From IMG/VR virus record IMGVR_UViG_3300035034_001742, positions 15,522-79,521 of that record: a DNA stretch of 64,000 nucleotides. The stretch is one strand, 5' to 3'. This DNA comes from a virus. The position numbers and the translations under genes were made by a program. A model generated the notes under the pieces. The model made no database searches. It was not told the DNA's origin and saw only the letters and a list, made by a program, of their open reading frames with translations. This document shows positions 1 to 64,000 of this stretch, piece after piece; within the stretch, counting starts at the first letter, position 1; every line of letters starts with the position of its first letter.

Positions 1-670
1 GTTCGCCGTTCCACTCTAAAAACATTGCGCCACGGTCAAAGTCCCATGCATCAGCAAAGTTGTGCCCAAAGGGGTTACCAATGTAATGAACATTGCCACT
101 TTGTTGTCGTTTGTGAAAGTGCCCACTGAATACATATTCCTGATGTACAAAATGCGTTCTGTTAATTTGTCCGTGATCGGGCATGTCAACCAATGCATTC
201 ATTTTAAATCCGGGTATCTCAAAGTGCCCAAACATGTATTTAGATTTAATCTTCTTAACTTCTTTCCATTCGTCTTCAACTAGCCACGGAACAATAGCAA
301 CATCACCGTCTTGAAATAACTCGTCGACAATTTTTATGTTGTTAAATTCTGCGCCCATTATAAGCGAATGTATTTCACGCTTCTCACGATAAAATAAATC
401 ATGATTGCCAGTTATAATATAAACTTTTTCAAATGCATTGTTAAGCATTCTTAGCGCAGACATGGTATAGTTTAATGTGGAAACGTTAACGTTTGATCTA
501 TGATGGTGCCAATCACCCAAGAAGATGCATTTTTCGCACCCTCTTGACTTCGCTTCGATGATAAACCATTTTACAAAATCTTCGCAGTCATTGTTATGAA
601 CGCGAGAGTTATGTTTATTACCAAAGTGAATATCAGTGAAGCAGGCCACGTGTTTAAATAGATTACTCAC
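1..670 (-). CDS. gp47: Recombination endonuclease subunit, T4 gp47/SbcD/Mre11-like metallophosphoesterase (3' end beyond the window)
   Basis: Not in the ORF track; translated by hand from GTG at 670 (AGGA SD at 677-680). Motifs: FTDIHFG, FLGDWHH, ITGNHD, FGHFE, FSGHFH. Confidence 0.9.
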   Translation of the reverse strand, partial: MSNLFKHVACFTDIHFGNKHNSRVHNNDCEDFVKWFIIEAKSRGCEKCIFLGDWHHHRSNVNVSTLNYTMSALRMLNNAFEKVYIITGNHDLFYREKREIHSLIMGAEFNNIKIVDELFQDGDVAIVPWLVEDEWKEVKKIKSKYMFGHFEIPGFKMNALVDMPDHGQINRTHFVHQEYVFSGHFHKRQQSGNVHYIGNPFGHNFADAWDFDRGAMFLEWNGE

Positions 671-681
671 AATAATTCCTT

Positions 682-1590
682 TTATTTTTGCTGTTGCGGT
701 TTTGCAGGACGATGCGATTCTTCCCAGTTTCTACGAATTTCCTCTTCGTGTGCATTTTGTCTGGTGTGACTTGGTGCTTGTCCTGCCGCTTCTAACAAGT
801 CATCGCGAATGTTCTGATTGCGCTTTTCTAAGTTTAATATACGTGTAAAGCTGTTCTTTACAGAGGCCGTAAAGTAAGAAAAAGGATTATCACTTTTTGC
901 TTCATTGAACTGTAATCCCATTTGCGATAGCTGTAACAATGCCTGACCTTTCATCTCGTCAATGTAAGTGTATCCGCGCCAGTTGCCACGTTGTCCATAG
1001 CGTGCAACCATCAGCAAGTACATTTCTGCAAGCTTGCGTGTTACCGAACCGTGCGTTAACGAAAACTCACCTTTGTGATTATGCGAACGTAGCACTTCTT
1101 TAACAAACAATTTTTCTTTGTTATCATCTTCGATTTCAAAAAAACGATCACCTTCTGCTGGTTGCACTCTGTAATGCTTGAAAGGAGGAAAGTTTAATTT
1201 GACGTGACGATCGGCCACTGTCTTGTGTGTTTTTTTACGCTCCAGGTCCTCTGGTATATGATCAAACGTCATCACGCGGAATACCAAATCTTCAACTGGA
1301 ATATCAGTTGGTTCAATTTTGTATACTGCTAACTTGGGTTTGGTCTTCTGTTCCATTTCTCCACGATCGAAAATCTCAACAGCCGCCACGTGCGCTTCTT
1401 TGGAAAGACGCTTGGCTTGTGCTTCTTGTGCTTCGAAGATCTTTTCTTGTGTAATTTCGGAGAGGTTGTCAACTATGCTGTCGAACATTGTGTCGGCTTC
1501 GGTATCGTAGTCGCAAAATTGTATTTTGCTTAGATGTATCTGCTTTAACATATCCTTGTTATTGAGATAGTTCACTTTTCTTTTTGTCAT
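682..1590 (-). CDS. gp55: Late-transcription sigma factor, T4 gp55-like
   Basis: N-terminal NYLNNKD and C-terminal NWRGYTYIDEM...FNEAKSDNPFSYFT...NSFTRILNLEKRNQ match gp55-type motifs; lies next to gp47 as in T4. Start moved to ATG 1590 (AGGAG SD at 1596-1600). Confidence 0.8.
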   Translation of the reverse strand: MTKRKVNYLNNKDMLKQIHLSKIQFCDYDTEADTMFDSIVDNLSEITQEKIFEAQEAQAKRLSKEAHVAAVEIFDRGEMEQKTKPKLAVYKIEPTDIPVEDLVFRVMTFDHIPEDLERKKTHKTVADRHVKLNFPPFKHYRVQPAEGDRFFEIEDDNKEKLFVKEVLRSHNHKGEFSLTHGSVTRKLAEMYLLMVARYGQRGNWRGYTYIDEMKGQALLQLSQMGLQFNEAKSDNPFSYFTASVKNSFTRILNLEKRNQNIRDDLLEAAGQAPSHTRQNAHEEEIRRNWEESHRPAKPQQQK

Positions 1591-1634
1591 TCGAACTCCT
1601 GTGTTCAATCCATTGGACACTTTAATTTACATGT

Positions 1635-1663
1635 ATTTTACTACAGTTTGTGTCCTTTGTCAA
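1635..1663 (-). promoter_or_regulatory. Sigma70-like promoter (TTGACA-N17-TAAAAT) for the gp55/gp47 genes
   Basis: Consensus match upstream of ATG 1590. Confidence 0.75.
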
Positions 1664-1677
1664 CCTATTCCATACCA

Positions 1678-1697
1678 GTATTTTTAGTTGATAAATA
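1678..1697 (+). promoter_or_regulatory. Late promoter GATAAATA (T4 TATAAATA-like)
   Basis: GTATTTTTAGTTGATAAATA; near-identical 20-mer at 21640-21659; precedes structural genes. Confidence 0.7.
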
Positions 1698-1710
1698 CAG
1701 ATATAGATAA

Positions 1711-2331
1711 ATGGAGTACCCAATGACAGATATGAGATGCTCACTCAGAGCAAAAGGTTCAGGCGCAGATATTGTGTTTGGTCCAAAAGGCGATCCCAAT
1801 AACATACTATCACCACTGCGGCAGGTGAATAAACTGGTGTTTCCTTACACGCCTACTATACAGACTGGCAATACAGCTGAGTACGATGAGTATTCCTATG
1901 CACAGAGCGCATTTAAGTATCCGTCTTATGTTAAATCGTACCCAAAGGAAATTATGATCTCAGGCGACTTCACTGCTCAGACTGATTTAGAGTCAAAATA
2001 CATGTTGGCAGTAATGCATTTTTTCAAGTCCATTACCAAGCCGTATTTTGGTATTTCAAATCAAAGAGCCGGGTCGCCACCAGCAGTAATACTTTTTAAC
2101 TACCTCGGTGATCAGCAATTCAAAGATGTTCCTGTGATAGTAAAGGATTACAGCTACTCGCTTGAGCCCAACGTAGATTACGTGTTTGTCGAATCGTTTA
2201 ACAGCTATGTTCCTACCAAGCTAAATGTGAGTATTGTGCTCGAGTCATACTTTAATCCTGCTATAATAAGAGACAATTTCGACTTAGACAAGTTTAAAAC
2301 AGGCGCCCAATTCGGACGAGGATTCATATAA
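1711..2331 (+). CDS. Baseplate tail-tube initiator/cap protein (gp48/gp54-like)
   Basis: FPYTP...GSPP...FNYLG...DVPVIV pattern of tube-initiator proteins; first gene of the baseplate operon (start may be 1723). Confidence 0.6.
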   Translation: MEYPMTDMRCSLRAKGSGADIVFGPKGDPNNILSPLRQVNKLVFPYTPTIQTGNTAEYDEYSYAQSAFKYPSYVKSYPKEIMISGDFTAQTDLESKYMLAVMHFFKSITKPYFGISNQRAGSPPAVILFNYLGDQQFKDVPVIVKDYSYSLEPNVDYVFVESFNSYVPTKLNVSIVLESYFNPAIIRDNFDLDKFKTGAQFGRGFI

Positions 2332-2627
2332 TGGCAGATTTTCACAAGCAAACAAGTTTCTACAAATCTACACCAGTAAACGATTTCTATTTAGGCCTAT
2401 GGAATCCAATTGACGTACCGACCAGCATCAACGATCGCGAATATGTAATCGAAAGCAAGTACGAACAGCGACCGGATCTATTTGCGTCACAAGAATACGG
2501 CTCCCCTAGACTGTGGTGGGTACTTGCAATGGCAAACAAGGACATACTAGTTGATCCGATTGGCGATTTCAATGCAGGTAAAATAATAACAATACCGTCC
2601 AAGGCAACAATCGAAAGGCTAGTATAA
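2331..2627 (+). CDS. gp53: Baseplate wedge subunit, gp53-like (LysM-like)
   Basis: RPDLFASQEYGSPRLWWVLAMAN...GKIITIP motif. Confidence 0.8.
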   Translation: MADFHKQTSFYKSTPVNDFYLGLWNPIDVPTSINDREYVIESKYEQRPDLFASQEYGSPRLWWVLAMANKDILVDPIGDFNAGKIITIPSKATIERLV

Positions 2628-4756
2628 TGATACCGTATCGCGAAGGACTAAAACCACAAGAAAATGTTGAAAATAAACTTGTGGCTAAACCCAGAGAAAC
2701 CAAGACATCCGAAACTGATTTTTTACCCAACGTGCTCGATCAGTACGATAACACGACTTATAATCTCAAGCTGTTCATGATATCAGAAGCTGATATCATC
2801 AGACGCAACTATGATACCAAAGACAGAGTTGTTATAGCCGAAACCGGAGTAACAACACAGATACTCATAGACGACTTAGAAATTAGAAGTTTTATTGCAC
2901 CTGGAAGAAGCATCAAAAATCAGGAAGCCAATAAATTTAATTTTGTGTTACGGGAATACTACGGTGCTGGGCTGATTGATAAAATTTTCATAGCCAGTAC
3001 AGATCTTGGTATAAAAAATTATCAAAAGACTCCATATTTTCTCGAGCTAACGTTTGCAGGACGCCAAGTCGGAGATAGTTCACCGGACATCGAGTCTAAA
3101 GCATTGCGTTGGTTATGGCCAATATTCATAAGCAAAGTCGAAACAGAAGTCGATGCGTCGGGTTCGCGCTATTCAATTGAAGCAAATATATACGGAAACG
3201 TTGCCAACTGGGATGAATACGGCAGTATACCCAAGGGCATGTCAGTACAAGGCACAACTGTAAAAGAAGCTCTTACCGATCTCCAAACAAAGCTTAATAC
3301 TGCGGCAAGACAAGAAGCTGTCACAACCACTACTATTCCTGACCTATATTCGATATCAGTAGCGGCGGTATTTGGCGATATGAAACTCACTGAAGACAAG
3401 GGTACCAATGCCAGTGCCAAGACGTCAGCTGAAAAAAATGGCGAAGAAAAACGAGACATACGAACAATCGCACTGGACAAGCATCTACACATAGGCGAAG
3501 CAATTAATCGAATCATATCAGTTGCGCCAAAATATCAATCAATCAGTAAGAATACAAGCACTGCCAGTGAACAAGAGCCAAACGACGCCGAAAAAACAAA
3601 ACTACTACATCGCATATACACTGATGCTCAAATAAATAGATTCGACTACGGAAGAGGTGATTATGCAAAGACACTTATATATAACGTACAGCCGTACGAA
3701 ATGACAAACTTGCAGTTGTCACCATCTGAAGCAATCGCCAATGGATTAAAAAAATACAAAGAGATACAAGGCAAAGGACTAATCAGAAAGCAGTACAACT
3801 ACATATACACTGGTGTAAATGACCAGGTGCTAGACTTCGACTTAAAGTTTAACTTTGGTTGGTATGTAAAGTTGCCCAGTCAAGGCGGCCTCGGTACTCA
3901 GCACTCGGGTGCTGAAGAAGGGCAACACATCACAAATGTGTTTAAAGAATACAGAAGACTGCGCGAAGAGATCAACAAGTCGCGTGAGTTGGTTGCAAAT
4001 GCACCAGATACAAATTCGTTTGTTTTAGGAGGCGTTAATTCAACTGCAAACAACGAAACAGATCGCGTACAAGCCGAAATCAATAACTCGAATATATCCG
4101 ATGCAGAGAAAGCTCAATTAGAAAGACTGTTAGAGTCAGCTATATCTGCCAGATTGCCATTTGATCAGCAAAGTGCATACAACGAACGCTATGCAAAATC
4201 ACAAAACACCGGAAACAGCGTGAGACAAGATATACCACAGAGTGTAACACCCATGAATAGATTTGTGAGTGACTACAAAATTAACAAAAAATCATTAGAG
4301 ACTGCATACAGAAATTACCCAATAAGTTACGCCGAGAATAGAAAAGATACAACAGGTAGCGATTACAGTCGCAGTGTCGAAGGCAACAAAGGCGCCGGAA
4401 GACCGTATGTGAACAGCTTATTCGAACAGGCATTTGCAGGAAACACTGGAGACTTGGTAAATGTTGAAATCAAAATCAAAGGTGATCCGTATTGGCTAGA
4501 ATCTCAAGAAGGTCAAGCACCACAGGGAGTGGTTAACACTCGCATCGGTCAAGTCAATTTTGTATTTAGGGTACAAACAGCAGATTTACCATCGACCACA
4601 ACCGGGATAGTGGAGCACTCGAACAGCTCATTCAGTGGTGTGTACGGTGTCAAAGAAGTAGAACACAATTTCAGCGGCGGACAATTTACCCAAACTCTGT
4701 TCGCATACCGCGACCCGCAAATATTAATTACCGACGTCACAGGAGCCGACAAATAA
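2627..4756 (+). CDS. Baseplate hub protein, gp27-like
   Basis: C-terminal IKIKGDPYWL...FSGVYGVKEVEHNFSGGQFTQTL; lies between gp53-like and gp5-like genes. Confidence 0.65.
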   Translation: MIPYREGLKPQENVENKLVAKPRETKTSETDFLPNVLDQYDNTTYNLKLFMISEADIIRRNYDTKDRVVIAETGVTTQILIDDLEIRSFIAPGRSIKNQEANKFNFVLREYYGAGLIDKIFIASTDLGIKNYQKTPYFLELTFAGRQVGDSSPDIESKALRWLWPIFISKVETEVDASGSRYSIEANIYGNVANWDEYGSIPKGMSVQGTTVKEALTDLQTKLNTAARQEAVTTTTIPDLYSISVAAVFGDMKLTEDKGTNASAKTSAEKNGEEKRDIRTIALDKHLHIGEAINRIISVAPKYQSISKNTSTASEQEPNDAEKTKLLHRIYTDAQINRFDYGRGDYAKTLIYNVQPYEMTNLQLSPSEAIANGLKKYKEIQGKGLIRKQYNYIYTGVNDQVLDFDLKFNFGWYVKLPSQGGLGTQHSGAEEGQHITNVFKEYRRLREEINKSRELVANAPDTNSFVLGGVNSTANNETDRVQAEINNSNISDAEKAQLERLLESAISARLPFDQQSAYNERYAKSQNTGNSVRQDIPQSVTPMNRFVSDYKINKKSLETAYRNYPISYAENRKDTTGSDYSRSVEGNKGAGRPYVNSLFEQAFAGNTGDLVNVEIKIKGDPYWLESQEGQAPQGVVNTRIGQVNFVFRVQTADLPSTTTGIVEHSNSSFSGVYGVKEVEHNFSGGQFTQTLFAYRDPQILITDVTGADK

Positions 4757-6484
4757 ATGGCAACTCACACAACGACATACAACAATAAACCCGAAGCAGG
4801 CATGTACGTGGGGTTTGTTAAAGAAGTAGTTGACGTAAAACGTGCCGGGAGACTCAAGGTATGGATACCAGAATTCCATGGCAGAGAAGATGATCCCGGT
4901 GCTTGGATACTTTGTAACTATTGCTCACCATTCGGTGGTGCAACACCCTGGACTTCACTCTCCGAAAACGAATTTGATAGCTTTCCTAAAACTCAGCAGT
5001 CATATGGCTTTTGGGCAGTACCACCCGATAAAGAAAACGAAGTTTTGGTTGTTTTCCCAAATCGTGACTTGGGCAGGGCGTTGTGGATAGGAAGTGTGTT
5101 CAAAGAATACATGAATCACATGGTTCCGGGTGTACCATCGTCTACCAAGAACAAAAATTTTAAAGGCACTGAGCTACCGGTTGCTGAGTATAACAAATTT
5201 GATCAAGTTTCGGGAGATACTGCTAAACCGTTAGATCCGGTTAGGCCATGGCACAGAACCAGAACTGAGGCAATTGGTAACCAGGGGTTAGTCAAAGATA
5301 AAGTACGCGGTACTAGCACAAGTGGAGCACAACGTGAGTCACCGTCGCAAGTTTACGGCATGAACACACCGGGACCAGTGCATCCTACTGTCGAGGGTGC
5401 TAGATTGGGCGGTAGTTCGTTTGTGATGGACGATGGCGAAGGCTCTGAGTACATTGGATTTAGGACACGATCGGGCGCACAAATAAAAATTGACGAAACA
5501 AATGGCATCATGTATGCCATTAACAAGAAAGGTACGTCCTGGATACAAATGGACGAAGATGGCAATGTTGATATATTCAGTGCAGAGAGCATAAGTGCCA
5601 GATCACGCAAGGATATAAATTTCCGCGCTGATAGAGACATAAACATCGAGGCCGGTCAGAACATCAATGTAAAAGCGGCCATGGATACCGATGCAGAACT
5701 TGCAAATGTAGGCCAAGGTGCTGGACTTGGCGGTGATATAAAGATACAGGCATTAAATAATCATCATACCACAGTTGAAGAAAATCAATTTCATCTTATC
5801 AAAAACGGCAACTACGATTCGAAAATCGAAACAGGTAACTCTACCACATACATCGAAGGCACATCAAACGATACTGTAGTTGGCAATGTCATAACTGAAT
5901 TTAGAGGGAACCTTGATAATAAAGTAGTGGGCAATCAAACAACAGAAGTTGCGGGCAACTTAACAGTTACCGTAGGCGGCAACCTAGTGTTTGATGTAGG
6001 TAAGGCAACAGAACTACCGGGTACATTTGGATTATCATCGTCAAATGTTCAGGTATCAACCGGCGGCGACATCGGCGGCAACGGAAATTTTATAGCCGGT
6101 GGACAAATGTTTGCTACTAACTTTAAAGCACCAGGCATTGGACTAGTAGGCCATATACACGATATATCCGCCTGGGTCAAGGCGGATACACACGGCAAGA
6201 CAGTTGATCCAGGAAGTGCGGATGGTGGCAGTAGTTCAGCAAGCGGACCGAGTGGTTCTGCGCCAGGCGTCCCGGCACCACCACTATTAGCAGAAGTTAA
6301 AGTAATGCTTGCCAAGACAGATATATTAGCAACATTCCCGAACACTTCAATTACTGCCAATGGCGGTAAAAATATAGAAATACCAGACTGGTGGAATCGT
6401 GACATATTAGATGTAGAGACAATAGTCGAACGCCTAATGACATACGAGCCTTGTCCAGCACACTTAAATAAAGGTGACTCATAA
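4757..6484 (+). CDS. gp5: Baseplate central spike, gp5/VgrG-like (OB fold plus beta-helix, no lysozyme domain seen)
   Basis: GRLKVWIP...SYGFWAVPPD..NEVLVVF OB domain; MDDG...RTRSGAQI; 8-residue VxGN repeats; HIH motif. Confidence 0.8.
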   Translation: MATHTTTYNNKPEAGMYVGFVKEVVDVKRAGRLKVWIPEFHGREDDPGAWILCNYCSPFGGATPWTSLSENEFDSFPKTQQSYGFWAVPPDKENEVLVVFPNRDLGRALWIGSVFKEYMNHMVPGVPSSTKNKNFKGTELPVAEYNKFDQVSGDTAKPLDPVRPWHRTRTEAIGNQGLVKDKVRGTSTSGAQRESPSQVYGMNTPGPVHPTVEGARLGGSSFVMDDGEGSEYIGFRTRSGAQIKIDETNGIMYAINKKGTSWIQMDEDGNVDIFSAESISARSRKDINFRADRDINIEAGQNINVKAAMDTDAELANVGQGAGLGGDIKIQALNNHHTTVEENQFHLIKNGNYDSKIETGNSTTYIEGTSNDTVVGNVITEFRGNLDNKVVGNQTTEVAGNLTVTVGGNLVFDVGKATELPGTFGLSSSNVQVSTGGDIGGNGNFIAGGQMFATNFKAPGIGLVGHIHDISAWVKADTHGKTVDPGSADGGSSSASGPSGSAPGVPAPPLLAEVKVMLAKTDILATFPNTSITANGGKNIEIPDWWNRDILDVETIVERLMTYEPCPAHLNKGDS

Positions 6485-6512
6485 AAAAAGCGCCATTTAG
6501 GGCGCTTTTTTT
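6483..6512. terminator. Bidirectional intrinsic terminator
   Basis: A7-GCGCC-atttag-GGCGC-T7 between convergent genes. Confidence 0.85.
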
Positions 6513-6524
6513 ACATCTTCTAAC

Positions 6525-6692
6525 CTACGATAGTCGTTTACGACATTCGGCTAATTCACCTTGCAGTTCTGTCACATTCCTTTCGAGTATGGTTTTTTCT
6601 ACTTGTAGATTATGAACCATGCTTTCTAATAGCTGACATCGTGTTTGCAATTCGTTTCTCTGACGTTGTAGCTCTGCTTCCGCTTGTGACAT
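6525..6692 (-). CDS. Small coiled-coil protein (55 aa)
   Basis: Hand translation MSQAEAELQRQRNELQTRCQLLESMVHNLQVEKTILERNVTELQGELAECRKRLS; heptad Leu pattern; fills the gap between 6698 and the terminator. Confidence 0.6.
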   Translation of the reverse strand: MSQAEAELQRQRNELQTRCQLLESMVHNLQVEKTILERNVTELQGELAECRKRLS

Positions 6693-6697
6693 GGCAA

Positions 6698-6928
6698 TTA
6701 CCTTGCGACGGCTACCAGTGCGTTGATCTCATCAAATATATCGTTAAGATCTGAAGTCGGTGTGCTAAGTACAAACTTTTTAATTTTGTAATCGTACATT
6801 CCGAATTCCCACAGTTTACCGCTCTTGGAGTGGATTGGATAAAAGCGTCTGAAACCTAAACGTCCATTGATTTCATCTACTTCGTCGACCAAACTATTAA
6901 ATAGCTGGAAGTTGATTTTTTTGCCCAT
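6698..6928 (-). CDS. Hypothetical protein (76 aa)
   Basis: ORF with GAGGA SD and its own sigma70-like promoter. Confidence 0.7.
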   Translation of the reverse strand: MGKKINFQLFNSLVDEVDEINGRLGFRRFYPIHSKSGKLWEFGMYDYKIKKFVLSTPTSDLNDIFDEINALVAVAR

Positions 6929-6965
6929 ATATTCCTCTTATCTGGCAAAGTTAAACACAGCCTGT

Positions 6966-6994
6966 ACTTTAACATGGACAGAATAGAATGTCAA
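6966..6994 (-). promoter_or_regulatory. Sigma70-like promoter (TTGACA-N17-TAAAGT, extended TG)
   Basis: Consensus match. Confidence 0.65.
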
Positions 6995-7026
6995 CCTCTA
7001 TTTTTTAAAACGGTGTTTTATTTAAT

Positions 7027-7034
7027 GATAAATA
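7027..7034 (+). promoter_or_regulatory. Late promoter GATAAATA
   Basis: Same octamer as at 1690; 27 nt before the gp25-like ATG. Confidence 0.7.
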
Positions 7035-7061
7035 CACAAAACAATAGGATTCAACTACATT

Positions 7062-7439
7062 ATGGCACGACAAAAGTTTATTGGCTTTAGCACTTACGGA
7101 AAGTTACGCCCACCGTTTACACTGGTTGACATTGATTTGGTTAAGCAGGATTTGCTGAACCATTTCATGACACGCAAAGGCGAGAGAGTGATGCGTCCTA
7201 ACTATGGCAGTATTGCACATGAGCTTTTGTTCGAGCCGTTCGATGACTTAACTAGACAGGAAATCATCGATGACACCATGGACATAGTCACCAGTGAACC
7301 AAGGGTGAGGTTAATAGACATGGATGTACAAGAGACAGACTACGGCATTGGCCTAGCAATTCAATTAGAATTTTTACCATCGTACACCGTTGATCAGCTA
7401 TTTGTAAAATTCGACAGAAACAATAAGGAAACACTATAA
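7062..7439 (+). CDS. gp25: Baseplate wedge subunit gp25-like
   Basis: DLLNHFMTRKGERVMRPNYGS...LLFEP...EPRV, the GPW/gp25 signature. Confidence 0.92.
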   Translation: MARQKFIGFSTYGKLRPPFTLVDIDLVKQDLLNHFMTRKGERVMRPNYGSIAHELLFEPFDDLTRQEIIDDTMDIVTSEPRVRLIDMDVQETDYGIGLAIQLEFLPSYTVDQLFVKFDRNNKETL

Positions 7440-10400
7440 TGTCAGCAATCGTAAGACAATCAAATTTATTTGCTGCCGAGGACTTCGTAAAAGTATACAA
7501 GTCGTTCCAGGATATTAATTTTACTTCATACGACTTTGATACAATTAGAGAATCTCTAGTTGAATACATCAGAGTACAGTATCCAGAGGATTTTAACGAC
7601 TTTACTGCGGATTCGGAATTTATTGCAATTATAGAATTGCTTGCATACCTTGGTACCAGTCTTGCCTTTAGAACAGACTTAAACGCAAGAGAAAACTTGC
7701 TAGACACAGCTGAAAGACGCGAAAGTATCATACGTCTAGCACGCATGATCAGCTATCAGCCCAAGCGAAACATTGCGGCCAACGGCTTGTTCAAAGTGCG
7801 TTCTGTTGCAACCAACCAACCAATTAGAGACAGTGCCGGAAATCAGATAAATGGTCTGAATGTCACATGGAACGATCCGAATAATCCTAATTGGTACGAT
7901 CAGTTTACCAGCGTACTGAATGCGTCATTGAATCCGACCAACCAATTTGGTAATCCTAGTAAATCACAGCCAATCGGAGGCATACCAACTGACCTGTACG
8001 AGCTAAACAGTGTGCTGGGCATCAACGTTGCATACAATCAGACAATCAACATCAACGGTGAAGAAGTTCCGTTTGATATTGTTAACCCTGATTTAGATAC
8101 CACTATTGTTGAACGTCACCCAGATCAAAACGAAGCGTTTAGCATGATTTACAGAAATGATAGCCTGGGTGTAGGTTCAGCAAACACAGGATTTTTCTTA
8201 AAGTTTGTACAGGGCACGCTGGTTAGTCAGGACGTGAGGTATGATTTTCCACAGCCTAACCGAGTACAAGAAATTGAAGTCGAGAACATAAACAACTCAG
8301 ATGTCTATTTGCAAGAAATTAATGATCAGGGTACTGTTCTTGAGAAGTGGGCCAAGGTGCCTAGTGTAAACGGAACAAACATCATATATAACAGCATCAA
8401 TTTTGATGAGCGAAATGTATTTGAACCTATATCAGGACTCAATGACACAGTATCAGTTAAGTTCAGCGATGGTAACTTTGGTAATGTGCCAAGCGGAATA
8501 TACAGATACTGGTACAGAACAAGCATCGGCAGAAACATCATTGTTCGCCCTGAAGATGCAAACAACTTACAGCTTGCATTGCCTTATGTAGGTAAAGACG
8601 GACAGCGTTACACATTGGCCGTATCGTTTGCACTTGAAAACACAGTTGCAAACGGCGCACCACCAGAAACCAATGGCCAAGTTAAAATAAGAGCACCGCA
8701 AACATATTACACTCAGAATCGAATGATCAACAACGAAGACTACAATGTCTTTCCGTTAACGTTTGGTAACGAAATACAAAAGCTTAGAGCAATCAATAGA
8801 ACTCACTCCGGGCACAGTAGATATGTACCATTGCGTGACCCAACTGGGTTTCACGACGGTATAACTGTTCTTGGTGAAGATGGTGCAATTTACAACGAGT
8901 TTAAAAATCAGCGTAGCAAGCTTGAACTTACTGCTACATTAACCGGTGAAGTATCAGTGCAAGCGTCATTTGCATTACAAGATGCAGTTGGTAATCGCAA
9001 TTTAGAAAACTTCTTTTACACTGAGTATATTCCTGCTCTTGCTGGTGCTAACCCAGGTGAATTTGTGTTAACTGGCGAAGGCGCCGAAGTTTCGTTTACG
9101 AACAATAACGACGGCGAGATTACCGATATAATTATAGACAACGGCGGCACCAATTATGTTAATCCGCGTTTGAATATAATTCGTGCGGATGCTAGTATCA
9201 GTTTACTTAATGCCGCAATCGAGTTCGTGACCAATGACGCCGGGGTGATAACGGGTGTACAAGACCTCGACAACGCTGGTCTAGGATACGATAGTAGTGT
9301 AGATACAGTTATTATTACCGACACAGTGTGGAAAACCGCACCCGATACAATTAAAAACGAAACTGGATTTTTTATCAAAGATCAGACACAGGGTTTACCA
9401 AGTGATATTGATTACATTAGTGACTGGCCATACGGCGATGGCAATAGCGGTTCGTACCCTAATATACAGGATACCACCGGTAGCCAAGTTGTTAATCGCG
9501 CCTATCGATATATTACGCCCGGTGCCACTGTTAAGTTTGTGAATAATCCTAACCTGCCATCAGCACAACAACAAGTATTCAATACATCTGTTGTCTCGAT
9601 TAATAACTTCGGGCAAGCATACAATCCTTTAATTACCGAAACCGGCACAATTCAACTTGGATCCGATGTTAAGGACCTGTGGACGCCGCTTGAAGTTAGT
9701 CCTATGTTTAGAACCAGCTTTACTGCCGCAGAACTAACTGCAATACAAATTGAGTTTGAAAATTCAACATCGTTTGCACTAAAATATCAAGTAGAAATAG
9801 ATAGCTGGGTAATTATACGCTCAGGATACGATATTGAATCCAGTTACGAATACAACGACAGCGATCCAACTGTTAATAATATTAAAGACTGGATGGTGTA
9901 TGTAGAATATCAGCCAGCCGAAGGTGGCAACAATCCTTTTTACACATTTATAACACGTGGTATAGTAACAGTATTTGAGTCACTTAACGAAGTTAGATTC
10001 TACTGGGATCCTGATAACGTTGTTATAGATTCAGTAACAGGGCGTGCCAATTTTGATAAGATTACAGTGCTGGGAATTAACGAAGGTGTTGTGCAATCGG
10101 TCGAGTGGGACTTGTCAGGCGTGTTCACTGAAAGCGACGGGTTCCAAGAAACATCAAAGGTGGAAATATCACCAACTGATATCAACGAAGATAACACAGC
10201 TGACAACCCTGGTAGCTTTAGAGATATTGTTGGCACAAACAACGAAGTAATATTCGAGCGTTACTTTGATATTGACGGTTATCAAAGAAGTAGACCTTGG
10301 TTAACAGGATGGGTAAGTATTGGCGTTAATACAGACTTACCCGAAGCAGAACGCACTGTTATCAGCGGTGATGGTAATTCGATATTACGGGTTATTGATA

Positions 10401-11386
10401 GTAACAACGGCAATACTGCTGACATTTCAGTTGAAGATTACGGCTTATTTATATTTGAGACACTTGCAGAGCTAGGCGAAACAACAACCGACATTGATGC
10501 ATTCAGCGCACCGGAAAACACAATGCAAAAGGTATTACAGGAATATATTAACGATCCGCTCGAAACTAGAACACTAGATTTTCTCGAAGGCAAATCGTTT
10601 AGAGTAGGCGAACCTGATTCGGGTATATCAAATGCAGATCAATTTTATATATTTGAAATTGAGAAGAACGCGTCGGGCGAGAACATTGTTGTTATGACCC
10701 CGGACGATAACCATTATTCGAGAAACGGTAGATCGTTTACGCAGAACACCAATATGCCAATACGCGAATCGTTTTTCTTTAAATGGAATCATTACATATC
10801 TAAGAATCAAATAGTTGACCCAAGTTCAACCAATATTATTGATATGGTGGTGTTAACCAACTTGTATTACAACGATATACTAGTTTGGAAATCGCAAGGC
10901 GGGTCAATATTAACAAAGCCTAAGGCACCAACAACAGAAGATTTGAGGGTCCAGTTTGCAGAGCTAAATAACTTTAAAAGCATATCGGATGAGATAATTT
11001 ATAACTCCGGAAAGTTCAAAATATTATTTGGACCGCAGGCAGTAGACGAACTTCAAGCTACATTTAAAGCGGTCAAGATACCGACTTCAAAGATTAGCAA
11101 CAACGAATTGAGAACTAGAATTATACAATCAGTAGATCAGTACTTTGACATTAACAATTGGGACTTCGGCGAGCAGTTTTATTATACGGAGTTGGCTGCA
11201 TTTATTCATACGCAACTATCGAAGTTTTTGAGTTCGGTTGTTATTGTGCCAAAGCAAGCAGATTCGGAGTTTGGCAACTTGTTTGAAATATCATCAAGAC
11301 CAGACGAAATATTTATATCAACTGCTACAGTAGCAGATGTTGAGATAGTTAGTAATTTCACTGAAACAAATTTGAGAATTAATTAA
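7439..11386 (+). CDS. gp6: Baseplate wedge subunit gp6-like (extended, 1315 aa)
   Basis: YDFDTIRESLVEY...SEFIAIIELLAY...ENLLDTAERRESIIRLARMISYQPKR; VKFSDGNFG; APQTYYTQNRMINNEDY. Confidence 0.88.
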   Translation: MSAIVRQSNLFAAEDFVKVYKSFQDINFTSYDFDTIRESLVEYIRVQYPEDFNDFTADSEFIAIIELLAYLGTSLAFRTDLNARENLLDTAERRESIIRLARMISYQPKRNIAANGLFKVRSVATNQPIRDSAGNQINGLNVTWNDPNNPNWYDQFTSVLNASLNPTNQFGNPSKSQPIGGIPTDLYELNSVLGINVAYNQTININGEEVPFDIVNPDLDTTIVERHPDQNEAFSMIYRNDSLGVGSANTGFFLKFVQGTLVSQDVRYDFPQPNRVQEIEVENINNSDVYLQEINDQGTVLEKWAKVPSVNGTNIIYNSINFDERNVFEPISGLNDTVSVKFSDGNFGNVPSGIYRYWYRTSIGRNIIVRPEDANNLQLALPYVGKDGQRYTLAVSFALENTVANGAPPETNGQVKIRAPQTYYTQNRMINNEDYNVFPLTFGNEIQKLRAINRTHSGHSRYVPLRDPTGFHDGITVLGEDGAIYNEFKNQRSKLELTATLTGEVSVQASFALQDAVGNRNLENFFYTEYIPALAGANPGEFVLTGEGAEVSFTNNNDGEITDIIIDNGGTNYVNPRLNIIRADASISLLNAAIEFVTNDAGVITGVQDLDNAGLGYDSSVDTVIITDTVWKTAPDTIKNETGFFIKDQTQGLPSDIDYISDWPYGDGNSGSYPNIQDTTGSQVVNRAYRYITPGATVKFVNNPNLPSAQQQVFNTSVVSINNFGQAYNPLITETGTIQLGSDVKDLWTPLEVSPMFRTSFTAAELTAIQIEFENSTSFALKYQVEIDSWVIIRSGYDIESSYEYNDSDPTVNNIKDWMVYVEYQPAEGGNNPFYTFITRGIVTVFESLNEVRFYWDPDNVVIDSVTGRANFDKITVLGINEGVVQSVEWDLSGVFTESDGFQETSKVEISPTDINEDNTADNPGSFRDIVGTNNEVIFERYFDIDGYQRSRPWLTGWVSIGVNTDLPEAERTVISGDGNSILRVIDSNNGNTADISVEDYGLFIFETLAELGETTTDIDAFSAPENTMQKVLQEYINDPLETRTLDFLEGKSFRVGEPDSGISNADQFYIFEIEKNASGENIVVMTPDDNHYSRNGRSFTQNTNMPIRESFFFKWNHYISKNQIVDPSSTNIIDMVVLTNLYYNDILVWKSQGGSILTKPKAPTTEDLRVQFAELNNFKSISDEIIYNSGKFKILFGPQAVDELQATFKAVKIPTSKISNNELRTRIIQSVDQYFDINNWDFGEQFYYTELAAFIHTQLSKFLSSVVIVPKQADSEFGNLFEISSRPDEIFISTATVADVEIVSNFTETNLRIN

Positions 11387-14300
11387 TGAATAACAACAAA
11401 GTTTTTAACAAGTTACCATCTGTATTTCAGAACGTAACACAGAGAAAGTTTTTCGATGCAACTGTCGATCAGCTGTTCTCAAAGAAAAACAGTGAAAAAA
11501 TTGACGGGTACATTGGTAGACGCACCAGCGGCATATACGATCCGCAGAATGATTACTACATTCCGCAAAAGAACAAAGAGCGCACATGGTATCAGTTAGA
11601 GCCAAGTGCTGTTGTTACCAATCCGGAGACCGCTGAAAAAAGTAATTATTACTTTTACTATGATCTGATTAACCGCATTAATTCGTTAGGCGGTGTAACT
11701 GACAATCATGATAGATTGTTTCAATCGGATCAGTATTCGTACTCACCGCCTATAGACATGGACAAGTTTGTTAATTTTCAAAACTATTACTGGGTGCCAA
11801 GACGCTTTGACCCAATTGAACTGTTTGGCTTAACTGACGATTTTGTAGAAAACCAGATATTAGGTAAAACTAAATTTGTTGCTAGTGGATATTCTCAGTT
11901 TGACGATACGCCGTTACAAGACATGGTGTTTACGTCGGGCATGCGGGTAACATTTCCTGACTCGGAGTCGTACAACGATCAATACAGCATCGATGGTGTT
12001 GGATCATCGATAAGACTGGTACGAGACGAACTTGAAATATTGTCAGCAGTTACATACAATTCTTTGCCGTGGGATGGCGATGCAAGTGTAGGTACAGTAT
12101 CTCTCAACAACACATTATGGGATAATATTCCATGGGATGCAGTCGAGCGCGAAACCACACTAGCTGACTATATTACCATTCAAAAAGGTGCGATTAACAG
12201 TAACTTATGGTCGCGTACCAACAAGTGGTACCATATTTCTGCAATTGAGCAAACTGTTCGATTTAGCGGTAAAGTGTTCCCACAGACAGCAGAACGAGCA
12301 AGGCGCCCAATTATTGAGTTCTTTAGCAACCTCGAACTTGAAAAATCAGGTATATTCTTTTACAGCGAACTTGATTTTTACTCAACGTCACTTACATTCA
12401 ATGATGTGAACTTAAAAACGGTTGCCGAAGTAAGAACATTACTTGACTCTAACAGCGTTAACAACGGGACACGCATACTATTCGCCAACGATGATTTTGT
12501 ATTCCAGGGCATTGGCTCTAAAGTGAATACAATTGTATGGAAGGTGTTTATACTTGCAGGAATTGTGTATTTAATACCAGACAACTACAATGTGGTACGT
12601 CCGATACCGGTTGAACTATTTTATAACAGATTACCATGGGATGCCGCTAACTCAGAAGTAGATAATACACTGTGGGATGCGCTAGCGTGGGCGGCAATTG
12701 AACTCGATGACGAACAAGGCGTAAAGCGTTTGCTTGAGATCGGCGGCAACTACGTATATGACAATGCGACAGTTACGCTTCCTGAGAGTGCTAATCTTCC
12801 AATAGGCACAGAAATACGTGTGCGTGTTTCACCCGGAACCACTGCAAGAATAGAAGCATTTACACAAGCTGAATTTTTATACAACCTAAACGGTACTCAA
12901 TCGACTGAGATTGAGTTTGACGACAACGAAACTGACATCGGATTTATACTAACATCGAGAGGATGGGAATCGTTTACTATTGTTTCGTTTGCTGACACAG
13001 CAGAAATAAATGATATTGCATTTGTTACATTTGGTGATTTACCAGTCAATGGTGGAAACAGAGGCGAAAGCTATTACTACAATGGCACAACTTGGGTACT
13101 TGCAAGCAATCAGAAAATACGCCAGAACCAAACCCCTAAATTTGCGCTTTACGATAACAATAAAATTTCACTAACTGATATAAACAAATATCCGTCGAGT
13201 AACTTCGTAGGTTCGGATATATTTTCGTTTAAGGTCTCCAATGAAGCAAGTGTGCCAAATGATCCGATTCTTAGATTGCCACTTGTGTACAAGAGTTCAG
13301 CTCAAAGTTCGGACATTGTGTTCGAGAATGATTTAATAACCGATCGCTACACTTACCTATCGTCAGACAACGATGCCATTACTGAAATATCAGGGTATTA
13401 CTATTATCGTGTTGTTAGCGAAACTGATAATAGAATCGACAGTACTAACTGGGCGTTTGATAACAGCTGGTATGCAATATCCGAAAGAACCAAACAGCGT
13501 GTGGTCGATAAGTTTGCTGTATTTGACGCAGATGTTAACGAATACCAATTAAGTGTATTTCCGATAGGCGGACGAGACGGAATTGAAGTTCAATTATCCG
13601 GAGTCAACGTCGAGGATTTCGATTACTTTGTGCAAAACAACATTCCGAGTATCAGAGTTAACCGACCACTAAATGTCAATGACGACATCGAAGCTAAAAC
13701 ATACTCATCGGATAGCTTGCCTGACGATTCGCAGGGATTCTACGAAATTCCAAGAGAATTAGAATCTAATCCTGAAAATGCCGAAGTAGGCGAATACTCG
13801 TACGGTGAGTTCGTGCCGCACTTTAGTTCAGTAATTTTCAATCAAGAAAACAACCAAGTAAACCCGAGATCTCGTGCAAACATGTACAGAGATACAGTGC
13901 GTGACCCATCACTTGGTACTTTAATTATACAGACCAATGCATCCATGCTTAAATCTATGTTGTTTTCGGATCCTAAGGATGTGGATGTTATTAGTGCAAT
14001 ACGCTATGCCAAGAACGAATATGTTAACTTCAGAAACTCATTTATAAATGAAGCGTCTCGCTACAAATACGATTTCAATCAAGTAGATAACTTCACATTG
14101 TATAACTGGGTTTCAGAAATACTTGAAGCATCTGGTCTGTCACGAAGAACAGCAGGCGCGTTCGAAAACGCTTTCATGGTTGCTTTTGGAGATCCGACGT
14201 CTGAAGAACAGTTTGTCATAGACAGATTGTTCAACAATGGCGGTGGCCAAAGCGTTTTACTTTCCAATGTTGGACCTGGACAATTCCGCACAATACTTAA

Positions 14301-17300
14301 TGCTGAGCTACCGGGTGTGATATACGATTATAATCTAATTACATTATACGATAACCAAGCAGATCGAAATCTCGACCTAGGAACTGATTACTCACTTGAG
14401 CGTTCAGGCAGATCTGTAATAATTAGATTCGCAGAGCAATCAGGAGTAACACCTGATGGGCTTATATCGGTTGATATACAATCTACTACATCTCAGCTAA
14501 CATCTTCAATTACGGATGTTACATTACAGAACAACATATTGTATGTGTACGAAGTTGGATCAGATTTTGAGACCAACCCAGAAACAGCGCAAAAGTTATT
14601 ACTTGAATCGCAAGATTACTTTGTTAGATACGAAGATGGATTGATCAATATTGACTTTCCGCAAGAAGATGGTTACCCTCAGGCAGGCAAGATTTATTAT
14701 GCACGAGTATTTGCTAACAGTGACCCGGCATACATTCCTGCAACTCCTGCAAAATTAGGAATGAGCAAAGTTAATGTACCTAGACTTGAAATAGATTCAA
14801 GTTACACATTACAGCAAGCAGTTATAGTAGGTCACGATGGTTCACGAACAATTGCGTTTGGTGACTTTGCCCGAGACGGTAACAACGATTTAATACCAGA
14901 CGAAAATGGTGCTCCGTACCCAGCCGGACTTGATATTTCAGGCGGAGTTGACAACATACCGTTAACAAATTTAACTAAGTTTTATGATGTTCGTGATTTA
15001 CTGTTGCTTGAACTCGAGAGACAAATATACAACAACATTCCTAGTAAGTTCAAGCTAGAATACAATTTATTACTACAAGAGTCAGACATTAGACCTAGTG
15101 CATTGGCTGTAACTGATTATTCACGCCAAGAATATTATCAGTTAGTAACAGAATCATTGTTTTCGAAGTGGACGGCCAATAACAGACTTGATTTTAGAAA
15201 AAATGAATTCTACAACGAATTCGATTGGAGAACATGGAATTACAGTTCGTTAAATATTAAAATATGGAATGCGTTTACTAACGAAGTAGTCGAAATACCG
15301 GGAACAAAATTACCCGGATCGTGGAAAGGTATATACCTGTACTATTATGGTACCATTGAACCTCATGCTAAACCTTGGGAATGCCTTGGATTTAGCGAAG
15401 AGCCAAGCTGGTGGAGAATCACTACCCAAGCAGGATTCAACGATGGTTTCACTGGCTATGGAAATAATTTTACTGCAATTAATACGGCACTGTGGGCCGA
15501 CATCGAACAAGGCATTATACGCCGGGGTGATAGATCAGGAGTGTTAACACCTGAGCAACAACGCCGAGGATTGTTAGGTAACTGCAACTTTGATAGAACT
15601 GTGTATTTTCAAGACTTACCTAACGGACAGCGCACGTTTAGAGCACCGTACGAAGGCGTTGCAGGCACTGACAACCTAGTACCAGTTTATGATAACTCAG
15701 ACAAGAAGTCAATACTTGATATTTTCAATTATCAAGACGGTGATATTGTTAACATCACTGGCGGGTGGGTATACGGTGATTCCGGTCCGGTTGAAAACGC
15801 ATGGTACAGATCATCAGAATTTTTCTTCTCGTTGCTTGAATTCTTTTACATGCTCAAGCCAGCCGCTTTCGGCGAAAAGTTTTGGGATCCCGAGAGCATA
15901 GATTTTGTCGGTGATCAGTTTATTGATGTCAGAACTGGCTTCCGTCCAGTGAACAGTACTCAATTAGTGCATGCCGAAGTAGACGATGGCGAAACCGTTG
16001 TACGCTCAGGATATCAGCAATATATCTCGGATTACTTGATTTTCAACAATGTTGACATCAGGACCAATGTCGGCGATAAGGTAAGAGGACTCGGAGTACA
16101 GCTAGCACATAAAATAGGCGGGTTTACCAACCGTGATAGATTAAAACTTTACCTTGAATCAGTATCAAGCACCGATCAAGGATCGCTGTTGGTACCGTCG
16201 GATAACTTTGATGTTGCACTATACACCGGCGCTCCGATTAGAAGTTATGCATACTCAGGTGTGTTAATTAATGTTAACGATGATTCGACGTTCACTGTTT
16301 ACGGTTACGACCTCATATCGCAAGAGTTTAAAGTATTGCCTGCTAAGTCAAACAGCAAGCAAGTTAGAATAAATGAAGGCGGTACGCCAGAGTCATTTAC
16401 CGAGTTTGATTTCGGTAAAAGATATATCGAAGGACAACTTGTGAGATATGAAGGAATCTTTTATCGTGCAAACAGTTCTTTAATTGCAAATAGTTTTGTA
16501 TCTGGTGATTGGGTACGTTTACCAGGGCTACCTACATCAGGTGGTCTTTCAGTTGTGTATCGTCCAGATAGAACACAAGACTTTCAGCGCGTGGCTTACG
16601 GTACTAGATTGACATCAGTGCAAGACGTATATGACTTCATGATTGGCTACGGTGCCCACTTAGAAAGCGAAGGCTGGAAATATGATACAATTGACATATA
16701 CGGCAAAGTAGATAACTGGAAGACTGCCGCCGGCAAGTTCTTGTTTTGGGCAACCAACAACTGGGAAACCAACAATGCACTTGCACTGAGCCCGAATGCA
16801 ACTAATATCACCCTCGAAGTCGAAGACGGTTACCCGGATAACGTGGAACGTCTTACTAATGGTGTATACAGCATATTAGACAAAGATGGCTTTGCAATTG
16901 CACCAGAAAACACCATAATACAGCGAGACGGCAAGAAGATTACCATTACACCCGTTAATGATGGCGAAGGCGTGTTCTATTTGCGTGTTAATGCAAGCGA
17001 AACAGAGCACATTGTGATAGTAGACAAGTTAACCGACTTCAATGATACCATATACGACCCAGTGCTAAACACTAGACAATCGCGCCTGCGCTTTTCTGGG
17101 ACCAGAACACTAGATTGGACAGGTAAATTAGAAGCACCGGGTTATTTAGTACAGGGCAATGACTTATTGCCTAACTTAGAAACGTTAACTGAAAACCTTA
17201 GAAACTTGTACGACGAAAACTCAGTCGATGATAACGAAGACTTCGAAAATGCGGCAAGGCACTTAATTGGGTTTGAAAACAGAGCGTACTTGGATGCACT

Positions 17301-20300
17301 TAACGTTACTGATCAAGCACAGTTTAACTTCTACCAGGGATTTGTTGCTGAAAAAGGCACAGCCAATGCAATTGATAAACTGTTAAGATCAAGTAGCATA
17401 AATGATAAAGATAAAATATCATATTACGAAGACTGGGCATTCAAAAGCAGTAACTTCGGTGCAACCACAAACGATATAAGCATCGAGATATTGTCCCAAA
17501 GAGATAAAATTAAGTCAGATCCGCAAATCTATAGACTAAACTACAGTTTACGCGACACTGGTTCGATATCGTTAATTGCTATTTACAGTGCAGAAGAAAT
17601 ATACAGTTCGGTACCGACCGTAACAATCGATCCGCCGACTGGAAACACTGGCACACCAGCGACAGCAATTGCAGTACTGAACAGTGCTAGACGCATTGAA
17701 AGAATCGAAATTACAAATAAAGGTGCAGGATATACGTCGAGACCAACTATAAGAATCGGAGAAGGTCAAGAAACACAAAACTTAATCATACGCAACAATA
17801 GTACATTCGATCCAGTGACATTGCTTCCTGTTAACACTGATATTGCGTATGCAACTATTCAGCGTACGGTGATCAAAGACAATCCAAGAGATCAGATAAT
17901 CGATATAGATAGTGATGATACAACTCGTTGGATCAGTAAGCCAACAGGTGTTAACTTTGAAAACAGCGTACCCACTATTGTAGAAGCAGTAAATGGGTTA
18001 CCAACTGCTGGTAATGTTCATCGTGATGATGTTGACCATGCTGTTTACAGTGATGTATCTCCGTTGTGGGATACTAGATTAGATGCAAGACCTAGCATAA
18101 ATGACACAATATGGGTAGCACAGTCGCCATCGTCTAAATGGGCAGTTTACAAAGTTGCAGAGCGAGAAGTGGTCGAATCTGCATTGCAAACATTAATGAT
18201 TTCACAGGCATTAGATTATGATCCTAGCACAGTCGAAGCAATATTTAACATAATGTCGATCGACCTACATGATCAATTTAGCGAAAATAGTTTCATCAGT
18301 AATAGAAATCGCTATCCTGCATGTGTTGTCGGTATAGATGATACAAGCGGCGACTATGTTGCGCAAGAAACTACTTTAATAACCGAATTATTAGGTGCCA
18401 ATGGCACAACCGATAAACTATTATTAACTGCAAAGCGTATATCGGAAACTCAGTATCAGTTGTTTGATGCTAACGACGAACCGGTTACGCTCGATGTGTT
18501 TTTCAGCAACAACGAAGTTCCGGTTGAATATGTTGTTAAGTTTAGCACATTTGTTAACTTGCGTTTCTCGACACAGAGTGCAGTAACTGAGTACGCCGGT
18601 GACGAAATAATCGATTCTGACTTAGTGTGGATTGACAACAACGGAAACGACAAATGGATAGTTGCTGAATATAGTAGCGTCGAATTAGACGTGTTGCATC
18701 GCAAACAACAACCCCTTATTGACACTGATCTTTACGAAAACATTTATTTGCGTGAAAGAAAGTCAGGCAAAACAATTGCACAGTTACCAGTCTACGATCC
18801 GGTAAAAGGCATACTGTTCGGCAGTGTCGAAAAGAACGTATCATACAAAACGCCATCTGATCCTGCAAAATACCAAGCAGGCGGAAACCGAGGACGCACA
18901 TTCGGTGCACAAGAAGTTGGTCGCGTGTGGTTAGACACATCAACTCTTAGATTTGTTGATTATGAGCAACCACCGGTATTAACAGGTGATAGAGCTCAGG
19001 CAGTTAGCGATATAATAGAATACAGACGTGATAACTGGGGCAGAGTGTTTGACGGATCGCCAATTGATGTGTATGAATGGGTCGAAAGTGAAACACCTCC
19101 GCTCAATTACAGAGGCAACGGTTCGCCACGCAACACCACAGACTTTATAGAAGATCGCACATACGATTCGTTCAATGACGAATCTGAAGTGACATACTTC
19201 TTTTGGGTCACCGGCAAAACTGAATTCCCTGCAACCGCACAGAATCGTTCCATGTCAACTACGGAAATTGCCAACACCATACGTAACCCAGGCAAGCAAG
19301 GCATACAATACTTTGCTCCGATACAGTTCAGTGCAACCAATCAGTCGTTTATTATAGCAAACGCAGACAGCTTGCTCAGTAACCGAAATTGTGTAATACA
19401 GTTGAATTACAGACAGACAGAAAGTGATAATGTAACGCACGACGAGTGGTTGTTATTGCGCGAAGGTGATAGATTTTCTAAAGTGCCAGATAGACTGTGG
19501 GACAAGATGGTAGACTCATTGATTGGATTTACCAAACCGTTACCAGCAGGCGATTATGAAAATGGAATACCGTTTAACGAAAACGGTGAGTCGATTGTAC
19601 TTCCGGTACCGTCTACCAGTTTAAGCGAAGATCAGAAATACGGTCTTGGCATTAGACCACAGCAATCCATGTTCACGGATGACACTGAAGCAAGACGAAT
19701 AATTGTTACTAAACTTAACAGCATGATCGAAAGATTGCGCTTTTGGGAATCACCATTGCTAGGTTGGGATGCCGATATTACCACCAGTGAATACTGGGGA
19801 AATGTAGACTGGTTTGCTGATGGATTTGATAGACTTAATTCCAGAACAAATAGACAAGTTGAGACATTGCAAGCATTGCTTGGTATAATCGGCACACTAG
19901 AAGATGGAGACTTGATAAGAGTGTATCCGTTTAATCCCGATCTATTAATTGATAAATCGGAAGTATACATATATGACTCAAGCATTAATAATGTGAGACT
20001 AATTGCTAGACAAGATGGTGCTGTTAGAATTAACGATAGCATTGTTGAAAACGGTTCGAGCAGAACAGCCAAGTCAGAGTTACGACAGTTGCTCAATGAA
20101 CTTAAAGCCAACGTGTTTGTTGCGAGCAATGAAGTTATGCAAAACCAGTTGTTCTTTACTGCGGTGAACTTTGTGGTAAGCGAACAGAAGGCGTTGGACT
20201 GGTTGTTTAAAACATCGTACATCACCTTTGTGCAAGATGGGTTAGCACTTGACCAGGCCAAATTCTTCCAGCCAGACTTGTTTGATGACTTTCTTGATTA

Positions 20301-21636
20301 CGTGCGCGAGGCAAAACCTTATCACACCAAAATTAGAGATAGCATAATTATTATCACATATGAGTCGCCAGAAGAAACGGCAGACGGAACGGCTTTTGAT
20401 AACTTCATAGGAGACTATGCTTGTGCAAACGGTGTGTGCTCAGGCAGTGTCGAAACCTACCTTAGAGAAATGATTATTAAAATTGAGTTTGCTCGCACAG
20501 GTGAAAACAGTTTAATAATTGACCCCAACCGTAACGGAACAGCTGACCCGACTAGAGTATGGGACAAGCCCGGCACACGCTGGGACGAAGAGAACTCATT
20601 GTGGGATAAGACACTTATTGTGGGCGGTCTGATAGATGCACAGGAAAATTCACCTGTAATTTACAGCTCGGAGCCAGCCACAGATGAGCTAGTGTATATT
20701 GATCCAGCTGAAACGCTAATAATTGATACGTTCACGTCAGTTTCTCCAGCTGGTAATGATTATTGGGATATAAATAGATGGGACAGTGCAAACGGATACG
20801 ACGAATTGCCAAACCTTGTATTGGCTCAAGAAGTTGCATACAAAATGCACATTCGCAAATACGGCATTGAGTTTGGAGAATTCACAGCAAACGCACAAAA
20901 CACAAGCGCCGAATTAGTTTCGTATTTGCCACCATCACGTTTTGTGCCTAGAGTCACAATTGTTGGCAACGGTAGTTTTGCCGAGGTGTCTGTTAACAGC
21001 ATCGACGAAAACGGTGGCATAGCTGAGTTAGAAGTTACATCACCGGGTTTTGGGTATGTAACTGCTCAACTCGATATTGACCACCCAAGCGGCACTGGCT
21101 TTGCTGGCACGGTTACTATTCTAAATGGATTTGTAACCGCTGTTACTATAACCAATCCAGGATCAGGTTACTCATATTTCTTTGATAATGGACAGGTTAA
21201 CAGTATTGAAATCACAAAAGAACCATCGTTTTTGTCTGTATCAATAGAAAACCAAATGTGGATAGGCAACGAACTAATAACATACAGTAATGTGAACGAC
21301 AATGGCGAAACACTAATTGTAACAGGAATACAGCGTGGACAAAAAGGAACCGGGATAATGGAACATCAACCTGGTGTAACGATATTCACGGGATCTGATT
21401 TCTTGCCCGATCCATTACTTGCAAAAAATAATGTACCAGGCGCCGATGCGCTACTTACTAACAGCGATCAGTACACTACTATTGTAAGACGATACGACAA
21501 TCGTCAAGTAAGAGTACCTAACTGTAATCCATGGTTTAGAAGAGCAAGTCAAGATAATACCAAGTTTGTTGCCAATTCAGCCGCGGCCAACTACTTGTTA
21601 GCAAACGGAACAGGCACATATCCAGGATTTGGATAA
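11386..21636 (+). CDS. Giant baseplate wedge/structural protein (gp7-like position, 3416 aa)
   Basis: Follows gp6; DMDKFVNFQNYYW near the N-terminus and YVREAKPYHTKIR near the C-terminus; GxGY repeats. Confidence 0.75.
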   Translation: MNNNKVFNKLPSVFQNVTQRKFFDATVDQLFSKKNSEKIDGYIGRRTSGIYDPQNDYYIPQKNKERTWYQLEPSAVVTNPETAEKSNYYFYYDLINRINSLGGVTDNHDRLFQSDQYSYSPPIDMDKFVNFQNYYWVPRRFDPIELFGLTDDFVENQILGKTKFVASGYSQFDDTPLQDMVFTSGMRVTFPDSESYNDQYSIDGVGSSIRLVRDELEILSAVTYNSLPWDGDASVGTVSLNNTLWDNIPWDAVERETTLADYITIQKGAINSNLWSRTNKWYHISAIEQTVRFSGKVFPQTAERARRPIIEFFSNLELEKSGIFFYSELDFYSTSLTFNDVNLKTVAEVRTLLDSNSVNNGTRILFANDDFVFQGIGSKVNTIVWKVFILAGIVYLIPDNYNVVRPIPVELFYNRLPWDAANSEVDNTLWDALAWAAIELDDEQGVKRLLEIGGNYVYDNATVTLPESANLPIGTEIRVRVSPGTTARIEAFTQAEFLYNLNGTQSTEIEFDDNETDIGFILTSRGWESFTIVSFADTAEINDIAFVTFGDLPVNGGNRGESYYYNGTTWVLASNQKIRQNQTPKFALYDNNKISLTDINKYPSSNFVGSDIFSFKVSNEASVPNDPILRLPLVYKSSAQSSDIVFENDLITDRYTYLSSDNDAITEISGYYYYRVVSETDNRIDSTNWAFDNSWYAISERTKQRVVDKFAVFDADVNEYQLSVFPIGGRDGIEVQLSGVNVEDFDYFVQNNIPSIRVNRPLNVNDDIEAKTYSSDSLPDDSQGFYEIPRELESNPENAEVGEYSYGEFVPHFSSVIFNQENNQVNPRSRANMYRDTVRDPSLGTLIIQTNASMLKSMLFSDPKDVDVISAIRYAKNEYVNFRNSFINEASRYKYDFNQVDNFTLYNWVSEILEASGLSRRTAGAFENAFMVAFGDPTSEEQFVIDRLFNNGGGQSVLLSNVGPGQFRTILNAELPGVIYDYNLITLYDNQADRNLDLGTDYSLERSGRSVIIRFAEQSGVTPDGLISVDIQSTTSQLTSSITDVTLQNNILYVYEVGSDFETNPETAQKLLLESQDYFVRYEDGLINIDFPQEDGYPQAGKIYYARVFANSDPAYIPATPAKLGMSKVNVPRLEIDSSYTLQQAVIVGHDGSRTIAFGDFARDGNNDLIPDENGAPYPAGLDISGGVDNIPLTNLTKFYDVRDLLLLELERQIYNNIPSKFKLEYNLLLQESDIRPSALAVTDYSRQEYYQLVTESLFSKWTANNRLDFRKNEFYNEFDWRTWNYSSLNIKIWNAFTNEVVEIPGTKLPGSWKGIYLYYYGTIEPHAKPWECLGFSEEPSWWRITTQAGFNDGFTGYGNNFTAINTALWADIEQGIIRRGDRSGVLTPEQQRRGLLGNCNFDRTVYFQDLPNGQRTFRAPYEGVAGTDNLVPVYDNSDKKSILDIFNYQDGDIVNITGGWVYGDSGPVENAWYRSSEFFFSLLEFFYMLKPAAFGEKFWDPESIDFVGDQFIDVRTGFRPVNSTQLVHAEVDDGETVVRSGYQQYISDYLIFNNVDIRTNVGDKVRGLGVQLAHKIGGFTNRDRLKLYLESVSSTDQGSLLVPSDNFDVALYTGAPIRSYAYSGVLINVNDDSTFTVYGYDLISQEFKVLPAKSNSKQVRINEGGTPESFTEFDFGKRYIEGQLVRYEGIFYRANSSLIANSFVSGDWVRLPGLPTSGGLSVVYRPDRTQDFQRVAYGTRLTSVQDVYDFMIGYGAHLESEGWKYDTIDIYGKVDNWKTAAGKFLFWATNNWETNNALALSPNATNITLEVEDGYPDNVERLTNGVYSILDKDGFAIAPENTIIQRDGKKITITPVNDGEGVFYLRVNASETEHIVIVDKLTDFNDTIYDPVLNTRQSRLRFSGTRTLDWTGKLEAPGYLVQGNDLLPNLETLTENLRNLYDENSVDDNEDFENAARHLIGFENRAYLDALNVTDQAQFNFYQGFVAEKGTANAIDKLLRSSSINDKDKISYYEDWAFKSSNFGATTNDISIEILSQRDKIKSDPQIYRLNYSLRDTGSISLIAIYSAEEIYSSVPTVTIDPPTGNTGTPATAIAVLNSARRIERIEITNKGAGYTSRPTIRIGEGQETQNLIIRNNSTFDPVTLLPVNTDIAYATIQRTVIKDNPRDQIIDIDSDDTTRWISKPTGVNFENSVPTIVEAVNGLPTAGNVHRDDVDHAVYSDVSPLWDTRLDARPSINDTIWVAQSPSSKWAVYKVAEREVVESALQTLMISQALDYDPSTVEAIFNIMSIDLHDQFSENSFISNRNRYPACVVGIDDTSGDYVAQETTLITELLGANGTTDKLLLTAKRISETQYQLFDANDEPVTLDVFFSNNEVPVEYVVKFSTFVNLRFSTQSAVTEYAGDEIIDSDLVWIDNNGNDKWIVAEYSSVELDVLHRKQQPLIDTDLYENIYLRERKSGKTIAQLPVYDPVKGILFGSVEKNVSYKTPSDPAKYQAGGNRGRTFGAQEVGRVWLDTSTLRFVDYEQPPVLTGDRAQAVSDIIEYRRDNWGRVFDGSPIDVYEWVESETPPLNYRGNGSPRNTTDFIEDRTYDSFNDESEVTYFFWVTGKTEFPATAQNRSMSTTEIANTIRNPGKQGIQYFAPIQFSATNQSFIIANADSLLSNRNCVIQLNYRQTESDNVTHDEWLLLREGDRFSKVPDRLWDKMVDSLIGFTKPLPAGDYENGIPFNENGESIVLPVPSTSLSEDQKYGLGIRPQQSMFTDDTEARRIIVTKLNSMIERLRFWESPLLGWDADITTSEYWGNVDWFADGFDRLNSRTNRQVETLQALLGIIGTLEDGDLIRVYPFNPDLLIDKSEVYIYDSSINNVRLIARQDGAVRINDSIVENGSSRTAKSELRQLLNELKANVFVASNEVMQNQLFFTAVNFVVSEQKALDWLFKTSYITFVQDGLALDQAKFFQPDLFDDFLDYVREAKPYHTKIRDSIIIITYESPEETADGTAFDNFIGDYACANGVCSGSVETYLREMIIKIEFARTGENSLIIDPNRNGTADPTRVWDKPGTRWDEENSLWDKTLIVGGLIDAQENSPVIYSSEPATDELVYIDPAETLIIDTFTSVSPAGNDYWDINRWDSANGYDELPNLVLAQEVAYKMHIRKYGIEFGEFTANAQNTSAELVSYLPPSRFVPRVTIVGNGSFAEVSVNSIDENGGIAELEVTSPGFGYVTAQLDIDHPSGTGFAGTVTILNGFVTAVTITNPGSGYSYFFDNGQVNSIEITKEPSFLSVSIENQMWIGNELITYSNVNDNGETLIVTGIQRGQKGTGIMEHQPGVTIFTGSDFLPDPLLAKNNVPGADALLTNSDQYTTIVRRYDNRQVRVPNCNPWFRRASQDNTKFVANSAAANYLLANGTGTYPGFG

Positions 21637-21639
21637 GGG

Positions 21640-21659
21640 GTATTTTTAGATGATAAATA
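21640..21659 (+). promoter_or_regulatory. Late promoter GATAAATA
   Basis: GTATTTTTAGATGATAAATA, 19/20 identical to 1678-1697. Confidence 0.7.
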
Positions 21660-21770
21660 AAGCAAGTAATAAAAAGAAACCAGATGATCATGCGGTGTGC
21701 GATGCTATTGCACACCTTGTCATAAAAGATAAAGATACTGGTAAAATAATCGTTAACAGAAGAGGATAAG

Positions 21771-22439
21771 ATGTTCGATACAAGCACAGCGAATATCAAA
21801 GGACATATCACTATTGCCGATGCAGAGACAGGTGATATTTTAGTCGACAAGCCAAATGCAATACATTTTGGTAACATCTCGACTAAAATTGCAGAAGCAT
21901 TAATTGGTAAGCCTTCGTCGTTTATTGCCTACATGGCGTTTGGAAACGGCGGTGTTACTGTGGATAACACAGGACAGATTATCTACAATGAGCCCAATGT
22001 TAGCAATACAAAAGTACCTTCGGCACAATTGTATAACACTGCATTTGTCTACGAGATAAAGAATTATAACGCAGACAACCAAAGTAACGCAACACGCGAT
22101 GCGAACACCGGCGGCGGCGTCAACAACTACGAAGATATCACAATAGTAGTTACACTGACCAGCGACATGCCCAACAATCAAATGCTGATTGATATTGCCG
22201 ATGGCTCAAACGGTGAAACAGCAACCAATACAGATTTTGTGTTTAATGAAATAGCATTATACACCGGTCTTAAAAACAAGGGTAATTTAACCGACCCTAG
22301 CGATATAACTGGGTTCTTAACAGATACGTCTGATGTTAGACCGACAATGATAACTCATGTTGTGTTTCACCCAGTTCAAAAATCACAAAACAGAACACTT
22401 GAAATAACATATAAATTACGAATACAGATGGGAAGTTAA
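21771..22439 (+). CDS. Virion structural (baseplate) protein
   Basis: MAFGNGG...FVFNEIALY...THVVFHPVQKSQNR; GAGGA SD; structural context. Confidence 0.6.
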   Translation: MFDTSTANIKGHITIADAETGDILVDKPNAIHFGNISTKIAEALIGKPSSFIAYMAFGNGGVTVDNTGQIIYNEPNVSNTKVPSAQLYNTAFVYEIKNYNADNQSNATRDANTGGGVNNYEDITIVVTLTSDMPNNQMLIDIADGSNGETATNTDFVFNEIALYTGLKNKGNLTDPSDITGFLTDTSDVRPTMITHVVFHPVQKSQNRTLEITYKLRIQMGS

Positions 22440-22441
22440 GC

Positions 22442-23746
22442 ATGGCTTACGAAATTAATAAATCCGATGGTTCGACACTAACGATCAATGATGGTCAGAT
22501 AAATGTTCAAACCAGTTTGCAACTTATTGGTAGAAACCGCGCAGATTACGGTGCACCAATAGCACAGAATTTTCTACGCATGCTTGATAACTTTGCAAAC
22601 GAAGTATCACCAGATCAGGCTGCTACTGGTACTGGTGCCGACCCTTTGATAGGGCAATTATGGTACAAGCCGAGTGTAAAACAATTAAGCGTTTACACTG
22701 CAAGTGGACCCACTGGCTGGCAAGGATTGGTTCTTGTTGCAGAGGCTGGTGAAAATACTACCATTGCAAGTTTGGTGTCGACTGAAATATTAACAGGCTC
22801 GATGTCAGTTGGCGCAGGTGGCGTGAATATTACAGACGGCGGCACACTCACAGTCGACGGTATTAGTACATTCAACAACAATGTAGATATAACTGGTAAT
22901 GTTGATGTCGACGGAAATGTGGTTATAAGCGGTAACCTCACAGTTGATACAATAGTTGGATCAAGTAACTTGGTCACAATACAAGACACACTAAGCGTCG
23001 ACAACATTAATATTACAACAGGCGCAAGTACAGCCTACACAATTAATGACGAAGGCATTGCCGCCGTAACTAGTGGAAGTGCTAGGGCACCAGTTGGTTT
23101 CTTTGGTCTTGTAAATAGTAACACCATTGTTGCTAATACAAGTATAGTAACACCCACTATCCAAACCAATGCACTGACAGCAGAAGGCGGCACCGCAACA
23201 ATTTCGGGAGCTTGGACCACAAGCAACTTTAGCTTTATTGGAGGCGGGTCACTAGGTGGCGCTTGGCAAGTACCTACCGGAAGCACATTAACTGCTAACG
23301 GTAATATTGTGATAGGCACAGGCACAATTGAAGCAAACTACGCGGATATCGCGGAACGATTCACTGCTGATAAAGTCTACACACCCGGAACACTGGTTGA
23401 TATCGGTGGGGTTGGTGAAGTGACAGAAACTGTGTTAGCATACTCAGACAATATATTTGGTGTGGTTGCTGATAGCCCGGCGTTTATACTAAACATGAAT
23501 CACTCAGATCCAAATGTAGCAGTTAATCTTGACTACATGCCTGCTATCACTTTAGTTGGACGTACACCAGTTCGCGTCATCGGTGCAGTTAGCAAAGGTG
23601 ATAGATTAACCAGCTCAAGTATTCCTGGCGTGGCCATGTCTGCTGATAAGACTCAGCTTACCATGTTTAATTACATTGGCAGAGCGTTAGAAGACAAGAC
23701 TGATGAAGCTGAGTCATTAATAATGGCAGCATTCGGAGCAAGATAA
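22442..23746 (+). CDS. Tail fibre/spike-like protein with C-terminal intramolecular-chaperone (Peptidase_G2-like) domain
   Basis: N-terminal LIGRN..YG...QNF...GQLWY attachment module; Gly/Thr-rich beta repeats; C-terminal YADIAERF...LVGRTPVRVIG..KGDRL. Confidence 0.7.
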   Translation: MAYEINKSDGSTLTINDGQINVQTSLQLIGRNRADYGAPIAQNFLRMLDNFANEVSPDQAATGTGADPLIGQLWYKPSVKQLSVYTASGPTGWQGLVLVAEAGENTTIASLVSTEILTGSMSVGAGGVNITDGGTLTVDGISTFNNNVDITGNVDVDGNVVISGNLTVDTIVGSSNLVTIQDTLSVDNINITTGASTAYTINDEGIAAVTSGSARAPVGFFGLVNSNTIVANTSIVTPTIQTNALTAEGGTATISGAWTTSNFSFIGGGSLGGAWQVPTGSTLTANGNIVIGTGTIEANYADIAERFTADKVYTPGTLVDIGGVGEVTETVLAYSDNIFGVVADSPAFILNMNHSDPNVAVNLDYMPAITLVGRTPVRVIGAVSKGDRLTSSSIPGVAMSADKTQLTMFNYIGRALEDKTDEAESLIMAAFGAR

Positions 23747-23748
23747 TA

Positions 23749-24627
23749 ATGACATATTCTGTTAACGGTAAGATACAAGCATCTGACTTCAACGGGTTTC
23801 GCACGTTAGTAAATGACGTGTACGCCGATGGCAATTCTGGTGCAACCGCAGAAGGGTCAGCCAGCTTCGGATACGGTCAGTCGCCTATCGGACCTGTATC
23901 AGTCGGTGATAAGATTGTTAAAGACAACTGGAACACATTGTTTGCGGCAATACGTGATTGTAGTACCCATCAGGGTTCGACCATTACTGACTTGCCAGCA
24001 GTAGACACAGACGATCCGGTTTTGATTATACCTACTCTTGTAGATAGAATTAATACCATTCGTACAAATCGTCTGAATCTTGATCCGTCGCTCGGTACAG
24101 TTACATCGGACACAGTTACCAATGCAACCGGTAACTGGGACGGAACGCGAACGCAGACACTTACCTCGACCTTTACTAGCTGGAATGCAATGCGTTACTT
24201 CTTTAATGGCGGTGGTGAAATAAGATTTGCATTTACCTTCACCGGTACACCTAATAACACAACTGAAACTAACTGGATAGGAATGTCCAGCGCAGTCGAT
24301 TTAGTTCGCGTTGGCGAAACGACAACTATATCTAACGGTGGCGTCGGTGCATCGAATCTAGGACTATACGACTTTACTGCATCAACTCAAACAATATTCA
24401 GTTATACACCAAGCTTGTATACGTCCGAGCAGTATATCATCCAGGCAAGATTGAATGGTGCACCTGGTTCAGCAACTGCTATTATTTTCACGCTATCGTT
24501 TGTTACACCGGCAGGCGGTGATGTTATAGATTTAACACTCAATAGTCGTACTTATAACCTTAATCCTTCAACACCCGGGATTACAATTGCATCTCCTACC
24601 ATGAGTGCAAGTTCGATTACTCCGTAA
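23749..24627 (+). CDS. Virion structural protein (tail-associated)
   Basis: Thr/Gly/Ser-rich, MRYFFNGGGEIRF motif, tail-gene context. Confidence 0.55.
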   Translation: MTYSVNGKIQASDFNGFRTLVNDVYADGNSGATAEGSASFGYGQSPIGPVSVGDKIVKDNWNTLFAAIRDCSTHQGSTITDLPAVDTDDPVLIIPTLVDRINTIRTNRLNLDPSLGTVTSDTVTNATGNWDGTRTQTLTSTFTSWNAMRYFFNGGGEIRFAFTFTGTPNNTTETNWIGMSSAVDLVRVGETTTISNGGVGASNLGLYDFTASTQTIFSYTPSLYTSEQYIIQARLNGAPGSATAIIFTLSFVTPAGGDVIDLTLNSRTYNLNPSTPGITIASPTMSASSITP

Positions 24628-24663
24628 CAAATCATAATATAAAAGGTCCAGTGTTGTTCTCAG

Positions 24664-24671
24664 CATAAATA
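24664..24671 (+). promoter_or_regulatory. Probable late promoter CATAAATA
   Basis: Variant octamer 30 nt before ATG 24702. Confidence 0.5.
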
Positions 24672-24701
24672 GCTAAAACTACATAACACAGAGAACAATA
24701 C

Positions 24702-25049
24702 ATGGATCCGAAGTTAGCAAGAGCCCTCGAGTTTTCTCAGTATCGAGAAACCCTAAACAACCAAATGCAAGCCTTAAAATCTCAAGTAGAAGTAAAGCTC
24801 ATGCATTCTATTAACGGCGGCACGTTTCGAGTATCACCTGAGTTAATTACATTTGTTGATTTATTAATAGCTAAGGGACAGTCTGAAACTGTACTGCTTG
24901 ACATCAACAATACACCTATTAAAATCGCAGACTTAGCAGATTTCAGCACAGACATCTTATCACGCTATCACGAAGTTACTAACGACTATCTCACGCAATA
25001 CGAAAATATTCGTAAGGCTCGCTCGGTCACCAAAATAGTAGGGAAATAA
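24702..25049 (+). CDS. Hypothetical protein, possible tail-fibre assembly chaperone
   Basis: GGTF...LLDINNTPI...DF pattern and position after the fibre genes. Confidence 0.45.
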   Translation: MDPKLARALEFSQYRETLNNQMQALKSQVEVKLMHSINGGTFRVSPELITFVDLLIAKGQSETVLLDINNTPIKIADLADFSTDILSRYHEVTNDYLTQYENIRKARSVTKIVGK

Positions 25050-25052
25050 ACA

Positions 25053-25940
25053 ATGTCAAAGGGTGCAATGATGTTTGCACACAACAACGAAGAAATTGAC
25101 TACATCAAGATTGCATGTTTAAATGCACTAATGATACAAGCGAATCTCGATGTTGGTGTAACACTAGTAACTGATGTCGGTACATTAAAGTGGGCCAAAG
25201 AATCTCTAGGAGCCGATTATCTCGACCAGTGCTTTGAGATTATTATAAGTGAAGATCCGGACTATGTGTACAAGCAAAACAATATTCGCGTATTTAGAGA
25301 TACAGTATACACCACCAAGCATTTGCCTTTTTACAATTGCGATCACTGGAAAGCATACGAGTTATCTCCATACGACGAAACACTGTTCATCGATGCAGAC
25401 TATTTGATAATGAGCGATGCATTAAACAGATGCTGGGGTTCGGCGCACGAAGTAATGATCAACAAAGACATAAGCGAATTGTACTTTGGTCGCACACAAG
25501 AAAATAGCACAGTGGGCAAATCGGGCATTGACACATACTGGGCAACATGTATATACTTTCAGAAGTCAGAGCTAGCAGAGCATTTGTTTTACATGGTAAA
25601 ATACATTTACGACAACTATGCTTACTATCGCGACCTGTATACAACTCCTAATTCGATGTTTCGAAATGACTATGCATTCAGCATTGCAGTACACATAATG
25701 AATGGATTTAGTAACAGTGACTTAATAAAGCAATTGCCAATCCCGGCATTGTACAAATCATTTGACAATGACGATATAGTTAGCATCAATGGCGTTAATG
25801 ATATTACATTGCTACTCGAAAAACCTAAGTGCCACGGCGATTATATATTGTCCAGGTTCAAGGGAATGGATGTTCATGTCATGAACAAGTGGGCAATACT
25901 TCGCAATTACGATAAGCTAAAGGAGTTATACAGTGAGTAG
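25053..25940 (+). CDS. Glycosyltransferase, GT-A fold (GT8-like)
   Basis: SPYDETLFIDADYL (DxD motif), FRNDYAFS; paralog of the next gene. Confidence 0.75.
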   Translation: MSKGAMMFAHNNEEIDYIKIACLNALMIQANLDVGVTLVTDVGTLKWAKESLGADYLDQCFEIIISEDPDYVYKQNNIRVFRDTVYTTKHLPFYNCDHWKAYELSPYDETLFIDADYLIMSDALNRCWGSAHEVMINKDISELYFGRTQENSTVGKSGIDTYWATCIYFQKSELAEHLFYMVKYIYDNYAYYRDLYTTPNSMFRNDYAFSIAVHIMNGFSNSDLIKQLPIPALYKSFDNDDIVSINGVNDITLLLEKPKCHGDYILSRFKGMDVHVMNKWAILRNYDKLKELYSE

Positions 25941-26790
25941 AGGATATTTAGTCATTGCACAAAACTCCGGTGACATAGACTACATACGTCAAGCATACGC
26001 ATTAGCACTAAGCATAAAGAACACACAGCGCATAAACAGCTTTGCCATTGCAGTTGCAGAGAATGATATAGATCTCATTCCTAAGGACTATTTAGACGTG
26101 TTTGATCACGTGGTCGAGATACCTTATACCGATCATGCCGAAGGCGAACAGTGGAAGATACAAAATAAATGGAAGTATTACTACATGACTCCATTTGATG
26201 AAACTGTTATACTTGACACCGACATGATATTCACCGCTGATGTTAGTTTTTGGTGGGACCACCTTGCAGAACGCGAAGCTTGGTTCACTACCAATGTTAA
26301 AACTTTCCGTGGTACTGATGTCACTTCTGATCACTACCGAAAAACATTTACCAGCAACCATTTGCCTAACGTATACACTGCATTTGCTTATTTTAGAAAA
26401 ACTAAAAAAGTAGCAGAGTTATTTGAGTTGACCGAAACCATATTCCACAACTGGGAAAAGTTCTACTTTGAATTTTTAGACGACACCAAGCCAGACTGGT
26501 TATCGGGTGATGTGGCGTATGCACTTGCAATAAAGTTACTTGGATACGAACACGAATTCACACAACCGTTGAAAAATATACCAACGTTTGTACACATGAA
26601 AACAAAATTACAAGACCACAACAACGACATACCATCGGAAGAGTGGACCAAGCACTTGCCGTCGTATTTTAAAACAAATGGCGACTTAAAAATAGGTAAC
26701 TTTAATCAGTTCTATCCTGTTCACTATCACGACAAAGCTTGGTTAACTGATCTAGTTGTTAAACGGTTAGAGGACATTTATTATGGATAA
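25933..26790 (+). CDS. Glycosyltransferase, GT-A fold (GT8-like)
   Basis: TPFDETVILDTDMIF (DxD motif), FVHMK, PVHYH. Confidence 0.78.
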   Translation: MSRGYLVIAQNSGDIDYIRQAYALALSIKNTQRINSFAIAVAENDIDLIPKDYLDVFDHVVEIPYTDHAEGEQWKIQNKWKYYYMTPFDETVILDTDMIFTADVSFWWDHLAEREAWFTTNVKTFRGTDVTSDHYRKTFTSNHLPNVYTAFAYFRKTKKVAELFELTETIFHNWEKFYFEFLDDTKPDWLSGDVAYALAIKLLGYEHEFTQPLKNIPTFVHMKTKLQDHNNDIPSEEWTKHLPSYFKTNGDLKIGNFNQFYPVHYHDKAWLTDLVVKRLEDIYYG

Positions 26791-27370
26791 GAAAATGTAT
26801 GTGTTCTTTAACGAAGATGGTGATATAATGTCTGTATCACCTCGGTCTACAACTGATTTAGAAAATATACAGTCTGCTGAGCTACCGCGTCAGCAAGCAA
26901 TTGATTTTTTGTCCGGTACAAAGAACATGTATCGTTATGCAATTGTAGCAGATAAGGAAACCGGTAACTTCAAGTGTGTATCAAAAGAAACTGAAGTAAG
27001 TCAGCTCAACACAGTAGGTAGGTATTTAACAGAAGTCACCTCCGAGTTTTACGACAAACACGACATAATGATTGAACATGATGTCCGTCGTAAAAAGTTG
27101 CGCATTACCATGTCAGGCACAGGCATCAGTAAGGCTGATACCAAGCGTAACAAAACACTTATATCGAACCATCGTAAATTATCTTTTTATTTTACTTTAT
27201 TTGGTGATCCAAATATGTTAATATGCGGTTTCGATGTAACTGTCAAGGAACTTGTAGACGGTGACGTATGTGTGAGTTTTGAGCACCTTGATAGTGAGCT
27301 AAATAATGCGACACTATTTACAAAGCAGATCCTAAGCAAGTATCATTATAGGAAGTTACAATACACATGA
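26783..27370 (+). CDS. Hypothetical protein
   Basis: 195-aa ORF overlapping both neighbours. Confidence 0.7.
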   Translation: MDKKMYVFFNEDGDIMSVSPRSTTDLENIQSAELPRQQAIDFLSGTKNMYRYAIVADKETGNFKCVSKETEVSQLNTVGRYLTEVTSEFYDKHDIMIEHDVRRKKLRITMSGTGISKADTKRNKTLISNHRKLSFYFTLFGDPNMLICGFDVTVKELVDGDVCVSFEHLDSELNNATLFTKQILSKYHYRKLQYT

Positions 27371-28353
27371 CAACAGAATTAAATCAATTAGATGTTATTT
27401 TTATCAGCTTTGATGAAGATAATTGCGAACAGAACTGGGCAGACTTGTTGACCAAGGTTCCATGGGCACAGCGCGTTCATGGTGTAGAAGGCTCCGATGC
27501 GGCACACAAAGCCGCGGCACAGTTAAGCAGTACAGATAGATTCATAAGCGTGGACGCAGACAACATTGTTGATATTAAATTCTTTGATCAGAAGATTGAC
27601 TTCGAGAACGAAAAGTTCAAAGACAAAGTTGTTAGCTGGACTGCAAAGAATCACATCAACGGCTTGGAGTACGGCAACGGTGGACTAAAATGTTGGCCAG
27701 TTGAATATGTAATGAACATGCGCACACACGAAGCTGCCGAGGATGATAAGAACCAAGTTGATTTCTGTTGGGAAGACACCTACGTACAAATGAACAATCG
27801 TTTTTGTACAACATTTCCAAATGGATCGCCACGCCAAGCATTTAGAGCAGGGTTTAGAGAAGGTGTTAAAATGTCTCTGGACCAAGGCAAGAAAGTAAAC
27901 TACAAAGGCATAAAGAATAACATTTGGTGGGGCAACTACAATCGTCTTGTTATATGGGCCACTGTAGGAGCCGATGCCGCTAATGGCGACTGGGCAGTTT
28001 ACGGTGCAAGACTTGGCTTTTACATGACCAATCTCACCGACTGGGACTTTGTGAATGTAAGAGACTTTGCATATCTTAATAAGCTGTTTGCAGAAACAGT
28101 AGGTCCGCAGTTTGCAAGCAAAGACACCCATAGTTTTTATTGTCATAACTCCAAGTACTCGTGGAGCAAAGTAAAACTCGACGAAGAAATAAAACGGTTA
28201 GGCATGATTATACGCAAGGAATCAGGCATGGAAATTGCTGAACTTGACTGTACGCAAAGCCGTTTCTTTAAGGGCGCATATATAAACTTACCACGTACAG
28301 GATCCTACGTAACCGAAGATGAAATGAATCAACTTCGTGATTTAAACAGCTAA
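27367..28353 (+). CDS. Glycosyltransferase-like protein (GT-A/GT2-like)
   Basis: DVIFISFDE...RVHGVEGSDAAHKAAA...FISVDADN (DxD motif)...AFRAGFREGVK. Confidence 0.65.
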   Translation: MTTELNQLDVIFISFDEDNCEQNWADLLTKVPWAQRVHGVEGSDAAHKAAAQLSSTDRFISVDADNIVDIKFFDQKIDFENEKFKDKVVSWTAKNHINGLEYGNGGLKCWPVEYVMNMRTHEAAEDDKNQVDFCWEDTYVQMNNRFCTTFPNGSPRQAFRAGFREGVKMSLDQGKKVNYKGIKNNIWWGNYNRLVIWATVGADAANGDWAVYGARLGFYMTNLTDWDFVNVRDFAYLNKLFAETVGPQFASKDTHSFYCHNSKYSWSKVKLDEEIKRLGMIIRKESGMEIAELDCTQSRFFKGAYINLPRTGSYVTEDEMNQLRDLNS

Positions 28354-28372
28354 CACAACACAGGATACAAAT

Positions 28373-29770
28373 ATGTCAGGAGAAATGGAACGACTTGCAA
28401 AAGTCAAGACCAAACTGGATGCGATTAGCCCCTCATTCTGTACTGCAAAGTGGTTACAAGTAACATTGCATCTGCAAAATGGATTTAATCACAGTTGCCA
28501 CCATCCTAAAACACACAAGATTCCGTTAGAAGAAATAGCTAATAATCCTAGTGCATTGCACAATACTCAGTACAAAAAGCAACAACGTAAGATGATGATC
28601 GAAGGCAAGCGCCCCGATGAGTGTCAGTATTGCTGGAATGTAGAAGACTTACCAGGCGACCAATTATCAGATAGGTATATCAAGTCAGGCGACATTACCT
28701 GGGCCAATGATAAAATAGAAGAAATTGCACAAAGCGATTGGCGAGATGATGTTACACCCACTTATGTAGAAGTAAGCTTTTCAAATCATTGTAACTTCAA
28801 GTGTTCGTACTGTTCTCCAGTACATTCGTCGCAGTGGGCAAAGGAAGCCGCAGAGTTCGGACCGTACCCAACTAGTCAAAAATTCAACGGTATCGAATAC
28901 CTTAAGCAAACTGGACAAATGCCAATACCGCACGATGAGTATAATCCGTATGTCGAGGCATTTTGGGAATGGTGGCCCGAGCTAAGTAAAACGCTTAGAG
29001 TATTCCGTGTAACAGGCGGTGACCCGCTAATGGAAAAGAATACGTTTAAGGTAATGGACAGAATTATTGCTGATCCTATTCCTGCATTAGAGCTCAGCGT
29101 AAACACTAACGGTGGCGTATCAGATAGTCGCATACGCAAGTATGTCGAGAAAGCCAAGCAAGTTGAGAAAGTAATAAGATTAAATCGTGTGTACACCAGT
29201 GTCGACACACATGGCAAGCAAGCCGAGTACATCAGAAGCGGACTTGAATACGATCGCTGGCTGTCGAACATAGATTACATGATGACCGAGCTACCACTTA
29301 CCAAGTTTACAATTATGTGTACTGCAAATATCTTTAGTGTGGTCAACTTTAAACTGCTACTCGAAGACGTATACAAACTGAAGTTAAAGCATTACAGTAA
29401 ACATCGTAAGGTTGCTATCACAATTGATACTTCTATATTGCGCTGGCCTGGTCACCAACGTGCAAACATATTACCACCTGAGTATGCAGACATGATGCAA
29501 CCAGCTCTTGATTATATGCGAGCACATGAAGAAGGCAACGAAGAAAACAATATACCGCATTATCAAGGCTTCTTTGATTTTGAAATTGCAAAGCTAGAAC
29601 GTTTTATTGAATTCATCAAGGCGCCAAAGCATGCAAACGAAGACTACGATCTAGCAACAACACGAAAAGACTTTGTTAAGTTTGTCGATGAGCACGATCG
29701 CAGACGTGGCACAGACTTTAAAGGAACCTTTCCGGAGTTGCTTGATTTTTATAATACACACAAGGAGTAG
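28373..29770 (+). CDS. Radical SAM protein with N-terminal SPASM/twitch-like Cys domain
   Basis: CNFKCSYC; TGGDP; N-terminal FCTAKW...SCHHP...ECQYCW. Confidence 0.9.
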   Translation: MSGEMERLAKVKTKLDAISPSFCTAKWLQVTLHLQNGFNHSCHHPKTHKIPLEEIANNPSALHNTQYKKQQRKMMIEGKRPDECQYCWNVEDLPGDQLSDRYIKSGDITWANDKIEEIAQSDWRDDVTPTYVEVSFSNHCNFKCSYCSPVHSSQWAKEAAEFGPYPTSQKFNGIEYLKQTGQMPIPHDEYNPYVEAFWEWWPELSKTLRVFRVTGGDPLMEKNTFKVMDRIIADPIPALELSVNTNGGVSDSRIRKYVEKAKQVEKVIRLNRVYTSVDTHGKQAEYIRSGLEYDRWLSNIDYMMTELPLTKFTIMCTANIFSVVNFKLLLEDVYKLKLKHYSKHRKVAITIDTSILRWPGHQRANILPPEYADMMQPALDYMRAHEEGNEENNIPHYQGFFDFEIAKLERFIEFIKAPKHANEDYDLATTRKDFVKFVDEHDRRRGTDFKGTFPELLDFYNTHKE

Positions 29771-29773
29771 ACA

Positions 29774-30817
29774 GTGATTGACATTGTTGACGGTGGTTTG
29801 CCAGAGCATTGGGAAATTACAAAAGAATATAATCAGACAATTTATTATATCACAAAACAAATTAACACTCGTTTCCCACGCGATAGAAATTTGCTTATTA
29901 GCACACAATGGGAATGGATGATACCGCCTGATAAAAATTTAAACAGTCCACGGTACGAAAAGCAATACGATAATGTGTTTATACTGTCCACTCTCGATAC
30001 TGTTCCGCGTGACCGTGTAGAAGAATACGAAGCAAAGGGTATTAATGTTTATTACATAGGCAATACTACCGGCCGTGGTTATTTTAGTTTTCATAGCATA
30101 AACAGCAAGCATTTTAAACAGTATACCAACCAAGAACTGGAACCGGTGTCATTTAAAAACAAGTTTTTATGTTACAACAGAAATCCACATGAACACAGGC
30201 TCAAACTTGTAAACGAGATTGTAAAACGTGGACTAGACAAACAAGGCGTAGTTACGCTAGGCGACAACTTTTACACTCACAATGTCACTGGCAAGTATCC
30301 ACTTGCACATGCTGCCGCACCTCGTTCAGTTGAGGAAAATATTAACCAACTAATAACGCAAGGCGATGCCGAAGCGTTAAATGAGTTGACAATACCGCAT
30401 GATACCTATACACTGGGTAACATGGAAATATGGCAAAATACGTTTTTGGTTGTTGTAACTGAGACATCAGTTGAGTCTAACATGCACATAACAGAAAAGA
30501 TACTCAAGCCAATGATTGGCAAGCGTCCGTATATAGTGTTAGGTGATGTCGGACTTGAAGATCACTTACAGACGTGCGGATTTAAGTCGTTTGGTAAATA
30601 TTTCGACACAGCGTTTGACAAACTACCTTCCTATAGCATGGAAAAGTATGTTGCCATATGCGAAATTATCGAACAAATTACAAACAAGTCCGAGCAAGAG
30701 TTGCAAGAACTGTACAACGACATGCGACCAACCATTGAACACAATCACGAAAATGTTAAATGGTTCCAGGATCATAATCAATTAAAGATACAAAACAAAG
30801 GACTTTTTAGGTTATAA
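29774..30817 (+). CDS. GT10-like (GT-B) glycosyltransferase-related protein
   Basis: FLCYNR..H.HR...FLVVVTET...ITEKILKP. Confidence 0.55.
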   Translation: MIDIVDGGLPEHWEITKEYNQTIYYITKQINTRFPRDRNLLISTQWEWMIPPDKNLNSPRYEKQYDNVFILSTLDTVPRDRVEEYEAKGINVYYIGNTTGRGYFSFHSINSKHFKQYTNQELEPVSFKNKFLCYNRNPHEHRLKLVNEIVKRGLDKQGVVTLGDNFYTHNVTGKYPLAHAAAPRSVEENINQLITQGDAEALNELTIPHDTYTLGNMEIWQNTFLVVVTETSVESNMHITEKILKPMIGKRPYIVLGDVGLEDHLQTCGFKSFGKYFDTAFDKLPSYSMEKYVAICEIIEQITNKSEQELQELYNDMRPTIEHNHENVKWFQDHNQLKIQNKGLFRL

Positions 30818-30818
30818 T

Positions 30819-32483
30819 ATGGCTAAAAAACAAGGCGAGTCGTACAGAGAATATAGAGATAGAGTTGTAGACCCTATCTCCGGGGCCTTCTGTGGTGCCA
30901 AATGGTACAATGCAACCATATGGTTAAACAACGGCACAACTACTAGCTGTCACCACCCACCCGCGCACAAAATAGTCGACTTCGAAAACGGAGAGACATA
31001 TGAAGACCTTAAAGCCAATCCTTCATTGATACACAACACCACATACAAGAAGAATGTGCGCAAGCAAATGCTCATGGGCGAACGTCCTAAGGAATGCGAG
31101 TATTGCTGGAAAATTGAAGACTTAGGTCAAGACAAAATTTCCGATCGCGTGTTCAAGAGTGTTATATACACCGATGAAGAGCTTGAAGAATGCCGTGACG
31201 TACATGCCGAAACAGAAGATGTCGATTTAAAGACATTAGAAATTGCGTTCGATTCAAACTGCAACTTTGCATGTTCATATTGTAATGCAAGTTTCTCAAC
31301 CACATGGCAAAAGGATATTCGTCAGAATGGCGCATACCAAAACCTACACAGCGATGGCGCAAGAGCATTCCAGCAAGACGGTGGGTGGACCAAGCAGTTC
31401 AAGAAGAACGAAGCCAATCCGTACACAGAAGCTTTTTGGGACTGGTGGCCTAAACTTAGTAAATCACTGGATCAGTTGCGTGTAACAGGCGGCGATCCTC
31501 CTATGAGCCCAGACTTCTGGAAGCTTGTAGACTGGTGGAAAGACAACGGGCAAGATTTAGACATGAAGTTCGCAGTAAACAGTAACATGGGCCATAAAGG
31601 CAAGACCATGGATAAGTTTGTTGAGTGTTCGCACATTTTTAAAGAATTTATTGTTTACACTTCAAACGAGTCCACGTATGCGCAAGCAGAGTACATTCGC
31701 GATGGTCTAGAATGGTCCTACTGGAAAGAGTCAGTTAATAGATTACTTCAGGAAGGTAGTGTACAGGAGTTGCATGTGATGATGACAATCAACAGTTTAT
31801 GTTTGTTTAGCATTACTGACTTCATGGACTATTGCAACACACTCAAGCGCAAGTACGGACACATGTATGGTGTTTGTTCTGTTAATATATTGCGTTTTCC
31901 AAGTTTCCAAGCACCGGGCACATTGCCTGCAGAGATACGCCACGAACGTGCCGACCATATAGAAAGATGGTTAGCTGATAATCGTGATAATGGTGTTATG
32001 CATGACATGGAAATAGACGGTGTTGACCGATTGGTAGAGTATTTGCGTAGTGTAGATGAGCCACATAGGTACACCAGCTCAATTGAGTCGCGCCACAAGG
32101 ACTTTAAATCGTTTTACAAGCAGTACGACGAACGCCGAGGAAAGGACTTCGTGTCTGCATTTCCTGAATTAGCCGAGTGGTATAACAGCTTACCTTATCA
32201 AGAGTCAATACCAATTTTGCAATTGTACGACGGCGACTCAAGCAAAGGAACAGCAGATCGCAGAGAGCTTGAAGTTCGTGCCAAGACAGACGAGTGGAAA
32301 AACCAAAATACTAACCCCGGTGCCAAGGAGTACAAGGAGAAGAAGTATAATGTTGTAGACTTATCGAGCCTAGGAATTACCGAGCTGAGAAAAGTCTACA
32401 AGCAAGTGTCAGTGGAGGCAATGAATGTCGACTGGGAACGATCGGAGCTCATTGAAGAAATACTTAGGGAACAGGAAAAGTAA
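30819..32483 (+). CDS. Radical SAM protein with N-terminal twitch-like domain and C-terminal extension
   Basis: CNFACSYC; TGGDP; FCGAKW...SCHHP...ECEYCW. Confidence 0.9.
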   Translation: MAKKQGESYREYRDRVVDPISGAFCGAKWYNATIWLNNGTTTSCHHPPAHKIVDFENGETYEDLKANPSLIHNTTYKKNVRKQMLMGERPKECEYCWKIEDLGQDKISDRVFKSVIYTDEELEECRDVHAETEDVDLKTLEIAFDSNCNFACSYCNASFSTTWQKDIRQNGAYQNLHSDGARAFQQDGGWTKQFKKNEANPYTEAFWDWWPKLSKSLDQLRVTGGDPPMSPDFWKLVDWWKDNGQDLDMKFAVNSNMGHKGKTMDKFVECSHIFKEFIVYTSNESTYAQAEYIRDGLEWSYWKESVNRLLQEGSVQELHVMMTINSLCLFSITDFMDYCNTLKRKYGHMYGVCSVNILRFPSFQAPGTLPAEIRHERADHIERWLADNRDNGVMHDMEIDGVDRLVEYLRSVDEPHRYTSSIESRHKDFKSFYKQYDERRGKDFVSAFPELAEWYNSLPYQESIPILQLYDGDSSKGTADRRELEVRAKTDEWKNQNTNPGAKEYKEKKYNVVDLSSLGITELRKVYKQVSVEAMNVDWERSELIEEILREQEK

Positions 32484-33694
32484 TGGATGAATCCAATAAT
32501 CATTTTTGCATGGCGCCATGGCTTCATTTACACATGTGGCCAAATGGTAACGTGTATCCATGTTGTACTGCACCGTCAGAGGATCCATTTGGCAATACCA
32601 AGACTGAATCATTAGAAGAAGTATGGAATGGAGATCGTATGCGAGAGCTACGATCTAACATGCTCTCCGATAAGCCAAGCAAGTCATGTGAACGTTGTTA
32701 CAAACTGGAGGAGCATGGTTCCTTTAGTATGCGCAAAGACATGAACCAAAAATTCAAGCACCGCTATAACGATACCAAAAAGACACACCAAGATGGGCAT
32801 CATCCCGAAATGAAAATGCGATACATGGACATTCGGTTCAGCAACATTTGCAACTTCAAGTGTCGCAGTTGTGGGCCTGAGTTGAGCTCGCTGTGGTACG
32901 ACGATCAGGTTATATTACATGGCAAGCCGGATGGCAAGCGAATACAGCGTCCGTTTAAAACTACCACTGAGCTATGGCAAAACCTTGAAAAGATTCTTCC
33001 TTATGTTGAAGAAGTTTACTTTGCAGGTGGCGAGCCTCTTGTGTCCGTTGAGCATTATGAGATACTAGATTACTTAGTCGAGCATAATAGAACTGATGTG
33101 CGTTTGGTATACAACACCAACTTCAGTAAACTGCGTTTCAAAGGCAAAGACGTATTTGATTATTGGAAAAAGTTTGCAGACGTTAATGTTGGTGCTAGCT
33201 TGGATGCCATGGGAGAACGCGCCGAGTACATGCGTGCAGGAACAGTGTGGGAAGACATAGAAATAAACAGACAGCGTTTGCAAAAAGAATGCCCGCATGT
33301 TTCTTTCTTTATTGCCGCTACTGTATCTCTTTACAACGGCTGGCACTTGCCCGACTTTTACTTGGACTGGCTAAACAAAGGGTTTTCGCATTGGGAATCA
33401 ATCAATATAAATATATTGCATTACCCAGCACACCTCAGCTTAACTGTGTTACCTGCAGAAATCAAAGAACAGATAACTGCAAAGTATAAAAGAGCAATTG
33501 CACGCATACCACCTGAGTACAGAGAATTTAATAGACTGGCAAGCGTGGTTGACTACATGAACAGTCGTGATGACAGTCACATGATTCCAGAATTCTTCAA
33601 GCGCAATGAAACACTTGACGACATCAGAAATGAAGACTTTATTACTGCATTTCCTGAACTAAAGCCCATGATGCAATACAAGGAAACAAAATGA
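32483..33694 (+). CDS. Radical SAM protein with N-terminal twitch-like domain
   Basis: CNFKCRSC; AGGEP; FCMAPWLH...PCC...SCERC. Confidence 0.92.
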   Translation: MDESNNHFCMAPWLHLHMWPNGNVYPCCTAPSEDPFGNTKTESLEEVWNGDRMRELRSNMLSDKPSKSCERCYKLEEHGSFSMRKDMNQKFKHRYNDTKKTHQDGHHPEMKMRYMDIRFSNICNFKCRSCGPELSSLWYDDQVILHGKPDGKRIQRPFKTTTELWQNLEKILPYVEEVYFAGGEPLVSVEHYEILDYLVEHNRTDVRLVYNTNFSKLRFKGKDVFDYWKKFADVNVGASLDAMGERAEYMRAGTVWEDIEINRQRLQKECPHVSFFIAATVSLYNGWHLPDFYLDWLNKGFSHWESININILHYPAHLSLTVLPAEIKEQITAKYKRAIARIPPEYREFNRLASVVDYMNSRDDSHMIPEFFKRNETLDDIRNEDFITAFPELKPMMQYKETK

Positions 33695-33804
33695 AAAACG
33701 ACAGACATGTTGTACTATACAATCGGTATCTAATCTGTTACTACTTGTACATTCCAACATACCGCATTGTAGATGATCAGTTTTGGGACGATGCTAGTAA
33801 ATGA
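33691..33804 (+). CDS. Small Tyr-rich peptide (37 aa), below the ORF-track cutoff
   Basis: MKNDRHVVLYNRYLICYYLYIPTYRIVDDQFWDDASK; ATGA overlaps with both flanking radical SAM genes; AAGGA SD. Confidence 0.6.
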   Translation: MKNDRHVVLYNRYLICYYLYIPTYRIVDDQFWDDASK

Positions 33805-35018
33805 GCAAAGCCAAAACTAACTTCTGCGTGCTGCCTTGGGTACACCTAAGTGCCGATACAGATGGCACCTTTAGTCCGTGCTGTCTGTATCAAGGTGCCA
33901 TCAAACGCGACGATGGTAAGAAGCACATAACCGAAGGTGTTACTGTTAGTGACGTGTGGAACGGCAAATACATGCAGGATCTGCGTACCCAGTTTATTAA
34001 CGATGAGAGGCCGCATGAGTGTCGTTACTGCTGGGACTTAGAAGACGGTGGCATGAAAAGCAAGCGAATAAACGACTTAGAGCGGTTCCATGTACCAGAA
34101 CAAGCCTATGAGGCTGTTACCTCGGAAAAACCCATCTATTTCGACTTAAAACTAGGCAGTATATGCAATCTAAAGTGCCGTATATGCACGTTTGAGAACA
34201 GTATCAAGTGGGCCAAAGATGCCAAAGCGTTAAAGCTTGCAGACGACAGTCTTGTGGATTACTACCTTGCAAACAGTCGGTGGGCAGAAGACTATCCTGA
34301 ATTTTGGCAAGACCTATTGCAATACACAGATGATGTTGTGCAAATAGACTTTGCAGGTGGTGACCCATTACTGATCAAGGAGCATTACCGTTTCTTAGAA
34401 ATGTTAACTGAGCGTACAGATGTATCTAACATAGCCATTCACTATAATACCAACGGCACCATACTGCCCTCGGATCATGTACTACAAAATATATGGCCGC
34501 AGTTCAAGCGTGTCGAGATAATGCTAAGCATAGATGCAGTAGGCAAGAAGTTTGAATATCAGCGACATGGAGCAAAGTGGCCAACTGTGGATAAGAATGT
34601 TGCAAAGTTTGATGCATTCGACAATACTGTTTTACAGGTTTGCCATACAGTAAATATACTAAACGTTCTTGACATTTGCGACTTCGTGGTATGGGCAGAA
34701 GATAAGAACCTTGAAATCTATTTTAACATGTTGTATCATCCGGATTATTACAATATTAAAAACTTGCCGCTGTCGGCAAAACAAGTTGTAACTAACCGAG
34801 TTAAACACATGCTAAATACACATACGTTTAAATACAAGTCGGCCAGTAAGTCACTTGAAGAAATACGCGACTATGTTGGTACACCAGGTGGGACCGGCGA
34901 GTTAATTGCATTTAATGATATTACACACAAACTTGATGATTTTAGAAATGAAGACTTTGCATCAACTTTCCCGGAGTTAAAAGAGCACCTATATGGAGAA
35001 GCCAAACAAACTACCTGA
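33801..35018 (+). CDS. Radical SAM protein with N-terminal twitch-like domain
   Basis: CNLKCRIC; AGGDP; FCVLPWVH...PCC...ECRYC. Confidence 0.92.
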   Translation: MSKAKTNFCVLPWVHLSADTDGTFSPCCLYQGAIKRDDGKKHITEGVTVSDVWNGKYMQDLRTQFINDERPHECRYCWDLEDGGMKSKRINDLERFHVPEQAYEAVTSEKPIYFDLKLGSICNLKCRICTFENSIKWAKDAKALKLADDSLVDYYLANSRWAEDYPEFWQDLLQYTDDVVQIDFAGGDPLLIKEHYRFLEMLTERTDVSNIAIHYNTNGTILPSDHVLQNIWPQFKRVEIMLSIDAVGKKFEYQRHGAKWPTVDKNVAKFDAFDNTVLQVCHTVNILNVLDICDFVVWAEDKNLEIYFNMLYHPDYYNIKNLPLSAKQVVTNRVKHMLNTHTFKYKSASKSLEEIRDYVGTPGGTGELIAFNDITHKLDDFRNEDFASTFPELKEHLYGEAKQTT

Positions 35019-36321
35019 TGTATTCTGTACGGCACCGTGGACTCACACCTATGTTAGTCCTCAAGGCGAAAGACGCCTATGCTGTGCCAGTAGAGAAGAC
35101 GCATCATTTCAACGACAGTACATAGATGCTGACACCGGAACAAAGACCGACACGTTCAATCCTGATACTTTAGTCCAGCACTGGAACTCAGAGTACATGA
35201 AAGATATTCGCAAGCGCATAATGGCCGGTGAGAAGATATCACAATGCGAAGTGTGCAACGATCAAGTTCTCAATCTACACACCTATCGTAACTATTTTAC
35301 TCAGACTCTCTTTCCTCATCACATTGATAAAATTTACGAGAGTACATCGGAAGATGGCCACACCACACTTGAACCCGTTAGCTTCGATTATCGACTTAGC
35401 AACCGTTGCGACTTTAAATGTCGTATGTGCGGAGAGCAACTTAGCTCAAGCTGGGAAGCCGAAAAGCGAAAGCATGGCATGTGGGATCCTAAGATTGACA
35501 AGTGGATGGCACCAGAACTACGCATTCCAATCAAAGACTTTCAAGAGAATGTGCTCGAAGATGAGCTACAACGTGCCGTAGACAACGAAACAGTTGAAGA
35601 ATTATATTGGGTAGGCGGCGAACCATTGATGTGGGAGAAGCACTGGACCGTGATGCAACAACTTGTTGATACAGGTCACTCCAAGAATGTGGTTGTGCGC
35701 TACAATACGAACCTAAACCGATTGAGTCGTAAAGATTCAAAGCTGTACGACTTGTTGCCGCATTTCAAGCGCGTTAACCTGTGCGCTAGCATAGACGGTG
35801 GTGGGCCAATAGGCGAATACATACGAACCGGATTAAACTGGACAAAATGGTTAGACAATTTCAAACAAGGACTATTCTTAAAAGAACAGTTCGGTAACGA
35901 CGGCATTGTGTTCGATGTAACACTGACCATGCCCGGGTTGTTTGCCCTGCAAGACATGTTTGACTTGGCAATTGAGTTAGACGTCAAAACTTATTTAAAG
36001 ATTACATTTTCGTTTGACAGTACTGTTCTCATGTCGCCCATGTCATTGCCACGCAATGTTCTTGATGGCATCATAGATGACTTGTTGGTTCATATGACAC
36101 CACGAGCAACCGATAAAACACAAGTGTACATTGACACGCTTAAAGAAATGAAGAAGCGCCCTGTATTTGAAGAGCAGTATGACAACTATCAAGACGGCTT
36201 TCGAGAAGGACGTAAACGTTTGCTTGACATAGAAGCAATTAGAAAACAACCAATTATCATGGAAGAAATACTTTCGACCAACAGTCTTGCACTGAGTTGG
36301 TGGAATCAGGAGATACAATGA
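34993..36321 (+). CDS. Radical SAM protein with N-terminal twitch-like domain
   Basis: CDFKCRMC; VGGEP; FCTAPWTH...LCC...QCEVC. Confidence 0.92.
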   Translation: MEKPNKLPDVFCTAPWTHTYVSPQGERRLCCASREDASFQRQYIDADTGTKTDTFNPDTLVQHWNSEYMKDIRKRIMAGEKISQCEVCNDQVLNLHTYRNYFTQTLFPHHIDKIYESTSEDGHTTLEPVSFDYRLSNRCDFKCRMCGEQLSSSWEAEKRKHGMWDPKIDKWMAPELRIPIKDFQENVLEDELQRAVDNETVEELYWVGGEPLMWEKHWTVMQQLVDTGHSKNVVVRYNTNLNRLSRKDSKLYDLLPHFKRVNLCASIDGGGPIGEYIRTGLNWTKWLDNFKQGLFLKEQFGNDGIVFDVTLTMPGLFALQDMFDLAIELDVKTYLKITFSFDSTVLMSPMSLPRNVLDGIIDDLLVHMTPRATDKTQVYIDTLKEMKKRPVFEEQYDNYQDGFREGRKRLLDIEAIRKQPIIMEEILSTNSLALSWWNQEIQ

Positions 36322-37583
36322 GCAAAGATCCAAATAAAACATTTTGTGTGCTACCGTGGATTCACTTAGCAACACATCCTATGGGGCATGTTACTCTTTG
36401 TTGTGAAGCTGACATGAACAATAATGCTAGTAGCAGTAGAGACAAGTTCGATACCATAGACGGCAAGCAACTAGAAGAACTAAAGTATTTAGGCAAGCAT
36501 GCAATAACAAAAATACACAATAGCGATTACTTTAACGAAGTGCGCAAGCAAATGTTAGAAGGCGAACGTCCTTCGGCTTGTACCAGATGTTTTGACCGCG
36601 AAGACCAAGGACTAGACAGTAAGCGATTGCTGGAACACCGTGAGTATCCCAATTATAAAATCGAAGAAGCAATCGAAAACACAAACGACAACGGCAGTCT
36701 AAAGAAAACAGATTTCAGATTTGTTGAGTTTAGGCTGGGCAATGTGTGTAATGTAAAATGTAGAACATGTAACCCTGCTAGCTCAAACAGATGGAAAACC
36801 GATTACGAAAAACTACAAGACGGTGACTGGGATGGTGCCAAAGCAATTCCTCAGTACCGTGGAATAGATTGGAGTACATTTGACTGGTGCGAAGACCCAG
36901 ACGTTTATGAGGATATTCTTGATAAGTGTGAAAACTTAGAAAGCCTATATATAAATGGCGGTGAGCCAACACTCATTAAAGAGCATTGGACATTCCTTCA
37001 GCAACTCATTGACAAAGGATTTGCAAAGAATATTAAAGTATGGTACAGTTTGAATATGACAATGATTCCAGACATTGCATTTGAGTTGTGGAGTCAATTT
37101 AAAGAAGTTGAAATACGCGCAAGCATAGACGATATTGAACACCGTAATACTTACATAAGACACCCGACCAAATGGAAGAATGTGCTGAAAACTGTTGACC
37201 TATGCTTGAATAGTGACACTGTTAGAATTAAAATATTGCAAACTATAAGTGTATATAATTTCCCATACTTGAGTGAGTTTCACGATTACTGGAACAACTA
37301 CAACGACCGCATAGAAATTGCACACAACTTTGTTATGTATCCTGACTTCATGGCACCCGATGTAATTCCGTTGGAAATAAGAAAGAAAATAATTGAAAAG
37401 ATTATGCAATGCAATACAATGTCGCAACAACAGAAGCATGAAATACAACAATTATACGGAACAAAAGAACACGATCCCGAGAAATGGCAACTGTTTCTTA
37501 ATTACACTGCTGAGCTTGACTCAATAAGACGCGAATCGTTTGATGAAACTTTTCCTGAATTTAAAGAATTAATAGATGGTTAA
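36318..37583 (+). CDS. Radical SAM protein with N-terminal twitch-like domain
   Basis: CNVKCRTC; NGGEP; FCVLPWIH...LCC...ACTRC. Start moved to ATG 36318 (AGGAG SD, ATGA overlap). Confidence 0.92.
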   Translation: MSKDPNKTFCVLPWIHLATHPMGHVTLCCEADMNNNASSSRDKFDTIDGKQLEELKYLGKHAITKIHNSDYFNEVRKQMLEGERPSACTRCFDREDQGLDSKRLLEHREYPNYKIEEAIENTNDNGSLKKTDFRFVEFRLGNVCNVKCRTCNPASSNRWKTDYEKLQDGDWDGAKAIPQYRGIDWSTFDWCEDPDVYEDILDKCENLESLYINGGEPTLIKEHWTFLQQLIDKGFAKNIKVWYSLNMTMIPDIAFELWSQFKEVEIRASIDDIEHRNTYIRHPTKWKNVLKTVDLCLNSDTVRIKILQTISVYNFPYLSEFHDYWNNYNDRIEIAHNFVMYPDFMAPDVIPLEIRKKIIEKIMQCNTMSQQQKHEIQQLYGTKEHDPEKWQLFLNYTAELDSIRRESFDETFPEFKELIDG

Positions 37584-38658
37584 TTTAGTTCATAGCAGAA
37601 ACAAAGACTTAAAACGTAAATCTTACCGCGGCAAAGATTCGTTATTTGGTTATCTTGATTATTATGATGTTGAGTACTCGAGTGTTTACCGACATCATGG
37701 ATATCTGGTTATAGAATTAGTTAACATTTTCGAAACTGCTGACCTGCTTGATTACTTTAGCCCGTGTGAACGCGCAATGGTAGCAAGCGGTTGGTACAAA
37801 TTGTTATTGTTTTATCCGAAGGAACCGGTAAGTTATCGGTTAATAAAGACATCGTTGGATGCACTAAACAATCATTTCATACCGAATAAAAATATTATAC
37901 TTGTGACAGGTGAACACGGACCTGAACTACTGCGAGAGTTTCCGTCGGATCTAACTGTTATACCGTACTTCTGGTTTGATATGTCCACCTTGCACAGTTA
38001 TAGTGGACGCACCGATATATCACATAACCCGAGCAAGAGTTTTTTGTGTTATAATGGCACAGTAAAGCTACATCGAACACTGATGTTCGAGCAACTTCAG
38101 GACAACAAAGACGGCTATGTTAGCTACCTCAAGCGCATTTACAGCAAAGATGTTGTGCAGGATGAAATAGATAACAGTTTGCTATCAGTACATGAAAAGA
38201 TAGTTGCACAGAATATATCCTATTCGTCACCTGTTGAAATTGATTTGTCTCCGAGCCAATGTATTACAAATCAGTTTACAGACGACTTAGATTTATATCA
38301 CGACACCAAATTTAGTATTGTTACTGAATCTATCTCGAGTACCGGCTCTTTGTTCATAACAGAAAAAACATTTAAAGCAATATTATCTATGCATCCGTTT
38401 ATGATTTCGGGAAGCCCAGGGCTGATTGCGTTTATGCAGTCACAAGGCTATAAAAGTTATGACTTGATGTTTGACGAAACGTATGATAATATACGACACC
38501 TAACAGATCGCATGCGAGCCATTGTCGACCAGGTAGCTAATTGTAAATCAACAAATCCGGAATCGGTGTTTGATATTGCACATTTTAACCGAGAGAGATG
38601 CCTAACCACTGACTATGGCTCTCGACTAAACAGTTTACTTGAGCTCATCGACAAATGA
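37576..38658 (+). CDS. GT10-like (GT-B) glycosyltransferase-related protein
   Basis: FLCYNG...HR...FSIVTES...FITEKTFKA...PF...FDETYD. Confidence 0.55.
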   Translation: MVNLVHSRNKDLKRKSYRGKDSLFGYLDYYDVEYSSVYRHHGYLVIELVNIFETADLLDYFSPCERAMVASGWYKLLLFYPKEPVSYRLIKTSLDALNNHFIPNKNIILVTGEHGPELLREFPSDLTVIPYFWFDMSTLHSYSGRTDISHNPSKSFLCYNGTVKLHRTLMFEQLQDNKDGYVSYLKRIYSKDVVQDEIDNSLLSVHEKIVAQNISYSSPVEIDLSPSQCITNQFTDDLDLYHDTKFSIVTESISSTGSLFITEKTFKAILSMHPFMISGSPGLIAFMQSQGYKSYDLMFDETYDNIRHLTDRMRAIVDQVANCKSTNPESVFDIAHFNRERCLTTDYGSRLNSLLELIDK

Positions 38659-39299
38659 AAATACTATTACTGGTCCCGGATTTTAGCGATCCTTTCGTAT
38701 CGCATATGATGAGTAGATTATCCAGCAATGATGATAACTTAGATATTAAAACATTTAGTTATGAGTTCGATGTAAGCATGTATGATATTATATATATATT
38801 TCCCGGAATGATCCACGGACATATTACAGATAGCATTATTAAGAAAAAAGTAGGACCACTCGTGCTTGGGTTATTATCACACCATAACAGTGTGCTGTTA
38901 TTGCACCATCATTACTCCTGTTTTTATCATGCAGTTACGCTAACTTTTCGTGTAGTTACTGAAAATTTATTTATTAATCCTTTTGGTATGCTGGTGTTGT
39001 TACACAAATATCCGGTAATAGAAAACTATCAATTCGGCAACGGTGACCACGATACCTTCATTTTTGCGAATAACAGTGCTATAATCTGCTTGGTATCAAG
39101 GGTTAATGTTGAAGAGCATGACAAAAAACTAATGCCTGTTATACCGCTTAACGAGTATGTATCGACAAACTTTGAGTTTGATATTTTCTTTAATGAAAGT
39201 TATATATCCTTACCTGTCTTAAGAGAGTTCGGTGATTCATTTTGGAAAATGAATTTTTATCAAATATGGGAGAGCTTTTATCATAAAACTTATGGATGA
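38655..39299 (+). CDS. Hypothetical protein
   Basis: 214-aa ORF with ATGA overlap; no motif recognised. Confidence 0.6.
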   Translation: MKILLLVPDFSDPFVSHMMSRLSSNDDNLDIKTFSYEFDVSMYDIIYIFPGMIHGHITDSIIKKKVGPLVLGLLSHHNSVLLLHHHYSCFYHAVTLTFRVVTENLFINPFGMLVLLHKYPVIENYQFGNGDHDTFIFANNSAIICLVSRVNVEEHDKKLMPVIPLNEYVSTNFEFDIFFNESYISLPVLREFGDSFWKMNFYQIWESFYHKTYG

Positions 39300-40434
39300 G
39301 CATTCGTACAAGACAGGACGTACATTTTACGATACTGTGTTTTACTATGACTACAAATATGCAAATATGCATGTTAAGCCAGTCGATTGCAGATATGTAG
39401 ACTATTCAATAGGGATCATACATTATATTGTTTCGCACTGGGGGTATTTCGGCGACAAGCCGGCTGACATAACAGATGAAATGATTCGATATGCCAAGCA
39501 AGGAAAGGTTAACATTCTATTTGATTTTTCATTCGAGGGAGAATTATTACCACTACAAAATTTCTTAGATCATATGAGTGGGTTGGGATTGCCAGAAAAT
39601 TCTTACAGTGCAATCACATCTGCAGGGTATCTCGACGGGTTTTGTCTGCCGGATAAACGCATGATACATTCACCTATGTTTGAAGTAAAGGCGCTAAAGT
39701 GCATGCGATATGAAATTGATAAGCCCATACACAGTTTCGGATTAACGGAACGTCGTAAATTTATAATGCTGAATGCAAGACCGAGGCCAGGTCGAATTAT
39801 ACTTTCGTATTTACTATATGCCGCCAATGTTCTCGATAAAGGCTATTGCTCTGTGCCAGCAGAAACAGGAAACGTTGTGGAAACTTACGATTTTTTTGAA
39901 ACAATAGAAGTAGAAAAAAAGAGAGGGTTTAGTAACATCAATCCTGCCACAGTGAGTAAAATGCATGCACAGCTACCCTTTGTGGTCGACCAAGTTAATT
40001 ACAACAATTCAATAATAATCAATGATACTATATTCTCAGATATATATGACCTAGTAGACTTTGCATTGATTACCGAAACCATGGCCGATGAATACCCGGG
40101 TAAAGTTTTTATAACAGAAAAAGTACTTAAAGCAATTGCAAATAAAGTTCCGTTTATTGTGCTCGGAGATATACACACATTAAAATATTTAAAACAGTTA
40201 GGATATAAAACGTTTGATTTTTTAATTGACGAAAGCTATGACTCGATGCCGTATGTCGATAGAGTAAATACAATAGTTGCAGAAGTAACACGATTATGTG
40301 ATGTAGATTTTAACAAGTACAGTACCCAGATTAAAGCAGTGACAGAACACAATTATAGTGTGCTGTCCAATGCAGACAACTACACAAAGAGAATATCTAA
40401 TGTAATAGATTTTCTTAGCAAACGCCCTACATAA
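39292..40434 (+). CDS. GT10-like (GT-B) glycosyltransferase-related protein
   Basis: FIMLNARPRPGR...FALITET...FITEKVLKA...PFIVLG...IDESYD. Confidence 0.55.
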   Translation: MDEHSYKTGRTFYDTVFYYDYKYANMHVKPVDCRYVDYSIGIIHYIVSHWGYFGDKPADITDEMIRYAKQGKVNILFDFSFEGELLPLQNFLDHMSGLGLPENSYSAITSAGYLDGFCLPDKRMIHSPMFEVKALKCMRYEIDKPIHSFGLTERRKFIMLNARPRPGRIILSYLLYAANVLDKGYCSVPAETGNVVETYDFFETIEVEKKRGFSNINPATVSKMHAQLPFVVDQVNYNNSIIINDTIFSDIYDLVDFALITETMADEYPGKVFITEKVLKAIANKVPFIVLGDIHTLKYLKQLGYKTFDFLIDESYDSMPYVDRVNTIVAEVTRLCDVDFNKYSTQIKAVTEHNYSVLSNADNYTKRISNVIDFLSKRPT

Positions 40435-40544
40435 TTAATTTTTAAAAGAGACATCAATGTATAATTTACTACTAATACAATTTAGTAACAACCTGTTGGA
40501 GAATATCTCCGACTCACTTAACAAGTAAAATGTCACTGGCACGT

Positions 40545-40552
40545 AATAAATA
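40545..40552 (+). promoter_or_regulatory. Possible late promoter AATAAATA
   Basis: Variant octamer 23 nt before the ugd ATG. Confidence 0.35.
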
Positions 40553-40575
40553 AACTAAAACATATTAGGACAATC

Positions 40576-41790
40576 ATGAAAGTTGGATTTATAGGAATTG
40601 GAAAATTGGGTGAGCCATGTGCTTACCAAATGTCAAAACACTACGATGTAATAGGTTATGATTCGTTTGCAACCCAATCACGCTTTCCACAAGCAGATTC
40701 AGTACAAGAATGCATGCAAGGCAGAGATATAATTTTTATTGCTGTGCCTACGCCACATGACCCAGCATACGATGGCAAAGAACCTACCACTCACTTAGAG
40801 CCAAAGGATTTCAATTATTCTATAGTTGAAGAAGTATTAAATGAAGTCGCTAAACACGCATCTAACAAACAATTAGTTGTTCTCATCAGCACAGTGTTAC
40901 CTGGTACTACTAGGTCAGTTTTTCAGCCATATTTAGGCGGATTTAGGTTCGTGTATAACCCTTATTTGATAGCAATGGGGACTGTAGAATTTGATATGGT
41001 AAACCCAGAGATGATCATTATAGGAACCGAAGACGGATCGTTAACTGGCGATGCGCAAGCACTCATTGACTTTTACAAACCTATAATGGAAAACAACCCG
41101 CGCATCGAAGTAGGCACGTGGGATGAAGCCGAGTCAATCAAAATTTTCTACAATACCTGGATTAGTTCTAAGTTAGCATTGGTTAACATGATGCAAGACG
41201 TAGCCGAAAAGAATGGCAACATCAATGTCGATGTGGTTACATCTGCATTGTCTAAATCAACATTTCGCATAACCGGACCCAAGTACATGACTGCCGGACT
41301 AGGCGACGGCGGTGCGTGTCACCCTAGAGATAATATTGCACTGCGCCACATGGCCGGTCAACTGGACCTCGGATATGATTTGTTCGATGCAATCATGGTG
41401 GCCCGCGAACAGCAAGCCAGCAACATGGCCAAGAGCTTGGTTTCATACGGTTTGCCAGTTGTTATAGTGGGCAAGTCATACAAACCTGGTGTTCAGTATT
41501 CAGCAGGATCAATCAGTATCTTAACAGGTGAGTATGTAAAAAAACATGCAGGCGAAGTGTATTATATAGATCACGACAAATGCGATGACGATCGAGACTG
41601 TGCAACATTTGACGAAAGTAAACCAATGACATACTTAATGGCACACTCCGAGGCAATAACGTACGATAACAATAGTGATAACGCTGTGATCAGTCCAGTT
41701 GCAGGATCTGTTATTGTTGATCCGTGGCGCAAGCATCCGCCGGTCAACGGCGTAAAGGTTGTACACTACGGAAATACCAGACGTGTATAA
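40576..41790 (+). CDS. ugd: UDP-glucose/GDP-mannose 6-dehydrogenase family protein
   Basis: GIGKLG Rossmann motif; IAVPTP; STVLPGT; AESIKIFYN; catalytic GGACHPRD; SYKPG. Confidence 0.92.
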   Translation: MKVGFIGIGKLGEPCAYQMSKHYDVIGYDSFATQSRFPQADSVQECMQGRDIIFIAVPTPHDPAYDGKEPTTHLEPKDFNYSIVEEVLNEVAKHASNKQLVVLISTVLPGTTRSVFQPYLGGFRFVYNPYLIAMGTVEFDMVNPEMIIIGTEDGSLTGDAQALIDFYKPIMENNPRIEVGTWDEAESIKIFYNTWISSKLALVNMMQDVAEKNGNINVDVVTSALSKSTFRITGPKYMTAGLGDGGACHPRDNIALRHMAGQLDLGYDLFDAIMVAREQQASNMAKSLVSYGLPVVIVGKSYKPGVQYSAGSISILTGEYVKKHAGEVYYIDHDKCDDDRDCATFDESKPMTYLMAHSEAITYDNNSDNAVISPVAGSVIVDPWRKHPPVNGVKVVHYGNTRRV

Positions 41791-42175
41791 GGTTGTTTCG
41801 TCGCCAATGTATTACGAAGAAATAAAAATAATGCATCTTATGTTACTTGCAAAACTAAAAGCATCTAACATGCTAGCCGCTCTGCCAGTAGACAATTCAA
41901 TCAGCCACGACATTGCAAATAAATTCTTTAATACAGACTGTACCGGTAGTCATTTATTCCACCTACCGGCTGCTAAATGCTTTCGATTTAATGTGCCTGC
42001 GATTATAATTACAATGTTTGCATCGCAAGCAACACAAGGCAATCTTGTAATTAACAATGACATTATCATCAACGACGGAAGCACACCGTCGTTGATGATG
42101 TATGGAAACAACTTAAGAATTATCAATACTGTATCATCAACAGTGAGCTTAATAATATCATGCAAGAAAATTTAA
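41759..42175 (+). CDS. Hypothetical protein (paralog of 42624-43007)
   Basis: Shared VDN...IANKFFN...SH...LP...CFRF; start may be GTG 41783. Confidence 0.6.
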   Translation: MYTTEIPDVYKVVSSPMYYEEIKIMHLMLLAKLKASNMLAALPVDNSISHDIANKFFNTDCTGSHLFHLPAAKCFRFNVPAIIITMFASQATQGNLVINNDIIINDGSTPSLMMYGNNLRIINTVSSTVSLIISCKKI

Positions 42176-42624
42176 TAAAGTTTCGTTTACCAAACTCAGT
42201 ATGCTCACAGTTAGACAACATTGAATCTCGGTATACAATAGCTAAAGAAACCGGCAAGAAGAAATTTTTAAACAGCGGATTCTATCTTAGTGAGTTGGAC
42301 GCCAACGACTTTGACATGACTGAGACTTACCAGTTCATTGGTGACAAACTAAAATCAGCTGGGTTTAGAATATCAAAAGACTTTAACTTAACGTTCATTA
42401 CCAATTGGCCGGGGCAGACATATATACGACATACCGATAATGTTTTCTTTGTGCATATACCTGTCATCACACACGCAGATTGTATGATGATTATCGAAGA
42501 TACTTTATACCATCTTGAACGTAACTGTTTTTATATTCTTAATACCAAGAAGTGGCATAGCGCATTTAATCTAAGCGACCAGCCGCGTTTACACTTGCTC
42601 CTAACTGCAGAAGAAATCAATTAA
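42160..42624 (+). CDS. 2OG-Fe(II) oxygenase, Asp/Asn beta-hydroxylase-like
   Basis: HTD...HIPVIT...HSAFN...PRLH (HxD...H...R). Confidence 0.78.
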   Translation: MQENLIKFRLPNSVCSQLDNIESRYTIAKETGKKKFLNSGFYLSELDANDFDMTETYQFIGDKLKSAGFRISKDFNLTFITNWPGQTYIRHTDNVFFVHIPVITHADCMMIIEDTLYHLERNCFYILNTKKWHSAFNLSDQPRLHLLLTAEEIN

Positions 42625-43007
42625 TGATTTCAACAACGGATATGCAAACAGCAAAAAGTCACACAGCTACATTGCAAGCGCAAGAAACATACGCTGAACT
42701 AATACATCGCTTAACAAGAACTAATGTGTTCTCAGCTAATGCTGTCGATAATAACTTGGCAAATTCTATTGCAAATAAGTTTTTTAATTGCAGTTCAGTT
42801 TACAGTCATGTATTGTATCTACCATCGAGGACTTGTTTTCGCTTTGCTAAGCCGACCATGGTGGTTCCTTTGTTTGTTTCCGGTGACACTGTAATAGTTA
42901 ACAACAAACACACCATTGTCAAATGCACCAATGACAGTATATTTTATAATAATGGGCTAGGTGTTGTTAATACCGGAGCACCGTCGTGTCTGTTGGTGTC
43001 GCAGTGA
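42624..43007 (+). CDS. Hypothetical protein (paralog of 41759-42175)
   Basis: VDNNLANSIANKFFN...SHVLYLP..CFRF. Confidence 0.6.
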   Translation: MISTTDMQTAKSHTATLQAQETYAELIHRLTRTNVFSANAVDNNLANSIANKFFNCSSVYSHVLYLPSRTCFRFAKPTMVVPLFVSGDTVIVNNKHTIVKCTNDSIFYNNGLGVVNTGAPSCLLVSQ

Positions 43008-43462
43008 ACGAAAATATAATACAATTCGATTTACCCGTTTGCTTTCAGCAGGATTTATTATATATAAGCGAAAACTACTGTGCCGCTGACTCACCGGGCA
43101 TGCTTGAATTTAAGAGAATTGGTTTCCATCGTTCGAAATTCGACGAATACGATTACGATGAGTTATACAACTTCGTAAACAATCGGCTAAACTTACTTGG
43201 ATTCATGCTAGTTAACCCCATGGTAGTGTACTTGATTACCACGTGGCCTGGTCAAGCGTACACCGCACATCAAGATGATACATTAGTGGTGCATGTTCCA
43301 ATAACAACAAATCCGCACTGCCGCATGCTTATTGGCGACAACACATATCACTTAACAACAGATAATTTTTATTTAACTAATACATACAAGTGTCACAGCG
43401 CGTTTAACCTTGGCACTTCGCCACGCACACACATTGTATTCTCAGCAAAGGAAAAATCATGA
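43004..43462 (+). CDS. 2OG-Fe(II) oxygenase, Asp/Asn beta-hydroxylase-like
   Basis: HQD...HVPITT...HSAFN...PRTH. Start set to GTG 43004 (GTGA overlap; matches the paralog N-terminus). Confidence 0.78.
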   Translation: MNENIIQFDLPVCFQQDLLYISENYCAADSPGMLEFKRIGFHRSKFDEYDYDELYNFVNNRLNLLGFMLVNPMVVYLITTWPGQAYTAHQDDTLVVHVPITTNPHCRMLIGDNTYHLTTDNFYLTNTYKCHSAFNLGTSPRTHIVFSAKEKS

Positions 43463-44364
43463 AAATTTTAATAACAGGCGCAAGCGGCTTCATCGGCCAG
43501 CACTTGGTGCAGAAGCTCAAAGGACACGAAATAGTAATACTCAACACTGACCTAAGAGACCACCAAGCAACTCGAGACCTTGTTAGGTTCGCCAACCCAG
43601 AGGTGATTATACATCTTGCCGCGTTAACCGAAGTAGAGCATTCTTTTTATCAGCAGGCATTATTCTCAGATGTGAATTATACCGGCACTGTTAATTTAAT
43701 TGAATCAGCAAGAGAAGCCCCTGCTCTCAAACTATTTCTGTTTTCATCTACCATGGAAACATACGGGTGGCAACCAATATCAGATATCATAAGAGACAAC
43801 GAGGCATTTGAACACGACCCGTTTAACGAAAGCACAATACAAAATCCAAACGCACCGTATGCAGTTGCTAAACTGGGTTGCGAGAAGTACTTAGAGTATG
43901 CCGCGCGTGCATATGACTTGCCGTACTGTATTCTGAGACAAACAAACACATACGGCAGAACAGATAACAACTTCTTTGTGGTAGAACAGATAATTACACA
44001 GATGTTAGCCGGTGACGAAATCAACTTAGGGTATGCAAAACCTTATCGCAACTTCTTGCATATTAGCGATCTGCTCAATGCTTATGTAGCAATAATTAAC
44101 AATGTAGACGCCGTTAAAAACGAGACCTTTTGCGTTGGCCCCGCTAATGCATTATCGATCGAAAAATTAGCCGAAAAAGTGGCTAAAAAACTTGATTGGC
44201 AGGGGATTATAAACTGGAATACAAAGCCCAAACGAGCTGGCGAGATATACTATTTGAACAGCACACATAAAAAGATCACAGACACAATCGGATGGTCCCC
44301 TGAGATAGATTTAGACACTGGTTTAGACATGACAATTGAGTATTGGAAACATGGTACTAATTAA
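43459..44364 (+). CDS. NAD-dependent nucleotide-sugar epimerase/dehydratase (extended SDR)
   Basis: ITGASGFIG; IHLAA; YAVAK (YxxxK); RNFLHISD. Confidence 0.92.
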   Translation: MKILITGASGFIGQHLVQKLKGHEIVILNTDLRDHQATRDLVRFANPEVIIHLAALTEVEHSFYQQALFSDVNYTGTVNLIESAREAPALKLFLFSSTMETYGWQPISDIIRDNEAFEHDPFNESTIQNPNAPYAVAKLGCEKYLEYAARAYDLPYCILRQTNTYGRTDNNFFVVEQIITQMLAGDEINLGYAKPYRNFLHISDLLNAYVAIINNVDAVKNETFCVGPANALSIEKLAEKVAKKLDWQGIINWNTKPKRAGEIYYLNSTHKKITDTIGWSPEIDLDTGLDMTIEYWKHGTN

Positions 44365-45310
44365 AATACGACTACAAGAAGATCTGTTTAGACTATTCGA
44401 TACCGACTTCAGTCCTGCTACCTCTCCTGTTACCAATATATTAAAAACCGGCCAGAGTTTAGTAATAGACACCTCGTTGGAGGTATTCGATTTAAACAAC
44501 TTTGCTCGCAAGCATGCGTTCACTGTTCCTGTGTTTGACATACTCAGCGAATGCTGTAAGTGCGCAGGTGTATCAACAAATAACATATATTGGCTGACGC
44601 CAGTTGCTGAGCACCAAGCAATTCACAGGTACACGTTCAACGGCACGCTACTCGAATACCATAACTCATCCAAGCCTACTGTTAACTTCCGCCCTAGTGC
44701 TGACGTGCATTTTCTTTCTCTTAACAATCATCCACGACCACATAGAGAAAAGTTGGTAGAATTTTTGGAGTCGTCGGGAATCAAAGACAAGTCGCTTTAT
44801 AGTTACAATCCTCAAGGAGTTCAAAATCAGCGATCAGTTGTGCTTGATGAGCAATTCACTACAGGAAATAAATTAGACAAGTTAGATAGTGTGCCTGCAT
44901 ACGTTTGGGAAGGAACGCTTATATCTATTGTAACAGAAACTATATTCGCAGAGCCGATTGTGTTTCCAACTGAAAAGACGTGGAAGGTATTTGACAAATT
45001 CCACTTTCCGGTATTTGTTTCGTGTGCTGGCTTTGTAAGTAGAATACGAGAGTTAGGGTTTGATGTGTTTGATGATTATATCGATCACTCATACGATACC
45101 ATACAAGATAATACTGAGCGTCTAACGGCAGTGTTTAAAGTGATAGAAGATCTAAGCAAGCGTGATATTAGCGAACTAAATCATATCAAGAGCCTGTGTC
45201 AGAAACGATTAATAGATAATAAAATGCATTTAAGAAAGCACACCACCTCCGAAATAATGAAGCTCGACATGTACCTTGATTCTTTAAAGCGTGTGGTTAC
45301 GCATAGATAG
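44336..45310 (+). CDS. GT10-like (GT-B) glycosyltransferase-related protein
   Basis: FLSLNNHPRPHR...ISIVTET...FPTEKTWK...GFDVFDDYIDHSYD; start may be 44351. Confidence 0.55.
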   Translation: MSIGNMVLIKIRLQEDLFRLFDTDFSPATSPVTNILKTGQSLVIDTSLEVFDLNNFARKHAFTVPVFDILSECCKCAGVSTNNIYWLTPVAEHQAIHRYTFNGTLLEYHNSSKPTVNFRPSADVHFLSLNNHPRPHREKLVEFLESSGIKDKSLYSYNPQGVQNQRSVVLDEQFTTGNKLDKLDSVPAYVWEGTLISIVTETIFAEPIVFPTEKTWKVFDKFHFPVFVSCAGFVSRIRELGFDVFDDYIDHSYDTIQDNTERLTAVFKVIEDLSKRDISELNHIKSLCQKRLIDNKMHLRKHTTSEIMKLDMYLDSLKRVVTHR

Positions 45311-45569
45311 AGTTGGTTTTAGACCTGTTGTTGCCTTGGGTAACAACTTTGTATCCGTCGTTTATTGTGAGATTGATCATGAGCACATCGTCGTCTGACA
45401 ATTTTCCTTCTAAGTAAACAGTTCCAAACATGCCCATGTACTTGATGTCGAGCCCTTTTAAGCAACCTGTAATTTCTTTGAGTGCTTCTTTAAAAAAATC
45501 AGGATGCACTGATGCAACTTCGATTTGATCGTTGTCACGATCGTAGTTAATTATCTTTTGCTTTCTCAT
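45297..45569 (-). CDS. Hypothetical protein
   Basis: Start moved to MRKQK, directly after the upstream stop. Confidence 0.6.
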   Translation of the reverse strand: MRKQKIINYDRDNDQIEVASVHPDFFKEALKEITGCLKGLDIKYMGMFGTVYLEGKLSDDDVLMINLTINDGYKVVTQGNNRSKTNSIYA

Positions 45570-45570
45570 G

Positions 45571-46056
45571 TTAGTCCCATAGTGAAAAGTAGTACTTGCC
45601 AAATAAACGAAGGCCGTTAGCAACACGTTCTCTCTTTCCGTTGTCTTCGTATTCGTAGCCTTCGTCGTCGCGTATTGTTTTAAATGTCCAGAGCAATTCG
45701 TTTAGCACCCAGTTCCATCGTTTGTGTATGTCAGCCTGCTGATACTCAATAGGAACATCTTCGAGATCAACCATCCCCGAGCCGTGCTTTTGTTCCTTTA
45801 ACTTTTCGAGCATGGGAGAGATGATATAAGACAACGTATTGTCCATGCTCCACACATCAAACGCATCAATGTGAATTTTGACCTTTCTTTTTACGTGCTC
45901 GTTGCGCCAGTCCAGTAACATGACTATGTATTTGTTGTCAGAAAATCGTTCTCCCACTTTAAATGCCATGTCTTCTGATATACCGAGATACTCAAGCTTG
46001 TCGGTAAACGTGTATACTGTCCAGTGATCTACATACTTTCCAATTTTTACTTTCAT
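45571..46056 (-). CDS. Phage hypothetical protein
   Basis: DVWSMDNTL...RWNWVLNE...GLRLFGKYYFSLWD; ATGA overlap. Confidence 0.75.
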   Translation of the reverse strand: MKVKIGKYVDHWTVYTFTDKLEYLGISEDMAFKVGERFSDNKYIVMLLDWRNEHVKRKVKIHIDAFDVWSMDNTLSYIISPMLEKLKEQKHGSGMVDLEDVPIEYQQADIHKRWNWVLNELLWTFKTIRDDEGYEYEDNGKRERVANGLRLFGKYYFSLWD

Positions 46057-46373
46057 CCGTATCTATTCAATCCTATGTGGTACTTTTTATTAATTAGCTC
46101 AAATTCAATTGTATCACCGCTTAAAGCGAACAGCGTCGACCATTCTCGTAACTTGGCAAGGTTATGATCTGAATTAACAATGTGCAACATGCGATTAGAC
46201 ACATGCCCTTTGATACTGTAATGCTCAAGTATATATGTGTTTAGGTCAATTAGCAAGTTGTTTTCGTCAGCTATCATACTAGTGCCAGTGTTAACTGTTA
46301 TCATGGAGTGCGTTTTGCTAAACATTGAAAATCTAAATTGCCATTTATTTTGAGTCATTGGATTATGTGACAT
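46053..46373 (-). CDS. Hypothetical protein (small-protein array)
   Basis: Overlapping ORF chain. Confidence 0.65.
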   Translation of the reverse strand: MSHNPMTQNKWQFRFSMFSKTHSMITVNTGTSMIADENNLLIDLNTYILEHYSIKGHVSNRMLHIVNSDHNLAKLREWSTLFALSGDTIEFELINKKYHIGLNRYG

Positions 46374-46692
46374 TGTGTATTCCCTGGGAGTGCGCCGGGT
46401 CGACGCTTTCGAAGTCTAGTATTTCGATATGATATCCCTCGAGCTGTGCCATTAGACAGAACTGCGATAAATCTTGTCTAATCATGTTGTATGGAATAAC
46501 AACATTGAACACCAATTTCTCCGGATACAGACCACACGCACTAGCAATGTCACTGACTTCATTGATTATGCAATCAATGCCGGGCGAGTTGGGACTGCCA
46601 CCTCGCAGGCTTGGCCGCAAAGCATACCCAAAACTACTTGCACTTACTGTTAAATAAATCATGTCTTCTCCATTAAATTCCAATTTTGACAT
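46363..46692 (-). CDS. Hypothetical protein (small-protein array)
   Basis: Overlapping ORF chain; C-terminal FCLMAQLEGY. Confidence 0.6.
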   Translation of the reverse strand: MSKLEFNGEDMIYLTVSASSFGYALRPSLRGGSPNSPGIDCIINEVSDIASACGLYPEKLVFNVVIPYNMIRQDLSQFCLMAQLEGYHIEILDFESVDPAHSQGIHNVT

Positions 46693-46964
46693 ACTTTTCT
46701 ATACAGGAATCTATCGAACTGATCATACCTGTATAGAAATAACTGTTCGCCTGTTCCGGTAATCTGCATGTGAATCAAATTATACATCAAAAGCTCAGCT
46801 TGGTCAATCAAGAACGGATTGCGCGCCAAGTGACATGTGATGCGGTGGTATTCCACATCGGCTTGTAACGTTGTGTCGCTGTCATGTCTCATAAATGTTC
46901 TACCTTGCATCAAGAACATGGTAAGCTCTTGTTCGGTGGTTGGTAGATTGTCCGTGCTATACAT
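46659..46964 (-). CDS. Hypothetical protein
   Basis: Overlapping ORF chain. Confidence 0.6.
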   Translation of the reverse strand: MYSTDNLPTTEQELTMFLMQGRTFMRHDSDTTLQADVEYHRITCHLARNPFLIDQAELLMYNLIHMQITGTGEQLFLYRYDQFDRFLYRKVCQNWNLMEKT

Positions 46965-46972
46965 GTTGTACT

Positions 46973-47347
46973 CTATTTGATTCGTGACTTGAAGTCAATA
47001 CTAGTTTCCAGCATGGTCAAATACGATACCAGCATGCCGTGGTCCTTAAAGTTAACATTGGTATATGTCACGCCAATAGTGTCCGAGTTGTAGTGCAGTT
47101 TGCATTGCTCCTTGCGGTTGCAAACGGCGCGCAAATCAGTTGGCGTCACCAGCCCCTTGGGCATGATAAATTTGGACTCTTTCCATTTTGAGTGGTGTGT
47201 GATCACCACTGTTCTTCTGTGTTTGCTCATGCGTCGGTACCTTGATGCGATTAATCCGCTATAATAATCATCGAACAGCACATTGACTCTGTTCGATTCA
47301 CGTCGGCGAACCAGTCGCCTTGTTTCTGCAGGGTCACGTAACTTCAT
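46973..47347 (-). CDS. Hypothetical basic protein
   Basis: Start moved to MKLRD. Confidence 0.6.
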   Translation of the reverse strand: MKLRDPAETRRLVRRRESNRVNVLFDDYYSGLIASRYRRMSKHRRTVVITHHSKWKESKFIMPKGLVTPTDLRAVCNRKEQCKLHYNSDTIGVTYTNVNFKDHGMLVSYLTMLETSIDFKSRIK

Positions 47348-47657
47348 TTTTCCAACGCCTAAGCGGAACCAAGTTGTGACCACAAATGGCCAGCCATGTC
47401 TCTATTTTTCTTAATTCTCGCCTGGCGCACTTGATTTTTATGACTGCATACGGCTCGTCCACAACCATGCCGCTCAGATCAAACCCTTCTTCAATCTCAG
47501 CAGCCATGGCTTGTATGTTGGGTTGTATTTTTTTCATGTTCAGTATCTTTGTGGGAGCATCTTTACCTTCTATAAAGAACATGAGATCTAACACATAGTA
47601 TCCGGGTATTTGCTTGACAACTATATTGCATTTAATCATGAAAGCCAGTCTTAACAT
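47334..47657 (-). CDS. Hypothetical protein (small-protein array)
   Basis: Overlapping ORF chain. Confidence 0.6.
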   Translation of the reverse strand: MLRLAFMIKCNIVVKQIPGYYVLDLMFFIEGKDAPTKILNMKKIQPNIQAMAAEIEEGFDLSGMVVDEPYAVIKIKCARRELRKIETWLAICGHNLVPLRRWKNEVT

Positions 47658-48087
47658 ATTGTGCCGATATGTATGTAAAACCTTCCAGTCCCATCATGAA
47701 CGCAAACCTTTCTGCTTGATACCAAGTCCCAAACCGAGCCACATAGTAAGCGGTGTACTCTCCATGTCGATTACTGGTCAGCCTGTACTTGACATCCAGT
47801 CTGTTCAGAACGCTGTTTGCTGTGCTGTAAAACACTCGCGCCCGCTCCGTCATTTCGTCATGGTGCATGTAATCCCATATGTGAGGGTACGGCAAGTAAA
47901 CTTGCCAAGTGCCGCGAGTCTTGCTTATGCTGAACCAGTGTTCGCGTATGGCCACCGCTACCCAGTCGGCATCACCTACCACCGAAACGGGGTCACCGCC
48001 AAACATGGTGAACGGTTCAAGACTTACTTGGTATCTTTTGTATCTGTGCAATGTGGTACTCCTTGATTGCGTTTTCGTAATTCTCAC
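47632..48087 (-). CDS. Hypothetical protein (small-protein array)
   Basis: C-terminal ARFGTWYQAERFAFMMGLEGF; start uncertain. Confidence 0.6.
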   Translation of the reverse strand: MRITKTQSRSTTLHRYKRYQVSLEPFTMFGGDPVSVVGDADWVAVAIREHWFSISKTRGTWQVYLPYPHIWDYMHHDEMTERARVFYSTANSVLNRLDVKYRLTSNRHGEYTAYYVARFGTWYQAERFAFMMGLEGFTYISAQYVKTGFHD

Positions 48088-48448
48088 AATGGTATCCTTC
48101 GAATGCCATCAGGGTAACGAACCCTTCCAGTTCCCGCATGTTGTCCGCAGTGAAAGTGATCAGTATTCCCAGCCGCATCATGGCATAGCCCACTATCCCA
48201 CTTAACTTTGTGGGCTCCGGATCCCCACAGCTGATGTCCCAAGTGGTGTCTCGGACACCACTGTCTTGGGCAATATCGATTATGCCCTGACTGGCCTCCT
48301 CCAATGTCGAGAAGTACATCTCGACAACTTGGCCAACACCCGCCCCAGCCAAGTTATCCATCAAGCCGTACCAAGCCACGTTCAACTCAGGCACCACACG
48401 CCAAGCGTCCGCCTGCACCCACTCCAATTGGTATTTGATGTTGATCAT
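48017..48448 (-). CDS. Hypothetical protein (small-protein array)
   Basis: AGGAGA SD; RELEGFVTLMAFEGY motif. Confidence 0.65.
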   Translation of the reverse strand: MINIKYQLEWVQADAWRVVPELNVAWYGLMDNLAGAGVGQVVEMYFSTLEEASQGIIDIAQDSGVRDTTWDISCGDPEPTKLSGIVGYAMMRLGILITFTADNMRELEGFVTLMAFEGYHCENYENAIKEYHIAQIQKIPSKS

Positions 48449-48551
48449 GATCTCTCCTGGGCGGTCTGCGCGTCACAACTGCTAGCACAGCTAGCCGCCG
48501 AAGCGCCTGGTGGCCTGATCACAGCGGTAAACCACGTACTTAAAATGTCGA

Positions 48552-49112
48552 TCATGCCGACAGCGCCTGGTAAGACCGTTTCAAGGAACCGTGTTCCACC
48601 CACCCTGCCAACAGCAAGTATTGTTCCAATTCCTGTTTTCGACGGGGATTCAAGTAAACAGTGAGTGAGTTTCGAGTGAGTTCAAACACCGGTACACAAC
48701 CCACCACCAAGTGTCGGAACTCGGGGAACCGAGCCGGGTCAACCGTGTACACCAACCCACCGTTGCGCCGCACGCGAGTTCGCGTGTAGGTTGTGCTGAA
48801 TTCCGCCGCTGAGTCGCGCATGTTATAGCCTCCGCTGTAAAATGTTTTGAAACGGCACCCGGGCACCATGAGAGTGATGTATGTGATGGCACTCTGCCTG
48901 GCATGCCAGGTGGCCCAATGGGCCACAATTTGAGAGGTGGCACCTCTGTGGGAACACACATGCAACATGCGCCCCACTTGGTCAGCGCCCAGTTCCACTC
49001 GCAAGTCGCTGACCAAGTCCAAGAGCTCACGGTCATCCGGGCGTCCCGTGACGCTCACTCTCAAGCCGTAGTTCAACAGTCGCCCCACGCCGGCTTGATC
49101 CCTCCGGTACAT
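48552..49112 (-). CDS. Hypothetical protein, apparent fusion of two ORFs (internal start at 48821)
   Basis: GGAGG SD before ATG 49112 and before ATG 48821; N-terminal half is a paralog of 49114-49428. Confidence 0.6.
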   Translation of the reverse strand: MYRRDQAGVGRLLNYGLRVSVTGRPDDRELLDLVSDLRVELGADQVGRMLHVCSHRGATSQIVAHWATWHARQSAITYITLMVPGCRFKTFYSGGYNMRDSAAEFSTTYTRTRVRRNGGLVYTVDPARFPEFRHLVVGCVPVFELTRNSLTVYLNPRRKQELEQYLLLAGWVEHGSLKRSYQALSA

Positions 49113-49113
49113 G

Positions 49114-49428
49114 CTAGTATCCTCCGCTGTAAAATTTTCTAAGTGAGCACCCATGCTCTGCCAAGTTGAGATATGCCGCTGCCAGCTCTCGAGCGCGCCA
49201 GGTGGTCCAAGTGGCTTCAAAGACGGCAAAGCCGTCCCGACCATGGTAAGTCACGCGCCCCACAGCTTGAGCCTCAAGGTCCACTCGCATGACGCCAATT
49301 AGAACCATGATCTCACGATATCGAAGTTCGTCCATTTGACCATGGTCATTCATGATGGCCGGCACGCTCACAGCCAAGCTGTAGCCCAGCACGGGCCGAG
49401 CGCCTTCAAGATCCATTGAAGTGATCAC
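49114..49428 (-). CDS. Hypothetical protein (small-protein array)
   Basis: Clear paralog of the N-terminal half of 48552-49112. Confidence 0.7.
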   Translation of the reverse strand: MITSMDLEGARPVLGYSLAVSVPAIMNDHGQMDELRYREIMVLIGVMRVDLEAQAVGRVTYHGRDGFAVFEATWTTWRARELAAAYLNLAEHGCSLRKFYSGGY

Positions 49429-49690
49429 CGTCGGGTATGACCTCTGTGGTCACGTCCACATGCATGAGTGCAATGCTGGTGCGTGCCATTTCAGCCTCCG
49501 ACAGGGTGTTCCACGTTGCCCGCATGTGAACTTGGTCGGGTTTGCACTCATGCCAAGGCATGGAGGTGATGGTTCCACCCATGTCGCGCACTGTTTGAGA
49601 CACTCGATTCATGGCTCGATGGCCTTCGGCATGTGCCACAAACATGGTGGTGGCGGGACGATAATGGATGTACAGGTGTGTTAGTCGCAC
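49406..49690 (-). CDS. Hypothetical protein (first gene of the array)
   Basis: GTG 49690 with AAGGA SD, downstream of the promoter at 49727-49756. Confidence 0.6.
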   Translation of the reverse strand: MRLTHLYIHYRPATTMFVAHAEGHRAMNRVSQTVRDMGGTITSMPWHECKPDQVHMRATWNTLSEAEMARTSIALMHVDVTTEVIPDGDHFNGS

Positions 49691-49936
49691 GTGGTTTCCT
49701 TGATGAACGTGAATGTTATGCAATCTAGTGTACATGGTGCCGACACCGTTTGTCAAGCGAAAAAAACGCGCAAAAAAATTCTTGGGGTGCCATGTTGGAT
49801 GAAGCGTGGACCCAAGAGTGACCCGACCCTTTTCCAACTTGAAAAAAGCGGGGCGCAGTTGGCGGCGGTCAAAAAAAAGGTTGCATTTTGCTGTACAGCA
49901 TGCTTAGCATGTAAATTTTGCACTTTTTATTATGTG

Positions 49937-50011
49937 TTATGCTTTTTAGTTATAAGCAAAACGTGCGCACAAAAAAGCACGCTTTAGCGTGCTTATGCTT
50001 TTTAGTTATAA
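49937..50011 (+). repeat. 19-bp direct repeat TTATGCTTTTTAGTTATAA (49937-49955, 49993-50011)
   Basis: Exact copies flanking the terminator hairpin. Confidence 0.85.
49971..49994 (-). terminator. Intrinsic terminator after the 221-aa ORF
   Basis: AAAAAAGCACGC-ttta-GCGTGCTT; U-tract on the minus strand. Confidence 0.75.
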
Positions 50012-50012
50012 C

Positions 50013-50678
50013 TTATGCAATTAATGCTAAATTGCTTGTTGTTGTTTTGTTTGCTGTTATGCTTAGCACGTTGTGCATGTTTACGCTACGCGTATGCACG
50101 CTGTGCGTTACGTTGTTAGTTACATTGTGTACTGTACTGCTAACATTTAAAAGTGCTTTGCTTGCGCTTGCTGTTAAGTATTGCGCTACTGTATTTTTGC
50201 ACAGTACTTGCAAAGTTTGTGCGCACACATAAAATGTTTTGTTTGCACTGCGCACGTTGCTAAAAGTTAAGTACACAATTTGTAATGCGCTTGTTTTGTT
50301 GCTGTGCGCTATGCTAGCAATGTTTGTGCGCGTAAAGCTAGCTTTGCTTGCTACAAAGTTTTGCACGTTGTTAGCGTTGTTTACAGCAAGCTTGCTTGCA
50401 CTGTTTTTAACTGCATTAGCATACGTTAATGCGCTACTGCTAAACAGTGCATTTACACTGCTTACTTTTAAAATTGTAAGTGCTTTGTGTTGTGCGCTAG
50501 TAGTTACTTTAGTAACTTGCACTACATTTGCAAAAGTAGTAACAGCGTTTGCGTGCATGTTTTGCACAGCATTGCAAGTGTTTTGCGCTACTTGTACGCT
50601 GTTAATTTGTGCATTGTTGTAATGTGTTGCAATTTGTGCAGTAGTGTAATTTACGTTGTTTAATGTAATTGTTTGCAT
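50013..50678 (-). CDS. Hypothetical 221-aa protein lacking D, E, G, P and W
   Basis: Own promoter and terminator; ACACT-ATG start context shared with four neighbouring genes. Confidence 0.75.
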   Translation of the reverse strand: MQTITLNNVNYTTAQIATHYNNAQINSVQVAQNTCNAVQNMHANAVTTFANVVQVTKVTTSAQHKALTILKVSSVNALFSSSALTYANAVKNSASKLAVNNANNVQNFVASKASFTRTNIASIAHSNKTSALQIVYLTFSNVRSANKTFYVCAQTLQVLCKNTVAQYLTASASKALLNVSSTVHNVTNNVTHSVHTRSVNMHNVLSITANKTTTSNLALIA

Positions 50679-50712
50679 AGTGTTTACTACTTTTATTTGT
50701 AACAAGCAGTTA

Positions 50713-51058
50713 TTTGCTTGCTTTGCTTATGTTGTACATAATAGCACGTTGCATGCATAACACAAGCATTATTTGCATTTATTTTAAATTAATTTATGCG
50801 CATTATAATTAATAAAACGCGCATGCGCGTTTAACATAAAAACAGCAACAATGCAAATTAGCGTTATAACTTTTTGTTATAACTTATAACAAAGTAGTAC
50901 TGTACAAATGTTTTTAAACTGTTATAGTATACGCATATTAAAGCAAAGCGCAAAAAGCGCAAAAACAGCAAAAAGCATTAAACGTAAAAAAAGCTAAAAT
51001 AAAGCTTGCAATGTTAAACGCGCAATGTATAATGTACAACATAAGCAAAGCAAGCAAA
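50713..51058. repeat. 27-bp perfect inverted repeat (50713-50739 / 51032-51058) at the starts of two divergent promoters; 18-bp palindrome at 50815-50832
   Basis: TTTGCTTGCTTTGCTTATGTTGTACAT and its reverse complement; AAACGCGCATGCGCGTTT. Confidence 0.9.
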
Positions 51059-51170
51059 ACAGCTTACAGCTAGCGTGCAACACAACGTGTACAGTTACAC
51101 GCTAGCAAACACGCGCAATAATGCGCACACAACGTTGCAACACTAGCAACTACAAAAAAGGCAATACACT

Positions 51171-51422
51171 ATGCAATTTACAAAGTATATGTTTACTCCT
51201 AACTCGCACAACACTGCACTTACGCTTCCGCTAGGCACTCCTATCATGAATGACGACATAGGACTATTCTTGCAAGACGGCCCTTGTCAAGCAGACGTAG
51301 CGCAGTTTATTGTTAATAAACAGGGCCTCATAGAGGGGTTTATTATAGACAATAAAAGTGCGCACTTGCAAACAGTTAAAAACGTGTTTAAAAGTATTAT
51401 AGCTAGCAAAAAGCGTGCTTAA
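51171..51422 (+). CDS. Hypothetical protein
   Basis: AAGG SD, ACACT-ATG, promoter at 51006-51033. Confidence 0.7.
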   Translation: MQFTKYMFTPNSHNTALTLPLGTPIMNDDIGLFLQDGPCQADVAQFIVNKQGLIEGFIIDNKSAHLQTVKNVFKSIIASKKRA

Positions 51423-51498
51423 TTAAATGCAAATAGTGCTTGCAATGTGCAAGCACTGTGTTACAATACACTACACTAACAAAAAGGAAGCAAACACT

Positions 51499-51747
51499 AT
51501 GCGCGAATATTTTACTTTTAAGCAAGACTGCGATGCATACAACTTAGCAGGCATTGCAATGGGCGGCACTGGGTTTTATAGTGACTGCGACAGCATATTT
51601 AACGATGCGCAAACAGACGACGAAGACGAAGACGTTGCAAGCTTTAACTTAACACTAATTGACGGTGTTTATGTAGCAGAAGGGGTGTATATAAAAGACA
51701 GCTACAAGCAAGCACTGTTAACACTGTTTAAGCACATAATAGCGTAA
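51499..51747 (+). CDS. Hypothetical acidic protein
   Basis: AAGGA SD, ACACT-ATG (start moved to MREYF), promoter at 51440-51467. Confidence 0.75.
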   Translation: MREYFTFKQDCDAYNLAGIAMGGTGFYSDCDSIFNDAQTDDEDEDVASFNLTLIDGVYVAEGVYIKDSYKQALLTLFKHIIA

Positions 51748-51789
51748 CATTTAGCAAATAGTGCTTGCACATTGCAAGCACTAACTTTG

Positions 51790-52775
51790 CAATACTTTTG
51801 CGAAGCATTTTTGCGAAACACAGGTTGCGGTACAGGTTTGCGAAACAGGTTTGCTAGGCGTGGTACAGGGGCAAGCGCAACAGGCCGGACAGTATTCCAA
51901 AACCAAGAACCAAAAACAAAAAACCAAAAACAAGGTTGTGTTTTAGAATTACTTTTAGTGCAACAAGTTTCAAGTAAACAATTAGGATTGGCGTGTGGTT
52001 TCCGCAATCAGAGAACAGGAGTAGTGACCCAGACTTTGTTATCCTAAAATGTTATCACAAGCGGCGGTTGCTTTCATGGTGTGGCAAACGTGGCTTGTGT
52101 TTTATTCTACTTGCTTGGTTTTGTTAACCAAGCGTCAACGGCAGTTCGCACGCGCTCTTTTCGCAAGACAGGAACGGTAGCGAACTGCTTTTTTTTGGGT
52201 CCACGATCTGGCCTGCCATGTTGTCCACCTGTGCCGTTTTGGTTTACACTTCTGTCCCGCCCATCCTCGCACCACGATCTGGCCTGCCATTCTGGTTACT
52301 GGTTGGGGTTACTGGTAACGCCTGTCCAGTCGCCGTCTAAGACGGGCATCCGCCTGTGCCGTTTGGCTGTGCCGTTCTGCTTTCCACTTCTGCCTCGCGC
52401 GTTTGGAATACTAACGGCGGCACAGGCGTTTGCCTTGCCCGTTTGTCTGCCGCTGTGTGTCTGTGTGCTTGTGTGCTGTGCGGTATCAACCTCCTGACCC
52501 AAGTGTAAGCTGATCAAGAGATTGTGGTACACAAGCTGATTGCGAGTGTTACCAGAACCACACCCACCGCTCGTCTCTCAAGGCGCCCGCGTCTATAGGC
52601 AAATTTTGGAGACAACTCTGCGAAATTTCTGTGAGGTTTTGGTTTGAAGATCGCAACTGGAATTTTGCGAAGGTGAATCTGGTGCGAGGATCTGGTCCCG
52701 GCAAGTGGACAGAAAGAGGTACCACTGGGAAGTTTTAAATGAGCGAGGCCCCTTCCCGGAGGTGGGGTTTGTTAC
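51790..52775 (-). ncRNA. Candidate large structured ncRNA or structured cis-element (boundaries approximate)
   Basis: Promoter at 52780-52808 with no RBS-led ORF downstream; several long-range inverted repeats and a 19-bp direct repeat. Confidence 0.4.
52141..52196 (+). terminator. Hairpin GCAGTTCGC...GCGAACTGC followed by T8
   Basis: 9-bp stem with a large structured loop and a T-tract. Confidence 0.45.
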
Positions 52776-52823
52776 TATAATTGTAACACAATGGATGCCT
52801 GGTTGCAACCTTTTTTAAACGGG

Positions 52824-52851
52824 AAAAAACGCTTGCAAGCGCAAGCGTTTT
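52824..52851 (-). terminator. Intrinsic terminator
   Basis: AAAAAACGCTTGC-aagc-GCAAGCGTTTT after the stop at 52855. Confidence 0.8.
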
Positions 52852-52854
52852 GTG

Positions 52855-53028
52855 TTAGTGACTGGCTTTAATAACTATTCTATTTTTAACTATTATGTTG
52901 ACAAGCTTGCTTTTATATGTTGCAGTGTAGTGCATCTCGTCGCCGTCGCCACAGCGCATTTTGTTTGTGTAAACTAAATTGCTGTAGTTTGCTAAGTTTT
53001 TACGTGTTGCTGTTTTAGTTGCTTGCAT
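52855..53028 (-). CDS. Hypothetical protein (57 aa)
   Basis: GGA SD, ACACT-ATG, own promoter; start moved to MQATK. Confidence 0.65.
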   Translation of the reverse strand: MQATKTATRKNLANYSNLVYTNKMRCGDGDEMHYTATYKSKLVNIIVKNRIVIKASH

Positions 53029-53112
53029 AGTGTTTGCATCCGTTTTGTTAATGTGCGTACAGTATAGCACAATGCTTGCAATGTGCAAGCATTGTTTGCA
53101 TTTTATTTTAAA

Positions 53113-53388
53113 TTAATACACTAGCACAAGTCCCTCTTCTTCTAGTTCTTCGTATAGCTCTTCCCACAGCATAGTGTCAAGCTCTAGTTTTATGCACGTT
53201 TTAATGTCGTCAGCGTTAATGTCGCCGCTGTTAACTGTTACAATGCTGTCTTCTAGCTCTACGTCTGCGTTAGCAGTGTTTACAAGCATGCTGTACGTTT
53301 GTAGCAGTGTAATGCCGTCTTCAATAAACCCGTTTGTAATGTTAGCTTGCGCTTTGTTAAAAACTGTTTGTAATGTTATTTGTAACAT
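53113..53388 (-). CDS. Hypothetical acidic protein
   Basis: GGGA SD, ACACT-ATG, own promoter; acidic C-terminus. Confidence 0.7.
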   Translation of the reverse strand: MLQITLQTVFNKAQANITNGFIEDGITLLQTYSMLVNTANADVELEDSIVTVNSGDINADDIKTCIKLELDTMLWEELYEELEEEGLVLVY

Positions 53389-53490
53389 AGTGTGCATCCC
53401 GTTTTGTATAACTGTTTAAGTGTGTGTAGTGTAACACACTGTTAGCGCATTGCAAGCTTTAATTTGCTTGCTAGCTAGTTAATGCGTTTT

Positions 53491-53813
53491 GCTTGTTTGC
53501 TTTAACTTGTGTATATAATAGCACGTTGCTACTGTATTGCAAGCATTATTTGCATTTATTTTTTAAACGAATACTTGCTAATGAACTTAGGAATTTAATG
53601 TCCATGTTAGCAATTTGTTGCAAAAAAGTGTTGTCAGCAGTGTCAAGCACATTATTTACAAAAATAGTGTCCTCTGCGCTCAGTGTCGTTTTTGCGCCCA
53701 TGTTCTTGCGTAGCCAATTAGCCTTTTGTGTTAGTGTCATGTTGTTCTCGCTTGTTTGCTTTAACTTGTGTGTATAATAGCACGTTGCTACTGTATTGCA
53801 AGCACTATTTGCA
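53491..53813 (+). repeat. 64-bp direct repeat (53491-53554 / 53750-53813; 62/64 identical) containing a promoter
   Basis: Direct comparison; flanks ORF 53546-53740. Confidence 0.9.
53546..53740 (-). CDS. Hypothetical protein (64 aa)
   Basis: Own promoter; leader AACAAGCGAGAACAAC shared with the gene starting at 54180. Confidence 0.65.
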   Translation of the reverse strand: MTLTQKANWLRKNMGAKTTLSAEDTIFVNNVLDTADNTFLQQIANMDIKFLSSLASIRLKNKCK

Positions 53814-53842
53814 AAAAGAATAGAATTATTTTTACTGGAATT

Positions 53843-54034
53843 TTACTGGAAGGCGTTGCGGAAAGGTGGGCGGCGTGACATGAACTTGCGGGCGGCGATT
53901 AAACTTAATTCCGCTTCTAGCCCATTTATTTTAGTTCTTATCTCGCCGATTTTTTCTACGTTGTTGCGGGAGACAGCCCACGCCAAATCTTCTCGGCACT
54001 GATAAATTTGTCCGATCAGTTCGTGGCTCCCCAT
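53843..54034 (-). CDS. Hypothetical helical protein
   Basis: TAATG coupling to the upstream ORF; GGAG SD. Confidence 0.6.
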   Translation of the reverse strand: MGSHELIGQIYQCREDLAWAVSRNNVEKIGEIRTKINGLEAELSLIAARKFMSRRPPFRNAFQ

Positions 54035-54180
54035 TAGAAGCTCTCCTCAATTTCTCTTGACAACTCTTCTACTTCCATGTACAGTTCTTCAGCTTCACCC
54101 TGGTTGCCTTCCTGGATTGCAATTTCGAGTGCTTCGGTAAGTTCTTCCATTCGCTTTTGTAACTGTGTGCTTCGCGTCAT
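54034..54180 (-). CDS. Small highly acidic helical protein (48 aa)
   Basis: Start moved to MTRST, downstream of the promoter at 54209-54237. Confidence 0.65.
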   Translation of the reverse strand: MTRSTQLQKRMEELTEALEIAIQEGNQGEAEELYMEVEELSREIEESF

Positions 54181-54239
54181 GTTGTTCTCGCTTGTTGTTT
54201 GTGTGTACAGTATAACAGTGGTCACTATCACTGTCTACC

Positions 54240-54476
54240 TTAATCTGAAATATCTTCTAGGCGAACCATTATCTCATTGCGAGTGTAATCAATGGACGTT
54301 TCTGTTACAGTGGCCTGCACTTTGACCAGCACCAGCATTTCAGGGTCGTCGCCCAGTGGCAGCTTTACTATTATGTCACACCCCACTGGTGGTATGACTG
54401 GTATGGTGCGTGTGGTATACTCGCACCTTGACAAGCTTTTCTCGTCTTGCCATACAAATCGTGTTTTTGTTTTCAT
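54240..54476 (-). CDS. Hypothetical protein
   Basis: AGGA SD, own promoter. Confidence 0.65.
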   Translation of the reverse strand: MKTKTRFVWQDEKSLSRCEYTTRTIPVIPPVGCDIIVKLPLGDDPEMLVLVKVQATVTETSIDYTRNEIMVRLEDISD

Positions 54477-54743
54477 GTTGTGTTCCTGTTGTGTTAACTG
54501 TGTAAAGTGTAACTGGTTTGCACGGGTGTGTCAACCTGTGCTTGCAATCGTGTGCAACATGTCGCACTGTGCAGTATCAAGCAAAGAGTTGCACTGTGCA
54601 GTATCAAAGGCAGGCAGGCCGTTAGGCCTATACAGTAGATTCTGGCACAAGAAGATTAGAAATCAAACCTGTTTTGAGATTGTATTCTCGGTGACCTATT
54701 TTTTCGTGCTAGGTAGATTTCGAGATCTCGAATCACAACTCGT

Positions 54744-54771
54744 AAAAAAAGGTTGCACTGTGGCAACCTTT
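54744..54771 (-). terminator. Intrinsic terminator
   Basis: A7-GGTTGC-actgtg-GCAACC-TTT downstream of 54791. Confidence 0.75.
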
Positions 54772-54790
54772 GTTGTAGCTTGTTGCGCTG

Positions 54791-55426
54791 TTAGACGCGT
54801 CTGCGTAACAGTAGCATGCTACCTAGGCTCAGCAGTCCTAGTGTGGCCGGTGCTGATACTTCAACTGGTGGTGTATCACTTGCTCGGCTTATCGATGAAT
54901 GTGTACCGTGCATCTCAATTTCTTTTAATCGGAAGTCGCCGTCCCAATTCAACCAAGGTTGGTTCTTGGTATTAGTGACAAAGAACTTAGCGTTGATAAC
55001 ATTTGCAAAGCTGCCGGCGCTCTTGTTCACTTCAATGTCATCGATGTCAAAGAACTTGAAGTTCCAAGATTTAATGTCATGATGAATTGGTTTGTGTGAT
55101 GTGATGTCCCACTCCTTGTGGAATACAATGTCGATCACAATCGGATCGTGACTTATACTGCTACCTGCATTGCCAAGTGCTATGCAACTTCCCCACTGAT
55201 TATGATCGGTACAGCTCAAGTCACGATCGAAGTTGATGCCTGTTTTGTCCTTCTGATCGAACAACTCACCCCATTGTTCGTGCTTACCTATGCTCCAGCC
55301 GCCGCCAGTCTTTGTAATTTTACTGGCGCCGAAGTCGATGTCGTTGCTACCTATGATACTGGCTTGTGCCGCCGCCATGCTTACCATGAGGCCGATTGTT
55401 AATGCGCATTTTCTTAAACTTTTCAT
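54791..55426 (-). CDS. Secreted protein with PEP-CTERM-like C-terminal sorting signal
   Basis: Signal peptide ending AAAQA/SII; C-terminus VSAPATLGLLSLGSMLLLRRRV (motif, TM helix, Arg cluster); AGGAG SD. Confidence 0.8.
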   Translation of the reverse strand: MKSLRKCALTIGLMVSMAAAQASIIGSNDIDFGASKITKTGGGWSIGKHEQWGELFDQKDKTGINFDRDLSCTDHNQWGSCIALGNAGSSISHDPIVIDIVFHKEWDITSHKPIHHDIKSWNFKFFDIDDIEVNKSAGSFANVINAKFFVTNTKNQPWLNWDGDFRLKEIEMHGTHSSISRASDTPPVEVSAPATLGLLSLGSMLLLRRRV

Positions 55427-55509
55427 ATTTGTCTCCTGGACTGTGTGTGTTCGTTTCGTTTCTTTGCTTAACTTGTGCTTAGTATACAGTGTTTACTCTG
55501 TGTGTCTAC

Positions 55510-55983
55510 CTATTTCCTAAATAATCTCAAAACAATAATGGTTGCAATGGCTCCAACAAACAAGTATAATGTGACTGGTGCCGATACTTCCACAGGGTCT
55601 CCCAGTGAGCCGGGTGTGTCGTAAAAGCCTGCTCCGGGTCCAAACTGCTGTTCGAAGTTGGTTGGCTCATCAAACTGGTATAGGCCTGTTGGTGCACCGT
55701 TGCATGGCAACACTCCCGTCATGCCACGTTCCTTGAAGCGTTGGATGTCTTGTGGTTCACAAGCCTTGGGTTGGTTCATTGGTATGCTGTCGGGGTCAGC
55801 AAGTGGCGCATACATCGGAACATACACAATTGTATTCTGACCGGGTCCAGCACCAACAGCACCGATGGCATCGCATTGGCCACCTCCGCCTATCCCGCCA
55901 CAGCATCTCCACAGGAGCCATATTATAATGGCTACCATGATCATCATGCTTGTTTTATAGAACTTATCAAATTTACGTTGCAT
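55510..55983 (-). CDS. Membrane/secreted protein with PEP-CTERM-like C-terminus
   Basis: N-terminal TM; Gly/Pro-rich middle; C-terminus PVEVSAPVTLYLFVGAIATIIVLRLFRK. Confidence 0.65.
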   Translation of the reverse strand: MQRKFDKFYKTSMMIMVAIIIWLLWRCCGGIGGGGQCDAIGAVGAGPGQNTIVYVPMYAPLADPDSIPMNQPKACEPQDIQRFKERGMTGVLPCNGAPTGLYQFDEPTNFEQQFGPGAGFYDTPGSLGDPVEVSAPVTLYLFVGAIATIIVLRLFRK

Positions 55984-56053
55984 ACGGAATTTCCTCTAGT
56001 GTGCGTAGTATACACGGAATGGTTGCTCAATGTCAACCATTCCTTTTTATTAC

Positions 56054-56314
56054 TTAGTCAGCGTTCTCATCAAACAGCCTTCTATCGTATCTTGTTAACC
56101 AACCGTTGTTGCCGCGTAGCGCAGTAAGAAACAATTGATCCGTTTCCTTTATGCCAATTACCAACGAGTCGGTGGTTTTAATAACATCGTAGCCGGCTTC
56201 TTTGCATTGCTTGGCAACATTGTTGAGGAACATCTTTTTCCATACACGTGAAGTCGAACGTTCAATGTTGCTGTGCGTTAGTGGTGCTCTGGTTGCTGTG
56301 CTTGTAGTTGTCAT
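56054..56314 (-). CDS. Hypothetical protein
   Basis: AAGGG SD, own promoter. Confidence 0.7.
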   Translation of the reverse strand: MTTTSTATRAPLTHSNIERSTSRVWKKMFLNNVAKQCKEAGYDVIKTTDSLVIGIKETDQLFLTALRGNNGWLTRYDRRLFDENAD

Positions 56315-56420
56315 TTGCTGTGCCCTTTTTGTTTAAATGTTTGTTCGTTTCCTAACTGTTGTGTACAGTATACGCGCGGTTGCCCTCGTTGTCAACATAT
56401 ATTATGAATTAATTTTACTC

Positions 56421-56428
56421 GATAAATA
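56421..56428 (+). promoter_or_regulatory. Late promoter GATAAATA
   Basis: Same octamer as at 1690, 7027 and 21652. Confidence 0.6.
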
Positions 56429-56471
56429 GTGAGTATTATATACAATACCCAACAAGGATGATACCAACGCA

Positions 56472-57146
56472 ATGCTAAACAATCAACAACAAACACCAGA
56501 CGGCATGCATGTGGCCAGCACTGTGCAAGCGAGCAATGTTAACTTCTATCAGCTTATAGTTGCGCTGATTGGCTTTGCAGGTATTGCATTGGCAGCCTAC
56601 TTCGGACTACAGAGTCAGCAGTCTAGCAATCAAACAAACGAGTTATCCGTTTTTATTCAATCACAAATACAAGTGAATGCTAATCAAAATAAAAGGATAG
56701 ACAGGCTCGAAGAAGAGAACAAAGCATTAACAAAACTCAACACAATGCAATCAATACAACTTGCAAACATGACAGCCAGAGACCAGTCGAGAAGGAAGCC
56801 TAGTCAAATATATGCAGACTTTGTGATAGGAATGCCTATACCAGCATGGATCAAAGGCCCGGGTCCGGACAATACATTTGTCATGATTCAGATCAATGCC
56901 GAGTTTACTGCACGTTACGGACGCACACAAGAAGAGTACAAAGGGAATACTGACTTTGACTTTTTTCCAAAGGATTTAGCGGAAGGATACCAAGCAATTG
57001 ATAGAGAAGTTGTAAGAACTGGCGCACCTGCTATCACACAAGAGTATACCTTAATTAATGGAGTACGGACACTGGAAACAAGCATCAAGTTTAGAGTCAT
57101 GCTTGAAAATGGAGTGTGGGGAGTGGCAGGGTTTGTATTTCCTTAG
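56472..57146 (+). CDS. Single-pass membrane protein with coiled coil and C-terminal PAS domain
   Basis: TM LIVALIGFAGIALAAYFGL; coiled coil; PAS pattern PAWIK...IN.EF...YG...EEYKG.TDFDFFPKDLAE.Y...DREV..TG.P. Confidence 0.8.
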   Translation: MLNNQQQTPDGMHVASTVQASNVNFYQLIVALIGFAGIALAAYFGLQSQQSSNQTNELSVFIQSQIQVNANQNKRIDRLEEENKALTKLNTMQSIQLANMTARDQSRRKPSQIYADFVIGMPIPAWIKGPGPDNTFVMIQINAEFTARYGRTQEEYKGNTDFDFFPKDLAEGYQAIDREVVRTGAPAITQEYTLINGVRTLETSIKFRVMLENGVWGVAGFVFP

Positions 57147-57162
57147 CACACTACAGTATAAC

Positions 57163-57192
57163 AAAAAGGTAGCACTTGTGCTACCTTTTTTT
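57163..57192. terminator. Bidirectional intrinsic terminator
   Basis: AAAAAGGTAGCAC-tt-GTGCTACC-T7. Confidence 0.85.
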
Positions 57193-57281
57193 GTCTTCTT
57201 TATTTCGCATCTTATCCAACTTCCATTTGTAATATCGTTCTCGGACACGAATCCACAGTGTCGGTTTCTTGAGTGGCATGC

Positions 57282-57479
57282 TTACCCCTTACGGATTGTC
57301 TTTAAGCTTTTGCGAAGTCGTCTGTATACTACACGTACTCCCCATAGCATGGTGTATAATGCGAACTGCCAGTATACGAATCGTTTTGTGTCTTTGCGTT
57401 GTGGTGTTTGAAATACTGCATACATCATTCCTACGAACAAATATAATATCAATAACCACACCATTGTTGTCACGGTCAT
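57282..57479 (-). CDS. Small membrane protein
   Basis: AAGGA SD, own promoter, hydrophobic N-terminus and basic tail. Confidence 0.6.
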   Translation of the reverse strand: MTVTTMVWLLILYLFVGMMYAVFQTPQRKDTKRFVYWQFALYTMLWGVRVVYRRLRKSLKTIRKG

Positions 57480-57529
57480 TGTTTTTCCTTTTGGTTATGT
57501 GTACACTATACTACACTTACGCCCACCTG

Positions 57530-57769
57530 TCAACCGAAACTTTGTGCCAGTATCAGTAGTGTTCCACCTATCAATACTGCAACGGTAATTATTCGTGTGT
57601 CAGCTATCATACCTAACTGTGCCCATTCCTGTTGGTCGGTTTTGTAAGCCGTTGCCAGCAGTATACCCGTGCCAAATGCTCCTAGTATCCAATGTACTGC
57701 CATCAACACCAGTACCAATGGAAACAGCACTGACATGACCACAAAGAAGCCAACGTGTGCATCACGCAT
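57530..57769 (-). CDS. Small membrane protein
   Basis: Hydrophobic segments; start moved to MRDAH, overlapping the upstream stop. Confidence 0.5.
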   Translation of the reverse strand: MRDAHVGFFVVMSVLFPLVLVLMAVHWILGAFGTGILLATAYKTDQQEWAQLGMIADTRIITVAVLIGGTLLILAQSFG

Positions 57770-58211
57770 CAAAGTTCTCGTGTCTGTTGTCAAGTCTTTC
57801 TTTGCGTGCTGGGTCGTTGAGGTTCCAGTATCGATCCTTGCAGTTGCCACCACTTTTGCTTTTGGCATTGCTACAGAATACATGTTTTGTATTCTTCTTA
57901 TCGAACTTGCTCTTGCACTGCGGGCATGTTACGGTGTCGCCGACAGCGGCAACCTTGGCACCTTCCAGCAAGTCTGGTCCTGATTTAATTGAGTCTGGAT
58001 TTAGCTCGCGGTACCGTATCACCTTATCGATAGCACGACTGGCGGCAGTGTAGTAACCGTCGTTGCTCAGGTCGTCGTCGCTGTCAACTTTGTTGCCGTA
58101 ACGCTTTTGCATCTGTAACAATCTGGCTTGTGGTACTGTGTGTAATTGTATCAGCTTGTCGCTGATCTCGATACACTCGTCGTCTAGTACTTCTTGATTA
58201 TAGTTTTCCAT
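57762..58211 (-). CDS. Zinc-finger-like protein
   Basis: CPQC...FCSN...GGNCKD; start moved to MENYN. Confidence 0.65.
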   Translation of the reverse strand: MENYNQEVLDDECIEISDKLIQLHTVPQARLLQMQKRYGNKVDSDDDLSNDGYYTAASRAIDKVIRYRELNPDSIKSGPDLLEGAKVAAVGDTVTCPQCKSKFDKKNTKHVFCSNAKSKSGGNCKDRYWNLNDPARKERLDNRHENFDA

Positions 58212-58473
58212 GCTTGCTTGCCTGTAATTTTGTGAGCTCCACTTCGAGCTCTGCTGTGGTAAGTTGATCAAGATCGAAAGGAAAGAAACCTCTGTGGCCG
58301 CGTGCCCTGTATGCACTATCGTACTTTCTTTTCACTATCCAGTGTTCGAACTGCTCGACTGATGCGACTCCTTGGTCCTTCCAAAACTCTGTATCAGTCG
58401 AATGGAATATGTAATCTCCTTCCAGTTTCTTGAATGTGTTTAGTTGCCCGATGTGTACTAGTAAATCTTCCAT
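58198..58473 (-). CDS. Hypothetical protein (paralog of 60609-61034)
   Basis: GGAGG SD; shared W...G...EQ[FY]...T..[EQ]L..EL motif. Confidence 0.7.
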   Translation of the reverse strand: MEDLLVHIGQLNTFKKLEGDYIFHSTDTEFWKDQGVASVEQFEHWIVKRKYDSAYRARGHRGFFPFDLDQLTTAELEVELTKLQASKHGKL

Positions 58474-58526
58474 GATACCTCCGTTTAGAAGATATCATGT
58501 TAACACATCTGCGTTCGGTTGTCGAC

Positions 58527-58784
58527 CTATTTGTCATAACGCAATAGCAAACCGCTTGCTATTATCGTTACTGCCAGTGCCGCACACCCCAGCCAAACCT
58601 CTGCCTGCGATGCTGTGAACGCAGGTAGCTTGACCTTTGCAAGTACAGTCAGCGCCGTTGCACCACCGTACACCGCAAGTATAAACAACACAACTGCGGC
58701 ACCCCTTGGCATATCAACGTCTTCGCAGATGATTCGCTTAGGTGGTGGCTTTGGTGGCTTTGGCGTGTTCACGTGATCTTTCAT
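58527..58784 (-). CDS. Small membrane protein
   Basis: AAGGA SD; Pro-rich N-terminus and two TM segments. Confidence 0.6.
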   Translation of the reverse strand: MKDHVNTPKPPKPPPKRIICEDVDMPRGAAVVLFILAVYGGATALTVLAKVKLPAFTASQAEVWLGCAALAVTIIASGLLLRYDK

Positions 58785-58850
58785 TTCCTTTTCCTCTAGT
58801 TCTTAATACCATGTGTATATAATACGACTTAACGCGGTTGGTGTCAACCA

Positions 58851-59096
58851 TTAATTGCCTTGCGAACGGTGTAGCTCAACAACTGCCACTGCCGCCTTGT
58901 ACTTAGGGTGGCTCATGCCCTTTGCTAGATCATAAGGCATGCAAGCGTACTGACTTGGTGCTGGACCAAACTGGCAAATCAAATCGTTGGCTGGAGTCAT
59001 CCACACATCAAAGCCGCCCACTGTATCATAAAACTTACAGTTCTCTTCAGCTAACTTTGTGAGGTAAAGTGGTGTTGCTAGGTTACTGTTTGGCAT
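58851..59096 (-). CDS. Hypothetical protein
   Basis: Own promoter and GGGAAGAG leader. Confidence 0.7.
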   Translation of the reverse strand: MPNSNLATPLYLTKLAEENCKFYDTVGGFDVWMTPANDLICQFGPAPSQYACMPYDLAKGMSHPKYKAAVAVVELHRSQGN

Positions 59097-59174
59097 GTTG
59101 CTCTTCCCGTTTGCTTAGTATGTGTATATATTAACACAACTAGGAATGATTGCAACCTTTATTTGAATTTATTT

Positions 59175-59380
59175 AGAAGGGAAACGGAGTCCCGAAGGAC
59201 TCCTAACAGTTAGGATGGTAGCAACTCACTACCAGGAGATACACATGCAAGAGCACTTGCGGAGTATACGTTTCATGTAACAAGAGCGTGGCAATCAGCA
59301 TCTCGAGGCAAGGACAAGGAGAACACTTAACAACCAACAATGAGCCTCTGCCAAATGCCACGCTCTTGTTACATCTTACT
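59175..59380 (-). ncRNA. Candidate ~200-nt small RNA
   Basis: Promoter at 59387-59415; 19-bp perfect stem (59275-59293 / 59356-59374); 3' cUUCGg hairpin at 59186-59203; no minus-strand ORF in the track. Confidence 0.6.
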
Positions 59381-59583
59381 AGTTACATAATACTACAAAC
59401 CACGTACCATGTCAACCTTTTATTATACTTCATTCTAAACCACTTTAAAACTTCTACCTAGTACCAGTGCATGCCTAGCACCGCTTAGTATAAAAAGCTA
59501 AAACAGCACCTGCTTAGACTGCGTACTGCAACGCCTACAGCAGGCTGGTTATGCTAGACTTCATTCTAAGTACCTATCGTGGC

Positions 59584-59802
59584 CTACTTGGAACCCAAGC
59601 GCGTCTCTGCACGCTCCACGTAGTCATCTATCAGCGCACTTAATTCGCCACTGCTCATGGTTCTGCCAATTGACTTCTCAATCTCGCTTACCACTTTCAT
59701 AGGCGATATGATGATGCCATGGTTCTGTTTGTAAATAGAACCTGCCAAATTGAGCAAGTCGGTGTAATCTGGGTTGCGTTCGGTATAATGTTTGGTATCC
59801 AC
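59584..59802 (-). CDS. Hypothetical protein (paralog of 59852-60064)
   Basis: GAGGA SD, own promoter; E...GR.....E....[IV]D.[YF]..R motif. Confidence 0.7.
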   Translation of the reverse strand: MDTKHYTERNPDYTDLLNLAGSIYKQNHGIIISPMKVVSEIEKSIGRTMSSGELSALIDDYVERAETRLGSK

Positions 59803-59851
59803 TTGTAAGTCCTCATGTATATATTATACACTATTTACCAATGCTGTCAAC

Positions 59852-60064
59852 CTAAAACATATCGTAACTGCAACCCGACGAACCGACCTCGCGCTGGTAG
59901 TTGTCGTCTATACGCTTGCAAAAGGAATCTACTATCTCGCCAATCTCCTGACCTTCAAGCGGTCGTCCAACCACGCACTCCACTCTGTTCATCAGAGCTG
60001 ACATTGACGTAAGGTCGCTGTCGTAGCTATCGTTTGCCGCTTGTAATGTTTCTGTGATAGGCAT
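59852..60064 (-). CDS. Hypothetical protein
   Basis: GGAG SD; similar to 59584-59802. Confidence 0.65.
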   Translation of the reverse strand: MPITETLQAANDSYDSDLTSMSALMNRVECVVGRPLEGQEIGEIVDSFCKRIDDNYQREVGSSGCSYDMF

Positions 60065-60067
60065 GCC

Positions 60068-60268
60068 CTACTCCTCTAACATTTCTATTGTAACACGCAT
60101 TCGTCGCTGATTGCAATCGATGATATCGATTGTTTTCTTTGAGCTAAGGTAGTACCCTTCGTTGTGCAAGTCTAGTTTAACTCGACTGACATCGTGTACT
60201 ATTTCGTTGGTGCCTTCTGCAAATAAGTTGCGTATCTTGTGTGCTACGAAATCACAATAATCAAACAT
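60068..60268 (-). CDS. Hypothetical protein
   Basis: Own promoter. Confidence 0.65.
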   Translation of the reverse strand: MFDYCDFVAHKIRNLFAEGTNEIVHDVSRVKLDLHNEGYYLSSKKTIDIIDCNQRRMRVTIEMLEE

Positions 60269-60336
60269 TCTGTAAGCCTTATCTTGTTGTTAGTGTGTAT
60301 ATAATAGCACACACAGAAAGGATTGCAACCTTTTTT

Positions 60337-60543
60337 CTATTTTTCTTCTAACAAAAACACGCCAATTGGACTGCGGCCACCGTCGTTCATTTTGCGCACG
60401 TCACGTGGGCTACATCGGAATGTATTGCCCATGGTAGTGGTATAAACAATGTGGCCTAGGTTAACTTCAGTAACGGTGCCGTTTTCGATTGGATGCATGG
60501 CACCCCAGTTGCAAAGTAGCTTGGTACCAATTGCGATATCCAT
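60337..60543 (-). CDS. Hypothetical protein
   Basis: GAGGA SD, own promoter. Confidence 0.7.
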   Translation of the reverse strand: MDIAIGTKLLCNWGAMHPIENGTVTEVNLGHIVYTTTMGNTFRCSPRDVRKMNDGGRSPIGVFLLEEK

Positions 60544-60608
60544 GGTGTTCGTCCTCTATGTTGTGTTTCCTAACTGTGTGTACATTATATGACACGAGCT
60601 GACCAATG

Positions 60609-61034
60609 TCAACTCTTTTGTATCATTTGTTTTAGGCCTCCGAACACGTTGTTTGGCTGGTACTTGTTGCGTGCCTTGCGGGCTTGGATCTTGCGCGACT
60701 CTTCTTCTTTCCACGCTTTCTCTCGCTCTGCATCCACTCGCATGCTAGCATACAAGCCGTCAAGCTCAGCCTGTAGCTGTTCGATGGTTGCGTCCGTGTT
60801 ACAGGTGCCCGGACGTATGCCGTATATCTCTTTGAACATGTCTGAGATTTCGCCTTCTAACTGGATGCGTGTGTACTGCTCGATGTTGTTGGCACCCATG
60901 CGTATCCACAAATCAATATCGTCGCTGGGTGTAATGATCATTATTGCACCGTCTGCCTTTGCATCAGCAGTAAACTTTTCGTTCTCGGCGCGTATGTGTG
61001 CTAGTAATTCCAATTGCTGTGTGGTATAAATCAT
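60609..61034 (-). CDS. Phage hypothetical protein
   Basis: ISDMFKEIYGIRP motif; own promoter. Confidence 0.75.
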   Translation of the reverse strand: MIYTTQQLELLAHIRAENEKFTADAKADGAIMIITPSDDIDLWIRMGANNIEQYTRIQLEGEISDMFKEIYGIRPGTCNTDATIEQLQAELDGLYASMRVDAEREKAWKEEESRKIQARKARNKYQPNNVFGGLKQMIQKS

Positions 61035-61090
61035 TTTTTAATCCGTTTCCTTATTGTCTACGTACAGTATAAGGGGTTTGGATTCGATTG

Positions 61091-61564
61091 TCAACCTTTT
61101 AATGCATACATGGTAGCTTCTTGGTGTGTGAGAGGAATAGGGGAGAAGTCACCCGTTCGGTAGTTGCTAATGTAACCCACTATGCCGCCCATTTTGTCTA
61201 TGTATGCTTGCAGTACCGCCCTTGGCACACGCAAGTACACGCCGCCACCGTCACTGTACGGTTCTATTATTTGGTCCCGGCGAGTAGGAAATCCGCATTC
61301 GAACGAGTCATACATCCAGTACTCCAAATTCTTTCTTGGCTCGCAATAGTGGGTCTTACTAGCCTGGATTGATATTGAGTGGTGTCTATTTTTGTCTACT
61401 CCAACAGTACCCAGCGCAATACTTGGCGCCTGAGACATTCCTACCACGCGTTCGCTTGACCCGCGCCCATCTGCGGTTCGCCTTGTGTAATCAATACCAT
61501 TGGTGATCTCACGTGCCCGAGTGAGGTAAAATGGAAACGGTATCCTAGAAGTCTTTGTGTTCAT
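61091..61564 (-). CDS. Hypothetical protein
   Basis: SIQASKTHYCEPR motif; start moved to MNTKT (GAGGG SD). Confidence 0.65.
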   Translation of the reverse strand: MNTKTSRIPFPFYLTRAREITNGIDYTRRTADGRGSSERVVGMSQAPSIALGTVGVDKNRHHSISIQASKTHYCEPRKNLEYWMYDSFECGFPTRRDQIIEPYSDGGGVYLRVPRAVLQAYIDKMGGIVGYISNYRTGDFSPIPLTHQEATMYALKG

Positions 61565-62213
61565 CCCATCCCTCTTGTTGGCACTTGGCGGCAAGTCTTT
61601 CTTGCATGGTTGGCATGGCCACCTCACGTTCAGCAGTCCATTCTCTACTGCGACTTATCCTACCTGGTTGACGATTGTGATGCTTGTCCTTGCAGTTGCC
61701 CGAGCCCGTGTTAGAACAGAAGCGTGCGTTAGTGTGCGCAGTTGGCATCGGCTTCTCGCACTGAGCACAACGTTTGCCTTCGTAGTTTATGAAGATGTCC
61801 GTTATGCATTTGATTCCAGATCGTTCTTCGTGCATCCGTAGTACCGTGAGCAAGCGTTTCTTCTCGCAGGCCGGTGACCGCTGATGTTCTGTCATGCCAC
61901 ATCTTGCAACCCGCTTGCCACACTTGTCACATGAAACACGCTGGCTCGCCTCCTGCTTGTTTTTGGCTTGTGCTTGTTGCAATGTTGCTGCCGCTGCCGC
62001 CTGTGCCGCTTGCTGTTCGATGTAGAGTGTCCAAACTGGGCCTAGTGCAACTCTTGCGCGGCTTATGGCGCAGTCGCTGTCGTGCTGTTCGTTGTGTTCT
62101 TGATCGCGATCGCAATAGCGGCAGTAGGTGTACATGCGTCCGTCGTATTCGGAATCGTATGTGCTGTCTTGGCCTGTGGCTATGTGTAGCAAGATTTGCT
62201 GTGCGTCTGTCAT
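61545..62213 (-). CDS. Multi-zinc-finger-like protein
   Basis: Three CxxC modules (CRYC..H..C; CDKC..H..C; CAQC..FCSN..GNCKD); AGGAG SD. Confidence 0.7.
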   Translation of the reverse strand: MTDAQQILLHIATGQDSTYDSEYDGRMYTYCRYCDRDQEHNEQHDSDCAISRARVALGPVWTLYIEQQAAQAAAAATLQQAQAKNKQEASQRVSCDKCGKRVARCGMTEHQRSPACEKKRLLTVLRMHEERSGIKCITDIFINYEGKRCAQCEKPMPTAHTNARFCSNTGSGNCKDKHHNRQPGRISRSREWTAEREVAMPTMQERLAAKCQQEGWDEHKDF

Positions 62214-62284
62214 GTACTTCTCCTAACTGTTAAGTACATAATACGACAAAAGGTTGCAACGTGCAACCTTTATGTGGTTAATGG

Positions 62285-62623
62285 TTAGTCACGCGGTAGC
62301 CGTGTGCCACTGACTATTACCGTCATGACGTAGATCGATGCGACTATCCATAACAGTGCAAGTGCGATACCAGCTACAGTTGGTATGGGCGACGCCAGTA
62401 TAAAAATCACAACCACAATGGCGTCTAACATGTTCCACGCTATGTATTGCACTGAGTATTGGTCCCGGGCATCGCTTGCCTTGCTCATCATGCCTTCACG
62501 GTGTGTGGCTGTAACAAGAATCCCTAAAATGGCCAATGACGACATTATCACATAGATGGTCCAGCTCACCCACCCGCCCACAAGTATAAAGCTGTAGAAT
62601 GCCCACAATACTACATCACACAT
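62285..62623 (-). CDS. Membrane protein
   Basis: 3-4 hydrophobic segments. Confidence 0.55.
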   Translation of the reverse strand: MCDVVLWAFYSFILVGGWVSWTIYVIMSSLAILGILVTATHREGMMSKASDARDQYSVQYIAWNMLDAIVVVIFILASPIPTVAGIALALLWIVASIYVMTVIVSGTRLPRD

Positions 62624-62658
62624 GATGGTCTTGGTCAGTTTCTTTCGTTGTATATCAT

Positions 62659-63117
62659 TTATAATTGTGTTACCTTATCCGAAATGTTGTATGCTAGCCC
62701 TGGTAAGAAGCGATCGTTTGCGTCAAGATCAATCACTTTGTCGCGCAATTTGATCAACATCTTTGTGATGTTGTCAACCATTTTCTGTTCATCTCCGCGG
62801 AACTTGCGTGTCCGTATCTTCTCCGAGTCCATTGCATAGTATTGCTTGGTAGGCTTGAGTCTGTCAATTCTCATACGTGGCTCGCATTCGATCATGCAAT
62901 CCTTTTCTGAGATTATGAACACCACACCGAACGGGTCGTTGCCTGCGATGCGATTGGGCATTTCGTTGATGTCCCGACCCAAGTAAACGTGTATGAATTT
63001 GGTAGAGCCTCCCAAGGCCGAATCGCTAACTGTTATAGATGAGTCCGGAAATAGTTTCCAGAATGCACGCTTGATCTCTTCAAACATGTCTAGCTGTGGC
63101 TTAATTGATTCTTGCAT
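62659..63117 (-). CDS. Hypothetical protein
   Basis: Own promoter and GGGAAG leader. Confidence 0.75.
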   Translation of the reverse strand: MQESIKPQLDMFEEIKRAFWKLFPDSSITVSDSALGGSTKFIHVYLGRDINEMPNRIAGNDPFGVVFIISEKDCMIECEPRMRIDRLKPTKQYYAMDSEKIRTRKFRGDEQKMVDNITKMLIKLRDKVIDLDANDRFLPGLAYNISDKVTQL

Positions 63118-63191
63118 GCTGTTCTTCCCGTTTGCTTAGTGTGTGTATATAATACATGAGGAGCCAACGTTTGTCAACTACTCATTTGCAT

Positions 63192-63425
63192 TTAATAGCC
63201 CGCGTCGTCTGGCAAGTGATCGAAGCTGTTGGTTGGCATCATCAATGCATGACTCAGTGTTGCCTGAGGATACGCTGCCTGTGCTTCTTCGAGCGTGTCG
63301 AACGAATCAACAAACTTGACTTGCACTTGTCCGGCTAACACGCTGTGACGTGGGTAACGGCTGCCTGTGTCTTTGACCACGAAGTTACCGTTTTGGTTTA
63401 CTATGTTTAATACTTGCTTTGGCAT
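63192..63425 (-). CDS. Hypothetical protein
   Basis: Own promoter; FDTLEEAQAAYP motif. Confidence 0.7.
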   Translation of the reverse strand: MPKQVLNIVNQNGNFVVKDTGSRYPRHSVLAGQVQVKFVDSFDTLEEAQAAYPQATLSHALMMPTNSFDHLPDDAGY

Positions 63426-63440
63426 GTCTTTCTCTCTTTT

Positions 63441-63828
63441 TGTTAACTTGTGTGTATAATAGCATAACTAGAAATGAATGCAACCTTTATTCGCATATCA
63501 AGTTGGGATAAATGCCAATCAAGAACGTGACCATGTGTTCGTAGTTGGTGTTTTCATAAAGGTTATCACCTGTCCACTGGCCACCGTTTTTACAATATCC
63601 AGTTGCTGACCAAACTTGTCGTTCCTGATCTTCAAGCAACAGATAGTATGTGTCGGGGGTATCCAGCACAAATGGGTATTCGGTCATGCATGCATTATAA
63701 CCGTCTAGTTCCATTTGTCTTACTAGTGCGGCACTAGTAGATGGTGTAATTATTTTACTTGGGTGCATGTTGTTGCTCCTCGCTGTTAACTTGTGTATAT
63801 AATAGCACAACTAGAAATGAATGCAACC
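63441..63828 (+). repeat. 45-bp direct repeat (63441-63485 / 63784-63828; 43/45 identical) containing a promoter
   Basis: Direct comparison; flanks ORF 63487-63768. Confidence 0.9.
63487..63768 (-). CDS. Hypothetical protein
   Basis: AGGAG SD; start moved to MHPSK. Confidence 0.7.
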   Translation of the reverse strand: MHPSKIITPSTSAALVRQMELDGYNACMTEYPFVLDTPDTYYLLLEDQERQVWSATGYCKNGGQWTGDNLYENTNYEHMVTFLIGIYPNLICE

Positions 63829-63847
63829 ATTATCCGAGATTGAAGTC

Positions 63848-63902
63848 AAAAAAAAGCAGTTACCAATTGGAGCAGGTAACTGCCGTTAAGGCCCCGAAGG
63901 GC
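63848..63902 (-). terminator. UUCG hairpin followed by an intrinsic terminator
   Basis: GCCC-TTCG-GGGC (63891-63902), then GCAGTTACC...GGTAACTGC-T8 on the minus strand. Confidence 0.75.
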
Positions 63903-63917
63903 AGGGAGAGAAACTGT

Positions 63918-64000
63918 TTATAAAATTTCTAAGGTGCCAAATACTTTTTCCCAGCTATCAATAAACGCCTGGTCTATGTCAAAGCTGATGTAGTTGCGAC
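63918..64000 (-). CDS. 3' end of a CDS starting beyond the window
   Basis: ...RNYISFDIDQAFIDSWEKVFGTLEIL* immediately before the terminator. Confidence 0.45.
   Translation of the reverse strand, partial: RNYISFDIDQAFIDSWEKVFGTLEIL

Follow-up and report, generated by a model that had tools for sequence, protein, structure and literature searches.

The window analysed here is a 64,000-nt stretch of DNA of a giant, uncultured phage from lake water, taken from a linear contig of 79.5 kb, a fragment that is 22% complete. From position 49880 to position 51159 of the window, neither strand contains a single GA, GG, TC or CC. These four steps fall into two classes, GR (GA and GG) and YC (TC and CC), which are exact reverse complements. 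The run, which we call the island, is bounded by a GG at 49879 and a GG at 51160, and it covers a transcription unit of the type that we call class B (purged on both strands) together with a divergent promoter region. The window also contains a 20-kb block of radical-SAM and glycosyltransferase genes.

The minus strand of the island carries a 221-residue open reading frame (50013-50678) that lacks Asp, Glu, Gly, Pro and Trp. The frame also lacks a Shine-Dalgarno (SD) sequence, its start context being AAGTAGTAAACACT-ATG versus AAGGAAGCAAACACT-ATG in sister units. Its predicted promoter (50738-50777, minus strand) consists of an A/T-rich upstream part, a -35 element TTGTGT (50765-50760), a 16-nt spacer ending in TGC and a -10 element TATTAT (50743-50738), and is a copy of an early-promoter repeat (family D1) with further copies at 53037, 53491 and 53750. 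Directly after the reading frame lies a bidirectional intrinsic-terminator-like hairpin (49965-50005) made of an A-run, an 8-bp stem (49975-49994) and a T-run. A predicted divergent promoter, TTGCAA-16-TATAAT (51006-51033, plus strand), is found in I3, a 97% inverted copy of 50713-50743, and its leader contains none of the four steps until the SD at 51160. Between the two promoters sits the hairpin AAACGCGCATGCGCGTTT (50815-50832, minus strand), which is followed by a T-rich minus-strand tail. We inferred the transcript ends and the lack of antisense RNA from consensus scans. No Rfam family was found in the 47-56 kb part of the window.

An earlier note, made from the letters of the window alone, had described the absence of GA, TC, GG and CC over about 1.28 kb, its extension over promoters, leader, reading frame and terminator, and its end at the SD of the next gene. 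All three observations were borne out; the SD at 51160 is the weak AAAGG of the reading frame that starts at 51171. The island's own base composition predicts 228 forbidden steps, and none is present. With a genome-wide density of 0.18 of the four steps per position, the probability of such a run by chance is about 1e-111 per start, and chance is therefore rejected as the origin of the island. The longest four-step-free run elsewhere on the 79.5-kb contig, beyond the early region, is 65 nt, and genome-wide GR and YC frequencies are mildly low (observed/expected ratios of 0.81-0.91). As a control, eight other dinucleotide pairs of similar frequency yielded no free run of at least 200 nt in a 154-kb relative. 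Among 200 significant single-dinucleotide-free runs across the loci analysed, 183 were runs without TC, CC, GA or GG. An assembly artefact, the first doubt raised in the earlier note, is rejected because independent lake metagenomes contain the island sequence: parts of it are covered at 99-100% identity by contigs from separate lake-water runs (X3, X5 and X7).

Amino acid composition alone is also rejected as the cause. When the island reading frame was re-encoded synonymously with phage codon usage and the protein held fixed, 71 forbidden steps were obtained (minimum of 45 in 5000 trials), compared with 0 observed. The codon junctions follow the same rule: every one of the 30 C-initial codons comes after a codon ending in a purine, and of the 22 G-ending codons none has a purine next. 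In a diverged strain, 30 substitutions within the island created no forbidden step, while 9.8 were expected (minimum of 4 in 2000 trials), and the rule is kept despite a pS of 0.38 to the nearest relative. Taken together, these results show that the constraint acts at the nucleic-acid level, without exceptions and under maintaining selection.

The island reading frame is a real gene, since its pN/pS is 0.157 and the AlphaFold model of its product has a pLDDT of 94 (pTM 0.89). The absence of the four steps restricts the protein to 15 amino acids. Its family, which is found only in phages, comprises at least 192 clusters, most of them of normal composition, so that the 15-letter alphabet is derived. 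Columns conserved as Asp in normal-composition members are Asn in 34 of the 42 residues of restricted members, and columns conserved as Pro are Ala in 14 of 14. Columns conserved as Trp, Glu or Gly become Tyr, Thr or Asn/Lys/Ser, respectively, and Glu is replaced by either Gln or Thr. Thus, the purge overrides protein conservation, with the fold still confidently predicted.

Database searches gave few clues to what the island protein does. Neither it nor its normal-alphabet relatives fell into a Pfam or PHROG family, and no PDB entry matched it, either by sequence or by structure with Foldseek. The ESM Atlas gave no named cluster, and BFVD matched only uncharacterized proteins of uncultured phages. 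Cultured phages gave neither a DNA nor a protein match, and a search of 185,579 prokaryote species genomes yielded no relative. Structure alignment with VIA-align produced weak Sm, WYL and YaeO barrels alone (Z of 5.5 or less).

The depletion carries on beyond the island in a one-strand form. Positions 51329-51885 have no YC on the plus strand, and positions 52901-53569 and 53592-53818 have no GR on the plus strand, which means no YC on the minus strand. In each case the purged strand is the message strand of predicted units (class A). The plus-strand unit (51329-51885), in which GR is present, has a promoter at 51440-51467, an SD (AAGGA), an acidic 82-residue reading frame (51499-51747) with 0 YC versus 11 expected, and a terminator-like hairpin at 51785-51805. 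The minus-strand units at 52901-53569 have a promoter at 53542-53515 and a second promoter copy near 53098-53070, and encode an acidic 94-residue protein (53397-53113) and a 57-residue protein (53028-52855). The minus-strand unit at 53592-53818 has a promoter at 53801-53774 and a 64-residue reading frame (53740-53546) whose 3' end is outside the free run. The class A mRNAs still contain GA, and no Pfam or PHROG family was found for the class A proteins. The basic rule is therefore a message-strand rule, no YC, of which the island is the two-strand extreme. It is not symmetric over the duplex, and this dependence on strand had escaped the earlier note.

The same pattern was found in relatives. 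Among 44 distinct family genes, 24 have none of the four steps on either strand, 7 have GR but no YC on the message strand, 1 lacks CC and GG only, and none lacks GR alone. Of the four steps, GA is avoided least strictly. The relatives thus share the rule, so that the ground for refutation given in the earlier note, normal dinucleotide use in relatives, does not apply. Arrays of small acidic early genes, which reach lengths of 2-3 kb, lack YC on the message strand alone, and it is on this strand that their long reading frames lie. One relative (L082) has an 8.4-kb tandem array of promoter-ORF-terminator cassettes in which the forbidden steps are almost all within a conserved CCCC/GGGG element between the terminator and the next promoter, and also in SD sequences. 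This confinement to the spacers indicates that it is the transcription unit to which the rule applies. The L082 array shows no enrichment of antisense promoters, a weak ground for rejecting antisense transcription as the origin of two-strand purging. In another relative (L059), a stretch of 2.1 kb contains 0 CC and 2 GG, with GA and TC at normal levels. The motif set therefore differs by lineage; a polymorphic reader of the motif would give such variation.

The purged DNA is a small part of these genomes, about 2.3 kb in the 154-kb relative. The neighbours of the island are not conserved in relatives, except in L014, a 90% relative, and within an early region that otherwise varies strongly, the purged family gene alone stays constant. 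As a negative control, we used the related phage PA5oct, whose 39-kb terminal repeat is packed with small early genes. The longest free run in its first 50 kb, the early region, is 187 nt, so that the trait does not extend to this phage group as a whole. What these sequences show directly is the rule, the way it depends on strand, its conservation and the selection that acts on it. No publication on such purged cassettes was found in the literature searched, in agreement with the earlier note, which knew of no described equivalent.

The reading that we favour, at somewhat less than an even chance, is that the island is a "stealth" immediate-early cassette that evades a factor reading 5'-YC on single strands, both mRNA and template. 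The earlier note had suggested DNA purged of the targets of a host defence, and that part of its proposal points in the direction that we favour. In the proposed mechanism, a trans-acting factor in the infected cell would read TC and CC on single-stranded nucleic acid, each occurrence would be costly, and selection would strip YC from the single-stranded-exposed parts of the few units that are expressed first. Removal of YC from the message strand would protect the mRNA and the displaced non-template strand, giving the common class A state of the neighbouring units. Removal of YC from the template strand as well, which is the loss of GR from the message strand, would give protection at the levels of both transcription and translation, as in class B and the island. 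Since a single motif would be read on single strands, the forbidden classes would be exact reverse complements and no antisense transcription would be needed. It is to account for this symmetry that we infer the template-strand part of the model. The price would be paid in the protein, through the loss of Asp, Glu, Gly, Pro and Trp, and in the loss of the SD.

The factor itself would most likely be a host defence enzyme of a polymorphic kind that acts on single-stranded RNA or DNA with short-motif specificity. Candidates are nucleic-acid ADP-ribosyltransferases of the CmdT, DarT or pierisin type, cytosine deaminases, or an RNase. The purged units would then encode counter-defence or take-over proteins that are still made while the enzyme is active; the small amount of purged DNA, about 2.3 kb of 154 kb, fits the small gene set needed before or during such an attack. 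Two features of the locus count against this reading. The roughly 230 nt that separate the divergent promoters (50778-51005) are purged as well, without being obviously transcribed, and the early reading frame next to the island (51171-51422) has ordinary YC and GR in its 5' half. No ADP-ribosylhydrolase (Macro or NADAR) or dCMP-deaminase domain was found in five related, incomplete fragments totalling 520 kb. We know of no YC-specific enzyme acting as an anti-phage system, and of no YC-specific member of the CmdT, DarT or pierisin type.

Several known systems resemble parts of the proposed mechanism. The first-step-transfer (pre-early) DNA of phage T5 reportedly lacks EcoRI sites (Davison and Brunel, 1979). 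As in the favoured reading, a small first-expressed segment is without a host target that the rest of the genome carries, and the functions of the segment then protect the rest. The island differs from it in that the word has 2 nt instead of 6, the base form is strand-specific, palindromes of 4 and 6 bp are not avoided and the proteins are rewritten. In human cytomegalovirus, CpG suppression in the immediate-early 1 gene evades the RNA-binding factor ZAP (PMC7498042). There, too, local depletion within an immediate-early transcript hides a dinucleotide from a host RNA reader. However, that depletion occurs in a eukaryotic virus, is partial and concerns one dinucleotide with a known reader, whereas the purge of the island is complete, covers two to four dinucleotides across the units and extends to the template strand.

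Defence and toxin enzymes that read short motifs on single strands provide precedents. CmdT ADP-ribosylates the A of GA in single-stranded RNA and, more weakly, in single-stranded DNA (PMC11618068). DarT2 reads TNTC in single-stranded DNA and DarT1 reads G (PMC11543638), while ScARP and Scabin modify G and C in single-stranded DNA and RNA (PMC12945103). CmdTAC, DarTG and the pierisin-type enzymes thus act only on single strands and on one base in a 2- to 4-nt context, and a transcript or template free of the motif would be immune. The island, with 0 GA and 0 TC on both strands, lacks the motifs in question. However, GA, the motif of CmdT, is the step least strictly avoided in the purged family.

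The only documented YC reader is Rho, and it is possible, though rather unlikely, that the first transcripts are YC-free so that they cannot load Rho and so escape the silencing of foreign DNA, with a separate RNA-level cause for the missing GR. These early transcripts would be made before ribosome coupling, or without any SD, and the class B units, which have none, would be the most exposed. The specificity matches exactly, as the primary-site clefts of Rho bind 5'-YC (PMC12360218, PMC5314796), and phage early transcripts are known Rho substrates in which rut recognition depends on YC in the nascent RNA (PMC12360218). The most widespread, primary rule is the absence of YC from the message strand; we found 0 TC and CC on that strand in the island reading frame and in the three neighbouring units. 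The purged units terminate at predicted intrinsic terminators. PA5oct depends on host RNA polymerase (PMC7318152), and the island protein has a weak structural match to the Sm-like Rho inhibitor YaeO/Rof (Z of 5.1). This match, however, stands among generic Sm and WYL barrels and is below the level of a meaningful shared fold. Known phage anti-Rho strategies (Psu, lambda N and Q, Rof) are trans-acting proteins or RNA elements, not dinucleotide removal (PMC12360218).

Other observations do not agree with Rho evasion, or with a constraint on the RNA alone. Rho requires several YC per roughly 80 nt, so that a single YC per kb would be almost costless, yet conserved prolines have been lost. The island and 24 of the 44 relatives are also GR-free, and the reverse-complement relation of the two classes would be a coincidence; SD-like avoidance, a RegB-like nuclease cutting GGAG or a CmdT-like GA reader would have to be the second cause. 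Rho evasion also fails to explain the CC/GG variant in L059, which lacks CC and GG but is rich in TC. Rho therefore accounts for the message-strand part alone.

Exemption from a DNA modification is an alternative to which we give a fairly low probability. Here, the phage would mark its DNA after replication at the G of GR or the C of YC, and the purged units would stay unmarked. At the least, this would leave the host polymerase, itself unmodified, a clean template strand on the entering DNA, and in the island neither strand would bear the mark. Short-motif modifications of phage DNA exist, including 7-deazaguanine at GA and GGC in phage CAjan, the systems of GpC methylase with TET, and context-dependent hypermodification of thymidine. 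The CAjan and GpC methylase-TET systems resemble the island in chemistry that depends on a 2- to 3-nt context and in motif overlap (GA and GG), although we know of no unmodified island described for such phages. A GR-free template strand is the same as the observed YC-free message strand, the motif is allowed in non-transcribed spacers, and motif sets vary between phages, as in L059. The radical-SAM and glycosyltransferase block of the window also counts for this reading. However, the rule depends on strand and on transcription units, and no match to TGT/DpdA (PF01702) or C5-methyltransferase (PF00145) was found in the five related fragments, each 16-45% complete and together 520 kb. GR and YC are only mildly low genome-wide. 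Moreover, the purge extends over no more than about 2 kb of 154 kb, and dozens of other early and middle genes, also read from the parental genome, have normal motif density, so that the mark cannot generally block transcription. The modified genome with an exempt segment, which the earlier note had offered as its other option, thus has no gene-level support in these incomplete fragments and leaves unexplained why most other early genes carry the motif.

Self-immunity, in which an early nuclease or modifier of the phage itself attacks host RNA or DNA at YC/GR and the co-expressed genes are written target-free, seems to us improbable. Its sequence logic is identical to that of evading a host reader. 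T4 RegB, which cuts GGAG in early mRNAs, provides an example of a phage RNase that shapes early expression, and in the variable early region only the purged family gene is constant. On the other hand, middle and late genes, which have normal motif density, would also be hit, and other phages hold many members of the family with an ordinary composition.

Two further alternatives are very improbable. In the first, the rule is a mutational footprint without selection, left by a YC-specific deaminase that converts YC to YT on the exposed strand of very strongly transcribed units and, on the other strand, GR to AR. Single-strand cytosine deaminases classically act at TC and CC, and the asymmetry does follow the non-template strand. 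However, the island still has a G+C content of 36%, its GC is 3.3 times the expectation, and the products CT and AG are at 0.89 and 0.87 of expectation. The amino acid replacements are conservative and several require transversions (Pro to Ala in 14 of 14; Glu to Gln or Thr), the reading frames are open under strong purifying selection, and diverged strains show many substitution types without creating a forbidden step. As neither an excess of product, nor a loss of G+C, nor broken frames were found, pure deaminase hypermutation is largely refuted as the sole cause. In the second, the GG/CC-rich SD sequences and the CCCC/GGGG spacer hairpins would be the only functional signals and the rest of each unit would be purged of spurious copies. 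The clustering of steps in the one conserved spacer element and the SD sequences of L082 agrees with this, as does the first break of the rule at an SD in the window. Nevertheless, avoiding a signal of 4-8 nt needs neither the total loss of GA, TC, GG and CC nor the surrender of five amino acids, and the island contains no such element.

The versions of the defence-target idea based on restriction sites and on PAMs, the latter listed in the earlier note, do not fit. Restriction-site avoidance is rejected since short palindromes are not under-represented in the island: there are 134 of 4 bp versus 140 expected from its own dinucleotides, and 46 of 6 bp versus 21 at the genome rate. CRISPR PAM avoidance is incompatible with the strand-specific form of the rule.

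The loss of a 2-nt word over 1.3 kb, and over up to 8 kb in a relative, would be the most extreme natural target avoidance known to us, at the cost of five amino acids and a ribosome-binding site in a protein that is still predicted to fold confidently. The protein family offers a natural experiment in reduced alphabets, with a conserved, predicted alpha/beta fold built without Asp, Glu, Gly, Pro and Trp and with normal-alphabet homologues for comparison. If an evaded reader is the cause, the locus would point to a factor in freshwater bacteria that reads TC and CC on single strands, and it would single out a small set of early proteins as probably central to counter-defence or take-over. It is conceivable, though on balance doubtful, that many phages carry such stealth genes, whole units without one two-letter step that evade an undescribed class of host defence enzymes which modify or cut at dinucleotides, 5'-YC in this case, in single-stranded RNA and in the DNA of transcription bubbles. 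On that reading, the purged motif would reveal the specificity of the host enzyme and the proteins of the purged units would be the matching counter-defences, which would provide a purely sequence-based route to such factors and their specificities.

The window comes from a 79.5-kb linear IMG/VR contig with an estimated completeness of 22%, of which it takes up bases 15522 to 79521, and the runs containing the stretch are lake-water metagenomes. The baseplate hub and wedge proteins of the contig matched T4-like PHROGs, and the wedge protein showed ~43% identity to its nearest cultured phages, the jumbo myoviruses PA5oct, SCTP-2 and Atu_ph07 and the Rak2-like phages. The late genes of the phage use Shine-Dalgarno (SD) sequences. 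Since repeated sigma70-type promoters, TTGCAA-16-(TGn)TATTAT, short open reading frames (ORFs) and hairpin terminators surround the island at 49880 to 51159, this part of the contig was assigned as an early region.

The earlier note had described the island as lacking GA and GG (GR) as well as TC and CC (YC), and this was borne out. None of the four steps occurs in the island, while 228 were expected from the local base composition (chance probability, ~1e-111), and the longest free run of the contig outside the early region was 65 nt. Parts of the island were present at 99 to 100% identity in three independent metagenome runs (X3, X5 and X7). In a diverged strain from a fourth run (X6), the 30 listed differences within the island created no forbidden step, while random placement of the same differences was expected to create 9.8 (minimum, 4 in 2,000 trials). 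The island is a genuine feature, far from chance expectation, which relatives share and selection maintains. Inside it, beside hairpins, direct pairs of the 8-bp palindrome GTTATAAC, or of a near copy, were observed with a TTTTT spacer at 50864 to 50887, 49937 to 49960 and 49993 to 50016; these pairs look like a putative operator of a dimeric regulator.

The island ORF (50678 to 50013, minus strand) encodes 221 amino acids without Asp, Glu, Gly, Pro or Trp; these five account for 26% of the residues in the late proteins. When the ORF was re-encoded with the phage's own codon usage and the protein was held fixed, 71 forbidden steps (minimum, 45) were obtained, compared with none observed. All 30 codons starting with C were preceded by a purine-ending codon, and a purine never followed the 22 codons that end in G. 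The constraint acts on the nucleic acid, not merely on the protein. Avoidance of restriction-type words was ruled out, as 4-bp palindromes occurred at expectation in the island (134 versus 140) and 6-bp palindromes at twice the genome rate.

The island protein had 50 word-indexed homologues, and a profile search found at least 192 clusters at 50% identity; composition was normal in most of the family clusters listed (82 of 149). Columns with conserved Asp, Pro, Trp, Glu and Gly in the normal members carry Asn (34 of 42), Ala (14 of 14), Tyr, Thr and Asn/Lys/Ser in the restricted members. Comparison with the 90%-identical relative L014 gave a pS of 0.38 and a pN/pS of 0.157. The gene is real and conserved, and its alphabet is derived. 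AlphaFold2 with the family alignment predicted an alpha/beta fold (pLDDT, 94; pTM, 0.89). The databases searched gave no match of the protein to a family, an experimental structure or a named cluster, VIA-align returned weak Sm-like, WYL and YaeO/Rof barrels only (Z of at most 5.5, under kinship level), and the family was not found in cultured phages or in the prokaryote genomes searched. The start context AAACACT-ATG is common to the island ORF and its neighbours, while the SD sequence AAGGAAG of the neighbours reads AAGTAGT in the island ORF. In several related loci (L007, 9312 to 9659; L009, 9122 to 9472; L011, 9188 to 9535), a second GR- and YC-free ORF of ~115 amino acids, starting MQTQQQ or MQKKPQ, lies directly upstream of the family gene; it is non-homologous to that gene and has no counterpart in the window.

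Separate counts of GR and YC revealed strand-specific free runs. The run at 51329 to 51885 is YC-free on the plus strand with normal GR and holds a plus-strand unit with an SD sequence and an acidic 82-amino-acid ORF, while those at 52901 to 53569 and 53592 to 53818 are GR-free on the plus strand, hence YC-free on the minus strand, and hold minus-strand units. In each of the three, the YC-free strand is the message strand. The same pattern was found in related loci (7 viral and 48 metagenomic), where small acidic early genes form arrays of up to 2 to 3 kb that are YC-free on the long-ORF strand and encode proteins with Asp, Glu and Gly but without Pro. Among 44 distinct family genes, 24 are free on both strands, 7 are depleted on both, 7 lack YC on the message strand but retain GR, 1 is free of CC/GG only, 5 are normal and none is GR-free only. 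Residual frequencies relative to the genome rate were ~0.05 for TC, ~0.07 for CC, ~0.12 for GG and ~0.17 for GA. The gene classes and the lower TC and CC frequencies thus indicated that message-strand YC is the primary constraint and GR the secondary one. The basic rule is strand specific: no YC on the message strand. Because it missed this core rule, the earlier description, correct as to the island, was incomplete. The early ORF at 51171 to 51422 is a mosaic, in which 51197 to 51328 has normal TC, CC, GA and GG and four Pro codons, while the leader and the 3' half are YC-free; recombination may have brought in this patch, or the gene may be under relaxed constraint.

The four steps accounted for 183 of the 200 significant free runs across all loci. 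Over the full length of a 154-kb relative, free runs reached 200 nt at just two places, its 1.75-kb island and a 510-nt gene; no run of this length was obtained with eight control pairs of dinucleotides, nor in the 50-kb early end of PA5oct. In a related locus, L082, cassettes are repeated in tandem over 8.4 kb. Each consists of an A/T-rich upstream part, the promoter TTGCAT-17-TATAAT, a hairpin in the leader, an ORF of ~100 amino acids and an A-run/hairpin/T-run terminator. The first 3.3 kb of the array is YC-free on the message strand (class A), with the SD sequence GGAG and acidic proteins, and the following 5 kb is free on both strands (class B), without SD sequences. A conserved CCCC/GGGG element, located after each terminator and before the following promoter, accounts for nearly all forbidden steps, and antisense promoters were not enriched in the array. 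The purge rule tracks transcription units. The spacer element at 4550 to 9560 of L082, GGGTT..GCGYGCCCC..GGCCCCGCTGC..TGGGGCAC, has CCCC and GGGG runs and repeats about every 600 nt in an array otherwise free of GG/CC; a similar sequence, GGGGCGCAG, occurs in the window at ~49842, to the immediate left of the island. The 2.2-kb contig L059, which carries a gene of the family, has no CC and two GG across 2.1 kb spanning three genes, with normal GA and TC. Lineages thus differ in their forbidden set, and that of L059 is also closed under reverse complement.

Two other segments lie nearby. Adjoining the island, a block at 47600 to 49880 (53 to 58% G+C versus 42% in the window) holds five co-oriented, partly overlapping minus-strand ORFs, a TA-free run of 226 nt and an AT-free run of 152 nt; its GR/YC density is higher than that of the genome (0.25 to 0.29 versus 0.18). 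It had no Pfam match and no homologue among the related loci, and may be a recent acquisition. Between purged early units lies ~1 kb (51800 to 52850; G+C up to 60%) in which neither strand offers a credible ORF and no Rfam match was obtained. It contains direct repeats starting CTGTGCCGTT at 52229, 52354, 52367 and 52629, and may encode a non-coding RNA or serve as an array of protein-binding sites.

Six facts need to be explained: the word has only 2 nt; it is avoided with zero tolerance, to the point of displacing conserved residues; the message strand comes first; the second forbidden class is precisely the reverse complement of the first; only a few early transcription units are affected; and the word set depends on the lineage. 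Reading of one word, YC, on single-stranded nucleic acid would cover all six. Its removal from the mRNA and the non-template strand would produce class A, and its removal from the template strand as well, a step that we infer, would produce class B. CmdT modifies GA in single-stranded RNA and, more weakly, single-stranded DNA (PMC11618068), DarT2 recognizes TNTC and DarT1 recognizes G (PMC11543638), and ScARP and Scabin modify G and C of single-stranded DNA and RNA (PMC12945103). Like the proposed YC reader, these enzymes of phage defence or bacterial conflict read short words only on single strands. Single-strand cytosine deaminases usually favour TC or CC contexts. We know of no enzyme of the CmdT, DarT or ScARP type, or single-strand deaminase, that acts as a YC-reading defence system.

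Rho is a serious candidate for the reader behind the class A rule, being the sole documented reader of 5'-YC on bacterial RNA (PMC12360218, PMC5314796), but it leaves the GR half, L059 and the loss of single conserved prolines unexplained. Alternatively, the purged units may be kept unmarked while the phage DNA is marked, which fits the strand logic if the G in GR is the marked base. However, no TGT/DpdA or C5-methyltransferase domain was found in five related fragments (520 kb, each 16 to 45% complete), and the word is present in most genes needing transcription from the incoming genome. A 20-kb block at 24664 to 45310 encodes several radical-SAM proteins, a UDP-glucose dehydrogenase homologue and glycosyltransferases, and could in principle have DNA, rather than the virion, as its modification target. 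Four results contradict pure hypermutation: G+C is retained and the GC step occurs 3.3 times as often as expected, CT and AG are not in excess, several replacements require transversions, and purifying selection is strong.

No description of purged units was found in the literature searched; the closest published parallel found there was the cytomegalovirus IE1 gene, where CpG is suppressed as a protection from ZAP (PMC7498042). Between the two readings offered by the earlier note, a purge of host-factor targets, to which single-strand reading of YC would belong, is better supported than exemption from the phage's own modification.

Follow-up and report, generated by a model that had tools for sequence, protein, structure and literature searches.

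A gene cassette free of GA, GG, TC and CC in a freshwater giant phage encodes a 221-aa protein written with 15 kinds of amino acid

The locus and its dinucleotide-free island

The window analyzed here is a stretch of 64,000 nucleotides (positions 15,522-79,521 of a 79.5-kb IMG/VR record, CheckV completeness 22%) that carries T4-type baseplate genes and one gene for a 3416-aa protein. Among cultured phages, the closest match to its baseplate wedge protein is in PA5oct, a 287-kb Pseudomonas jumbo phage (43% identity), and the window comes from an uncultured giant myovirus of fresh water, a distant relative of that phage. The public sequencing runs that contain the stretch are lake-water metagenomes; they are DNA runs, with no RNA runs among those listed, and contigs from four public runs yielded only identical, low-depth pieces.

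Within the window lies an island (Table 1) in which GA, GG, TC and CC are completely missing from both strands over 1281 bp, against about 230 occurrences expected; the rest of the window contains about 90 of these dinucleotides per 500 bp. In sequences simulated under a first-order Markov model of the whole record, the longest run free of all four was 51 bp on average and 67 bp at most. The island encompasses a terminator, a 221-aa ORF with its leader and promoter, a spacer of about 215 bp, and a divergent promoter with a 130-nt leader, and it extends up to the AAGG ribosome-binding site of the gene that follows, at about 51160. The four forbidden dinucleotides form two reverse-complementary pairs, and they are missing also from the promoter, the leader, the terminator and the intergenic DNA. 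Because the junctions between codons obey the ban as well, the constraint acts on the nucleic acid, at the DNA or RNA level, and constraints imposed by tRNAs, codon usage or the protein are excluded. The G+C content of the island is 36%, which is kept by a 3.2-fold excess of GpC. Palindromes devoid of GR and YC (for instance, GCATGC, GCGC and AGCT) occur frequently in the island, so that general restriction avoidance was rejected; avoidance of UV lesions was rejected as well, given that TT is abundant.

The ORF starts with the ATG at 50678, and its product lacks D, E, G, P and W, precisely the five residues that cannot be encoded without GA, GG or CC; the charge-relevant residues of this protein are 14 lysines and arginines. 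When the island was shuffled 5000 times with its dinucleotides preserved, the mean length of the longest open frame was 89 codons, and the probability of a frame of at least 222 codons was 0.0004. Codon position 1 in the ORF is 75% purine. The frame is longer than expected by chance, the protein has 190 clusters of homologues, and its fold is predicted with confidence (see below); therefore, the ORF is a real gene.

The promoter of this gene is preceded by a AAATGCAAATAATGC element that extends up to about position 50785 and is paralogous to TTGCAA-16-TATTAT promoters at 53542-53515 and 53801-53774; the promoter region recurs as 79-80% identical repeats at 53488-53562 and 53044-53117. The leader, for which the transcription start was placed from the position of the -10 box, carries AAGTAG where the neighboring genes have AAGG, GGAA or GGGA. 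The start context ACACTATG is common to five early genes (50671-50678, 51164-51173, 51492-51501, 53021-53028 and 53390-53397). The initial annotation had picked out the protein without D, E, G, P and W, the correspondence of these residues to GA-, GG- and CC-containing codons, the unexpectedly long open frame, the promoter, the terminator and the shared start context, as well as a ribosome-binding region without GG or GA, unlike those of the neighbors. All these observations hold, and the reduced-alphabet ORF turns out to be part of a larger feature, the 1281-bp DNA island.

Table 1 Features of the island and of the adjacent early genes (window coordinates)
Feature	Position	Strand	Basis
GA/GG/TC/CC-free island (no 5'-GR, no 5'-YC)	49880..51160	both	zero counts, simulations
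Terminator hairpin (8 bp, 5 GC) followed by TTTTTT; terminator-like on the plus strand too	49975..49994	-	terminator scoring
221-aa ORF using 15 amino acids; member of a large uncharacterized phage protein family	50013..50678	-	ORF, shuffles, codon periodicity, homologues, predicted structure
Putative 5' leader lacking a Shine-Dalgarno sequence, with AAGTAG for AAGGAG; ends in ACACT followed by ATG	50679..50731	-	sequence reading
Promoter of the ORF: -35 TTGTGT (50765-50760), 16-nt spacer, -10 TATTAT (50743-50738)	50738..50765	-	repeat and sequence comparison
Divergent promoter TTGCAA-16-TATAAT of the plus-strand unit	51006..51033	+	promoter listing, sequence comparison
First gene of the plus-strand unit, 83 aa; only partly purged (TC/CC at 51197-51329)	51171..51422	+	
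Small acidic protein gene, 82 aa from the ACACTATG start; coding strand TC/CC-free, GA/GG kept for D/E/G	51499..51747	+	
Three-gene unit (53546-53740, 53113-53397, 52855-53028/53088)	52901..53818	-	each gene with its own TTGCAA-type promoter

Several other segments of the window are unusual in their own right. The island abuts a G+C-rich block at 47000-49840 (47-57%, versus about 40% elsewhere) that consists of minus-strand genes and looks like a foreign insertion; at least two of its genes are paralogous (48552-49244, with FYSGGY in its interior, in the context FKTFYSGGYNMRDS, and the ORF at 49114-49428, which ends in FYSGGY). A segment of about 1 kb between two convergent early units (51885-52850) is ORF-poor and G+C-rich (54%), contains CCAAAAAC-like runs and has no Rfam match; indeed, no Rfam families and no tRNAs were found in the 45-64 kb part of the window. 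At 28373-37583, there are six mutually paralogous radical SAM genes, homologues of which are missing from the other island-bearing records, with the exception of one weak match in G005. A 20-kb radical SAM cluster was considered as a feature linked to the islands and rejected, not being present in G001 and G002.

The protein family and its reduced alphabets

The initial annotation had proposed a search for homologues of the 221-aa protein and a structure prediction. A word-indexed search yielded 50 homologues (37-90% identity, E-values from 3.6e-107 to 6e-8), and a profile search (alignment A2) extended the family to 190 clusters at 50% identity with E<=1e-3, 163 of these at <=1e-10. Among 51 family sequences, 13 columns are invariant and about 47 are nearly invariant, and the conserved motifs (AAKHK, ANVQLF, NAVKRSA, QVAQYLTASA and H-x-V-x-VRT) are all carried by the window protein. 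These homologues, along with the shuffle results, contradict the alternative raised at the outset, namely that the ORF is a by-product of composition without homologues. Neither Pfam nor PHROG contains a family for the window protein or for eight of its normal-alphabet relatives, and cultured phages gave no DNA or protein match for the island, the 221-aa protein or two normal-alphabet relatives. No relative with a solved structure was detected by sequence, and a search with the back-translated YLTPSAAK pattern returned no match.

AlphaFold2, run on an alignment of the reduced-alphabet members only, predicts an alpha/beta fold with high confidence (pLDDT 88.3, pTM 0.83). Foldseek produced no match in the PDB and matched only uncharacterized phage proteins in BFVD (best E-value 4e-6, TM-score 0.50-0.58); the ESM Atlas gave no usable match. 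VIA-align aligned the model with YaeO (Z 5.3 over 70 residues, rmsd 2.1) and with Sm-like, WYL and Hfq structures (Z 3.6-5.4), all of which fall within the noise range of this tool. The protein does not fit the DNA-mimic anti-restriction proteins of the Ocr/ArdA type, which have a strongly acidic surface: it has no D or E among its residues, and only the small proteins encoded next to it are acidic. Because no acidic column is conserved, even among the normal-alphabet members, the protein is, judging from the family alignment, more likely to act early in infection by binding or regulation than as a metal-dependent enzyme.

Among about 180 full-length members of the family, 105 use all 20 residues, 37 lack both D/E and G/P/W, and 3 lack G/P/W only. 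At the columns where the normal members have D, E, G, P or W, the reduced members show D->N/A (D->N being the commonest at D columns), E->Q/T, P->A, W->Y and G->N/S/K, whereas E->K, P->L and W->stop are essentially not seen. These replacements are the chemically nearest permitted residues rather than those that G->A or C->T mutation would give. Given such nearest-residue replacements and the GpC enrichment, the purge is maintained by selection against the motif, not by decay. The initial annotation had set two signatures against each other, and it is the selective one (D/E->Q/T/A) that the tally of replacements bears out; that of GR->AR mutation does not appear, with E->K almost never found. 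The same annotation held that a DNA-level constraint had overridden protein-level selection. The constraint, at the DNA or RNA level, is real, but the overriding is not: the family is conserved and its fold is predicted confidently, so that protein-level selection continues to work inside the permitted alphabet.

In a tree of 149 members of the family, the reduced alphabet requires at least 10 changes on well-supported branches, and the clade that includes the window protein is nested among five normal-alphabet members with support of 100. Import of the gene from a donor with an odd composition was rejected because the recoded members are nested among the normal ones. The estimate of recurrence is conservative since a shared odd composition should bring the reduced sequences together in the tree, and yet, they are scattered. 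Thus, the purge has recurred many times within a single family.

Strand pattern and lineage-specific forbidden sets

Outside the island, several small genes of the window lack TC and CC on the coding strand alone. In addition to the small acidic protein gene, which has no antisense open frame longer than 39 codons, the coding strand of the three-gene unit is TC/CC-free except for one patch at 53569-53592. No homologues of these neighboring small proteins are detectable in other loci. A perfect hairpin, AGTGCTTGCA-N3-TGCAAGCACT, is repeated at 51435-51457, 51753-51775 and 53069-53095, where it overlaps the TTGCAA -35 box; it is terminator-like for one strand and promoter-like for the other.

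We surveyed the strand pattern in the window and 11 related loci. In this set, 219 genes are normal, 11 are free of both YC and GR, 17 are YC-free on the coding strand only (with the strand unambiguous from closed antisense frames in 7 of these and assigned from the coding score, ATG starts and co-orientation in the others), and none are free of GR only. In the 17 genes, the absence of TC and CC from the coding strand is equivalent to the absence of GA and GG from the template strand, coding-strand GA and GG are normal, and the encoded proteins are small, very acidic and proline-free; the reverse pattern does not occur. At the codon junctions of the 11 genes free of both motifs, there is 1 GR junction versus 188 expected and 1 YC junction versus 153 expected. 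In the 17 one-sided genes, YC junctions are absent (115 expected), and avoidable GR junctions number 84 versus 219 expected, that is, 0.38 of the expectation compared to 0.81 in normal genes; the GR that persists is mainly in D, E and G codons. The 17-to-0 strand pattern combined with the reduction of GR junctions therefore indicates that each strand is purged independently, the template strand always and the coding strand as far as the protein permits.

Islands around the homologue of the 221-aa protein are kept in 10 of the 12 loci (L015 and L016 are near-identical) and comprise only 1-2 kb per record. In the 326-kb record G004, there are no islands, and the homologue, 33% identical, uses the normal alphabet. 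In another of the loci, about 8 kb of co-oriented small genes (L012:4200-12570) show almost no TC or CC on the coding strand; this stretch includes several further reduced-alphabet families, one of which is represented by 92-aa paralogues (7813-8091 and 11089-11367).

For two of the three family members that lack G, P and W but use D and E normally, DNA was obtained (L079 and L080, from different clades). Both genes reside in islands, L079:1-1650, of at least 1650 bp, and L080:200-2213, of about 2000 bp, each of which has 2 GG, no CC and normal GA and TC, and each of which holds small acidic proteins besides the family member. The ribosome-binding sites in these islands are GAGAG-like, and the promoters are TTGACA-17-(C)ATAAT/CACAAT, in contrast to the GA-banning window, where the -35 boxes are TTGCAA or TTGTGT. 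Thus, the forbidden set differs between lineages. Because some lineages have GG/CC-only islands and others GR/YC islands and the promoter hexamers match the respective bans, the specificity of whatever reads the motif varies by phage lineage, with GG as the core, and the reader acts on promoter DNA, too. Such lineage-varying specificity is a poor fit with a fixed host function. Separately, we observed that the edge of the L080 island (200-400) is GA-rich (33 GA and 1 TC per 200 bp), with tandem-repeat-like frames on the opposite strand.

Candidate readers of the motif and comparison with known systems

The interpretation we favor, tentatively, is that the first-expressed cassette is kept free of a motif-specific guanine modification made by the phage itself. 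Under this model, the virion DNA would carry a guanine hypermodification at GA and GG, and selection would strip 5'-GR-3' on both strands from the promoter, leader, ORF and terminator of the first-expressed cassette. The motif-free cassette would then remain unmodified on the incoming genome, the host RNA polymerase, presumably the only one at the disposal of such phages, would recognize the promoter and read the unmodified template at once, and the cassette would be invisible to nucleases that sense modified bases. We infer both the reader, that is, the modification, and the benefit, early transcription, in part from work on cultured phages. PA5oct contains modified G at GA and/or GG (PMC12191111), a 7-deazaguanine (dPreQ0) is inserted at GA and GGC in phage CAjan (PMC7544227), and in phage iggy, a 7-deazaguanine is inserted at GA only (PMC10484667). 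Transcription of PA5oct depends on the host RNA polymerase alone (PMC7318152), and bacterial RNA polymerase is blocked, probably when it initiates, by deazapurines that bear bulky groups at position 7 (PMC4838386).

PA5oct itself encodes GTP cyclohydrolase I and two PTPS genes, and the related G004 has one of each. The early terminal-repeat region of PA5oct (NC_071039.1) carries mini-islands: 267,253-267,563, located upstream of the tRNA cluster and containing two (duplicated) TTGCAA-17-TATAAT promoters, is GR-free over 311 bp and free of both motifs over 217 bp, compared to a simulated maximum of 104 bp; 27,594-27,698 is a GC-rich patch of 105 bp free of both; and gp099 (264,906-265,149) has a coding strand YC-free over 244 bp, which is borderline against chance. 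In the island-bearing records, which are 8-45% complete, searches for TGT/DpdA, QueC, PTPS and GTP cyclohydrolase I found none; PF01702 had no match in G000 and four related records, which are 22-45% complete, phage DpdA proteins being divergent; and FolE, QueD, QueE and QueC, present in PA5oct and G004, were not found in the island-bearing partial records. Because these records are partial and lack thymidylate synthase as well, the absence of modification genes is uninformative rather than negative. A comparison of 4- and 6-bp palindromes with and without GR/YC, intended to reveal a footprint of protection by modification, was uninformative, too: their ratios of observed to expected counts did not differ in any of the genomes, and PA5oct, the positive control, was no exception.

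Several observations count against the modification model. PA5oct and G004, which possess precursor genes, have no large islands, and the purge is confined to a stretch far smaller than the whole early region. The published promoters of PA5oct carry TTGAC, which contains GA (PMC7318152), so that a modified GA need not disable the -35 box. The model also leaves unexplained the repeated recoding of one particular protein family. With slightly more reserve, we propose the generalization that hypermodified phages may keep modification-free first-gene cassettes, in which the banned set would report the modification motif and the encoded proteins would be rewritten to 15 or 17 letters with the fold kept.

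An alternative that we consider unlikely is that the motif is recognized, on RNA or on exposed single strands, by a factor of the host or of a competitor, and that the first-expressed genes must be immune to this factor. The candidates would be an ssDNA deaminase or nuclease with 5'-YC specificity that attacks the displaced non-template strand, an effector that modifies or cleaves RNA, and Rho. The strand pattern is in line with such a factor, the TC/CC purge being always on the coding strand. The primary clefts of Rho bind 5'-YC (PMC12360218), Rho avoidance shapes the coding-strand composition of bacteria (PMC13323073), and the noise-range structural match of the 221-aa protein involves, along with Sm-like barrels, the Rho inhibitor YaeO/Rof. 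CmdT exemplifies a defense protein that reads a dinucleotide, GA in ssRNA (PMC11618068). However, in the island, both strands are purged, promoter and spacer included, and the forbidden set is closed under reverse complement. Rho is largely excluded because UC is abundant in the L079 and L080 islands: with UC at full density there, Rho could still bind, which argues strongly against this factor, and a transcript that evades Rho by a YC-free message alone is not what we find, with GR banned too. CmdT predicts a ban on GA in the message, where the message-strand rule is YC, and it is triggered late, by a capsid protein (PMC11618068). A deaminase is at odds with the replacements, which are not deamination products, and no YC-specific anti-phage deaminase or nuclease was found in the literature searched.

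It is quite improbable that the DNA that enters or is used first avoids, at the double-strand level, a CRISPR PAM or a site cut by a nuclease of the host. The candidate sites include the CC PAM of type I-F, NGG of Cas9, TTC of type I-C, and many restriction sites that contain GG or CC. The GG/CC-only islands are purged symmetrically on both strands, as expected under a ban on a CC/GG PAM. Moreover, a first-entering region exists, because PA5oct-type phages have fixed ends and a 39-kb terminal repeat full of early genes, and several islands are near contig ends. Against this possibility, a cut or an R-loop elsewhere in the genome would still be lethal, when only 1-2 kb are purged; GR/YC-free palindromes are frequent in the island; the acidic-protein genes keep GA and GG on one strand at normal density, with the other strand fully purged and the avoidable GR only partly removed, a pattern that is not predicted by an additive cost per PAM; and a TTC PAM entails no need to remove ATC, CTC and GTC.

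Finally, a mutational by-product, that is, hypermutation by a YC-specific deaminase or drift, with the ORF open merely because stops are rare, would be compatible with the impossibility of TGA in the island composition, the open antisense frames of 104 and 127 aa and the prevalence of D->N at D columns, but it is contradicted by the shuffles, the strong codon periodicity, the homologues with their conserved motifs and confident predicted fold, the replacements (E->Q, P->A and W->Y rather than E->K, P->L/S and W->stop), the G+C retained through GpC excess, which deamination decay would not achieve, and the independent recurrence of recoding, and is thus exceedingly improbable.

Whatever the reader, the family represents a natural recoding experiment, having been rewritten at least 10 times without D, E, G, P and W and at least 3 times without G, P and W, with the fold still predicted. 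In a defined set of early genes, a two-letter DNA constraint can dictate the promoter hexamers, the ribosome-binding sites and the composition of the proteins. If the reader is the phage's own modification, the banned set would allow the modification specificity of uncultured phages to be read from sequence alone and would reveal an undescribed cost of hypermodified DNA, in expression from the incoming genome; if it is a host factor, the islands would point to a new dinucleotide-recognizing defense. The mini-islands make this question accessible at the bench, PA5oct being culturable.

We found no description of GA/GG/TC/CC-free phage islands in the literature. The closest parallels are the phages with 7-deazaguanine, in which the same dinucleotide class, G followed by A or G, is targeted, the motif varies between lineages in the way that GR-banning and GG-banning islands do, and which include PA5oct, the nearest cultured relative of the window phage. 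The cited papers on CAjan, iggy and PA5oct, however, describe no motif-free islands or recoded genes, and the island-bearing phages are known here from partial genomes for which we infer the modification. In restriction-site and PAM avoidance, selection likewise removes short motifs that are read by a host enzyme; the known cases involve 4-8-bp sites and are usually genome-wide, whereas here, an entire dinucleotide class is removed completely, only in an expression cassette of 1-2 kb, in a partly strand-specific manner and at the cost of five amino acids.

Rho avoidance resembles the pattern described here in that the messages of the neighboring genes are YC-free, but differs in that the 221-aa gene bans GR, too, that the sister lineages ban CC and GG only and keep UC, and that untranscribed promoter DNA obeys the ban as well. 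The CmdTAC system is also a defense that reads a dinucleotide, GA, one of the four banned here, but the ADP-ribosyltransferase CmdT acts on single-stranded mRNA only and is triggered late (PMC11618068). The ban on TC and CC, stricter on the message strand, is not explained by CmdT. Reduced-alphabet proteins have been designed or obtained experimentally, and the window protein, predicted to be an alpha/beta protein built from 15 residue types without any acidic residue, glycine or proline, is comparable to these. Unlike them, it is a natural protein, one of dozens of recoded relatives, and the cause of its reduced alphabet is a constraint on the DNA.
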